Shown: in pieces, positions 1-64,000 of the stretch
Numbering within the stretch: position 1 is the first letter of the stretch
Layout of the letters: each line of letters starts with the position of its first letter
From: Azolla caroliniana
Taxonomy: Eukaryota > Plantae > Polypodiophyta
Reading direction: 5' to 3'
Length of the DNA: 64,000 nucleotides
Assembly: GCA_043228905.1 (NCBI GenBank)
Contig: JBHGNT010000022.1
Location: 7,688,001 to 7,752,000, forward strand
Position numbers and translations under genes: made by a program
The notes under the pieces: model-generated
Seen by the model: the letters and a program-made list of their open reading frames with translations, nothing else
Databases searched by the model: none
Told to the model about the DNA's origin: nothing

Positions 1-199
1 ACCACGTTTTGGGAGATCTAGTTTTTATCTATAATTGTAAGCTATATAGTTTTTTGATCATGGATACCATATCAAGTCTATTTCATGAGGGTTACACATA
101 TGATATGAACATTATTCAGTACGTAGTGTTTGTATCATACATGAAATTTATGCTATCAACAATGCAACCTTTGATTAAATAGGTGATGATTTCATATAT

Positions 200-3100
200 G
201 TGATTATAATGCATCGGTCACACAAAAACCATGTTAAAAAGCATTGCATCTATTGAAATGTTCTAGGGAGGTCCGCTTACAAGGGATATCGAATTAAAAA
301 CATTGGATGCTGCTAATGATCTTCATGGTTTCTAAGAAAGTGTTTTGATGTGAATGGCAAGTTGATTAGTTTTGTGTCATTGAAGGAAGGGAAATGCCAT
401 TTTTGTCTATTCTTGTAAGACATTATCAAAATATCTTGGTTACGAAAAATCAAAGCAATGAATTTTCTTAGTTGCCATTCATTTTTCATCATTTTAGTAC
501 TATGCGTGAAATGAGGAGAATGTTTGCAAATTGCTTCATGATAGAGAGAGTTATGACAATATCACGTCAAATTTGAATGTTTTTGAATGCATGAGTAAAT
601 CCATTGTAGCGTTTTATGATCTGGTATTCGTGACGTTCATTTGCCATTGTGTTTGTTTCATTGTATTATAATAACGATGCAAAATGTTGTTGATGTGCAA
701 ATTGAGGTTGTGATTACTATAATGTCGGCAATATAATCGAGCTTATCATCTTGTTGCAGTTAATTGTAATCATGATCATTCTTACTCTTACAATATTGAA
801 TTATTGGATTGGTTTTGTGGTCCCTCTTATCATGGGTAACGTGTTCATCATATCATGAAATGATTTAAATATTCACCAACTTGAATCTTGTGCGTGTTAA
901 ATAATCATCATGATTCACATGATTGTATACTACCTTGTTGTATTAAAAAGCATATATGAAATTGTTTTATTAAAATATCCATCTTGGTACCACTAGAATG
1001 TAAACAAGAATCTACCACCAATTGCCAAAGGAACCTCAAGGAATCCTCAAAGTTGTAAAAATTGAACTAAAACTAACATTTTAAGAAGAAATGATAAGTT
1101 TGCAACATGTTATGCATAGTAACTTGAACAGTTCCTTAGCATCAACTAAAGAAGCATTGTTGTGTTGAAATTCCAAACCTTAGGTTGTGAAACAAGTGGG
1201 TATATATCCATAACAAAAAGTTTGCTTGCTCTTGGACAAGATAAAAATATGGACTATTTGAGTATGTAGAATGTATCTCAAGTTTCAACCAATACTAGAG
1301 TTGTTAGGTTTGAGCCCATTGCCTCAATGCAATAAATAATGCGGCTTACCAATTAACATCCAACAATAATTTGTAATTTATTTACCATCTTGTAATTTTG
1401 CAATCACTAAATGGTAAATTTTGGGTTTGCATTTCCATTGTGTATACACAATATGTATACATGTGATCATGTATTTTGTTTGTGCATGCAAATGCGTATG
1501 CTAGATCAATAAAGAAGGTACCAAGTAAACCTATATGTATGTGTATGGGAATGCTAGATAGCTAAAAAAGGTATCAATGAGAACTCCACATTGTTGTCAA
1601 AAGAAATAAAAGCAAAAAGTAGATAGGAATTATAAAAAAACACTATTTAAGGTTGTAGCTATTTAAAAGCTGCTAGCAAACTAAATGTTAACAAATAAAA
1701 CCCACAAAGTTATGCGTAACATTCATAATCTACATGTAACCTATCTATTTACCCAATAGAAAAGTAGAACAACATAAAGCTCTTAAAAGAAATACTAACA
1801 ACTGTACGAAATTAATCTATGTTGACATAATTATTTTGTTTAAGAGCTGACAAAAAGAGGATTACAACATAAGATGTTGAGTGATCTCATCATTTATCCA
1901 AATGATAGAATTATCAATGGACATAGAAATATCAAATATAAAAACTAGGACATGTTACATAAGTTTCTGTGCATGGGAGATAATTACCTAGTCTACATAG
2001 TTGCTAAATATACAAACACGATGGGACTTGTCCTACATGTCATTGCAAAAGAGGCTTAGTTGTCCTAGTGCATGCTCTACTTATATGATAAATCCTAAAG
2101 GTATAGTGTACTACCACCTATTGTGTATGAGTTTAGATCACCGAGAGAATTATGAATATGTATCTAGAAATTTAAAAAACAACTTTGCTTAAGCGATGAG
2201 GTACACAAATATTTAGTTGAGCTAAAAGATCATTGTGACACTTTTCTCTCCAAAAGTATGGACCACACAAAAACTAGAAGAAGCAGAATTAGTTGAAATA
2301 AAAAAGAATTGAAAGTTTTTATAAATGTGTCTTAGAATCATAACATCAAACTAGATATGAGGAGAGTTACAAATATCTTCTTGTAGATAAAAATTGAGGA
2401 GATTCAAAAACACTAAAAAAAACATACTTGCAACGAGAAAAACAATGAGTTAAAAACAAATGGTTTTGTTACTGATCAAGCAAATCAAGTCATGAAGATA
2501 CCTTACTTAGTATGACAACATTTGGAAATTGCTTAGACCATAAAAATGGTGATGTTCATTGAGGGACTTATCCTAAGATTGCTTCATTCATAGACAACAT
2601 ATATCCCACAAATAGTGAAATGGCTACATGTCACCATTAGAAAACAAACTGTAAGCACTATTAGGATATTGTTGTTGGAAGACACATAAGTTCTTCGGTT
2701 CGAACTTAAAATTGATGCATATATTAAAAAAACCGAACTATCCATACCTAAATTAATTGTAGAAAATGCTTAATTGATTATATGCCAATCCCAATTGAAA
2801 TTTCAGCATCCATTAATACTATTAAGAAATCATGTGTCTATTTATAAGCGAATGTGAATAAATCAATTTAGCAGTAAACATTATTCATCTTAAACTAACC
2901 ATATGTATAAACAATATGCACAATTATTCTTTTCATATAGTCAAAAATTTAGGACAAATAGTCAGGGGTTTTTGTCATGAAGGTAGCATCAAATTCATTC
3001 TCAATCAAGCCCCTTAAAGATAAAAAGCCTAAGAATTGGCAGTACATTTGATAAAGTATGTCGTGAATTGATATAAGATGATTAAAGGGATAAATATCTA

Positions 3101-5100
3101 AAGACTTTTTTAAGATGAGAGAGGCAAGATGACCCCAACGTTCTTTAGCATGCAATGTCTTGTAATATTACGACCAATAAATAAAGATATGTAGGTTTCT
3201 AGGCATAATGATTACCTTTTACCTAGTTTTTTGAAACAAAAAAGACTTCAATAGATACATGTTACGAGTCAATATTATATGAAAGGAGAACTTACCTAGG
3301 TAATTGTTACATATATCGAAGTTTATGAAAAAGCCATCCAAAAATTGGAAGTACCAAACGGTCATTCCTCCACAACGTGGAGCTAGACTGAAGAATTAGT
3401 GTTATATGCGGGAGTTCACTCATAATTAAGACCAAATAACAACCATTAATTTGCGATGACTTTGTTTCACCACAATTTCTTGGCATGACATAATCGGTAT
3501 TTAATTAGCTCTATGCAAAAGGAATTGCGATTTGGTAATTTGTCATAATCTAGATGGGTTTTTAAGCATGTTTTCGTAATTCTTTTGGGATTCCCCAAGA
3601 TGGTTTCTTGCGAACAACTTACTTAAGAGTACAGATGTGTACATCCAAAATTTGACTTTCTACCCCAAAATGATAATGTATGGTGACATGTAGATTATAG
3701 AATAGGATTGATTGAACATTGTAACATTGAAGTGGATTATCAAAAGGTTCGGATTTTAAAGCGTGACATTAACAAGTATATAAATTTTTTTGGTACACGG
3801 TATAACTTTATGTATATTAAGGAAAGTAGTAAATCACGTGAACATTTTCCATTACTAAGGAAATATTGTAGTATTTATCATTTGTATAAAAAAGTAAAAG
3901 GAATATAGTCCTTTTTATGTAGATCCAAGATTGTGAATAGTCACTGACTCACTTAGCTCATGTGACTTATTTAAGATTTAAAGTACTAAATAGAACTAGG
4001 ATCAGGTGAAGCATGGGGCTACATTTGTTTACAATGAATCGACATGTGACAATACTCACCGATGGTTGGGACTTGACATGTACATGTTAATTTCCTAGGA
4101 CATTTTCCTTTAGAATCTCAATTATTCCAACATCTCTTGATCTTTGTAATCCTTTATCTATCTATCTATCTAATTTTAAATATAAACTTAGTGGGAGTCT
4201 TTGGTGAACTTTAATCAACTTACTAACAAATAACAAAATAAAAGTAATTGCGTTCATTATGATAATGATTCAAATGCATGAATTCCAATAGATTTTGAGA
4301 ATGTGAAAAGAAACTTTAATCTAGTGAATATTCATGAATGAAATGCTAATATTAGGTCTTGATAAATGCACTTTAAAATTTAAACTATTGATTTTTATAC
4401 CCAACAAAATATGACATGGTCTCTTTGAACATTGTTAGAGGGAAATCACACGTTTCTTATCTCTCAGTTGCCAAATTTCGAGTTTCTTTATGTTTGGATG
4501 TAACTTCCAAATTAGGTTGGATTCTTTCGTCTTACCTTTCACAACCATCGAGAAGGATGTACTTGGAGGATTATCGAAGACCATGTCATCGAATTGTAAA
4601 CTTCACAACCATCGTGAAGCTCATTGCGAAATGTTTGAACCCTCACTATCTCTTGGGAAATGGTTCGCGATGAAATCATCCATGCACTCATCGAAGTATG
4701 CATGTAGTAATTATTGCATATGTTCTCTCCAATGAAAGAACATCTATTACATATTGTTTGCGTGCTCCCCGTCATAATTTGCAAAGAGGCAAAACTCCAT
4801 GTAATATTATAGAACTAACACATACTTCTCAAGCGAGAGAACTTTCTGTCGAGACAAAATGTGAAACATGCGCCTTAGGACATCGTAAAATACTATTTAA
4901 AGTTAAATTTGCTTTACGTTTGGCAACCTTCCAGGATATTCACCACAATACAAGGTTAAAGATGTTCATATATCGATTATTTATTCTTAAATAAGATATA
5001 TCCTTATAAAAAAGCTTCTTTCTCATACTCTGTAGTATTTTTAAAATTGATTGTATTATGACTAGTTTCCAACATACAATCGAGCCTTTTATACATATCG
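200..5100 (-). mobile_element. Highly decayed Helitron Rep-helicase remnant
   Basis: Minus-strand fragments read by eye occur in RepHel order: KVLSLEKYVLVL*YY/GVLPLC (~4850-4780, cf. YVIEFQxRGLPH), YFLSNGKCSRD and *NPNLL (~3870-3720), HLASLILKK..PFNHLISIHDILYQ..GLIENE (ORF 2949-3155, cf. YLRLLL..SFEDL.TVNG..GLL), IIWINEITQH and FVGFIC*HLVC*QLL (~1920-1660, Pif1 motifs II/III). Many stops and frameshifts; ends not defined. Confidence 0.55.
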
Positions 5101-5379
5101 GTTTTATTGGACAAGCTGATAAGATTCGAAATGATGTGCCTTTTCTCTTACCCAACCATGAATATTCAAATATCCATATTCAACAACTAATAAAAAATAA
5201 AATAAAATAAAAGGGATTACATGTTGTGGGCTTGTTTGCTTATCCGACTATGGCTCGTCGATATCTAAAAACTAATACTACTACTAATAATAATAACAAT
5301 AAAGGGATTAACACATGGCACACTCATGGGCATGGGCATGAAGTCCATTCAAACCCATCGAATCACATGTAATTCCTCA

Positions 5380-6300
5380 TCAAAACTTCGCCATGTGTCA
5401 TCCCTTGATCAATTGACATTAATGAAAATTTAGAAATTCCCGTTTATCCTTGCAACTTGGGAATGGATTTAGTGGAATCTTCCCGAAGGATGGTTTGATT
5501 CAATAACCATTGACTCCCCTCTCAACTACTTCTAATCAAAGTGTGTCGAGCTCGAATGTAACATCTTCGATAACATGTACAAGTCAGTATGGTCCTACCA
5601 ATCAATGTTTGAGTTTTCTTGGTTTGATACCCATTGTTTGTGTGGATAACAAACACTACGTTTCCCACCTACATTATTCACTATCTTTCTTTCATCAATG
5701 ACGACTGATGAATGATTTTGTCCTTCTTCTCCAATCTTGAGCAATTCAAAATTTCAAATGTTGGACGATGCATCTTCATTGAGACTCTCCTTCACCTAAA
5801 TGTTCAATGAATTTGTGACTAATTCCATCGGAAATAGTAAGCCATGCACCAATTCGAACGATGTCAAATCGATTGCTGCTTTGAATGAAGTTTGATATGC
5901 CCATAATGCCAACTGTAGTTTTCGATTAGAATTGGTTCAATGTTCAATCACCACCTTCCTCAATATTCTTTGTAGAGTCTTGTTGGACAATCTGCCAACC
6001 CATTTACATAAAGAATAGTATACAATACTCTTCTTGTGCACCATCAAATGTCTTGTTGTGAGCTCCCAAAAGACTTTTTTGATGAAGTGACATCCCTCAT
6101 CACAACTGAATCGAGTCATGATATTTTCATATAGATATTGGGCCTTCGATTCTATTGAATTCTTTGACAACACCTTCTCTTCGACCCATTTCGTATAATA
6201 CTTTGTATCTACTATAATGGACTCATTGTTGGTGTGTGTTATTGTTGGAATGAAAGACCAGACAAACTCTAGACCCACTCTAGGAACCTCTTTAATGGAA
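5380..6300 (-). pseudogene. Ty3/Gypsy (non-chromovirus-like) integrase fragment
   Basis: ORF 5937-6278 GLEFVW..YYTKWVEEK..YLYENIMTRF..HKKSIVYY..NKTLQRIL resembles the Gypsy integrase core (WGLDFVGP..TKWVEA..YYPQ.NG..NK.L). Confidence 0.75.
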
Positions 6301-6336
6301 ACATTGGTTTATGTATGTTAGGATAATATATATATA

Positions 6337-6435
6337 TGTAAAAGATTACATGTGGAAGCTTATACATAAGACACAACCGGCTTGAACAAACACTTGTTGA
6401 TAATTAGGTATTCATAGAGACGGAGAATACATAGA

Positions 6436-6477
<42 letters not shown>

Positions 6478-6558
6478 CAACTGCTAGCTTCTTCAACTGA
6501 TCCGATATCCCGCTTCTTTAGCCGATTTGGCTCATGTTGAGCTTGTCTCTCAACAACA
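6337..6558 (-). mobile_element. Copia family B 3' LTR, with PPT at 6559-6567
   Basis: Minus strand reads GGGGGGGAG|TGTTGTTGAGAGACAAGCTCAACA...CTTTTACA. Termini match those of the LTRs at 37194 and 62108. Contains a (GA)n tract at 6439-6475. Confidence 0.75.
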
Positions 6559-6617
6559 CTCCCCCCCAACCTCAACTTGAGGTTCCTTGTCAGCTCCAAC
6601 TTATCTTGGCTTCACGC

Positions 6618-7617
6618 TGTCGTATTCGCACACTACGTGAAAATTACATTTTTTGTTCCTCCGGATGGGACATGGAGAGCGGGCAAGAACCGGATGAAGA
6701 GTGCCCAGTGAGAACCGGACGAAGCAGACCCGACAAGAGCCGAATGAAGAAGGCTGGTGAGAGTCGGTGAGAAACGGTAAGGAGAGCCGGATGGAATCGG
6801 ATGAAAGAGGAATCGACAAGGAGGAATCGGTAAGGAGGACCCGATAAGGATAACCGGATGGAATCGGATGAAGGAGGAATCGGCAAGGAAGACCCGGTAA
6901 GGAGACCTGGTGAGAACCGGATGAAGAAGGCCGGTGAGAGTCTCTCACCGAATGAAGAGACATATTTGTAAATAGAAGAAAGTATAAAAAATATATATTA
7001 CATGCATAGGGCAAGATTCAAACCTTGCACCTCCATGTTAATAATGTTAAGCTTTATCACTATACTAGCATATTATGAATTTTAAAGTTATGCTAAACTT
7101 TATCCCATGTAAATATTCTAGATATGCATGGTACAAAAAGTTACTCATACATGCACACTCGAGTTAAAAGAAAAGATGGGATAGAAAGCTAATCATGCAC
7201 ATGTAGTGTGCATGAAAACTAAAGTTAGAAAAAGCATGTTAGATAAAGCATATAGTCTATAGTTAGAGAAAAAGCATGGATTGTGAAGACTCTCTCATCA
7301 CTATATAAGGATGAGGAGCACAATGTAATAGGGTGTGTGAAAAATATTTCGGAAATTGGATATATTTCCTAAAACACCACCAATTAATATAATATATCCG
7401 TGGGATTCACGAATTTGTGATAAAAATTGTCTTTTACTATCTAAATATTGATTAAATACACTAAACTCGTGGGATTCACAAGATTCATAACTTACCTATC
7501 TTTCTAATAATCTATTCATAACTATAAACTTATCTCAAATTCTTCCTCCTCCTAGTCCAAAACCCCAGTGGTTCCCACCCGACTCACGCAAACAATCCGA
7601 AGCCGTAAGGCACGACA
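6618..7617 (+). mobile_element. Solo Gypsy-type LTR, family X, with 4-bp TSD ACGC
   Basis: TGTCGT...ACGACA termini, with ACGC at 6614-6617 and 7618-7621. Reverse-complement homolog of 16073, 31777 and 34543. Includes a ~300-bp insert (6655-6975) of Copia C/D-type CCGGATGA LTR repeats. Confidence 0.85.
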
Positions 7618-7823
7618 ACGCCTTCTTGCTCACACACCCCAACCCATCTGATCATGTGCTCCTCAACCCGTCCGGTCAACTTGTCTGCTCCCAAGGCCTT
7701 TGATGTCCTTCTTCTTAACTCTACGGATTCGGTGCTCTTCGACCCATCCGGTCCTCCGTATTGACGTTGGCTTCGACTGCCTCCTAGTGAAATTAGACTC
7801 TCATCAAGAGTACCGAATTCTTC

Positions 7824-10800
7824 TGTTGAATGCGGGTCTCTAATGGATGTATTCACACCGTCTCCCTTTGTACACACTAGGTTTAGGCTATTTATGTAAA
7901 TAGTGAGAAGGGCAGTTGCCCTAAGTTAGTTAGTATATAAATTGACCTTGTAACCTGGTTGAAAGGGGGTTGAATAATTTAGTTCATCTTGTGCCCAACG
8001 TCTCTCTCTCTCTCTCTCTCTCTTGTGTCTTGCTTGCATACTGTTTTCGGTTCTCTAGTTGCAATCAATATTATTCATTGCATCGATCAAAGATCCCCAC
8101 ACAGAAGAGTGTTGATTTTGTTCTGCACTAGACGTTCGCGTCTACAACATCTGGTATAAGAGCTCGAGGTTCTTTCGATTCTACTATTGCCGTATATCTA
8201 GTTTCCATCAAGAACTCTTCTTTTGTACACCGTGAAGATCTTGGTTGGCAACTCTCTACCAGATCATTTTTGTGAAGAGAGACACTAACAAAATCTGCAC
8301 TCCACTGTTCTAAATCACCATTGAAGTCAGCCAATGGACTGCACTTCACTCCTGTGATTGTAGCCGCTCAGATTGAGATTTCGCTTCACAACATCTCTGC
8401 CTCAGTCGTACTACATTGGATTAGACAACAATTGAATAGGTCACCTGACGCTAGTCACTCGCTTGTCGTAATCACTCGTAGTTGTCTTGGCTCCAGGAAC
8501 AACCCCCTTTTGTGCTTCATCCGGCTAGACAAAATAGCAAAAGATTAGCTGAATCTGTTCCTCTCATTGTCGTAGTCACCTGAAGCAGGATCGACCTGGA
8601 TAATCAACACATACTATGTGTTCGAAAATCTCAAAAATCGACATTCAAAATTGAATCTACATACTTGGGTCTAATCAACTAGGTTAGTAAGCCGTAGTCA
8701 CTTCGGATCTAGTCTCTCGAATTTCAAATTAGATTGAGCTTGTGTTCAAACAAAGCTAGAACGAATTCGGGCGAGCTAATCTGCTGCACCCAACCACTGT
8801 TCATAGCCAACCCCGAACAAAGCTCCCCAAGATCAACATAGATGGCATCAACATCCGGTTCATTAGAGATGAGTCTAAGGAAGTTCGACGGATCGAACTT
8901 GAACTTCTGGAAGGAGTAGATGCAATACTATCTAATATTCAAGGGGCAAATCGACCCCATCGAAAACGAAAATGCTCCTGAAGGATACAAGCCACTTGAA
9001 TAAGAGAAGCTCGATAGAATTGTCCAATCATGTTCGACTGCCTTCCAACTATGGAAGACACTCTCAGACACCTACGAAAAGAAGGTAGCTGCTACGAAGA
9101 TATATTTGATACGACACCTTTATAACATTTGGATGAAAGAATCCGATCTGGTCCAGGAACACCTCAATGAGTACGTAAGTTTGAGCTCCCAAATTTCGGC
9201 TAAGGGGATGACTATCGAGGATGAACTAAGAGCAATGCTGCTTATGAGTAGTCTCCCTCCTTTGTGGGAAACTCTCGTCACAATTGTGTGCAACTCATCA
9301 ACTGCGGCCGTGAAATACTCCTCAGGCACAAGCGCAATTTTGACTCAAGTAGCTCGGAGGAAATCGTTTGCAAACGATTTGACCGACCGATCGACCAACT
9401 GAGGAAGAGATTCTTCACGGTTGTCGAACAACCAACGAAGTTGGAGCAAGTTCCGGGATAATCGAGTTTGCAATTATTGCAAGAAACCCGGACACATAAA
9501 AGCCAATTGCCATGCACTCAAGGCCAAAAATGAGAAGGCTCACCGAGCGGATCAGAAGAGTGACCGGCATGAGGAGGTTAACTACGTCGGCTCCTCAACC
9601 GAGGTATTGTCGAACGACCCGAACATACTATCCATTGAAAACCTAGTCGAATCAAAAGTTTTGCTTATGACTGAAGAGTCAAGCACTTGGCTCTTGGACT
9701 CGGGCGCTTCATATCACGTAACTCCTCATCGATCACAATTTCGGCAATACTCGGCTTGACATTCCGACTCGTCCGAGTTGGAAATTCACAACACTATGCG
9801 ATTATCAGAATCAGCACAATAGAACTCAACCTTCCGGGTGGCTCTACACTAGTACTACACAATGTCTAACACGTACCCGAGTTCTCAAGAGCTTTGATCT
9901 TAGTCGGACAATTGGACGAAGACGGCATCCGTGCCGGATTCTCATCAGGAGGGTGGACACTCCACATGGGGAACCTCCTACTTGCTCGAGGACTGAAAGT
10001 ACACTCGTTGTACCCGTTATATGTCACACTCAAAGAGGGTGACTGGTTCTTGGTCGAAATTCCCGTGTCATCACTTTGTCATGGACGACTCGGACATCTC
10101 AGCAAGGCCGGCATCACACATGTATCTAGAGCCGGATACATCCCTAAACTCTCCTTCTCGGATCATCAATTCTGCGAGCACTGCCAGTATGGCAAACAAA
10201 GCGCAACCTCACACATGACATTAGCACCGAGAGAATCGAGTCCACTGGATTTGGTGCACTTGGACGTCTGTGGCCCCATGCTACATCAATCTCTCAATGG
10301 TGCCTTGTATTTTGTCAACTTTATTGATGACTTGACTCGGAAGGTGTGGGCATATTCGATAAAGACCAAAGATAGAGTGTTCTTAATTTTCTTCGATTGG
10401 CTCGCTATGGTCGAGAATCAGTCCGGACCAATAATGGAGGAGAGTTCAAATCTGAAGAATTCTTTAGATTCTGCCAACAACGCGACATACGATGTGAATA
10501 TACAACACCCCACAGTTCGGAGCAGAATGGATTTGCCGAGCGGATGAATCAGACAATTCAAGAAAGGATAGTTTCCATGCTTCAACACTCCGGACTATCA
10601 AATGTCTTTTGGACAGAGGCTCTGCTTACAACAGTACACATAATCAATATGTCGCTGAGTAGGCCTCAAGGACTTTGGATACCTCAGGAATTATGGACTG
10701 GTAGTAAGCTGAATTACGATAAGCTGAGGATTTTCGGGTGCGAGGTGTATGCCTTCATCCCGAAAGACGATTGCCATAGACTTGCGCCAAGGTCCAGGAA

Positions 10801-12730
10801 ATGCATTTTCCTCGGTTATGGACTAGATGGTGAAATCGGCTACCGACTCTGGGACCCCGAGCACAGACAAATCATCCGAAGTTCGGACATAGTGTTCAAT
10901 GAGTCAGCCATGCATCAATCGACCGAAAAACCGATTGAAGTTCGAAGGGTAATTTTTTCGGATGTGCTAACCCTTTACGAAGGCCCAACCCACAACACAA
11001 GATCGGCTTCACGGGTAGCCGAAACCTCTAGTACTGGATCGACAGCATCCGACTCGACATAGTCGAATGTTTCAGCTTCTGACCATCCAACTTCGACATA
11101 TGATGCGACTAGTCCAGTCATACCTCGAAGATCCGAGAGTCTGTCGCAACCCCCAGAGAGATACTCTCCTGGAATCTTTTTTATGGACGCCAAAGAACCG
11201 ACATCATACGAAGAAGCAACAACATCTGCCGATTCGGCCACCTGGCATCTGGCCATGGAGTCTGAAATGAACTCCATTCGAGCAAACCAAACTTGGGACT
11301 TGGTCGAACTACCAAAAAATCGACGTGCTCTTCTGTGCAAATGGGTCTATAGAATTAAAGAGACGTTCGATTCGCCCACCAAAAATTCAAGGCCAAATTA
11401 GTTGCGAAAGGGTTTCGACAGGAATATGGCCTCGATTTCGACGAAATGTTTTTCACTAGTGCTGAAAATGACAACCCTCCGCTTTATGCTCGGTGTCATG
11501 GCAGCCAAGAATTTCGAGTTGATTCAACTAGATGTCAAAACGACATTCCTCCATGGTGATCTAGAGGAGGAAATTTATATGAAGCAGCCGAAAGGCTTCG
11601 TCGCACCTGACCAAGAACATCTAGTCTGCCGACTCAGGAAGAGTCTTTACGGCTTGAAACAGGCACCACGATAGTGGTATAAGAAGTTCAATGACTTCAT
11701 TCAGTCGGCTGACTTCTCGAAGAGCGATGAGGACCACTATCTCTTCACGAAAACCGCTTGAGATGGGTCACCCATCTTCCTCATCATCTACGCGGACGAC
11801 ATGCTAATATCCGGTCGGCAAGCTGGAGAGCTTGCCGAATGAGTTCGGCAAATGCGGTTGAAGTTTGCCATGAAGGACCTTGGTCCGGCAAGACACATTC
11901 TTGGCATGAAGATTAGTCGGAATCGAAATCGAAGACAATTGTTTCTGTCCCAATCCGACTATATTACCTATGTCCTCGAACACTTCAACATGCAATTGGC
12001 TAAACTTGCTTCGACCCTACTCCCCATTAGCCTTCGGCTGTCTCAGCGAGACTGCCCGACATCCGGTTCGGAGGTGGGCATTATGAAGTCGGTACCATAT
12101 GCACCGACAATCGGCTCCTTGATGTACGCAATGGTTGCGATACGACCTTACATTGCTCACACCATAGGAGTCGTCAGCAGAGTCATGCACAACCTTGGCT
12201 GATCGCACTGGAATTCAGTAAAGCATGTGTTCAGATATATGGTGGGCACAAAAGACCTTGGCATTCTATACGGCCCGAGCGACACCTCAGGCGTAGTCAA
12301 CTATAGTGACTCGGGCTTTGCCGGCTATGTGGATAGTCGAAAATTGACAATCGGGTACTGCTTTAAGTTCGACAATAGCAGAATCTCGTGGAAATCGAAA
12401 CTTTAGGATTGCACTGCCACATCAACGACCGAGGCCGAATACGTAGATACTAACTTGAACGAAATTTCGATTTGCTCGAAAACCTTGTATCAATCTGTAT
12501 TGTACATTCATTTCGATTTACAGATTCTCGATGTATATGCCCATTACGGGGGAGTGTTGAATGTGGGTCTCTAATGGACGTATTCACACTTCTCCCTTTA
12601 TACACATTGGGTTTAGACTATTTACGTAAATAGTGAGAAGGGCAGTTGCTGTAAGTTAGTCAGTATATAAACCTACCTTGTAACCTGGTTGAAAGGGGGT
12701 TGAATAATTTAGTTCATCTTGTGCCCAACG

Positions 12731-12767
<37 letters not shown>

Positions 12768-12889
12768 TCCTGCTTGCATACTATTTTTGGTTCTCTAGTT
12801 GCAATCAATATTATTCATTGCATCGATCAAAGATCCCCACACAGAAGAGTGTTGATTTTGTTCCGCACTAGACGATCATGTCTACAACA
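7824..12889 (+). mobile_element. Copia F, full-length but degenerate
   Basis: LTRs 7824-8149 and 12555-12889 (TG..CA), TSD TCTTC, degenerate iMet PBS at 8152, PPT at 12546-12554. Fragmented gag with CCHC knuckle (9421-9759), integrase (9894-11062) and RT (11183-12202); RNaseH truncated. Confidence 0.95.
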
Positions 12890-15800
12890 TCTTCTTCTTC
12901 TTCTGCCTGGATTGTTTCTGGTTCATTGGCCTCATCTTCCAGAATCGGGTCGGAGTCGGGAGTCGGTAGAGAGTACCATGATACCGACTCATCAAATTCG
13001 AGATCTCGGCTCACTCGAACTTGTTTTGTTCGAGGGTTATAGAACTTATAACCCTTTTGCTCAAGTGAGTAACCGACAAGGATACACTTCTCCAACTTCG
13101 GGTCTAGCTTCCTCCGCTTCTCATCGGCACATGCACATATGCAATGCTACCGAATATCCTAAGGTGCCTTAAATTCGGCTTTCGTCTGAAATATAGCTTG
13201 TGTGCTGACACCTTATCCCCGATCTAGTTCTAGATATAAACTGTCGTCCGGACGGCTTCGGCCCAGTAGAACTTGGGCGTGCTCTTCTCCTCCACCATTG
13301 CTCATGCCGCCTCCACAATTGAACGGATCTTTCTTTCGGCCACAACATTCTGTTCCGGTGTGTATCTGCAACTGAATTCTCTCTAAATTCCCTTTTCTTA
13401 TAGATAACTGTTGAATTGGCTGGAAAAGTATTCTTTTCCCATCCGACAAGACTTTGTAGGTTCCAAAAACAGTTGAAGACTTCACTTTTCTTCTTAATGA
13501 GATATATCCACATTTGCCGCTTGCAGTCGTCGATGAAGGAGACGAAATATCGGTTTCCACCAAGACTAACATTCTGTGTCAGTCCCCATTCATCCGAATG
13601 TATCAAATCAAGCTTGTTACGGCTCCGGTTTCTTTTGGTGGGGAGCAGAAGCCGGAGTTGCTTTTTGAGCTGGTAGGCTTCACAAATTTGGGCCTTCTGG
13701 CCACTGAATTTCTACAATCCGAAAACAATTGGTTTCGATTGCAGGTCTTGAAGCCTCTGATAGTTGATGTGGCCGATCCACTTGTGCCACAAGGTGATAT
13801 TCGACTCAACTTTCTGTCCTTTTGCGAACAAGGCAGTGCCTACGTTGTTGGTGTCGATGATGAACATCCTCCTGTCCTGGTGCCCTTGCACGATGATCCA
13901 GCCTTCTTCCTCAATGAAGCACCCGAGATGCGTAAATTGCACTTGAATTCCTTGGTCCACGATCTGCCCGATAAAGACCAGGTTCTTTGTGATTGTCAGG
14001 ACGTGAAGCACATTCATAAGATTCCGTTGTTGTCTGACATGATTCAAGGGGACTTCTCGAACATGCACTTTCGGTTGAGGAGTGTTGTCTCCGGTTTTGA
14101 CAACTCTTGGTTCCTCCGAATTTTCCAAAAACGAGAACCACTCTTCGTGGCTCGTCATGTGGTTAGATGCTCCGGAGTCAACGTACCACACTTCCTCCGA
14201 ACCGTAAGTGGTCTTATTCATTGAGTTCATCACAAAGGCTTGCCCTTTTCTAGTCTTTCCGGTTCCGGATCCTTCTGATCCTTCTGCGTCGTGTGAGCTT
14301 TGTTCGTACCCTTGTCCGGCCTTATTGGATCCGGATTGATCCGAATCGGTGTGCTTCTTCCAACACTCGCTGTCCTAGTGGCCTTTCTTGCCACACTACC
14401 AACATTCCGTGTTAGTCTTCCCTTGCCGGTTTCCGGTGCTGATTTGACTCGCCCTGCTTGTGGGGGCTCCGGAACTGTTATCGACACTTTCTCTGTGCGT
14501 CCGATTCTACTCTTGCCGGCTGCTGCTATTGCATTCTGACCCACCTCATCCTCCACGCCCACGAGGCCGATCCGCCTCTGTGTACAACATTCAGCTGACC
14601 GATTGAGTGGCCCTTGACCCACTCATGTCGTTTTCTTCGACCATCAGCATCGATTGCAGGTCAAAGAAGGACAATGGCTTCTCCTGAGTGCAAATTTCCA
14701 TCTGGATTGGTTCGTACCGGTGTGCTAGACCACGAAGGAAGATCTGGACCATCTCGTCCTCATCCATCGTTAGGTTGATGGACACGAGCACGTCACAGAT
14801 CTCCTTGATCTTGGTGGTGTAGTCGGTGACCGACATGTCCCATTGCCCGATACTATTGACCTCTTGTCGAAGCTGCAACTTCCAAGCTGTGGTACTTGCG
14901 GCGAAAATTTTTCGGAGATTTTCCCAGGCCTCCTTCGGTCACTTTGCGTCTTTGATGTAGCCGAGCATCTGGTTGTGCACATAGGACGCGAAGCAGTACA
15001 ATACCCTGCTCGCTCCTTGCTCCCATATGGGGAAGTCATTGTCTGCTGAATCCCAAGATGCTTCATTTGATCCTTCCATGTAGCTCCAATATCCATGCCC
15101 CAGTAGGTATTGGTGCATTTTATATGACCAGGACGCATAGTTGCTCCAGTCGAGCTTTTCTATTAGAAGCGAGCTTACCATACTTCTGTCTATTCTTTCT
15201 TCGGTACGTTTCTTCTACCGGAAGTTAGGTTTTCGTCAATCTAACGTTTTCTATCGGCTGCAAAGGATTTCAACCCTCACGCTCCGATACCATGTAAAAG
15301 GTAATATGCGGAAGCTTAGATAAATCGGCTCAGACGGATAACAATAGTAGAACAAAAATGAAGGTTTCTGAAGCTTAATAATACACAATACACGGGAGAG
15401 ATAGACAGAGCAGAACATCATAAACTCAATTCCAAATAATAACACTCTATACATACAAATGTCCTACAAAACACTTTATATACAAGTGCTTAAAAGGACT
15501 GACAGAAGTACTAACATGTACTTCAATGCTCATACGAGCGACTAACACCAACTCCAAGGAATATGCCTACATACTAGGCTTAGACCATACGCTCCAACGG
15601 CCTACTGGTTCCTACTATTCCGGAGTACGATTTGGTTCTCATGTCCGGCTCTAGGTTCTGGATACAAATATATCCGGACACCTATCCAGTTCTCTGTTCT
15701 GCATACCGATCTGACTCTAGCTTTTTCAGCCAATCCGGATATAGTTCAGCTTGCCCATTGAACACACATGCACGTTGGCAAGACAACCGAACGACCTCAG

Positions 15801-16644
15801 GTGTTGGTGCGACACGTCTTTGCCGGTCCACACTCTCTGTGGAACATCTCCATACAAGGGCACTAAGGGCAATCTATTTATTACGTACGTTATCGTCATC
15901 AATGCCTCAACCCAGAATGTCATGCACAACTTGGGATGTGCTAACATACTTTGGACCCTATCCATTATGGTCCAGTTCATCGTCTTGGCCAACTCGTTAA
16001 GCTCTAGTGTTTTTGGTAGTGTGTACCCGAGCCAAATACCTTTGGTTTGGCAGTACTATTCGAATTGCCTGCTGTCGTGCCTTTCGGTGCTGGATCGTTG
16101 CGTGAGTCGGGTGGGAACTGCAGGGGTTTTGGACTAGGAGGAGGAGAACTCTAAAACAGATAGGAATGTGAATAGATTGTAACAAAGAGATAGAAATTCG
16201 TGAATCCCACGAATATAATTTTTTAGTTTTATTAATATTTAACCCTAATAATACCCAAGTAAGAATCAACACCCTTTACATATAGAGAAAACTCATGAAT
16301 CCCACGAGTATAGTGTATTAATCGGTATTTAGAAACGTACTCAATTTCCAAAGATTCCAACCCCCAAATTACATCTTGTCCCCATCCTTATATAGTGATG
16401 GGAGAGGATTAACAATTCATGCTTTTTTTCTAACTATGGACTCCACGCTTTCTCTATCTATAGACTATATGATTTCTCTAACATACTTCTTCTAAAAGTG
16501 ATCATGCCTTTTCTAACCTCATGTGTTTTTTTTATCAACAATAGTGTTCATGCACTCTATGTGTAAAAGTAGCTTTTCCTAAAAAATATACGTGAAATAA
16601 CCTTTGTATATGGGATATCTTCTTTTTTAATACTTAAAATGTGT

Positions 16645-16697
16645 TAGTATAATGGTAAAGCTACAAATTATTAACATGGAGGTACAAGGTTTGAATC
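16645..16697 (+). promoter_or_regulatory. tRNA-like A/B-box module in LTR X (also 32329-32381, 35111-35163, and 7015-7067 on -)
   Basis: TAGTATAATGG (16645) ... GGTTTGAATC (16688). Confidence 0.55.
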
Positions 16698-16790
16698 TTG
16701 CCTTATGCAGAAAAAATAATATATATTTTAATATTTTCTTCATATTTATTGAATAGGGCACTTTATACGTTTTTCATGTAGTGTACAAAA

Positions 16791-19700
16791 TGACAAGAAC
16801 TACACACTCCGATGAACACCGCTCGGCCACAACCGGGCTTAGAATCAAACACAGAAAACGGGAATGAAAGACACGACACAAAGCAGAGAAGAGTGCACAG
16901 GATGTTTAACGTGGAAAACCCTGAGAGGGAAAAACCACGGGAGTCCACAGACTCCAAACTATCCTTATATAAGAATGTACAATAGTGGAGCACCGAGGCA
17001 ACGACCTCGAGCTTGCTATCTTCGCCACAGGCGGCGGTTAAAACAGAGGCAACGACCTCTTCATTTCTTTCTCTCTCTCACTCTCTGTACACTGTTGCGC
17101 TCTAATCTTGCGGCTACAAGAATGACAACAACTATCAATGAGTTTGCCCTAAGTCATATTTATACTAATATGACTTTTCGGCTATTTAGAAATATAGCCC
17201 CGATTGACTCTGAGAAGACATATTTACGAATATGTCCCTTCATCCGGTGAGCGCTCCTCACCGGGCCGGCATCATCCAGATCTTGCCGGGTACTCCTCAT
17301 CCGGTTCTCACCGGGTCTTTCGTAGCTGGGTACTCCTCATCCGGTTCTCATCGGGCCTTCCGTAGTTAGGTACTCCTCATCCGGTTTCGGCCTCGGCCGA
17401 GTTTGCTCATTAGTATTGTTCTTCTCATTTCCCATCCGGAGGGACCTAATTCCTAACAAAATCCCCCTTCACTCCGGCATGGGATGTCTTACTAGTCCGA
17501 CTCGCTTTCGGCATGCATCCAGCTTGTCGGGTATCAGTACTTTGGTCAGCATATCTGACCCGTTCTCGGCCGTGTGGATCTTCGTCAGCGCGAACTCCTG
17601 GTCATCTACTCTTTCCCGGATCCAGTGATACCTACGTTGGATATGCTTCGTCCGGGAATGGTAGGCCGCATTCTTAGCGAGGTGGATGGCACTTTGACTG
17701 TCGCAATAGAGCCGGTATTCATCTTGCTGGATACCGAGCTCTCTGATGAAGTCCTTCATCCATAATATTTCCTTGCCGGCTTCCACAGCCGCCATGTATT
17801 CCGCCTCCATGGTTGACAATGCAACCGTCTTCTACAGCCTCGACTGCCACGAAAGAGCTCCCCCTGCATATGTCATTACATACCCGGATGTAGACCGGCT
17901 GGTATCCACATCAGCCGACATGTCCGAATCGGTAAAACCGTCAAGTTGAGGTTTTTCGGAGCCGAATCGGAGTCACATGTTCGAAGTGCCCTTCAAGTAC
18001 CGGAGTATCCATTTGACCGCGTTCCAGTGCTCCTTGCCGGGATTGCTCATAAACCGGCTCACCACTCCGATTGCGTATCCTATATCCGGTCGGGTACACA
18101 CCATTGCGTACATTAAGCTCCCGACGGCAGAGGCATATGGAACCTTCATCATATCCGCCTTCTCTGCTTTCGTCTTCGGGCTTTGCTTACCGGATAACCT
18201 ACAGTTTGCCGGAAGTGTCGATCCGACCGGTTTCGCATCTGACATGTTGAACCGTTGAAGCACCTTTGTCACGTATTTCTCCTGTGACAGCCACAGTTGC
18301 TTCGTTGGCCGGTTCCGGATGATATGCATCCCCAACATCTATCTTTCCGGACCCCAGTCTTTCATTGAGAAGGTCCGGTTGAGTGCCTTCTTCAACATCC
18401 ATATTTTGGCTTGGTCCCGTCCGACAATCAACATGTCGTCCACGTACAGAAGGAGTATCAGGAAGTCGCCTCCTTCGAACTTCTTCACAAACACGTAGTG
18501 ATCGGCCTGCGTCTTGTGGTACCCTTGATCGATCATGAAGGAGTCGAACTTCCGGTACCATTGTCGGGGATCCTGCTTCAGTCCGTACAGGGTCTTCTTC
18601 AACCGGCAAACCAGGTGCTCCTTCCCTTTCTCCGCGAATCCTTCCGGTTGTTGCATGTAGATCTCCTCTTCGAGGTCACCATGAAGGAATGCCGTGTTTA
18701 CGTCCAGCTGCTCTACCTCGAGGTCCATGCTTGCCGCTATACTCAGCACCGTCTGGATGGAGGTCATCTTTACTACCGGGGCAAATATCTCGTCGAAGTC
18801 CACGCCCTTCTTCTGCTGGAACCCCTTCACCACGATCCTAGCTTTGTATCTTGGGGGGTTGCCGGCATCTCCCGATTTCAACTTGTACACCCACTTGTTT
18901 CGGAGTGCCCGCTTTCCTTTCGGCAACTCCACCAATTCGTACGTATGGTTCTCATGTAGGGAATCCATCTCATCCTGCATGGCACTTAACCATTTGCGGC
19001 TGTGGGTGTCACTTTTAGCTTCCTCGAAGCTTTCTGGCTCCCCCTCATCGGTCAGCAACACATGCTCTACATCCGGAAATCTCCGGGGGGCCCTTCTCTC
19101 TCTGAGAGGATATCTCTGTCTTTGGGCTTCGGTAACCGGCTCCTCCATTTGCTCTTCATCCGAATCTGATTCGGGGTCTTGGCCGGTTCCGGTTCCATCT
19201 TCCTCTACTTCTTCTGCCGGTTCGGTATCCTCACCATAACCGGCTGGTTCCTCGAGTGCTAACCGGTTTCTTGTCGGTTGGGTCTGCTCATCGTAGAATC
19301 GATCCTTACCGGTCGACTCGGAGTTCATTATCTTCTTCTTCTCTGACTCCCAGTCAACGAGCGTCTTGTCCTCCATGAAGATAATATCTCGACTCCGGAT
19401 TACCATCTTGTTGACCGGGTCCCACACTCAGTAGCCGAACTCATCGTCGCCGTAACCGAGGAATATGCATGGCCAGGTCTTTGGATCTAACTTTCCTCTC
19501 CGGTCCTTAGCTACATGCACGTACGCGAGACACCCGAACACCTTTAGATGCCGGTAGGATACTTCCTTACCGGTCCATACTCTCTGCGGCGTGTCTCTGT
19601 CCAAGGGTACTGAGGGTGATCTGTTTATCACATATGTCGCCGTCGACAGTGCCTCAACCCAAAACTTCTTAAGTAGTGTTGCATGCGCCAGCATCCTCCG

Positions 19701-22174
19701 AACCCTCTCCATTATGGTCCGGTTCATCCTCTCGGCTAGCCCGTTTAGTTCCGGCGTCTTCGGCACGGTAAATTCGAGCCGGATTCCCTTCGAGCGGGAG
19801 TACTCCTCGAACTGCCCCCGGTATTCTCCTCCGTTATCTGCTCGAACCGCCTTCAGCTTCCGGCCGGTTTCTCTTTCCACTCTCGCGTGGAGCTCTTTGA
19901 GGACGGATAACACCTGATCCTTCGTCTTCAACAGTGTGGCCCACAGCTTCCGGCTGTGGTCATCTCTGAACGTCAGGAAGTACTGCGATCCTGCATGTGA
20001 CTTCGTGTCCACTTGATACACATCAGTATGCACAAACTCCAGTGGTGCATTACGTCTCATCGGTGGCCTTGGTCGGAAGGAGGTCCGGTTTTGCTTACCG
20101 GCCAGACAATTAGTGCACTTCTCCAAGTTCATGTTCTTCACTGGAATGAGGTTGTCGTCTGCAAGCCTCTTCATCCCCTTCTCGCTCATGTGACACAGCC
20201 TCCTGTGCCACAGCTCACGGGCAGTGTCGGATGCCACATTCACTTCCTCCGGACATAACCGGGCATTCATCAGGTACAACGTGTTTACCTTCCAGGACCG
20301 AGCCACAATCAGGCTCCCTTTGCTGAACTTCATAACACCGTTCCAGATGCTACCCGTGTAGCCTTCATCATCTAGCCGACCGACTGATATAAGGTTCAGA
20401 TGAACCTCCGGAACGTGTCGGACATCCTTCAGCAGCAGCTTGCATCTGGTCGGTGTCGCGAGCCACACGTCTCCTATGCCGACAATTCGGCATGTACCTT
20501 CATTCCCCATCCGGACACAGTCGTGATCACCGGCTGAGTAGGATGAGAAGCATTTCCGGTCCGGGGTAAGGTGGAACGACGCTCCGGAGTCGACCACCCA
20601 GGTCATCTCGTCGCCGGCAAGGTTTATCTCACTCTCCTCGGTGATGAGCATCAACTCTTCTTCACTTGCCGCGATTGCCGTTGTCCCCTTCCGGTCCGTT
20701 CCCCTCCGGTCTTTACCGTTTCGGTCCGGTGTCCGCTTTGAATTGGTACGATCGGTTTCCTTGTCTTTTCGGAAGTGCCGATAGTTCTTCTGGAAGTGTC
20801 CCGGCTTGCCGCAATAGAAGTAAGTAGGCCCTCCCCTTCACTTTGACCGTGTCCCCGACTTTTCCCGGTTTTGGGGACTACGGTTCCTTTGTCTTCCGCG
20901 TTCTGATTCGGTAAGGAGCACTTTGGAGTCGGAGCTCGTATCCTTATCTTTCCGACGTGCCTCCTCATCTAGCAAGCTCAACTTCACTCTTTCTAGGGAT
21001 AACCGTTTCCCTTCCGGCCCGGCGTTGCCCAAGGTGACAACCAATGTCTCCCAGCTATCTGGGAGGGAACCGAGCAGGAGTAGTGCTAGTACCTCATTGG
21101 CAAGAGGTACTTCCAATGATGTTTCCTAGTGGATCAGACCCTGGAAGGCATTCATGTGCTCCGCCATGCTGGAGCCATCTTGGTACCGGAGTCTTACTAG
21201 CTTCCGGAATACCGAAACCTGGTTAACAACATTTTTGTTCTAAAACATAATGCCGATCTTCTCCCAGAGCTCATGAGCCTTGCTCTCTTGTTTGAAGTTG
21301 TTGTATAGGCTCATGTCGATGAAACACCGTATGTACGCCGTTGTCTTCATGTGCATCACCTCCCATATCGCGGCGTCGATTTTGTCCGATCTCTTGTCCC
21401 CGAACTGAACCGGCAACCAAAGGTCTTTAACCACGAGCATGTCCCTCGTCTTCGAGTTCCACACCGAATAGTTGGAGACAGTGAGCTTGAACATGCCTCC
21501 CAATGAATCGTCCATTTTTCTGTGTTGCCTCGCTCTGATACCACTTTGACAGGAACTACACGCTCCGATGAACACCGCTCGGCCACAACCGGGCTTAGAA
21601 TCAAACACAGAAAACAGGAATGAAAGACATGACACAAAGGAGAGAAGAGTGCACATGATGTTTAACGTGGAAAACCCTGAGAGGGAAAAACCATGGGAGT
21701 CCACAGACTCCAAACTATCCCTATATAAGAATGTACAATAGTGGAGCACCGAGGCAACGACCTTGAGCTTGCTATCTTCGCCACAGGCGGCGGTTACAAC
21801 AGAGGCAACGACCTCTTCGTTTCTTTCTCTCTCTCACTCTCTGTACACTGTTGCGCTCTAATCTTGTGCCTACAAGAATGACAACAACTATCAATGAGTT
21901 TGCCCTAAGTCATATTTATACTAATATGACTTTTCGGCTATTTAGAAATATAGCCCGGATTGACTCTGAGAAGACATATTTACGAATATGTCCCTTCATC
22001 CGGTGAGCGCTCCTCACCGGGCATGCATCATCCGGATCTTTGTGGGTACTCCTCATCCGGTTCTCACCGCGTCTTCTGTAGCTGGGTACTCCTCATCCAG
22101 TTTCGGCCTCGGCCGAGTTTGCTCATTAGTACTGTTCTTCTCATTTCCCATCCGGAGGGACCTGTTTCCTAACA
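16791..22174 (-). mobile_element. Copia C1 (Tnt1/Tork-like), full-length with nonsense mutations
   Basis: LTRs 16791-17458 and 21547-22174, TSD CAAAA, PBS TGGTATCAGAGC (21532-21543), PPT 17461-17469. Gag, CCHC, protease VVDSGAS, integrase, RT LYVDD and RNaseH lie in ORFs 17469-21749. Confidence 0.96.
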
Positions 22175-22978
22175 CAAAATACACTTTATGACACCGCGGT
22201 AGTCGCCCCCATTGTTCTCTCAGAGTACTTTCAAATTTCGGTCGGTCTCCCTCTTGACTTTCGCTTGGAACTTGTTGAAGACGGATAACATCTGGTCCTT
22301 CGTCTTCAATACCAAAACCCACAATGTCCGACTATAGTCATCGATGAAGGTCACAAAATACTGTGAACCAGCATGTTACTTCGTGTCCACATAACATACA
22401 CATGTATGCACGAGTTCCAACAACATTTCCTTCCTCATCGGGGGCCTAGTTCGGAAAGAGTTTCTATTTTGCTTGTCGGCCAAGCAATGAGTGCACTTCT
22501 CTAGGTGCACATTCTTCACCACCAAAATGAGGTTGTCATCAGCAAGTCTTCACATTCCCTTCTCGGTCATATGGCACATCATCCTGTGCGACAGTTTTCC
22601 GAAAGTGTCAATTGCCACATTCACTTCCTCTCGACATAATCGAGCATGCATCAAATACAATGTGTTGGTTTTCCGATCTTAGGCCACAATCAAGCTCCCA
22701 TTGCAGAACTTCATGACTCCGTTCCGGATGCTAACATTGCACAATCTTCTTCTAGAGGACGTAGGTACTCATCTCTTTATCAAAGTTGTTGTATAGACTC
22801 ATTTCTATAAAACATCTTATGTATGTAGTTGACTTCAGATGCATGACTTCCCAAGTTGATGCATCGATCTTTTCTAGCTTCGTCTTTCAGTATTGCATCG
22901 GCAACCACAACTTGTTGCACATGAACATATCCCGCATCTTCCAGCTCGTTGCACACGAACAACTCGTTGCACACGAAC

Positions 22979-24160
22979 AGATAGATAGATAGATTATATT
23001 ATCGTCTTCGGAGGTCAAATATGACCTATGACACCAAAAATATTACATTTCACGTGATACGTGTGAAAGTGAGTAGTGACTCTCGATGTTCAAGAAATTT
23101 ACCAATGGATGTTGTAATCGAGAGTGCACATTGTGGTTGTGAGAGGAATTCATGCAAGGATTGGGCTCGGTCGAAGAGATGTGGAAAACATGGTCTAATG
23201 TGATCAAAGGGAGAGCATTGTATCAAAGTGTGATACTCAGAATCGTGAACTTGTTTAGGGCAAAGTGTGCATAGCCAACCACTCTCATCACCTATGCTTG
23301 AACGCCATGTCTCACATCGCAATGCATGTGAGCTAAGTCGCATGGAAGCAATGGTTTGAATGGTAGATAACGGTATGGGCTCAAACATGTATCAATGTGT
23401 ATGATTTCCCCGTTCCGCAGAGAATATGGTTTTGTAGTTAGGTGCAACATCTGTAGTATAATGTGTGAAGCATGAGCCTCCACATTTGTCCCATGTCATG
23501 ATACATTGGTGTTGCAAAAAGGCCTCATTTACAGAGGAATCTAATGATGCATCATGAAGCAAGTGTCTCGCGGGTGTCTCGCATCCCATCTACTAAACCA
23601 TTTTTCTATATCTTGCATCCAACTGGAACACACAATTTTGCTTTTATGCGTCTTTTGGATCTTTTTGCTTGCTTCCCATGCAATTCTAGGAAGTCGATGT
23701 GAGGGAATTTTTTGAACCTTAAACATGTATTCAACAACCCTTTCCATGGCCATGATCTGAATGGGAAGCGATCCCGTCTCAAGGAGGAGGAGGGTATAGG
23801 GCATTTGTTTCTTAACTTGTAGAAACTTTGTAAGAAAATGTTTTTAGACATTTTCAAACTCTTTCCACATAGATTTAGGGATGCTACTGCCCCATACTTC
23901 TACCCCATAGAGAAGAACCGGTGTCACCAAAGTGTCAAAAAGATATTTCTTGAGGACTCAACATTTAATATCTCAAAGATTGCATGTGTTCTCAATGCAT
24001 AGTATGCTCGTTTACCCTTCTCTAAGCGACGTGTAGCACATTCATTCCATCTATGATTTGAAGGAACTTCAAGGCCAAGATATTTGAAGCTTTCCACACA
24101 TTCAAGTGGCTCATTGTTGTACATAATGCATGGTTTATCTCTTTTTTGGCTCTTCACAAG
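22979..24160 (-). mobile_element. LINE 3' portion (RT C-terminus and CCHC finger; RTE-X-like) with (TATC)n tail
   Basis: VESFKYLGL (23924-24256), LLLLETGSLPI (23541-23804), and RLSSHALRCETWR..LCTLC..EYHTLIQC (23050-23388); GATA repeats at 22979-22994. Confidence 0.8.

Positions 24161-24162
<2 letters not shown>

Positions 24163-24221
<59 letters not shown>
24163..24221. repeat. (GA)n microsatellite
   Basis: Perfect GA run. Other GA/CT tracts lie at 6439, 8002, 12733 and 26333. Confidence 0.95.
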
Positions 24222-24224
<3 letters not shown>

Positions 24225-24412
24225 CAAAGTATGTTAGCACATGCCAAGTTGTCCATGACATTCTAGGTTGAGGCATTGATGACGGCCATTAGCACCCTTG
24301 GACGGAGATGTTCCACAGAGTTCTCCTCCTCCTAGTCCAAAACCCCTGCGGTTCCCACCCGACTCATGCAACGATCCAACACCGAAAGGCACGACAACAG
24401 GCAATTCAAATA
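24221..24412 (+). repeat. Two-segment inverted filler copied from ~31562-31665 and ~31760-31855
   Basis: The reverse complement of 24221-24320 nearly equals 31562-31662, including a deletion private to that copy; 24320-24412 matches the Copia A/LTR X junction. Confidence 0.85.
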
Positions 24413-26225
24413 AGTAGGGGTGGGGTAAGAAGAGTGGAGGGTTATAAGTATGTGTATGCTAAGTAATAAGTGGGGGTGGGCTATGAAAAACAGGAGATTA
24501 TGCTAAGTAATAAGTGGGGGGTTATAAGTAAGTAAGTGTATAGTATTAAGTAAGAGATTTTGGGGATGACCTTCTATATTTAGTGTTGACCAAAAAAGAG
24601 TGAATGGACTCAGACTTAGTCCAACACACAAAAGGTCTAGGTATCTTAGATAGTTTGGGATCTATAAGTAAGTCCTCATGGAGGTTTTTTAGCATGTCGT
24701 GAATTCCTATCCTAGGGGTATCTCGTGTATATCTAAGTTTGAACATAATATGTAGAAGAGTACTTTTGGGTTTCCTACTATATATTAGTGATTTCCTAGC
24801 ACTAAACGGGTCATTTTTATAATTCTCTTTTATGAATGAAGGGGGATATCCTCTCTTAATTGGTGTAGTAAAAAATAGTCTTTTCATTCGACGAAAACCT
24901 AAAGGAGTGCTCTTTCTATTTAGGTATCGTTTTAGTTCATTAATAGTAAAATGTCTTTTTAAATGAAGGGGGTGTTCTGACAAGAACGAGAGATATTGGT
25001 AAGCATTTTGGGGCTTTTGGTAGCAATTAAAGAAGAATTTTGAGTTTTCTAGGGTTAATGCATAAGTCTAGGAAGGGTAATCTAGAGGGGGAAGTGGTGA
25101 TGGTAAGTTTGATACAATTATTAGTGGAGGTATTATAGAGTTGAAGGTAATTTTCTAACTCAAGTTTAATACCCGTCCATATTCCAAAAGCATCATCAAT
25201 ATATCTAGTGAAAAAGCAAAGATTTGGGTGTGATGGTTGTGAACTCTCTAAGTGAGCTAAGAAAAGGCAAGCATATACTACGGAAATATTACTACCCATG
25301 GTTGTACCCTTTACTTGTTGATAGATCACGTCGTCAAAAGAGAGAAAATGATATTCTAATGTGTGTGCACTAAGTGTATAAATAAGGTTAGTTTTAGAAG
25401 TCGAAAAATGGGGGCTAATGAATTTTCATAAGGCTTCATGACCTGGCTTAGGGGGGATGCTAGGATATAATGATTCAACATCAAAGGTAAAGATAAAGCT
25501 ATTAGGGGGTCGTTTGAGATGTTCTAGAGTTTGGATAAGGGAGTGTGAGTCTTTCAAATATTTTTTTTGAAGGAGAAGGAAAGCATGAGTTGGTGGTGAA
25601 GCCATTTAGACGTCTATTCAAAAAGAGAGTTATTATATGAAGAAATAGGTCTAAAGCCCATTGGGTTCTTGTGGAGTTTGGGGAGGAAGTAGAGATTTCA
25701 TACTTGGTACCCTGTTGAGGGCTTATGTAATATGTAGTTACCTTCTATGGTGGATAAGGTACCTAGATGGTTGTTTACAATGTTTTTAAGTCTATATGAT
25801 AACTCCTCAAGTGGATAGTGGGAAACTACTCTATAGGTATTAGAATCAGAAAGGTGTTCTACAACTTTGTTATAGTATGTGTCTTTGTTAAGAACACAAA
25901 CTCCAACGTTTTTATCTGTGGGTAAAATTATGATTCTATTGTTATTTTTAGGAGATCATAAGGCTTGTAATAAGGGGAGTGGAATCCTAGTGGGTTTTAA
26001 TTTGAGTGTATGAAGTGTATTACTAAAGAGAGTTTGGTGTTTAACTATAATGTTTTCTAGGGGTGTGTGTATTTAGTAGGGGGTTGCCAAGTAGGGTTAG
26101 GTAGTTTAAAGGGATTTAGGGGAGAATTATCCTCATCTTTGAAAAAGTGTTTAAGTTGGAGGGTCCTACTAAGGCTATCAAATTCTTTAAGTAGGGTAAT
26201 GTCAGGAACTCTATTAAGGCAGAGA
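24413..26225 (-). mobile_element. Penelope-like element RT core and C-terminus; no GIY-YIG domain
   Basis: Motifs SRTLQLKHFF, IIILPTDKNVG, YFLPKLHKNPMGFRPI, TFDVESLYPSIP, YQQVKGTTMGS..RYIDD..LPFLDL (25027-25329) and SEHP..ELKRY..RGYP..LV (24546-24983), followed by a stop. Several frameshifts. Confidence 0.85.
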
Positions 26226-26328
26226 AGGAATTAGTACTAAAAGAAGGATTAGTACTATTGTTGGGGAATAGTACTAAGACAGAGAAGGATTAGTACTATG
26301 AGAGGTGTCGAACTTTGAGAGAAGGAAT

Positions 26329-26372
<44 letters not shown>

Positions 26373-26598
26373 TGATGCGAAAGATATATGTATTATATGA
26401 CGGAAGATATACAACAGTAGTTAGAAGGCTTAAGACTGGCGTTGAACCGATTTGGTTCGAACTAATGCCTTGCGCCTCCTTTTATAGTGTCTTCAGGAAT
26501 ACTCCTGAAGTTTCTAGAATGTTCCAGAGAAATCTGGAATATACATCAATTTCCCAATAAAACCTAAATGAAAATAATATCCTTCAAATTACAATTCA

Positions 26599-26651
26599 TA
26601 CCCTAATGGTAAAGTCTCGACCCGTGTAACAAAAGGTTATGGGTTCGAGTC
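26599..26651 (+). promoter_or_regulatory. tRNA-like Pol III A/B-box module in the chromovirus LTR
   Basis: TACCCTAATGG (26599) ... GGTTCGAGTC (26642). Confidence 0.6.
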
Positions 26652-26654
26652 TAG

Positions 26655-29366
26655 TTATGACACTATCCCCCCTTTAAAACGACGAGTTTCACGAGTCGTT
26701 TTGGATTGAGGACCCGGTTTCTCGGGATATCGTCGATGGAAGTCTTCTAGAAGAGCACGAGCATTGGTCACATTCTCGATCGGTTCCCAAGTACGCTCGC
26801 TGGGACTATATCCTAGCCAATCGACTAGATAGTAGAGCTTGTTGCGAACAATCTTGGAATCGAGGATGGCAGCGACCTCATACTCAGGTCCATCTTCGAG
26901 CTCGATAGGAGGTGGAGGTTGTATAGTACGTCCTGGGATAGTGCTCTCGTGATAGGGTTCGAGGAGAGAACTATGAAACACCGGGTGTATCCGAAGTTGC
27001 GGAGGTAGCTCGAGACGAAAAGCGACATCATTAATCTTCCCGATAATACGGAAAGGACCTAATCGCCGATAATCCAACTTCTCACATGGGCGAGTAGTCT
27101 TGATGTGTCGTCGTAGCAGCCACACCCGATCTCCAATGTTAAAACTGGATGGAAGTCGATGACGATCTGCGTAGTCCTTGTGTGATTGTTGAGCTTGCTG
27201 GAGTTGAGTAGATAAATCCGCTTGTATCTTGCGTAACCGCTCCAAACGATCCTCCGCGCAAGGATTTGTGGACACTTCTGGGGTTTCAAGGACACACCAC
27301 CGGGGATGATATCCCGTATAAGCGTAGAATGGCGTGACTTTAGTCGATGCGTGGATAGCGTTATTATAGGCAAATTCGGCGAACTGAAGAATATCTGCCC
27401 AGTCATTCTGATGATAGTTGAGAAAGCACCGCAGATACTGCTCCAGTGTTTGATTTGTTCGTTCGGCTTGACCGTCGGTTTGTGGGTGGTAGCCGGAGGA
27501 GAGGTTACAAGTGACCTTCAGCATTTTAAAAAGGTGCTTCCAGAATTTTGACACAAACTGGGGTCCACGATCGCTGATGATATTATCAGGGAGTCCATGA
27601 TGCCGACATACTTCCCGCATGACAATTTCGGCGGTGTCTTCACTAGATATTTCTTTAGTACATGGTAAGAAATGAGCCATCTTCGTATATCGATCCACCA
27701 CTGTGAGAATCGCACTGAATCCCTTAGAGACTGGAAGATCTGTAATGAAGTCAAGAGCAATGGATTGCCATGGCTTGCTTGGAATTGGTAATGGTTCTAA
27801 TAAACCATATGGATGATGTCTTGGCATTTTCGCTCTGCAGCATGTATCGCAAGTCCGAACAAAATCTTCGACAAATTGTCGCATACGGGGCCACCAGAAT
27901 GATCGTTGTACTAAATCTAATGTTTTAGTACTACCAAAATGTCCTGCTGTATATGTGTCATGGCAGTTTTGTACTACTCGAAGGCGGCAAGAACCATTAG
28001 GAACATACAAAAGTTCTTTAAAGAAGAGTAATCCATCACAGTATTTGAATTGCCGATAATCCGTACCTGGTGATTGTGATTGTGAACATGACGCTCGAGA
28101 GGGGTCAATTTGTGCTAGTATAGCTTGGGCGAAAGCGTCAGTCTTCAAGTCCTCACGTATAGTATTGGTAATGTCGGAATCCACAAGCATGTCAAAGACC
28201 TGTGCTGCTTGCAGTCGTGCTGGACCCAAGATTACTTGCTTCTGGTTATCGAAAGCTGGCTCACCGGGACGTGGTGTTAGATACGAACGCCGTGATAATG
28301 CATCTGCCTTCCCTTGGTGCTTCCCCGGACGATATGTAATTTTGAAGTCGAAGCGTGTGAGGAAGTGGGCCCACCGAGCTTGACGTCGATTCAGTACACG
28401 AGCATCTTGAAAGTAGGCAAGGTTCTTGTGGTCACTGAATACAGTGACCTGATGAGGAGATCCCTCCAGGAAATGCCTCCATTGCATAAAAGAATCAACT
28501 ATTGCTAATAGCTCTTTATCATGAATTTCGTAGTTGATTTCGGCGGCGTCAAACTTACGGGAGTGGAAAGCCACAGGATGTAGCTTCTCGTCGTTACCCT
28601 GTTGTGACAGAATGCTCCCCAATGCGAAATCCGATGCATCAGCTTCGATAATGAATGGTTTTTCCGGATCCACATGACCTAAAATTGGAGCTGATGTAAA
28701 CGCCTTCTTAAGACTCTCGAAAGCCATGTCCGTCTCTTTAGACCAAATGAATGATTGTCCCTTCCTGGTGAGCTGTGTGAGAGGCAGCACAATTTTTGAG
28801 TAATTTTGTATGAACTTCCGGTAGAAATTTGCAAAGCCTAGGAAGCATTGCACATCCCGCACCGAACGCGGAGTGTGCCATTCTATCACCGTTTTGACCT
28901 TGGCTGGGTCCATAGATATGCCTTCTGAGGAGATGACATAGCCGAGAAACTCCACTTGGTTGCACCCGAAACTACATTTCTCTAACTTTGCATACAGACC
29001 ATGTTCTCGAAGTCGTTTTAGTACTAATAGTACATGAGAATCATGTTCTTCTTGGGTCTTTGAATAAACCAGTAGATCATCCAAATAGATGATCAAAAAA
29101 TCATCCAAGAGATCTCGAAATATATCATTCGCCATGTGCTGGAAGACTGTCGGCGCATTAGTGAGTCCGAACGGCATGACCGTATACTCGAAGTGCCCAT
29201 ATCTGGTGCGAAACGCGGTCTTCCATTCATCTCCTGGTCGGATCCGTACGAGGTTATAGGCTCCTCGTAAGTCTATCTTCGTGAAGAACCTGGCACCGTT
29301 GATCCGTTCTAAAAGACTTGAGATAAGGGGAAGAGCATACCTATTTCTTACTGTGACCTTATTCAA
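26655..29366 (-). CDS. Gypsy pol RT-RNaseH-integrase-chromodomain (903 aa open stretch)
   Basis: Uninterrupted ORF ending in EYEVAAILDSK..YLVDWLGY..TWEP. Separated from the protease ORF by a frameshifting deletion near 29415. Confidence 0.9.
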   Translation of the reverse strand: MNKVTVRNRYALPLISSLLERINGARFFTKIDLRGAYNLVRIRPGDEWKTAFRTRYGHFEYTVMPFGLTNAPTVFQHMANDIFRDLLDDFLIIYLDDLLVYSKTQEEHDSHVLLVLKRLREHGLYAKLEKCSFGCNQVEFLGYVISSEGISMDPAKVKTVIEWHTPRSVRDVQCFLGFANFYRKFIQNYSKIVLPLTQLTRKGQSFIWSKETDMAFESLKKAFTSAPILGHVDPEKPFIIEADASDFALGSILSQQGNDEKLHPVAFHSRKFDAAEINYEIHDKELLAIVDSFMQWRHFLEGSPHQVTVFSDHKNLAYFQDARVLNRRQARWAHFLTRFDFKITYRPGKHQGKADALSRRSYLTPRPGEPAFDNQKQVILGPARLQAAQVFDMLVDSDITNTIREDLKTDAFAQAILAQIDPSRASCSQSQSPGTDYRQFKYCDGLLFFKELLYVPNGSCRLRVVQNCHDTYTAGHFGSTKTLDLVQRSFWWPRMRQFVEDFVRTCDTCCRAKMPRHHPYGLLEPLPIPSKPWQSIALDFITDLPVSKGFSAILTVVDRYTKMAHFLPCTKEISSEDTAEIVMREVCRHHGLPDNIISDRGPQFVSKFWKHLFKMLKVTCNLSSGYHPQTDGQAERTNQTLEQYLRCFLNYHQNDWADILQFAEFAYNNAIHASTKVTPFYAYTGYHPRWCVLETPEVSTNPCAEDRLERLRKIQADLSTQLQQAQQSHKDYADRHRLPSSFNIGDRVWLLRRHIKTTRPCEKLDYRRLGPFRIIGKINDVAFRLELPPQLRIHPVFHSSLLEPYHESTIPGRTIQPPPPIELEDGPEYEVAAILDSKIVRNKLYYLVDWLGYSPSERTWEPIENVTNARALLEDFHRRYPEKPGPQSKTTRETRRFKGGIVS

Positions 29367-30123
29367 GCCACGGTAATCTACAACGAGTCGAAGCGAGCCA
29401 TCTTTTTTCTTGACGATTCGAATGCCGAATGAAACCGTTCTCCAAATTCTCCTCTATATAGGCTCGAAGGACTTCTAGCTCGGTTGGTGACAAATTGTAG
29501 ATCGGCCCCCATGGCGGCTCTTTTCCCGGTTGTAAGTCGATGGCGCAGTCGTACGGCCGATGATGAGGAAGTGTGTTGGCTTGTACTTTATCGAACACAT
29601 CAGCATACTGACGATACTTCTCGGGAAGTTGAACGGTGGACTCCTCTTTGGTGGTGCTGGAGGGTTGTACTGATATTGCAAAGAGAAACATTTCCTCCTT
29701 GCGCCCTTCCTCACGCAACTGACGTAGCGAAATGGTTGCAACCTTCTGGGTAGATCCTTGGGTTTGTCGCAACCGGATTTCCCTTGTCCTCCAATCTATG
29801 TCTGGGTCATGTAACTCGAACCATGGTAATCCTAAAACTATGGGATGTTCTGGAATACTAATAATATTAAATGATACTACACATGTTAAGTTATCTAGGA
29901 CAATATTAACGGGTTCCGACTCTTCTATGATATTACCAGAAGCAATGGGACGACCATCAATGACTACTACTGAGGCTGGACATGGGAGCTTTCTGAGAGA
30001 TATCTGATGAGCTCGGGCAAAATTCCTATCCATGAAGCAAGAATTAGCTCCGGAATCTAGAAGGGCTAAGGTATGTACTGGAGGGGTACTTTTAGTACTA
30101 ACTGCTACTTGGGCTACGAACAC
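29359..30123 (-). pseudogene. Gypsy aspartic protease and RT N-terminus
   Basis: LALLDSGANSCF, IVLGLPW and GPIYNLSPTEL..GFIRHS; the expected KSP.GAP.FFV segment is missing. Confidence 0.88.
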
Positions 30124-30144
30124 ATCACTAACTTGCTTAGAGGA

Positions 30145-30244
30145 NNNNNNNNNNNNNNNNNNNNNNNNNNNNNNNNNNNNNNNNNNNNNNNNNNNNNNNN
30201 NNNNNNNNNNNNNNNNNNNNNNNNNNNNNNNNNNNNNNNNNNNN
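30145..30244. other. Assembly gap (100 N)
   Basis: Run of N; true size unknown. Confidence 1.
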
Positions 30245-31555
30245 AAGATGGGAGGATGTGTTTCAAACCTAGGCTGAGGAGTTGTGTCTTGTGTTTGGAG
30301 AGAGTATAATCAATGTGATTGTGTATCCTACTATTAAGTACGGGTTTCCTAAGGAGGGGAGTCCAAAATTTGGTTTGTGGTTTTCTAGTATTTGACTTTT
30401 TAGTGTGTGATTTAGTGTAAGGGGAGAAGGGGAAACGAGAGTTTGTTCTACCTAGCCACATGTAGGTATCACAAGTTAAGGGGGGCCTATCTAGTATGTA
30501 AAAGAGACGCTTACAAGGGTGCAAGTTGTGCTTAAAATGTTTACTAATACATTTTGCACGCCTCGCTACTCGTTTTTTTGGTCTAGACGTATAAGACGGA
30601 GTTTTAGTTTGGGGGTGAGGGGGGGGTTTATAAGATTTATTATATGGGTGTGTGACAAGGGAAAACAAGTTAGAATTAGGAAAAAGGGGAGGGGTATTAT
30701 ATGTAAATAGGGAGGGGTTATTTTTCAAGTTATGTGAGAATAAAGGGGGGGGGGGGGGGTGCATGTATGGAATTATTATGAAAGGAGATATTAGGGGGGG
30801 AGGGGTAAGACCAGAGGTATACAAAGTGTTGGGGGGAAAGTATGGGTGGGGGTCATTAAAAAAAGGGGGAAGGGGGTTAGGTTTGGGAATATTAGAAAGT
30901 AACGGAGGGGTATACAAGGAATTTGTAGAAAATGTGGGAGGGTTTTGAGAGTGAAAGGGGTGTGGGTGTGGTGGCCATAAATAAGGAAAGAGGGATGGGT
31001 TATGCTGCCCTATTGTAGGAGGGAAAGAGAATTGAGGGGGAAAGGAGGAGGGATGAGAGGCCTCGAGGGGCTCAGTATACAGAGGAGGATTGGAGAGCAA
31101 GGGGGGAAGGTGAGAATGGGGGAAGTCGACGTCTCAGTAGTCGACTCCACGCGCCGAGTTGGGAACACTGCCACCCGTATTTACCTTTAATCCATCGTGT
31201 CTTAGATGGCTGTGTTGGGCCGACGAGAATCTAGCATGCGTGGCCGATGAGTGGAAGTTGTGGATCAAAGATGGGGGTACTCCGTGTGAGCTTTGTGGCC
31301 AAGCGTATGGTGGTTGATGTCATTGCTGCCGCCGAAAAGTGATGATGGTCAATGATGGAGATCCTGTGGTGGATGATTCAAAGGACCTGTATAAGGGGAA
31401 ACATATGTGGTAAAGTTGGAGTTCGGGAATGGTGGTGTTATCCTCGTGTTATGGTGGAGGTAGGCTGAGTTTGTGTTCAGGCCTACTGAAAGGCAATTGG
31501 GTCTATAGAATAATACTTTTGGGTTTCTATGATTGAGGTTGTGAGGATAAAGGTT
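30245..31555 (-). mobile_element. Penelope-like element 5' part (Pro-rich N-terminus and PLE N-terminal motif)
   Basis: ORF 30114-31100 ends IHNHIDYTLSKHKTQLLSLGLKHILP, the NLS..L...LL.LGL.F.P motif that precedes PLE RT. Same G-rich + strand skew as 24413-26225. Confidence 0.7.
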
Positions 31556-33957
31556 CACACTCTCTGTGGAACATCTCTGTCCAAGGGTGCTAATGGCCGT
31601 CATCAATGCCTCAACCTAGAATGTCATGGACAACTTGGCATGTGCTAACATACTTTGGACCCTCTCCATTATGGTCCGGTTGATCCTCTCGGCCAGCCCG
31701 TTGAGCTCTAGTGTTTTCGGTCTTGTGTGCTTGAGCCGAATACCTTTAGTTTAGCAGTACTATTTGAATTGCCTGTTGTCATGCCTTTTGGCTCCGGATC
31801 GTTGTGTGAGTCAGGTGGGAACCGCTGGGGTTTGGGACTAGGAGGAGGAGAATTCTAAAATAGATAGGAATGTGAATATAGATTGTAAGAAAGAGATAGA
31901 AATTCGTGAATCCCATGAATGTAATTTTTTAGTTTTATTAATATTTAACCCAAATAATACCCAAGTAAGAATCAACACCCTTTACATAATATAGAGAAAA
32001 CTCGTGAATCCCACGAGTATAGTGTATTAATCGGTATTTAGAAACATATTCAATTTCCGACGATTCCACCCCCCAAATTACATCTTGCTCCCATTCTTAT
32101 ATAGTAGTGGGAGAGGCTTAACAATTCATGCTTTTTCTCTAACTACGGATTTCATGCTTTCTCTAACATGCTTCTTTTAAAAGTGATCCTGCTTTTTCTA
32201 ACCTCATGCGTTTTTTTATCAACAATAGTGTTCATGCATTCTACGTGTAAAAGTAGCGTTTCCTAAAAAATATACGTGAAATAACCTTTGTATATGGGAT
32301 ATTTGCTTTTTTAACACTTATAATATGTTAGTATAATGGTAAAGCTACAAATTATTAACATGAAGGTACAAGGTTTGAATCCTACTCTATGCATGTAATA
32401 TATATTTTAATATTTTCTTCTATTTCTTCATATTTATTGAATCGGTTACTTTATACGTTTTTCACATTGTGTACGAAATACACTATGACACTGCAGTATT
32501 CACCGCCATTGTCCTCTTTGACTAAATTTAGCTTTTGGGCGGTCTCCCTCTCGGCTCTCGCTTGGAACTCCTTGAAGATGGATAACACCTACTCCTTCGT
32601 CTTCGATACGGAAGCCCACAATGTCCGACTATAGTCATCGATGAAGGTCACAAAATATTGTGAACCAGCATGTTACTTCGTGTCCACATAGCATACACAT
32701 GTATGCACGAGTTCCAGCGACATTTTCTTCCTCATCGGGGGCCTAGTTCAAAAAGAGGTTCTTTTTTGCTTTCTGGCCAAGCAATGAGTGCACTTCTCCA
32801 TTTGCACATTCTTAACCACCAGAATGAGGTTGTCATCAGCAAATCTTCACATTCCCTTCTCGCTCATATGGCACAACCTCCTGTGCCACAATTTTTCGGT
32901 CGATTGCCACATTCACTTCCTCTCGACATAATCAAGCATGCATCAAATACAATGTGTTGGTTTTCCAGGCTCGGACCACAATCAAGCTCCCATTGTAGAA
33001 TTTCATGACTCCGCTCCAGATGCTAGCATTGCACAATCATCTTCTAGAGGACGTAGGCACTCGTCTCTTTATCAAAGTTGTTGTATATACTCATTTCTAT
33101 AAAACACCTTATGTATGCAGCCGACTTCAGATGCATGACTTCCCAAGTTGATGCATCGATCTTGTCTGGCTTTGTCTTTCCGTATTGCATCGGCAACTAG
33201 AACTCTTTGCACACGAGCATATCCCGCATCTTCGACTCCACATTGAATAGTTGGATATGGTTAACTTGAACATTCCACGGAAATGTTTGTCCATCGCTTT
33301 GATACTAGTTTGTTAGGATCATAACCAGCCACAACCGTTTTCTCGGTCATATATTCGGGGTGCAAAGATCGAGTAAGATAGTGCATAGATAGAAAGACAA
33401 AACAGAAAACAGAAGTACTCATGAGAAATGAATCGTCAATCCACACTGAAATACACAACTCGGAAACTTAGAAAAAATAGTGGACACTGATTTAATGTGG
33501 AAACCCTTTGATGGGAGAAAAACCACGGAGAACAAAGACTTCACTATACAATGGATATACAATAGAGAAAATTACAACATCCTCATGATTGAGTGTATCA
33601 GCCACATAGGACTCTTGGCGTTAGTTGTTACCAAAACATAGCTATGTCGATGCGCTGTCACTCTTCTCTCTCAGTCTCTGTCACGCTTAGCTACACACCT
33701 GCCACACTCACACTGCTTTCTATTCTACACCCTATGTTTTGCCCTAGATGTATTTATAGTCTTACATCATATGGGCTATTTACAAGTGTAGCCCCTACTA
33801 AACATTGTTACTTTTATTATTATTATAGTTATAATAAGAATAGAGAGTTAATCAACCGACTCTTTACTGTCAACTCTTTGACTCTCGACACTCGACCCGA
33901 ACAGTTGGCTCCTCCTTGTCTTTGATTGTTGGCTCTTCTAGGCCCGAACAATCAGCT
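31555..33957 (-). mobile_element. Copia A copy 2 with solo LTR X (31777-32490) and Copia A 5' LTR (~33311-33950)
   Basis: Integrase fragments flank LTR X (CTGT/CTGC); deleted gag; degenerate iMet PBS at 33295-33307. Confidence 0.78.
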
Positions 33958-34542
33958 TAAAAGGACTAACAGAAGTACTGACATGCACTTCAATGCTCAT
34001 TCAAGCGACTAACACTAACTCCAAGGAATATATATGCCTATGTACTACGCTCGAACCATAGGCTCGAACGGCCTACCAATTGTCACTATTCTGGAGTTCA
34101 ATCCAGTTCTCTGGTCCGGCTCTAGGTTCTGTAAACCAATATATCCGGACACTTATCTGGTTCTTTGTTCTGGACACCGATCCAGCTCTGGCTTATTCAA
34201 CCATCTGAATCCAGTTGAGCTTGCTAGCTGAACACACATGCACGTAGGCAAGACATCCGAACGCCCTCAAGTGTTAGTACGACACGTCTTTGCCGGTCCA
34301 TACTCTTTGTGGAACATATGCGACCAACGGTGGTGAGGGTGATCTATTTATCATGTACGCTGCCGTCATTAACGCCTCAACCCAGAATGTCATGGACAAC
34401 TTGGCATGTGCTATCATACTTTGGACCCTCTCCATTATGGTTTGGTTCATCCTCTCGGTCACCCCATTGAGCTTTGGTGTTTTCGGTATTGTGTACCTGA
34501 GCTAAATAAATTTAGTTTGGCAGTAATGTTTGGATTTCTCGA
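33958..34542 (-). mobile_element. Copy 3 of the unit: Copia B LTR piece plus Copia A integrase fragment
   Basis: Collinear with 15490-16072; ORF 34274-34462 ERMNQTIMERVQSM. Confidence 0.8.
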
Positions 34543-37193
34543 TGTTGTGCCTTTCGGCGCCTGATCGTTGCGTTAGTCAGGTGGGACACTGGGGTTTTGG
34601 ACTAGGAGGAGGAGAACTCTAAAATAAATAGGAATGTGAATAGAGTGTAAGAAAGAGAGAGAAATTCGTGAATCCCACCCACGAATATAATCTTTTAGTT
34701 TTATTAATATTTAACCCTAATAATACCCAAGTAAGAATCAACACCCTTTACATATAGAGAAAACTCGTGAATCCCACGAGTATAGTGTATTAATCGGTAT
34801 TTAGAAACATACTCAATTTCCAAAGTTTCCACCCCCCAAATTACATCTTATTGCCATCCTTATATAGTGATGGGAGAGGCTTAACAATTCATGGTTTTTC
34901 TCTAAGGATGAACTCCATGCTTTCTCTATCTATAGACTATATGCTTTCTCTAACATGCTTCTTCTAAAAGTGATCATGCTTTTTCTAACCTCATGCGTTT
35001 TCTTTATCAACGATAATGTACTCTATGTGTAAAAGTAGCTTTTCCTAAAAAATATACATGAAATAACCTTTGTATGTGGGATATCTACATTTTTATCATT
35101 GATGATGTGTTAGTATAATGATAAAGTTACAAAGTATTAACATTGTTATACAAGGTTTAAATCTTTCCCGATGCATGCAATATATATTTTAATATTTTCT
35201 TCTATTTCTTCATATTTATTGAATCGGCTACTTTATACGTTTTTCACGTAGTGTATGAAATACACTACGACACTCGCCCCCTCCGAACCCGCGCATTCTC
35301 CAGTATGTGCTGAAGTTTCCGATGCTTGTTATTTTCCTTCATCCGTAGTACCCTCTGTTTCTCCCGCTCTGTCGAGTTTATCTCTCCATTTTGAGCACAT
35401 CCATTCTTTCCAACCGAACCATTGTCGTCATCCGATCCATCATATTCTTCTTTCACACTTTGCATTGTCGTGACCGGTTGCCATGGCTCCTTGTGCACCT
35501 CTTGAACGTAAACCTTTTCGTGTCATCCATGTCCGAATACCGACGTTGACTATCCCATGTAGTTCTTTCAAGTGCATATTGTCATGCTTCCCACTTCGTC
35601 CACCTTTGTCATACAATCTCGCATTAGAGTTCATAATCTTCATGTTAAAGCCCTCTTTTGTCGAGATCTCATCCTCGCCAACACCATGCAAATCCGCTTG
35701 GTCCTTGTCATCCGTAGTAGTTCCTTTTCTTGGCCTCTTCCTTGTCATCGAGATCGGATTTGTCAGATCGACTTTCATTTGGATTCGTATTCGGCCGAAT
35801 CGGAATCGGTCGACCGGTTTCGATCGAGTTGGCCCCCTTCCAGGTCAGTTTTGATCGATCAATTTTTGTCCAGTTTTGCTTTCGTTCCCTCATGTTCACC
35901 ATCCTCAACCAGTTCGACCTTCGGCTCAGCCGGATTAGTTTGGTTCTAGATTGGTCTTGTTCGATCGGTTTCCAACTGGATCGACTTTCGTTTGGGTCGG
36001 GTTGGACCGATCGGATTTCGGCCGAATCCACTTCCGCTTGGTTCGGCTTTCGTTTAGGTCGGGATTCCGGCCGAATCATCTTCCGTCTGAACCTATATCT
36101 AGTGTTACGTTCCTTGTTGCCACTTCTTGTCTCTCCAGTCTCACGTTGGTTCTTGGACACAACCACCGAAGTCTCTAGAATTAGTGGGCAGGAATCTTCG
36201 GTATTATCGTCCTCCGTTGTTTCACCCATAGACACCTTCTCGGCTATCTCTCCATCGTATGCATCAACTTCGACCTTCATTTTCTCTCCGCCATTATCCG
36301 TCTCTTCAGTCTTATGTTGCCTCTCAAACGAAACCACCAAAGTCTCTAGAATTAGTGGTGGGAAAGTCTCAACACGACCATTCGCCATTGACTCGTTCAT
36401 AGCCATCTTTGATTTGATGTCATCTTTCATGGCTATCTCCTAAATCACGTCTGCCTCGCACTCTTTATCTCCCTCGATCATGCAAGCATTGATTATGCTT
36501 ACCCCTTTCTCACCCGATGTTTCGGACACTCATATCCAGAAACCTTCTTCCACCCTTGAATTGGTGATCACCACTCTCAAGTCATCGGCCTTATCCTTGG
36601 CCATCATTCTTTTGCAAGAAGAGAGGATGGCTTGTTCCACACCGTCTCCTGTAGTACCATCGTATCGTACTTTGGCCTTCGTATCGGCCACATTGTTCGT
36701 TCTCAATTGACCATCCCTCATAGGCCATGTTGTTCCCGACAATATTTTGGTCTTCCTCTTATCATGTCTTCGGCATACTTTTTCGACTTCGGCCCAATCC
36801 TCGGTGAGACCATTTGCACCATCATCGTTTTCAAGTTCGATCCCGATGGCCATCCTTTCCCTTAGATTGATCCACTTCACGAAATTAGGACTTCATCCAT
36901 CTCCACCAATCGTTGTTCCCATTCTGAGAGTTGAGCAAAACGATACTCGAACTCTAGGAATGCTTGTGTCACGCTTTTCATGCCAACCTCTTCCCTTTGG
37001 TCTCTCATAGTCATATGCCTCTGGTAATGCTTCTTCAAAGGACCCCCATGTCGGGTTTTGTTGCCGTATCTTGTAGATTCTCTCTTTTAGCTTATTTGTG
37101 GCCACCTGATTGAAGGATATCACTTGCAATCTTTCTGAGATCCCATATCGCATCGTCTCCACCTTGTAGTCCCGCAAATAGCATGACACATTT
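34543..37193 (-). mobile_element. Pol-less Gypsy-type element X: 3' LTR 34543-35272, PPT and internal region
   Basis: Purine tract abuts the LTR at 35273-35285. The internal region (ORF 35708-36430 MAMNESMANGRVETFPPLILET) is homologous to 55348-57600; no pol motifs seen. Confidence 0.75.
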
Positions 37194-39470
37194 TGTTGAG
37201 ATACAAGCTCAACATTGGGTGTGTAAACTGGTGCATAAACTGGGTGTGCAACGAGAGGCCGTAGCTGTGCGTAAACTAGGAGGTTGTTGGATAGATATTT
37301 TTGGGAGTGAGTGTAGGGGATCATTGATGAGCATTAAAGTACGTGTCAGTATTTCTGCCAGTTCGTATGGAATTGTATAAAATTACTCTTTGAGCACATC
37401 CTATGTACAGAGTTTTAGAGTATTGTATTGGAATAGAGTTTTTCTGTGTTCTGCTCTCTCTGTCTCTCCCGCCTACGTTGTGTTGATTAAACTTTCCATC
37501 AAACCTCTCTTGTCTTTTGTTTGTTGTTACCTGGTTGTGCCTGTTAAGCTTACGCATGTATACTTTTACATGGTATCAGAGTGCGAGGGTTGAGATCCTC
37601 TACTGCCAACAAACATGGTGAAGAACAAAAGAAGCAAATAATGGACAGAGGAATGGGTAGCTCGCTTCTGACAGAGAAGCTCGACAGAAGAAACTATGCA
37701 TCTTGGCTACTGGAGTTATGTCGATGGAGCTAATAACGCAACACCCGAATCGACACAGAAATTTCCCAGCCTAGGAACAAGCGGCAAGCAGAGTTCTCTA
37801 CTGCTTCGTATCCTGTGTGAGCGATCAGCTGCTAAGTTACAGTCGGGATGCGAGGACACCGAAGGGTGCTTGGGGAAATCTGAAAAAGATTTTCGCCGCG
37901 AGCACCACAGCCAGAAAGCTCCAACTCAGGCAAGAGTTGAGCAATGTTCGACAATGAGATATGTCGGTGGCTTATTACACCTCCAAGATCAAGGACATCT
38001 GTGACTCTCTCACCTCCGTCGATGTAAATGTCGAGGAGGACGAAATGGTACAAGTCTGCCTTGGAGGGTTGGCGTCGAAGTTTGGAGCATTCCGAACTGT
38101 TGTTTGTACGAGGGAGAATACGCCGTCGTTTTTCGAGTTATAGTCGATGCTCCTAACAGAGGAAAACCACGTGGGTGCATCAACGAGTACACACGTTGAC
38201 AACAAGATGTTGTACACAGAGGAAGATAGGCTCCGTGGTCGTGACGAAGGAGGCAACCGATAGGAGCAAGATGGAAGGCATGGTTGTAATGCCAATAGTA
38301 GTTCTGGTCCCTCCGGAAGCAGGGGGAGTTGAGGCAGTGTCGGAAACCGGCAAGGAAAGTCTACCACGGAATGCTGGTACTGTGGCAAGAAAGGCTATAG
38401 GGAGAGTGAGTGCTGGAAGAAACGTGCCGATTAGGAGAAAACCGCATCCGGCTTCAGGCGGACTGAACAAGGAAATCGACAGCGATCGCACTACGCCGAG
38501 GGCTCTGAACGAGCCGAAAATGGATCGGGCCCAACCTTCGCAATGAAGCACAAAGCCAATTCAACGGTGGTGAACACCTCGAAACCGAACAAGGTGTGGT
38601 ATGTTCACTCCGGAGCATCAAATCATATGACGAGTCACGAGGAATGGTTCTCGTACTTGGAGAAACCGGAAAAACAAGGAGTGGTCGAAACTAGAGACGA
38701 CACTCCACATACCATCGAACATGTCGGTGAAGTTCCTCTCAGCCACGTCGAGCAGAAAGGGAAACTTGTGAAAGTGTTACACGTCCCGACAATAATGAAG
38801 AACCTGGTGTCGGTCGAACAGATCATTGACCAGGGAATGCAAGTTCAATTTACAAATCTCGGTTGCTACATCGAAGAAGAAGGGAAAGTCATTGCGCAAG
38901 GGTACCAATGAAGTGGGAACCGCGTTGTTTGCGAAAGGGCAAAGGTTGAGTTGGACATCAACCTATGGCACAAGCGGTTCGGCCATGTTAATTTCCTGCG
39001 GCTCCGTGAACTGCAGACAAAGAACATTGTTGTTAGATTGCCAAAAAGTAGTGGCAGGAACGGCCAAGTCTGCAAAGTTTGTCAGGTCAGGAAGCAGCAC
39101 AGACTTCCATTTCCCAACGAACGTAATCGGAGTCGAAATCCGCCCGATGTGATCCATTCGGATGTATGGGAACCGGCACAGAGTGTGAGCATCGGAGGAA
39201 GCCGTTACTTCGTAACCTTCATCGATGACTTCACTCGGCACACTTGGGCATGCTTGATTGCGAAAAAGAGCGAAGTCTTCGAGTGTTTCCTGAAGGTGAA
39301 GAGCCTTGCGGAAAGGGAAATCAGGTGAAAGATCAAGTGCCTAAGGTCCAATGGAGGGAAGGAGTACTTCTCTGACGAGTTCTCGAGTTATCTATAGAAG
39401 GAGGGAATTCGACGCGAATTCTTGTGTAGATACACGCTACAACTGAACGACGTGACCAAGAGGAAGAATT
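37194..39470 (+). mobile_element. Copia family B element (B2), 5' half
   Basis: LTR 37194-37570, PBS TGGTATCAGAG at 37571, gag, protease WYVHSGASNH and integrase N-terminus (38951-39328). Confidence 0.88.
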
Positions 39471-41032
39471 TGTTGAAATCGACCGGCCACAACTGGTTTC
39501 ACGTTCGTATTCGTGTGCAGAGAACAAGAAACAATACAAAGACAGAAAAACGCGCAAACACAGAGACATCAATATTTTACGTGGAAAACTGGAAATGGGA
39601 AAAACCCCGGGGGTCCACAAACCCCAAGAAAACAAATCACTATAGTAGAGAGGAAGTACAAATACGGAACTCAGAGGCAACGACCTTGAGTTCTCCTTCG
39701 TTTGACAGACGGCTATAGAGTTACACTCTCACTCTCTCACTCACGGTTACAGAGCCAACTACCACGTTCTAACTTTTTAAATAATGATCAACTACTTCCT
39801 TACTAGAGTTTGCCCTTGTTGCTTATCAACAAAAGCAACTTTCTGGCTATTTACAAGTATAACCCATAAGGGCCTTTTAGACTATTTACAGTTATAGTCT
39901 TTCGAAACGATTACGATTTCAGTTTTAGTTTTAGTTTCAGCCTCGGCCTAGATACTCACCAACACGGTCCTTCTCTTCCCAACAAACTCCCCCTTCACTC
40001 CGGCATGGGGTACTTGATCAAACCGATTCTCTGTCGGTACTCTGGTTGGCACTCTAGTTATCACAATGGAGTTCAAATTCCTCCTGCCTAATTCCCTGCT
40101 CACCAATAAACTCCTTCATCCATATGACTTCCTTGCTGGCTTCCGTTGTGGCTATATATTTGACTTCCGTGGTTGACAACATCACGGGCTTCTGCAGCCT
40201 CGACTGTCACGAAACGGCTCCCCCTACATAAGTCATTCCGTACCTAGACGTGGATTGGCTGGTATCCACATCAGCCGACATATCCGAGTCAGTATAACCT
40301 TCCAGTGGGGGGTTACCTGAACAGAAACAAAGACACATGTTCGAGGTGCCTTTTAGGTATTCATTTCACGGCAGCCCAATGCTCTCTTCTGGGGTTGCTA
40401 ATGTATCGGCTAACCTCGTCGACTGCGTATCTTATGTCTGGGCTGGTACATACCATCATGTACATCAAGCTTCCGACTGCCGAGGCATAAGGAACCTTTG
40501 ACATTTCAGCCTTCTCGGTTTTCGATTTCGGACATTGTTCTTTGCTTTGCTTGCAATTCGTCATCATTGTCGAGCCATCGATTTCGGGCTTTCCATGCCG
40601 AATCTCTAGAGCACCTTTGTCCCATATTTTTCTTGTGACAGCCACATCAATTTCTTTGTTTGATCCCAAACAATGTGCATCCCTAGGATTTGCTTTGCCG
40701 GACCCATATCCTTCATCGAGAACCATTTTCTCAAAGCCTTTTTCAGCACTCGAATCTTCGTATGGTCCCGTCCGACAATTACATGTCGTTCACATACAAG
40801 AAAAGAATGAGGAAATCTCCTTTGTCTAATTTCTTCACAAATACGCAGTGATTGGCCTACGTTTTGTCGCACCCGTGGTCGGTCATGAAGGATTCGAATT
40901 TTCGGTACCATTGCCAAGGCGCTTGCTTCAACACGTACAAGCTCTTCCTTAATCGGCATACCAAGTTCTCTTTGCCTTTCTCTACAAATCCTTCCGGCTG
41001 GTGCATATAGATCTCCTCTTCGAGATCACCGT

Positions 41033-42728
41033 TGTCGTGTGAATCTTCTCACACTGTTAAAAAGTAATGAAATAATTATTATAGATTAGATTAGTAGCTT
41101 ACTATAGAAAGATGGATATACTCAAGAGCTTTAAAATGTATTTTACTATATACAAAATAGAGAAATACATATCAAGTTATGTGAAAATAAAGTTTGAGAA
41201 GATAGAGAAATTAGAACTATCCCACATAGATAGGAAAGTTAAGGCCCTAGCTATATAAGCACCTTGAGCTCCCTCATTTTTCATTTGTGCTAAGAGCACT
41301 TTGGCCACTTTGTCTTGATAGATGATGGTGGCCAAATTCCCTAAAACTGGAAACCGGCTGGTAAACAAATCCGGAAACCGGCCGGTAAGCAAATCTGGAA
41401 AACGGGTCTAGAAAGCAAATTCCGAAACGGGTCCGGTAAGCAAATCCAAAAACCGGTCGGTATGCAAACTAGAAACCGGTCGGTAAGCAAAACCGGAATC
41501 GGAACCGGAAACCGCATGGTATGCAAACTGGAACCGGAATTGGAAACTGGCCGGTATGCAAACCGGAACCGGAACCGGCAAGCAAATTGGAACCGGAACC
41601 GGCCGGTAAGCAAAACCGGAACTGGCCAGTAAGCAAAACGGGAACTGAACCGGTATGCAAACCGGAACCGGAACCGGAACCGGTAAGCAAAACCGGAACC
41701 GGTAAGCAAAACCGGAACAGGAACCGGTATGCAAACTGGAACCGGAATCGTCTGGTAAGCAAAACCGGAACCGGAACCGGTAAGCAAACTGGAACCAGAA
41801 TTGACCGGCAAGCAAAACCGGAACCTGCTAGCAAGCAAAACTGGAACCGGAACCGAAACCGGCTGGCAAGCAAAATGGAACCAGCTGGCGAGGGATTCGA
41901 CAATCGAGCGGATCCAGCTCCTGAACGAGGTTGGACGCGGATGGACGGAAGATTGGATCATGCAACAAATTAAAGTAAAGTGAAGAGAACTAAAGGAAAG
42001 GCCATGTGGACGCAAGCAACTAAAGTTGGAGTGCATGCAAAAAGTAAAGGTCATGTGGACGGTCACATGCAACTAAACGAAAAAGCCATGCCACTAAAAA
42101 TAGATGCAACTAAAAGAAAAAGCTAAGCAACTAAAAGTAGAGGCCATGCAAGGGAGAACTCCATATAAAATTCCATTTTTTTTTCCTATACTCATATGCT
42201 CTCTCCATATTATATTGTTTTTCTTTTCCTTCGGAGCTCCCCTATCTTATCGAAGCCATATCTCTCAAGTAAACCCTAATTTTCTTATCGAAGCCATAAC
42301 TCTCAAGTAAACCCAAAATTCCCTATGGAAGCGATAACACTCAAAAACTCTAATTTCCTTACGGAAGCCATAAACCCAAAATTTCCTTATGGAAGCCATA
42401 TCTTACTCATAACCCTAAATTTCCATACGAAAGCTATTCAACTCATAAAACCATAATCTCTTATCAAAACCAAAAACCCTAATTTTCTATAGAATTCATA
42501 TCTTAATTTCCTCTAATCTATTACTCTAGCCATCTCCATTAGCAAACTTTTTGTAATCCCAATCTTGGGATTAATTGTAATCTTTCTTTCTACTTGTTAA
42601 TGAAATTTGTTAATCTTTCTCATTTCGGTTAATTTTTAGTATATAAATACACGAATTTGATATCCTCTAGTCAAAGGCCCCAGGGTCTTGCCTCAATGTT
42701 CACGTATCCTCGTCGTATTTTCGCGACA
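41033..42728 (+). mobile_element. Long (1.7 kb) Gypsy-type LTR Z inserted in Copia E RT
   Basis: TGTCGTG...CGCGACA termini like X, Y and W; splits the KTAF|HGDLEEE motif; followed by TCTTTGGT, a possible PBS stub. Confidence 0.72.
41345..41885. repeat. Degenerate tandem array built from AACCGG and GGTAAGCAAA units inside LTR Z
   Basis: Directly visible; it generates the spurious low-complexity ORFs at 41341-42072. Confidence 0.9.
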
Positions 42729-43729
42729 TCTTTGGTAAAACGCCGTTTTGACATCCAATTGCTTGACTTCGAGGTCCATATTGGACGCGATGCTCACCAC
42801 GGTTTGGGTTGACTTCATCTTTAAGACTGGGGAAAATATTTTGTCAACATCAACACCCTTTTGTTGGAAACCTTTCACGATGATTCGTGCTTTGTAACTG
42901 GGTGGATTCCCGCCATCTCCCGGTTTTAACTTGTATACCCATTTATTTCGAAGTGCCTTCTTTCCTCTCGGCAATTTGGTCAGTTCATATGTGTGGTTCT
43001 TGTGCAAGGAATCCATCTCCTCTTGCATGGTCCTCAACCACTTTCGGTTGTGGGTATCTTCCTTGGTTTCCTCAAAGGTTTCTGGCTCCCCCTTATCGGT
43101 TAGCAGTACACGCTCTTCATCCAGAAATCTTCGGGGGGCCCTCCTTTCTCTTAGGGAATATCTTCAACCTCTGTTCGGCATGGTCGATTCTTCTTTGACT
43201 TCTTCATTCGAGTCAAATTCGTTTCCTTGTTCGACCAATACCCCTCGTTCTTCGGTCGGTTCTCGATTTTGCCGAGTATTAACTCGGCCGACTGGCTCTG
43301 ATTCTATTTCGATCGAATCGGCTTCTACTGGATTCGACCGAGCTTCGACTCGGTTCGATTCAGTAGTTGGAAACTTATTCTCAATATCCCAGTCAACTAT
43401 TGTCTTCTCCTCCATGAAGACAATGTCGCGGATCCTAATCACTTTCTTCTCGGCTAAGTCACATAGCCGATAGCCAAATTCATCATTGTCATAGCTGAGA
43501 AATATGCATGGAAGAGATTTCGGGTCCAAGTTCACCCTCTGTCGTCCGACGTCTCCTGACTGTCGCCATCGTCCAACGTCTGCCGTCGTCGCCGTAGTCT
43601 TCGTCTACCGTCGTTGGTTCTTGGCCGTCGTCGTTGCTATTGTCGCCACTATCGTGTCTAGTCTTTGTTGCTGTCATCATTTTCGGTCGCCACTATCACC
43701 TACGCTTCTGACGACGTCATGGATTGAGT

Positions 43730-44603
43730 AAATGAGAGAGCATACATGTGCTTCTAGACTCGTACCTAGCGTACAAGGCATCGATGCTCGGCTAAGTTTT
43801 TTTGTCCTTTTTGTCTTTTCTTTCTTCTATCTTTTGAATTACAACATGACTTCTAGACGAAACCATAAGGAAATAAACGAAGAAATTATAAGGAGGAATT
43901 TTTAGATGTCCTTAACCATTTCGTTAAAATAACAAAATGGGTGAAAGAGATTGAAGCTGAAAAACAAAAAGATAAGGAAGAAAGAGAACTGCTTATTGCG
44001 GAAGTAGCGAAACTTAAAGGAGACAACGTGAATCTTCAAAAAGAAATTAAGGACCTTGAGACATCTAGGGAAGATGGTGAAATATCTTCCCTACAGGATA
44101 TTAATGACGAGATCAAAAAGGTTAAGGAAGAGGTTAAAAGAGATATGGAATTAGCAAAAATTGGGTGGGTTGATGTAGTAAAACGTAATATTAAAAAAGA
44201 ACTAACGGATGAAAACATTGTCACCACTACCCTTGAGGAGGAAAAAATGTGTCAAGCTCGACGCCTAAATGTACGAGTTACTGGGTTCAAGGAAGGGGCA
44301 TCTCCTGATAAAGATGTACAAACATTAGGGAAAATGTTGGCGTATGAAGCCCTACCAATCACTAAAACTTGGAGGGTAGGAGGTGACACCACTAGGAAAA
44401 GAGTTTTAGTCCTTCAGTTTAAGGACTCAGAATCTAGAATCGCCTTTTTTAGAAAGAGACCAATTCTTCAAGGATTGGGCGGGGACCCTATCTACCTCGA
44501 TGAAGACCTGACCAAGCTGCAAATTGAGCATCGTAAAACTTGTATGCCACGAGTCATACAAGCTCGTAAAGAGGGGCATCGTGTTTTCTATCGAGATGGA
44601 CGT
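43730..44603 (+). mobile_element. LINE ORF1 (coiled coil plus RRM-like), split by element Y
   Basis: ORF 43941-: RRLNVRVTG..WRVG..VLQF..IYLDEDLT..FYRDG, which rejoins in frame as DGRVIIN at 58222. Confidence 0.75.
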
Positions 44604-44809
44604 TGTTGCGAAGATGCTCGCGTGCGTGTGCTACTTGAGCAGGATGTTGGGAGACAGGTCCCTCCGGATGGGAAGGGAGAAGAACAGTGCTGATGAGCGA
44701 GTAACCGGCTACGGACAACCGGATGGTGCAGACCCAGTGAGAACCGGATGAGGAGTACCCGGCTACGGACAACCGGATGGTGCAGACCCAGTGAGAACCG
44801 GATGAGGAG

Positions 44810-47800
44810 TGATGGGAAATAATCGAGGAAAAATAATCGACACTTTCCAAACTTCACCTCTCGGCCACAACCAAGGAAACACACGAATCGTTGTTGCAGA
44901 AAATGGGAAATAAGTGGACACACGATTTAACGTGGAAAACCCTGTACGGGAAAAACCACGGGAGTACAAGACTCTGAACCAAAACTATTCACAGAGAAAT
45001 ATACAATGGCGAGCTGCAAGGCGACGACCTTGAGCTCGCTGTCCTCGCCACAGGCGGCGGAATTACACAGAGGCGTCGACCTCTTCGTCTCTCACGCTCT
45101 ATCTCTCTCACGGCTGCTCTCTCTTCACTCCTCTTGAGTGGAAAAACAGAAAAATGAGTAGCAACATAAAAACTGTTTGCCCTAAGTCATATTTATACAC
45201 ATATGACTTTAGGGCTATTTACAACTATAGCCTCAAGGGCCCTTGGCAAACATATTCACAGATATGTCCCCGCATCCGGATCTCTCTCCGGGTACATTCG
45301 TCATCCGGCTCCGAAGCCGGGGTCTTCATCATCCGGTTCCGAAACCGCAACCGGGCTTGTCGTCATTCATCTCCGGACATCCGACCATCCCATCCGGAGG
45401 GACCGTAATCCCAACAAACTCCCCCTTCACTTCGGCATGGGATGTCTCTCCAATCCGATCCTCTTCCGGCATGCTTCCAGCTTGTCGGGTGTGAGCACCT
45501 TGGTCAGCATATCCGACCCGTTCTCGTCCGTGTGGATCTTCGTCAGCACGAACTCCTTGTCTTCTATCCTTTCCCGGATCCAGTGATATCTTCGCTGGAT
45601 GTGCTTCGTCCGGGAGTGATACGCCGCGTTCTTCGCAAGGTGGATTGCACTCTGACTGTCGCAGTAGAGTCGGTACTCCTCCTACCGGATACCGAGCTCT
45701 CTAATGAAGTCCTTCATCCATATTATTTCCTTGCCGGCTTCAACAGCCGCCATGTACTCCGCCTCCGTGGTTGACAACGCAACCGTCTTCTGCAGCCTCG
45801 ACTGCCATGAAACAGCTCCCCCTGCATACGTCATCACATACCCTGATGTGGACCGGCTGGTATCGGCATCAGCCGACATATCCGAATCGGTGAAGCCGTC
45901 GAGTTCGGGCTTACCGGAGCCGAATCGGAGGCACACGTTTGCCGTGCCCTTCAGGTATCGGAGTATCCACTTGGCCGCGTTCCAATGCTCTTTGCCGGGA
46001 TTGCTCATGTACCGGCTCACCACTCCGACTGCATATCCGATGTCCGGTCGGGTACACACCATTGCGTACATCAAGCTCCCGACGGCAGAGGCATATGGTA
46101 CTTTCATCATGTCCTCCTTCTCAGCCTTTGTCTTGGGGCTCTGCTTGCTGGACAGCTTGCAGTTTGCGGGGAGTGTTGACCCAACCGGTCTTGCTTCCGA
46201 CATGTTGAACCGGTGAAGCACCTTTGTCACGTACTTCTCCTGTGACAGCCACAACTGCTTCTTCTTCCGGTCCCGGATGATGTGCATCCCTAGTATTTGC
46301 CTCGCCGGACCCAGGTCCTTCATTGAGAAGGTTCGGTGAAGAGCCTTCTTCAGCATCCGTATCTTGACCTGGTCTCGTCCGACGATCAACATGTCGTCCA
46401 CGTACAGGAGGAGTATTAGAAAGTCTCCTCCTTCGAACTTCTTCACAAACACGCAGTGATCGGACTGCGTTTTGTGGTACCCTTCGTCGGTCATGAAAGA
46501 GTCAAACTTCCGGTACCATTGCCGGGGAGCCTGCTTCAGTCCGTAAAGGCTCTTCTTCAACCGGCATACCAGGTGCTCCTTCCCTTTCTTCTCGAATCCT
46601 TCCGGTTGCTGCATGTAGATCTCTTCTTCGAGGTCACCGTGAAGGAATGTCGTCTTCACGTCCATCTGTTCTACCTCGAGATCCATGCTTGCCGCTATGC
46701 TCAGCACCGTCCGGATGGAGGTCATCTTCACTACCGGGGAAAATATCTCGTCGAAGTCGACGCCCTTCTTCTGCTGAAACCCCTTCACCACGATCCTGGC
46801 TTTGTATCTCGGGGGGTTTCCGGCATCTCCCGGTTTCAGCTTGAACACCCACTTGTTACGGAGTGCCCGTTTTCCTTTCGGCAACTCCACAAGTTCATAT
46901 GTGTGGTTCTCATGCAGGGAATCCATCTCCTCCTGCATGGCACTTAACCACCTGCGGCTATGGGTGTCATGCTTCGCTTCTTCAAAGCTCTCCGGCTCCC
47001 CCTCGTCGGTTAGCAGCACGTGCTCTGGTTCCGGAAATCTCCGGGGAGCCCTTCTCTCTCTTAGAGGATATCTCCGTTCCGGAGCTTCGGTAACCGGTTC
47101 TTCCGATTCTTCTTCATCCGAATCCATTTCGGGATCGGGGCCGGTTCCGGTATCATTTTCATCTTCTTCGGCCGGTTCTGTTTCTTCACCGTCTTCGGCC
47201 GGATCTTCGAGTGTTAACCGGTCCCTTGCCGGTCGGGACTGCTCCTCGTAGAGTTTATCCTCACCGGTCGACTTGGAGCTCTTCATCTTCTTCTCCGACT
47301 CCCAGTCGGCGAGTGTCTTGTTCTCCATGAAGATGATATCACGGCTCCGGAATATCTTCTTGTCGACCGGGTCCCATACTCGGTAGCCGAACTCGTCGTC
47401 GCCGTAACCGAGGAATATGCATGACCGGGTCTTTGGATCTAACTTTCCTCTCCGGTCCTTTGCCACATGCACGTATGCGAGACACCTGAACACCTTCAGA
47501 TGCCGGTAGGACACTTCCTTACCGGTCCACACTCTCTGCGGCGTGTCTCCGTCCAAAGGTACTGAGGGTGATCTGTTTATCACGTATGTCGCCGTCGACA
47601 TTGCCTCAGCCCAAAACCCCTTGGGTAATTTCGCATGCGCCAGCATACTCCGGACCCTCTCCATTATGGTCCGGTTCATCCTCTCGGCCAGCCCGTTCAG
47701 TTCCGGCGTCTTCGGCACAGTAAACTCGAGCCGGATTCCCTTCGAGCGACAGTACTCCTGGAACTGCCCCTGGTATTCCCCTCCGTTATCCGCTCGTATC

Positions 47801-50138
47801 GCTTTCAGCTTCTTGCCGGATTCCCTTTCCACTCTCGCGTGAAGTTCTTTGAAGACGCACAACACTTGGTCCTTTGTCTTCAACGGTGCCGTCCACAGCT
47901 TCCGGCTGTGGTCATCAATGAATGTCACGAAGTACTGGGCTCCGCCATGTGACTTCGTTTCTACTTGACACACGTCAGTGTGCACCAACTCCAATGGTGC
48001 GTTACGTCTCGTCGGTGGCCTTGAGTGGAAGGAGGTCCGGTTTTGCTTACCGGCCAGACAGTCGGTACACTTCCCCAGGTGTACGTGCTTTACCGGTATC
48101 AGGTTGTCATCGGCAAGCCTCTTCATCCCCTTCTCACTCATGTGGCACAGTCTCTTGTGCCACAGCTCACCGGCAGTGTCGGCTGCCACGTTCAGCTCCT
48201 CCGGACATAGCCGGGAATTCATCAGGTACAGTGTATTGACCTTCCGGGCCCGAGCCACTATCAGGCTCCCTTTGCTGAACTTCATGACACCGTTCCGGAT
48301 GCTACCCGTGTAGCCTTCATCATCTAGCCTCCCGGCCGAGATCAGGTTCAATCGGACCTCCGGAACGTGTCGAACATCCTTCAGCAGCATCTTGCATCCG
48401 GTTGATGTCATCAGCCACACGTCTCCTATGCCGGCAATCCGGCATGTGCCTTCATTTCCCATCCGGACACAGCCGTGCTCACCGCCTGTGTAGGATGAGA
48501 AGTATTTCTTCTCCGGGGTCAGGTGGAACGACGCTCCGGAATCGACCACCCAGGTCATCTCTACACCGGCAAGGTTCAGCTCCCTCTCTTCGGTAATGAG
48601 CATTATCTCTTCTTCACTTGCCGCGAGTGCCGTCGTTCCTTTCCGGTCCTGCCCTCGCCGATCCGGACCTCTCCGGTCCGTGGCTCCCCGGTATGCACCG
48701 TTTCTCTCCGGTGACTTCTTCGAATCGGTGTCGTCGGCTCCGTTGTCCTTTCGGTAATGCCGACAATTCTTCCGGAAGTGCCCCGGCTTCCCACAGTGGA
48801 AGCATGTGGGTCTTCCTCTTGACTGCGACCGGGTCCCCGACTTCTCCCGTCTTTGCGGACTCCGGTTCCATTGTCTTCCCCGTTCCGATTCGGTAAGCAG
48901 CGCCTTCGAGTCGGAGGCCGGTTCTTTATCTCTCCGACGCGCTTCTTCGTTCAAAATACTTGTCTTTACCGTTTGTAGGGACAAGTTATCTTCCGTGCAG
49001 GAGGTGTTGAGAGTCACCACCAAGTTCTCCCAGCTTTCCGGCAATGTACACATCAGAATGATGGCTTGCATTGCATCCTCCAGCGGGAACTTGATCGCCG
49101 CAAGCTGGTTCACGAATCCCATGAACGTGCTTACGTGTTCCACCATACTCTCGCCATCCCGGTACTTGACGTTCACTATCTTCCTCATCAGGGAGGTCCG
49201 GTTCAACGCATTCTTCCTCTCGTAGAGGCCCGACAGCTTCCGCCACATCTCATATGCGTTGATGTCGTTCGCCACATGTTGTAGAACGCTCACGTCGACG
49301 TATTGCCGAATGGTTGCAACGGCTTTCCGGTTCAGAAGCCTCCATTCCGACTCAAGTACCCCCTTCGGTATTTCCGACCTGTCAATCGGTTCGTACAGGT
49401 CCCGAACAATCAGAAGATCCTCCATCTTGATCTTCCAGTCGGCGTAATTCTGCGCATTCAGCACCATCATCCTCGGCTGCCCGCTGCCGCCGCCTTCCAT
49501 TTTCTGCAGCAACCTTGCTCTGATACCAAATTGATGGGAAATAATCAAGGAAAAATAATCGACACTTTCCAAACTTCACCTCTCGGCCACAACCAAGGAA
49601 ACACACGAATCGTTGTTGCAGAAAATGGGAAATAAGTGGACACACGATTTAACGTGGAAAACCCTGTACGGGAAAAACCACGGGAGTACAAGACTCCGAA
49701 CCAAAACTATTCACAGAGAAATATACAATGGCGAGCTGCAAGGCGACGACCTTGAGCTCGCTGTCCTCGCCACAGGCGGCGGAATTACACAGAGGCGTCG
49801 ACCTCTTCGTCTCTCACACTCTATCTCTCTCACGGCTGCTCTCTCTTCACTCCTCTTGAGTGGAAAAACAGAAAAATGAGTAGCAACATAAAAACTGTTT
49901 GCCCTAAGCCATATTTATACACATATGACTTTAGGGCTATTTACAACTATAGCCTCAAGGGCCCTTGGCAAACATATTCACAGATATGTCCCCGCATCCG
50001 GATCTCTCTCCGGGTACATTCGTCATCCGGCTCCGAAGCCGGGGTCTTCATCATCCGGTTCCGAAACCGCAACCGGGCTTGTCGTCATTCATCTCCGGAC
50101 ATCCGACCATCCCATCCGGAGGGACCGTAATCCCAACA
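44810..50138 (-). mobile_element. Copia D, young and nearly intact
   Basis: 607-bp LTRs at 44810-45416 and 49532-50138 (about 4 transitions apart by eye), TSD AGGAG/AAGAG, PBS 49517-49528, PPT 45419-45428. Confidence 0.97.
45427..49500 (-). CDS. Copia gag-pol polyprotein with one premature TAG (45682-45684) in RNaseH
   Basis: ATG at 49500 after the PBS; CCHC, DSGAS, GAG-pre-integrase, rve, LYVDD and RNaseH in one frame; the frame continues past the stop to ..HPMPK. Confidence 0.93.
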
Positions 50139-53100
50139 AAGAGTACCCGGCTACGGACAGCCTGATGGTGCAGACCCGGTGAGAACTGGATGAGGAGTAC
50201 CCGGCTACGGACAACCGGATGGTGCAGACCCGGTGAGAACCGGATGAGGAGTACCCGGCTACGGACAGCCGGATGGTGCAGACCCGGTGAGAACCGGATG
50301 GCTATAGTTGTAAATAGCCGAAAAGTCATATTAGTATAAATATGACTTAGGGCAAACTTATGTAGAGTAGTGGTTGTTATTTCTTGTTGGTGCAAGGAGA
50401 GAGAGGCGCGTAACAGTGTATAGAGAGAGAGAGAGAAAGAGGTCGTTGCCTCTGTTGTAATCACCGCCTGTGGCGAAGATCGTGAGCACGAGGTCGTTGC
50501 CTCCGTGAACTCACTGTTGTACATTCTAATATAGTGATAGTTTGCAGCCTGTGGGCTGCCGTGGTTTTTCCCTCAGTTTGGGTTTTCCACGTAAACATCC
50601 TGTGTACTCCTCTCTTCTTCGTGTCGTGCATTCTTTCACCGTTTTTCTGTGAATGATTCTAAGCTTGGTTGTGGTCGAGCGTTGCACATAGGGGACGTAG
50701 AGTTCCTGTCAAGTGGTATCAGAGCGAAATGACACAAAAGATGGATGATTCATTAGGAGGCATGTTCAAGCTCACCGGCTCCAACTATTCGGTGTGGAAG
50801 TCGAAGATGAGGGACATGCTCGTGGTTAAAGATCTTTGGTTGCCGGTTCAGTTTGGGGACAAGAGACCAAACAAAATCGACGCCACGATATGGGAGGTGA
50901 TGCACATGAAGACAACGGCTTACATACGGTGCTTCATCGACATGAGCCTATACAACAACTTCAATGAAGAGAGCAAGGCTCATGAGCTCTGGGAGAAGAT
51001 CAACATTATGTTTCAAAACAAAAATGCTGTTAATCAGGTTTCGGTATTCCGGAAGCTAGTAAGACTCCGGTGCGAAGATGGCTCCAGCATGGCGGAGCAC
51101 ATGAATGCCTTCCAGGGGCTAATCCACTAGGCAACATCATTGGAAGTACCTCTCGCCGATGAGGTACTAGCGCTACTCCTACTCGGTTCCCTCCCGGATA
51201 GCTGGGAGACGTTGGTTGTCACTTTGGGCAACGCCGGGCCGGAAGGGAAATGGTTATCCCTAGCAAGAGTGAAGTGAAGCTTGCTAGATGAGGAGGCGCG
51301 TCGGAAAGATAAGGATACGAGCTCTGACTCCAAAGCACTCCTTACCAAATTAGAACGCGGAAGACAAAGGAACCGTAGTCCCCAGAACCGGGAAAAGTCG
51401 GGGACGCGGTCAAAGTCAAGGGGGAGGCCTACTTGCTTCTATTGCGGCAAGCCGGGACACTTCCAGAAGAACTGTCGGCATTTCCGTAAAGACAAGGAAA
51501 TCGACGGCACCGATTCCAAGCGGACACCGGACCGGAACGGTAAAGACCGTAGGGGATCGGACCGGAAGGGAACGATGGCAATCGGAGCAAGTGAAGAAGA
51601 GTTGATGCTCATCACCGAGGAGAGTGAGATAAACCTTGCCGGTGACGAGATGACTTGGGTGGTCGACTCCGGAGGGTCATTCCACCTTACCCCAGACCGG
51701 AAATGCTTCTCATCCTACTCAGGCGGTGATCACGGCTGTGTCCGGATGGGGAATGAAGGTACATGCCGAATTGTCGGCATAGGAGACGTGTGGCTGAAGG
51801 ATGCCCGACACGTTCCAGAGGTTCGTCTTAACCTGATATCAGCCGGTCGCCTAGATGATGAAGGCTACACGGGTAGCATCCGGAACGGTGTTATGAAGCT
51901 CAGCAAGGGGAGCCTGATTGTGGCTCGGGCCCAGAAGGTCAACACACTGTATCTGATGAATGCCCGGTTATGTCCGGAGGAAGTGAACGTGGCATCCGAC
52001 ACTGCCGGTGAGCTGTGGCACAAGAGGTTGTGTCACATGAGCGGGAAGGGGATGAGGAGGCTTGCGGAAGACAACCTCATTCCAGTGAAGAACGTGCACT
52101 GATTGTCTGGCCGGTAAGAAAGACCGGACCTCCTTCCGATCAAGGCCCCCGATGAGATGTAATGCGCCACTGGAGTTGGTGTATACGGATGTGTGTCAAG
52201 TAGACACGAAGTCACATGCCGGAGCGCAATAATTCGTGACGTTCATAGATGACCACAGCCGGAAGCTGTGGGCCACACCGTTGAAAACGAAGGATCAGGT
52301 GCTATCCGTCTTCAAAGAGCTCCACGTGAGAGTGGAAAGAGAAACCCGCCGGAAGCTGAAGGCGGTTCGAGTAGATAACGGAGGAGAATACCGGGGGCAG
52401 TTCGAGGAGTACTGCCGCTAGAAGGGAATCCACATCGAATTTACCGTGCCGAAGACGCCGGAACTAAACGGGCTTGCCGAGAGGATGAACAAGACCATAA
52501 TGGAGAGGGTCCGGAGTATGCTATCGCATGGAAGGCTACCCAAGAATTTTTGGGCTGAGGCACTGTCGACGACGACATATGTGATAAACAGATCACCCTC
52601 AGTACCCTTGGACGGAGACACGCCACAGAGAGTATAGACCGGTAAGGAAGTGTCCTACCGGCATCTGAAGGTGTTTGGGTGTCTCGCGTACGTGCATGTA
52701 GCTAAGGACCGGAGAGGAAAGTTAGATCCAAAGACCCGGCCGTGCATATTCCTCGGTTATGGCGACGATGAGTTCAGCTACCGAGTGTGGGACCCGGTCG
52801 ACAAGAAGGTATTCCGGAGTCGAGATATTATCTTCATGGAGGACAAGATGCTCACCGACTGGGAGTCGGAGAAGAAGACAATGAACTCTGAGTCGACTGG
52901 TAAGGATCGATTCTGCGAGGAGCAGACCCAACCGGCAAGAGACCGGTTAGCACTCGAGGAACCAACTGGTTACGGTGAGGATACCAGACCGATAGAAGAA
53001 GAAGTAGAGGAAGCTGAAACCGGAACTGGCCAAGACCCCGAATCGGATTCGGATGAAGAGAAAATAAAGGAGCCGGCTACCGAAGCCCAAAGACGGAGAT

Positions 53101-56100
53101 ATCCTCTCAGAGAGAGAAGGGCCCCCCGGAGATTTCCGGATACAGAGCATGTGCTGCTGACCGATGAGGGGGAGCCGGAAAGCTTCAAAGAAGCAAATGA
53201 TGACACCCACAACCGAAAATGGTTAAGTGCCATGCAGGATGAGATGGATTCCCTGCATGAGAACCATACGTACGAATTGGTGGAGTTGTCGAAAGGAAGG
53301 CGGGCACTCCGAAACAAGTGGGTGTACAAGTTGAAACCGGGAGATGCCGACAACCCCCCGAGATACAAAGCCAGGATTGTGGTGAAGGGGTTCCAGCAGA
53401 AGAAGGGCGTTGACTTCGACAAGATATTTTCCCCGGTAGTAAAGATGACCTCCATCCGGACGGTGCTGAGTATAGCGGCAAGCATGGACCTCGAGATAGA
53501 GCAGCTGGACGTGAAGACGGCATTCCTTCACGGCGACCTCGAAGAGGAGATCTACATGCAACAACCGGAAGGATTCGTGGAGAAAGGGAAGGAGCACCTG
53601 GTATGCCGGTTGAAGAAGAGCCTGTACGGACTAAAGAAGGCTCCCCGGCAATGGTACCGGAAGTTCGACTCCTTCATGACTGATCAAGTGTACCACAAGA
53701 CGCAAGCCGATCACTATGTGTTTGTGAAGAAGTTCGAAGGAGGCGACTTCCTGATACTCCTTCTGTACGTGGAAGACATGTTGATTGTCGGACGGGACCA
53801 AGCCAAAATACGGATGCTGAAGAAGGCTCTCAACCGGACCTTCTCAATGAAAGACTTGGGTCCGGCAAGACAGATGCTGGGGATGCATATTATCCGGAAC
53901 CGGTCAACGAAGCAATTGTGGCTGTCACAGGAGAAGTACGTGACAAAGGTGCTTCACCGGTTCAACATGTCAGATGCGAAACCGGTCGGATCGACACTCC
54001 TGGCAAACTACGGGTTATCCGGTAAGCAAAGTCCGAAGACGAAAGCAGAGAAGGCTGATATGACGAAGGTTCCATATGCCTTTGCCGTCGGGAGCTTAAT
54101 GTATGCAATGGTGTGTACCCGACCGGATATAGGTTATGCAGTCGGAGTGGTGAGCCGGTTCATGAGCAATCCCGGCAAGGAGCACTGGAATGCGGTGAAA
54201 TGGATACTCCGGTACTTGAAGGGCACTTCAAATATGTGTCTCTGATTCGACTCCTGAAAACCTCAACTTGACGGTTTTACCGATTCAGACATGTCGGCTG
54301 ATGTGGATACCAGCCGGTCTACATCCGGGTATGTAATGACATATGCAGGGGGAGTTGTTTCGTGGCAGTCGAGGCTGCAGAAGACGGTTGCGTTGTCAAC
54401 CACGGAGGTGGGGTACATGGCAGTTGTGGAAGCCGACAAGGAAATATTATGGATGAAGGACTTCATCGGAGAGCTCGGTATCCGGCAAGATGAATATCGG
54501 CTCTATTGCGACAATCAAAGTGCCATCCACCTTGCTAAGAATGCAACCTACCATTCTCGGACGAAGCATATCCAGCGAAGGTATCACTGGATCCGGGAAA
54601 GAGTAGATGACCAGGAGTTCACGCTGACAAAGATCCACACGGCCGAGAACGGGTCAGATATGCTGACCAAAGTGTTGATACCCGACAAGCTGGATGCATG
54701 CCGGAAGAGGATTGGACTAGTAAGACACCCCATGCCGGAGTGAAGGGGGAGTTTCTCACCGGGTCTGCACCATCCGGCTGTCCGTAGCCGGGTACTCGCT
54801 CATCAGCACTGCTCTTCTCCCTTCCCATCCGGAGGGACCTGTCTCAGGACCATTAGGGCCACAGACCAGGGAGGACGTTCACGAATTTGTCGAAAAGACG
54901 ACGATGTGGATGTTACAATCGAGGGAACCAATGTCACATTTGAAAAACACAAAGATTTTTTGACTCAAGAAGAAGATTAAGAAGAAGATTATATTGATGG
55001 TGATGATAATGATATCACATATTGAGCCCTCCCTTGACACAAGCCTTACGAGGGTTTTTATAGGTTTATCCATGCCTCTAACATGCACAAAACCATGGGC
55101 TTGCACCCATGGTTTTTGGGCAGATGGTTTTTCTTGTGGCATGCACAAAACCATGGGCTTGGAACATGGTTTTGTGCACACGGTTTTGTACGGTTTTTTT
55201 CCTATGCCTTTTGAATATGAAAGGAAATTCATAACATTAGGCCCTCGAATGCCATTAGGCCCTAGGATAATTTTCAAATGTATAATCGTTTGTGTAATGT
55301 GCGTGGAACTGCACAATTTCTCCCATTGGACATGCAACATTACGACATCCACCCCCACCAAACCGCACATCCTCCGGCGTGTGCCAAACTCAAAGGTGGT
55401 TGGCCTTTGATTTCTTTCTTTCTTACGCCTCGCCTACGTCGGCCTTTGTCCTCCATTTTGAGCAAATGCATTCCTTCCACCCGAACCATTGTCGCCACCT
55501 GATCAACCATATCATTCGCTCGCCCTTCGCATTCCCATGAACACTTGGCATAACCCTTTTTGCTCCACCTGAGCGTAACCCTTCATGCATCGTACATGTG
55601 CCGCCTTCATCCTGACCATCTCCTTGGTCATCAAACTTCCTCCGATCGGCCTTTGTCGTCTCATGCTTGCCTTTCCTCATGCTCACTAGCCTCGACCGGG
55701 TGTCGTTGTTCGTCTTGTTCAACCTACGGCTAGGTCGGCTCAACTTCTCTCTGGATCAGTCTCGACCAATCAACTTCTTGCTTGGTCGGCCTTCATCAGT
55801 ATTTGCATTCGGCTGAATTAGACTCAGACGAATGGCTTCTTTCCGGGTCGGCTTCCGTTCGGGTCGGAATACCAACCGCACCATCTTCCATCCGGGTTGT
55901 CTTCCGGTTCTTCCTTTCTTGCCGCTCTCTGGCTCTTCATTGAACTCTATTGTAGCTTTGTTCTTGGCCTCCTTGTTGGCCACCGTTCCTTCGTATGTTC
56001 TAACTTTGACCATCATCTCCTCACTGTCACCTTCCATCTCTCTGGTCTTATGTTGGCTCTCGGACACAACTGCCAAAGTCTCCAGAACCGGTGTGGAGGG

Positions 56101-57586
56101 ATCCCTTCGTCTGTGGTCATTCACCTCGTCATCCTCATCGCCGTTTCGGTCCTTCAATTTCCTGTCACCACCTTCCGTCTCTCCGGTCTCACGTTGGCAA
56201 TTGGGCACAACTGCCGAAGTCTTGGGAACAATTGTGGGGAGAACCTCGGCACCATTGGTCACCGTCTTCTTATTCATAGCCATCTTTCGCTCAACGCTGT
56301 TATTTGCATTGTCTTCAATATTTGCTTCCCCACCACTTTTCATCTCTTGGGTCTCATGTTGGCTCTCGGACGCAATTGCCCAAGTCTCTAGATCAAGTGT
56401 TGGGAATGTCTCAACATGGTCATCCGCCAAGGACTCTTCCATAGCCATCTATGACGCGATGTCGTTCCTCGTGGCTACCACCTCAATCACGTTGACCTCG
56501 CACTCTTTACATCCCTCAATCACGCAAGCTTTTCTCATTCTTGCACCTTCATTACTCGATGTTTCAGACACGATGCGTGTTCCGAAACATTTGTCCTCAC
56601 TTGAAGTGGTGTTCGCCGTCCTCGATTCATTGGTTTCATTCTTTGTCATTGTTGCTTTGCAAGACAAGAAGGTGTCTTGTTCCACACCTCCTCTCGTGGT
56701 ACCATTGTGGTACCGAACTTGGGCATTCATCTTGGCCACTTCATTAACCCGCATTCATCGGGAGGTCTCTTCTTCCTTGATCACCATCTGCTTCAGTTTT
56801 TGCTCCTTTTGAAGCTTCTCTTCAGCCTCAACTTGCGCCTTTAAGTGCTCGAATGCCTCTCTCATAAATACTTCTATGTTGAATATCGAATCTTCCCTCT
56901 TCGAGTTGTCTTCCTTCACTCCTGGTGTATTGCCACATCTCGTTCTCCTATGAACATCCCTTATGGGTCATGTTGTCGTCGACGAGAATCTCGTCTTCCT
57001 CTCGTCGTGTTGTCAGCATACCCTTTCCACTCTTCTCCAATCCTCAGTGAGGTCATTTGCACCATAATCTTCTTCGAGTTTGAGTCCAATGGGTATCCTT
57101 TCCCTTCCCCACCAATCTTTGTTCATGCTCTGACAATTGAGAAAAACGAAGCTCAAAGTCTAGGAATGCTTGTGTTGCACCTTGTTGGGTCTTCACCGAT
57201 GCCACCCACTGGTTGAACTCATGCTGACCTCGTCCCTTCGGTCTATTGTAGCCCTATGCCTTCAATAGAGCCTCCGTGAAAGTCATCCACGAATCATGAG
57301 CTTCTCAAAGCTCTTTTACCTCTTTGTAGATCGGTTGAGCCACCACCTCACAAAAGTACTCCAGCCTCATAGATTTATTCAGACCTCTCGAATCCATCTT
57401 CGCATTGTAGGTCTCTAGAAAATTTTGGATTATGCCCCCGTCGAAATAGATGACTCGCTTGACCACGCTTTCAACGACTTGTCGGGCCGCATCTCGTCTT
57501 TTCCCGTCTCTCAAATATTCCATTATCATCTTTGACATTGCCTCCATGAGATATTCCTCGTCCATCTTCATCCTCCCCTACTGCTC

Positions 57587-57604
57587 TTCACGTCGGGTTC
57601 ACCA
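57587..57604 (-). promoter_or_regulatory. Primer-binding site complementary to tRNA-Trp
   Basis: + strand TTCACGTCGGGTTCACCA matches the plant cytosolic tRNA-Trp 3' end as I recall it; degenerate copy at 62940-62957. Confidence 0.8.
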
Positions 57605-58033
57605 AAAAGATGTTGCGAAGATGCTCGCGTGCGTGTGCTACTTGAGCGGAACCATCGGGGCCACGGACCAGGGAGGACGTTCATGAATTTGTCGAAAAGA
57701 CGACGATGTGGATGTTACAATCGAGGAAACCAATGTCACATTTGAAAAACACAAAGATTTTTTAACTCAAGAAGAAGATTAAGAAGAAGATTATATTGAT
57801 GGTGATGATAATGATATCACATATTGAGTCCCCCCTTTACACAAGCCTTACGAGGGTTTTAATAGGTTTATCAATGCTTCTAACATGCACAAAACCATGG
57901 GCTTGGACACATGGTTTTTGGGCACACGGTTTTTCTTGTGGCATGCACAAAACCATGGGCTTGGAACATGGTTTTGTGCACACGGTTTTGTACGGGTTTT
58001 TTCCTATGCCTTTTGAATATGAAAGGAAATTCA

Positions 58034-58086
58034 TAACATAACGGTAAGATAAATGTCTTCTATCTTGGAGGTGCAAGGTTCAAATC
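58034..58086 (+). promoter_or_regulatory. tRNA-like A/B-box module in LTR Y
   Basis: TAACATAACGG (58034) ... GGTTCAAATC (58077), within GCAAG/CTTGC arms. Confidence 0.55.
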
Positions 58087-58221
58087 TTGCTTGCACCCCT
58101 CTATATGCACTCGAATGCCACTAGGCCCTAGCATAATTTTCATATTTATAATCGTTTGTGTAATGTGCGTGGAACTACACTATTTCATAATTTCTACCAT
58201 TGGACATGCAACATCATGACA

Positions 58222-59578
58222 ACGAGTGATAATAAATGATTGTGCCGCCAATTAACAACGTGTGTGGGTGAAAGTCCTCACTAGCAAGGATCAGGTGGTA
58301 TTTATCGCCGTTTGTTACTTCCTCCCGAAAGGATCCCAGTATAATATGGCTGGAGAGGCGAGTATAGTTCATGAAGAAACGCCACATGGGCCTTCTCCAT
58401 ACGAACCTTTATCAGATGACATAATCTGATATTCCTCTCAAGGGGAAGTCTTCCTTGTAGGAGATTTCAATGCGAGAATCCAATACCGACAATGCACAAT
58501 ATATCAGATGGATAGAAACCTAGAAATGGTGAATGTCGACCCTTTAGCCTTAGGCATAACACGTACATCAAAGGATCAAGGTGCAGAAGCCACAAGCTTT
58601 GGCCATCATCTGCTTGAACTTGGAAGCTGACACTAAATGATCATATATACTGGCTTAGCCAAGTGGCTGGGCTCAGAAGAGCTCACATGTTTCCCACATA
58701 AAGGAGGGGAAAGCACAATTGATTACATAATAGGATGCCATGAAGCTACCCACATGGTTAACTCCTTTTGGGTGGCCCCATGCCCTAGTGGTGCAGACCA
58801 TAGCTTCCTATTCTTTGAGCTAAAATGTGACAACTATGCCACCAACTCTAGTCAACCAAACCATCACACCATAATACACTTCACGCATGAGCTCGTTGAC
58901 ATCTACTTTCCACATGTTCAAGCCCATCTCTCCTCTTTTGATTCTTCCTTGCTTTTAGAGAACCTCACTACAGAACTCACACACATCCTTCACTCATCAG
59001 CAATTAGTAGCCTCCCATAAACGAAAGACTCTGGTCATAGTAGAATAGGGTCTATGCCACAAAACAAGTGGTATGATGAGGATTGTAGAGAGTTGTATAG
59101 ACAACTTAAAGTGTTGCGACTTAGTGGAACTATTTCCTCAGTACAGGCTCACAAAGAGATGCGCAAGATGACACATCGTAACGGACGAGCTTGGGAAGCA
59201 TCTCAATATTGGGAACTCTACCATATGGTCATGAGTAGGGATTGCGCCCTTGCATGGAAGAGACTACGGGAACCGAGACCACAAACAACCATCAAGGATC
59301 CCAATATTTTGCACACATATATCGAGAGACTGTACCATGTCCTAGACCAATCACCCATTCAATTGCCTTCCACACCTCAACCTACCATGGGGACACTTTT
59401 CGTGAGCCGAGCATATCATATATGCTCAAGAGTGCCTAGCCCCCTTTCTCACTCTAATCTTCAACCGTGCCCTTGCCGAGGGTTTTCCACCACAATGGGC
59501 CATGAACATAGTGGCCCCTATACATAAAGGAGGGGACCCAATGCACCCAAATACATATAGGACCATTATGATAGGTCC
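58222..59578 (+). mobile_element. LINE ORF2 5' part (APE endonuclease and start of RT), degenerate
   Basis: VFLVGDFNAR (~58450), STIDYI..ADHS (58637-59020), KWYDEDC, and PIHKGGDPN..YRTIMIG (~59520-59575). Confidence 0.85.
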
Positions 59579-62352
59579 CGAACCAAACAATCTCGCGTAA
59601 GTCGTGATGTTGTGTTCGATGATTCCGTGTTGTGGTACTTGTCTTTGCTTCCAACCCCTGACAACTTCATTTCGATCTCTGACGAAGTGGTCAACGAGGC
59701 TGAAATGCCTCGAGATGAAGGAGACATCAGAGCTCTTGAAGAGAGTCCTATCTCATTTAGGCTAAGTGGGCCGTGCATTCCCCGTGCAAGAAACGGAGGA
59801 GACGGTTTACGCGCAAAGAGAAGGGAAAGAAGAAGATGTCGTAGTACCGCACTAGTAAAGACGATTCCGAGAAGAACGAAGATGGACCTTCGGAAACGAA
59901 GTTCGCGCCGGCCAAGAGGGTCTCAAAATCAGCTAATGAGCAATTACACCGATCTACTCGCCAGAGGAACCCCGCGGTGCGGTTGGGATACAATGACTAC
60001 ATGGCGCATCATTATGCGTACATTTCATGGGTGGTGGAAGTGCGTGAGTCGGAGAGCTACGCAGAAGCGGCGAAGGACGCAAATTGGCGTGCCGCAATGG
60101 AGGAAGAGATGCACGCATTAGCGGAAAATGAAACCTGGGGCTTGGTTGATGCTCTGAAGGGTGAAAAGCTGATTAGATGTAGGTGGGTGTACAAGGTCAA
60201 GTATAACACTGATGGCTATGTCAACTGCTACAAGGCCCAATTAGTGGCGAAGGGATATGCACAACAACACGACATCGACTACGATGAGACCTTTGCGCCT
60301 ATCATGAAGATGACAACCATCTGTGTTTTGCTTGTGGTAGCCACGGTAAAGGGGTGTCATTTACATAAGATGGATGTAAAGAATGTGTTCTTGGAAGGAG
60401 AACTTGATGAGTAGGGGTACATGGTACAACCCCTCGGATTTCAGTCCGGACAGAACACCTTGGCGGTATGCCAACTGAAGAAGTCCCTCTATGGACTAAA
60501 ACAAGCCCTGCACATGTGGAACACGAAGATCACGCAACACCTGTGTTGGCTGGGGTTTGCGCCATCAAAATCAGACTCTTCATTGTTCATACGGCAAGGT
60601 CGACATGGACCGGTTAGTATTTTACTTTATGTTGAGATTTAGTCATTGCCGGCGTGGACCTAGATGAAATCTGCCGCGTAAAGTTCTAGCTCGTGGCATC
60701 ATTCGACATGAAGGACCTAGGGGTTCTTCATTACTTCCTAGGGATTGGAGTCATCCGCATTGCCGAAGGCATACTGATCAGGCAACGACATTACGTGTTG
60801 AGTATGGTCTTCAAATTCGGGATGGCAGACTATAAGTCCATCTCAACTCCTCTGGATAGGAATGTCAAGCTTCGCCGAGATTTGGGGAAGGTGTGCGACC
60901 TGACACGGTTCCGACAGATTGTCAGAAGCCTAATTTATTTAACGATCACTCGGTCGGATCTCAGCTACTTGGTTGGCCTGATAAGTCAATTTATGTCGTA
61001 GCCCATGACTGAACACCTTTAGTGCGTGCAAATGATATTGCGATATGTCAACAACACTAAGGACATGGCGTTGCTATATTGGCGTGAGTAGCCGAGCAGT
61101 TAGTCGGTTACATGGATGTCGATTGGGCCAGAATGCCGACGATCATAGATCAACATCTGGACATGCATTTTCATTGGGAAGTGTGGCGATCGCATTGACC
61201 AGTAAAAAGCAGCCGATAGTGGCACTCTCAAGTATGGAGACCGAGTATCGAGGAGCGGATGTCCCTACATATGAAGTCATCTGGCTCATGAGGCTACTCA
61301 AGGATCTGAAGATGGAGGTGTCTGCTCCGACGACGATCTATTGCGACAACCTCAACATCATCCAACTTGCGAAAAAACTCGTCATCCATGCCCAGACCAA
61401 GTACATCGAGGTGCATTACCATTTTGTCCACGAGTGTGTCCTCTCTAGTGAGGTCGAACTAGTGTATGTTCCGAAGGATCGGCAGACTGCCAACATCTTC
61501 ACCAAGCCCCTTGGTCTCGACATGTTGCGGCAATTCTCGGGTGCGCTTCTATTTTAGCACCTCGATGTGCTGCATTTGAGGTGGAGAAAAGACAAGGAAA
61601 GGAGTGATAGTGTCCGCGAGGCCGAGTCGGATGAAGAATTCCATTTCCGGTCTACTAAAGAAGCCGAAGGCGGAAACAAGGGGCCGCAATCGAAGGGAAG
61701 AGCCGAAGTCAGCCGAAGAAGGGGGAGATGAAACCGAGAAGGCCAAGAAGGCCAAGACCAAGAAATGTTTTCATGTAGTTAAGGGCCTGAAGACAGAAGA
61801 TGAATAGGAGACAACCAATTCGGGCAAGAGCGGAAATGAATCAGAAACAACCGATTCGTTTCGAATGTTCGATTCGGAGACACCGAATCAACTAAACGCC
61901 AAGTGGAGGAAAGGGCAGCAGAAGAGCCGCCAACACCGCAACAACAAGGGAGCTGAGAAAGGCCACACGAGCATACAAGCCAACTGAAAGGGTCGAGATG
62001 TGCCGAATTGAATAGGTCGAGGAGCACGAGCAAGGTGTGAAGCTAGGAGAAGTCGGAACGAAGATCCGGAAGAGCAGGCGGAACCTCAAGTTGAGCTTGA
62101 GGGGGAGTGTTGAGATACAAGCTCAACATTGGGTCGTAGCGGTGCATAAACCGGGAGGCCGTTGGATAGATATTTTTGGAAGTGAGTGTAGGGGCTCATT
62201 AATGAGATTGAAGTACGTGTCAGTACTTCTGTCAGTCCGTATGGACTTGTATAAATGTGCTCTATGAGCACATCCTATGTACGAAGTTTTAGAGTATTGT
62301 TTTGGAATAGATTTTTCCTATGTTCTGCTCTCCATGTTTCTCCTACGTATGC
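59575..62352 (+). mobile_element. Copia family B 3' half (integrase C-terminus, RT, RNaseH, PPT, 3' LTR from 62108)
   Basis: ORFs 59977-61557; GAGGGGGAG|TGTTGAGATACAAGCTCAACA matches the LTR at 37194. Confidence 0.88.
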
Positions 62353-63878
62353 TGTCGTGAGGAAAACCGACTACGAGGTGAAACGGGGGCGTGGGCGTGT
62401 GTACCACCGCATGCATGGATGCCTGGACATTGCAAATAAACTTGTACATAATCTAAGACTATGCTAGGTCGGTGTGAGGGGAGAGCTTTAATATAATTAA
62501 TACGTAAACCAATCAAAATGAATCTCTGTCCGAAGCGGTAGAGAATAAATCGTGACCTATAAAAAGAGGAAGGGCGGGCTGGAAAAAGCGATCCGCGTTT
62601 TGGGAAGGGGGAAGTGTGGTCGAACTGGAAACCGAACACCGCCCTCTGCTACACTCTCTTTAGGAGCTCTTTTTCCAGACACCTCTGTTCGTGTAGGAAG
62701 CCCGTGTGCTCCCGACAGAGGCTCCACGTTGTATCTTGGCGTTAGTGTGTGTGTGTGTGTTGTTGACTGAGTTGTGGCTCAGTTACCAGCGAGCCGGTTA
62801 TAATCTTTTTTAATTGATTAACAATCTTTCTCTCTCTGTCTTGCTTCTATTTGTCCTTCTGTCACGCTCCTTGGTCTAGGACCCCCCTGTGGTCCCTCCT
62901 TCGTTTCTTACGCATACGCGTAGTTACGCGACATTAATTTGGTGAACCTAATGTGAAACAGGCGGCAGAGGAGTCTGAAGGATGAGAGGAAGCGAGCTTG
63001 CTAAAGCCATGGCAGTAGCCGTTCATCGGCTGGTGAGCGCTCGTGAGGGCACGGGTGCCCTTGACAGGGCTATCGAAGCAATCGTCGGCACGATAGGCCG
63101 GTTTGGGGGAAAGAATGTGACGAGCTATCTAGAGGCATCCCAAAGGACGAAAGACTGGCCGAATTCCCTCGGGTGGTGACGTCGAGCATCCACGCGGAGG
63201 AGGTCAAGGTGCAGGCCGGTTGCCAGACTTGGGAGGAGTTTGGACGGCTCATCGAGAGGTACGGCTTCGACGACTCGCTCTGCCTGTCGAAGCGGGATAT
63301 CATGAAATGGGTCGAAAGCCCCGGAAAGGGGAGGAACACGTCGGTGCTCCTCCAGGATTTTGAGAAACGGTTTGCGCGGCTCTGAACGTTGGACCGAACC
63401 GTGCTCGACATGAGTCACGTCTTGCTGTTTATCAAGTCTGTGGACGTGCAGGATCAAGAGAAGGTGGGTCTCCTAATAGAGACAAACGATGGGCTCACGG
63501 CCGATTGGGCCGTGGTAAAGAGGGTCTGCGGCGGTTTCGACAAACGACATGAGTGGAGCAGTGAAGGTTCATCGGCATCAGGACCGGCGGTGGGGAGGAA
63601 GTTGGAGGAGCCGATACCGGCGTGAAAGGAAGAGACGCCAACTTGGCTTGAGTCGAGCATCGCCCCGACTAGCGTGGTCAAAGGCCCATCCGGGGGAGTG
63701 GCTCTAGAAGAGTTAACGCAGATGGTGCGTGATCTCGAGATCATACACACCTGGAGGGATAGCGGAGGACAACCACGGGACCGGAAGCCTCAGGCCGACC
63801 AATGATGTATGTGGTGCGACACGGTTGGTGACATCCGGAAAGAGTGTGCGGATTTTGGAGAGGCTCTTAGGAGCGATG
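62353..63878 (+). mobile_element. Gypsy-type element W: 5' LTR 62353-62933, Trp-like PBS, degenerate gag
   Basis: TGTCGTG..CGCGACA termini, TGGTGAACC at 62940, and gag-like ORFs 62982-63625 (RFGGKNVTSYL, TWEEF). Confidence 0.78.
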
Positions 63879-64000
63879 TGTTGAGAAATCGTTGCGGAAT
63901 AGATCACAATGAACAAACTACGCATTGAAATACGAATTACAGAAATGCCAGAAAGACAAGATAAACAGAAGTATACATAGAGATTTATGTGGAAACCCTA
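63879..64000 (-). mobile_element. End of another Copia-type LTR, truncated by the window
   Basis: Starts TGTTG and contains the GATTTA.GTGGAAACCC motif shared with the Copia LTRs at 16791, 33311, 39471 and 44810. Confidence 0.65.

What the first reader, a model, noticed from the sequence alone, without database searches (positions are those of the whole stretch)
24413..31555. Endonuclease-less Penelope-like retroelement at an internal, non-telomeric site
Seen: PLE-type motifs from the N-terminal LGL motif through DK.G, RYIDD and the H-P..RGYP C-terminus, then a stop. There is no GIY-YIG at either end, a ~200-aa Pro-rich leader, and no TTTAGGG array at the junctions. Known: EN-minus PLEs (Athena, Coprina) are telomerase relatives usually found at telomeres, and plant PLEs are patchily distributed (Selaginella, conifer Dryads, Chlamys). 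Inference: a poorly described plant EN-minus PLE family inserting internally.
Basis: partly seen in the sequence, partly recalled or inferred. Interest (0 to 1): 0.7.

Follow-up and report, generated by a model that had tools for sequence, protein, structure and literature searches.

The report
Nuclease-less Penelope retroelement, internal fern copy
This is a dead, broken copy of a telomerase-like jumping gene that has no DNA-cutting enzyme, in a plant that is likely a fern; its intact relatives carry telomere-matching repeats yet are also joined to ordinary DNA at many different points, which suggests they likely copy themselves into existing DNA breaks.

Summary
Confirmed: an endonuclease-less Penelope-like element (EN- PLE), minus strand, 31557-24404, with no telomeric array anywhere in the 64 kb.

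Intact relatives (up to 92% amino-acid identity) end at the thumb without GIY-YIG, and the predicted fold is closest to TERT. Their unit is hammerhead, ORF1, a -1 slippery site, then RT. The 'Pro-rich leader' is ORF1's tail. ORF1 encodes Asn-Pro runs with (CCCTAA)n, which this copy has lost. Eight of 20 loci are head-to-tail. Still, 7 distinct copies have non-element DNA on both sides, 0 of 8 5' ends carry a telomeric cap, and only 1 of 8 3' ends lies in the CCCTAA run.

The RT groups (support 99) with Selaginella and conifer EN- proteins, a known kind. Best reading: a telomere-type element that also primes at existing breaks by microhomology (inferred). This scan has already noted what appears to be the same family elsewhere in this genome, and similar internal EN- copies in other genomes.

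The parts
30566..31557 (-). 3' part of ORF1 (Pro-rich, decayed); the copy begins about 140 nt downstream of the (CCCTAA)n stretch of intact relatives
   Evidence: blastn to L001 255-1651; ORF1 of 720-820 aa in intact loci; 90% identity over ungapped columns
30520..30579 (-). remnant of the predicted -1 frameshift signal: slippery site (A7C here, A AAA AAC in intact copies), ORF1 TAG, downstream hairpin
   Evidence: ORF2 opens 13 nt before the end of ORF1 in all 6 loci checked; the frame offset is -1 in 5 of 6 (L004 has a broken ORF1)
30245..30463 (-). start of ORF2 (MWLG ... LGL motif), cut by the gap
   Evidence: tblastn P0001 1-72 at 89%
30145..30244 (.). assembly gap (100 N), presumably hiding the gypsy 5' LTR and gag plus 15 nt of the PLE
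   Evidence: colinearity; content inferred
26200..30144 (-). Ty3/gypsy chromovirus inserted into PLE ORF2: protease, RT, RNase H, integrase, chromodomain, polypurine tract, 463-bp LTR (TGTCA...TGACA, 26662-26200)
   Evidence: Pfam; LTR sequence
24546..26199 (-). rest of ORF2: N-terminal domain, DK, RT palm (catalytic Asp kept), thumb, stop; frameshifts near 26069, 25581, 25054; premature stops at 25958, 25700, 25616, 25428
24404..24545 (-). partial 3' UTR; ends about 165 nt after the stop and about 120-140 nt before the hammerhead of intact copies
24317..24412 (.). 3' flank piece b: 96 bp of a Copia-associated high-copy repeat, 95% to 16057-16152 and 88% to 31761-31856; shares AATTGCCT with the element at the joint
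   Evidence: very high contig depth
24216..24320 (.). 3' flank piece a: inverted duplicate of the 5' flank 31562-31666 (1 mismatch in 99 nt, shares a 23-bp deletion with it)
24163..24222 (-). (TC)30 tract, then a 5'-truncated LINE-like remnant; the tract may be the PLE's own
   Evidence: ownership inferred
31552..32479 (-). 5' flank: decayed Copia sequence; shares TG(G/A)ACC with the element at the joint

Best explanation
This is a dead, doubly truncated copy of an endonuclease-less Penelope-like retrotransposon of the land-plant Coprina type, which was likely written into an existing DNA break inside a Copia-rich region and was later split by a Ty3/gypsy element. Shown: the intact unit of 4.6-5.0 kb is hammerhead, pyrimidine tract, ORF1 with (CCCTAA)n read as Asn-Pro, A AAA AAC plus hairpin, RT ORF, 3' UTR; units form head-to-tail arrays and have no nuclease. 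Inferred: read-through RNA from the arrays is cut by hammerheads, probably as dimers. RT is made as an ORF1-RT fusion by -1 frameshifting. RT extends any free 3' OH that pairs with a few bases of the RNA: a G-rich telomere end at the CCCUAA run, or a break end elsewhere. The cDNA's far end is joined by microhomology. This would give ends at many positions, no target-site duplication and no telomeric cap, as seen. The inverted 105-bp duplicate beside this copy is probably a later repair event.
For: Full-length relatives at 62-92% identity end within about 15 aa of the end of the profile. No GIY-YIG was found, with a positive control of 44 of 328 proteins. The AlphaFold model of P0001 (pLDDT 92.8) has telomerase RT as its top 13 Foldseek hits, with LINE-1 ORF2p first at rank 14. 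The quick tree of 96 rows puts the family in a 32-row EN-minus clade (SH-aLRT 99) with Selaginella, Cryptomeria and 'Gb' proteins, on the other side of a 99-supported branch from all 30 EN+ rows. Hammerhead core found at 11 places in 9 of 20 loci, with 94.9% of cells paired and a palindromic stem III. Asn-Pro runs use AAC/CCT in 57 of 62 codons in L002 against 76 of 160 outside, and the run is kept in both subfamilies. L001's array ends inside the CCCTAA run. Eight distinct 3' ends fall at 8 different positions; 8 distinct 5' ends have no telomeric cap; 4 of the 7 doubly flanked copies are 97.5-99.8% identical to array copies. All four joints around the window copy show 4-8 nt of exact or near-exact microhomology.
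Against: No empty site was seen, so insertion-time joints cannot be told from later deletions. The window copy carries about 3% neutral decay, and its inverted duplicate looks younger (1 of 99 mismatches, P about 0.01 if the same age), so at least one joint postdates insertion. The loci are short-read contigs: collapsed repeats can join flanks of different copies, and telomere-capped ends are prone to loss, so 0 of 8 caps is biased. No contig shows a real telomeric array, and the host's telomere repeat is untested; most land plants use TTTAGGG (PMC9827991 passage). The CCCTAA run could be slippage in a low-complexity protein. Microhomology was not tested against chance. Frameshifting, ribozyme cleavage and RT activity are untested; the hairpin is strong in L001 (z -6.1) but modest in L004 and L007 (z -2.4). 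Hammerhead covariation is weak (30 of 500 shuffles as high) and the Rfam scores are below the gathering cut-off.
Confidence: 0.62

Rival explanations
1. The family retrotransposes only at telomeres. Internal copies, this one included, are DNA-level relics: pieces of terminal arrays captured as repair filler or moved by inversions, fusions and deletions.
For: Arrays, hammerhead and CCCTAA run are telomere-type traits. The window's 3' flank is a patchwork of Copia pieces with microhomology at each joint and a young inverted duplicate. L005, L006 and L010 span a unit boundary, as a captured piece of array would.
Against: Near-identical copies up to 8.6 kb (L006) with intact RT ORFs lie between unrelated flanks. 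Only 1 of 8 3' ends uses the CCCTAA run. No telomeric repeat remains at any of the other 15 distinct junctions.
Confidence: 0.28
2. The element inserts internally using nicks made by another element's endonuclease (a LINE or an EN+ PLE).
For: A LINE-like remnant lies 240 nt from the 3' end; two 3' regions lie at or near (TC)n or T tracts (window, L006).
Against: No shared target motif was apparent. No target duplication beyond 4-8 nt chance words in 6 of the 7 doubly flanked copies tested. No EN+ PLE among close relatives.
Confidence: 0.07
3. A truncated EN+ element, or two unrelated fragments joined across the assembly gap.
For: A 100-N gap sits at the 5' piece's edge and the gypsy's second LTR is not seen.
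Against: The pieces abut within 15 nt on an intact copy. The ORF ends at the same stop as intact relatives. No GIY-YIG in any of 20 loci.
Confidence: 0.03

Closest known systems
Coprina-type EN- PLEs of land plants: Selaginella moellendorffii Sm1/Sm2 and conifer EN(-) PLEs (PMC9033089 and PMC4209133, passages; PMC13159263, passages and section 17)
   Same: No EN, telomerase-like RT, type I hammerhead in the repeat; the RT clusters with a named Selaginella protein (P0098, 37%) and Cryptomeria proteins.
   Different: The host is likely a fern, a lineage not listed in the passages read. The telomere-like run lies inside ORF1 about 1.2 kb after the hammerhead. Many copies have non-telomeric flanks. 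P0098 was not shown to be Sm1 or Sm2.
Coprina-1_Alen of Ascochyta lentis (PMC13159263, section 17)
   Same: About 4.5 kb, two ORFs (coil plus disorder; DKN-RT-thumb).
   Different: All 13 of those copies sit at chromosome ends, 12 with telomeric repeats on the inner side; no such repeats flank the copy here.
Athena / Terminon elements of rotifers (PMC6431247 passages; PMC8557442 Fig. 1 legend)
   Same: Coiled-coil-type ORF1 separable from RT by a frameshift, hammerheads, head-to-tail chains.
   Different: Terminons put the telomere-complementary repeat immediately after the hammerhead and cap 5' ends with telomeric repeats; neither was seen here.
PLE-X of Chara and Selaginella (PMC8557442 section 9)
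   Same: Plant, EN-minus, hammerhead, internal insertion without a known nuclease.
   Different: PLE-X has CxC motifs, a long N-terminal extension and belongs to the IFD-bearing Chlamys clade; this RT has no CxC and Coprina-like spacing between motifs A and B.

Membership tests
Penelope-like elements (order) | RT closest to telomerase RT, with DK motif and PLE thumb | tested here: met
   Foldseek ranks 1-13 are TERT; D172 K173, D317, D412 D413, H486 invariant in 118 rows
Penelope-like elements (order) | hammerhead ribozyme in the repeated end; tandem or partial-tandem layout | tested here: met
   in relatives (8 of 20 loci head-to-tail); lost from the window copy; cleavage untested
EN- PLEs (Coprina/Athena) | no GIY-YIG domain in full-length copies | tested here: met
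Coprina | RT phylogeny with named Coprina (Sm1, Sm2, Cc1, Pt1) | tested here: inconclusive
   groups with a named Selaginella protein inside an all-EN-minus part of a quick tree; no named Coprina, Athena, Chlamys, Dryad or TERT reference could be loaded
Coprina | reverse-complement telomeric repeats in the sense strand | tested here: inconclusive
   (CCCTAA)2-10 in 9 of 20 loci, codon-biased; host telomere repeat unknown; absent from the window copy
Coprina | location at chromosome ends, 5' ends capped by telomeric repeats | tested here: inconclusive
   not met for the window copy or for 0 of 8 5' junctions; array-only contigs could be terminal; no genome held
Athena/Terminon | telomere-complementary repeat immediately 3' of the hammerhead | tested here: not met
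   hammerhead at L002 602, first CCCTAA run at 1840
Athena/Terminon | ORF1 separated from RT by a frameshift with a pseudoknot | tested here: inconclusive
   -1 overlap, slippery heptamer and hairpin present; pseudoknot not modelled
PLE-X / Chlamys / Naiad | CxC motif and insertion in fingers; N-terminal GIY-YIG (Chlamys, Naiad) | tested here: not met
   no CxC in P0001; 58 aa from motif-A Asp to motif-B Gly, close to the CoprinaP1 row of the paper's supplement; no EN
Dryad / Penelope-Poseidon (EN+) | C-terminal GIY-YIG | tested here: not met
LINE or DIRS | APE or restriction-like EN, or RNase H with tyrosine recombinase | tested here: not met
   no such Pfam family in ORF1 or ORF2; fold nearer TERT

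The most novel reading that the evidence does not exclude
A still-active fern lineage of nuclease-less Penelope elements hides its telomere-pairing tract inside ORF1 as an Asn-Pro code and routinely acts as an RNA-templated patcher of internal double-strand breaks, priming on a few bases of homology anywhere along its multimeric RNA. It would be a compact plant model of a telomerase-like RT working away from telomeres.
Probability: 0.35. Interest if true: 0.7.

Novelty: new member of a known kind. Interest (0 to 1): 0.42.

Why it matters
EN- PLEs are the closest mobile relatives of telomerase. How some of them reach internal sites without a nuclease is stated as open for the plant PLE-X group (PMC8557442 section 9). 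This family offers intact, near-identical copies with a 627-aa RT that folds confidently, a defined ribozyme and frameshift signal, and a set of young internal junctions, so the question can be tested. It would also extend plant EN- PLEs to ferns. The window copy itself is an ordinary dead fragment.

Tried and rejected
No genome was held for copy mapping. Rfam found no hammerhead in window 22500-33500. A sequence profile search of PDB gave 0 hits. Viral contigs and genome contigs gave no relatives. No RNA holder was listed, which is no evidence either way. Laying contigs skipped the CCCTAA region and showed only a small part of the loose ends, none telomeric; uninformative. The Atlas could not read ORF1; for the ORF2 N-terminus it returned DUF8422 clusters. 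A single-sequence fold of the ORF1 N-terminal region was unreliable (pLDDT 42, long helices) and was not searched. One search used a mis-registered structure string and was redone. The careful tree did not finish, so the quick tree is reported. It used 96 rows picked from 247 candidates, near-duplicates P0018-P0083 had been left out, and the window copy itself was not in it (P0001 stood in). A search with the window's Copia for host lineage gave only distant named angiosperm hits. An early guess of moss or liverwort found no support. Three key papers were not held: Gladyshev and Arkhipova 2007, Lin 2016, Arkhipova 2017. The idea that the inverted duplicate is a target-site duplication was rejected as likely too young.
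Full report
What is there. The minus strand holds two pieces of one Penelope-like element: 31557-30245 and 26199-24404. They match an intact copy (L001) at 255-1651 and 1667-3482, leaving 15 nt unaccounted for at a 100-N gap. Between them lies a Ty3/gypsy with protease, RT, RNase H, integrase and chromodomain and one 463-bp LTR, 26662-26200. The copy is dead: the 3' piece has 3 frameshifts and 4 premature stops. Changes private to it have dN/dS 0.76 against 0.20 on the two intact branches (43:16 versus 93:132; Fisher P 1.7e-5). The window has no tandem telomeric repeat of either type and is largely LTR-retrotransposon DNA.

No endonuclease. A search with the 132-aa RT core gave 17 hits among 95 candidates, eight of them 612-636-aa proteins at 68-92% identity over the query. 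They stop right after the thumb. Pfam found GIY-YIG only in distant controls (P0017 weakly, P0115, P0121). My own profile flagged 44 of 328 stored proteins and nothing in six frames of the window or the 20 loci. The model of P0001 (pLDDT 92.8) matched telomerase RT at ranks 1-13 and LINE-1 first at rank 14 (TM-scores about 0.4, so this is a ranking, not a tight match).

The intact unit. Twenty loci show a unit of 4.6-5.0 kb: hammerhead, pyrimidine tract, ORF1 of 720-820 aa, ORF2 of 657-667 codons, 3' UTR. ORF2 opens 13 nt before ORF1 ends, at A AAA AAC followed by a hairpin; the offset is -1 in 5 of 6 loci checked, and the sixth has a broken ORF1. I infer -1 frameshifting; 'slippery heptamer' is a recalled label. 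The window has one extra A there, which fuses ORF1's Pro-rich tail to ORF2: this is the 'leader'. ORF1 has a predicted helical N-terminal region (low confidence), no Pfam family, and Asn-Pro runs encoded by (CCCTAA)2-10 in 9 of 20 loci. In L002, 57 of 62 codons in those runs are AAC or CCT against 76 of 160 outside, although slippage would also homogenise codons. The hammerhead has an intact core in 10 of 11 places (CTAACGA in the other) and a palindromic AAACTAGTTT stem III, 94.9% of cells paired, with weak covariation. It scores below Rfam's cut-off (HH9, 19-22 bits). PMC4209133 (passages) describes such short palindromic stems as working as dimers. The window copy starts about 140 nt after the CCCTAA stretch and ends before the hammerhead, which is why neither was visible.

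Telomeric or internal? For telomere-type behaviour: 8 of 20 loci are head-to-tail, L007 chains three subfamilies, and L001's array ends inside the CCCTAA run against unrelated DNA. For internal insertion, counting L013/L014 and L019/L020 once each: 8 distinct 5' junctions, none with a telomeric cap; 8 distinct 3' junctions at 8 different positions, one in the CCCTAA run; 7 copies with non-element DNA on both sides. Four of these (L003, L005, L006, L010) are 97.5-99.8% identical to array copies. Flanks include Copia sequence, an EF-hand exon and plastid-like DNA. The longest word shared by the two junctions was 4-8 nt in the 6 copies tested; L019 also has an offset 126-bp flank match at 85%. 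Caveat: these are short-read contigs, which can mis-pair flanks and lose capped ends, and none shows a true telomeric array.

The window's own joints. The 5' end meets Copia sequence through TG(G/A)ACC. The 3' end meets a 96-bp repeat piece through AATTGCCT. That piece joins, through CTCT, a 105-bp inverted copy of the 5' flank, which joins (TC)30 and a LINE-like remnant. The inverted copy shares a 23-bp deletion with the adjacent flank and differs at 1 of 99 sites; at the PLE's age about 6% is expected (P 0.008-0.013). So part of this patchwork probably postdates insertion, and the (TC)30 may be the element's own tract with the hammerhead region replaced by repair filler (inference).

Relatives and host. 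A profile search found 157 hits among 7991 candidates, including Selaginella moellendorffii (37%), five Cryptomeria japonica proteins and two labelled 'Gb' (read as Ginkgo from recall). The representative library gave 4725 hits at E below 1e-30. In a quick tree these plant rows and the family form a 32-row clade with support 99, none with GIY-YIG. A plastid-type ndhG beside one relative has Pro where angiosperm chains have Leu, as with heavy RNA editing, and earlier scan notes on this genome call it a fern; I treat 'fern' as likely.

Literature. EN- PLEs are listed for Selaginella, Pinus taeda and Picea abies (PMC9033089, passages). Telomere-associated elements are called rare in plants (PMC12477314, passages). 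Two-ORF Coprina (PMC13159263, passages and section 17), frameshifted ORF1 and internal EN- PLE-X (PMC8557442, passages, section 9, first part and term search of the supplement) and Terminon ends (PMC6431247, passages) are described. I also read passages of PMC8287931, PMC9827991, PMC9477723 (its methods name (TTAGGG)n for a fern assembly) and PMC11539532. Ten searches listed no title or abstract start on a fern PLE; most listed papers were not opened. The three primary papers on plant EN- PLEs and Terminons were not held, and they or their supplements may already describe in-ORF telomeric repeats or internal copies.

Verdict. A real, decayed member of the known land-plant EN- PLE group. The family combines telomere-type parts with frequent non-telomeric junctions. 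Break-primed reverse transcription is the best explanation (0.62), and DNA-level relics of terminal arrays is the main rival (0.28). Interest 0.42.

Noticed in passing
window 44810-50140: Copia element with a 1297-aa open frame (45685-49575) and LTRs 99.3% identical over 609 bp: a very young insertion; named homologues only about 55% identical.
   Followed up: partly
window 23040-24162: LINE-like remnant on the minus strand, cut at its 5' side against (TC)30; no convincing Pfam hit, label from recalled motifs.
   Followed up: partly
window 24324-24398: A 75-bp piece with summed contig depth of 1.2-1.9e5 in four runs, against hundreds to about 1700 for the PLE: part of a very abundant repeat of unknown kind.
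   Followed up: no
L007 4085-9570: One unit is a mosaic: hammerhead of subfamily B, ORF1 of subfamily A, RT of a third subfamily; suggests template switching or recombination within arrays.
   Followed up: partly
L018 33-2102: Pieces of two subfamilies joined in opposite orientation.
   Followed up: no
L001 3793-3825; L004, L012, L007, L010 equivalents: Conserved motif GTCGCTCGCACTCCTTGT-ACGAC about 60 nt before the ORF1 start, partly complementary to the hammerhead's GAGCGA; L010's 3' end lies just after it.
   Followed up: partly
L013 1520-9414: PLE fragment next to plastid-derived DNA (ndhG with editing-type codons, an AAA-family piece) on a contig of higher coverage than the other loci; could be organellar or a nuclear plastid insert.
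   Followed up: partly
L017 106-351: EF-hand exon (CDPK-like, label recalled) 1.2 kb from a PLE 5' junction: an insertion in or beside a gene.
   Followed up: no
window 41349-41882: Degenerate tandem array built on AACCGG units.
   Followed up: no
P0097, P0099, P0118: Members of the same EN- clade in Cryptomeria (one on an 863-Mb sequence) and in a set labelled Gb; positions relative to telomeres unknown.
   Followed up: no
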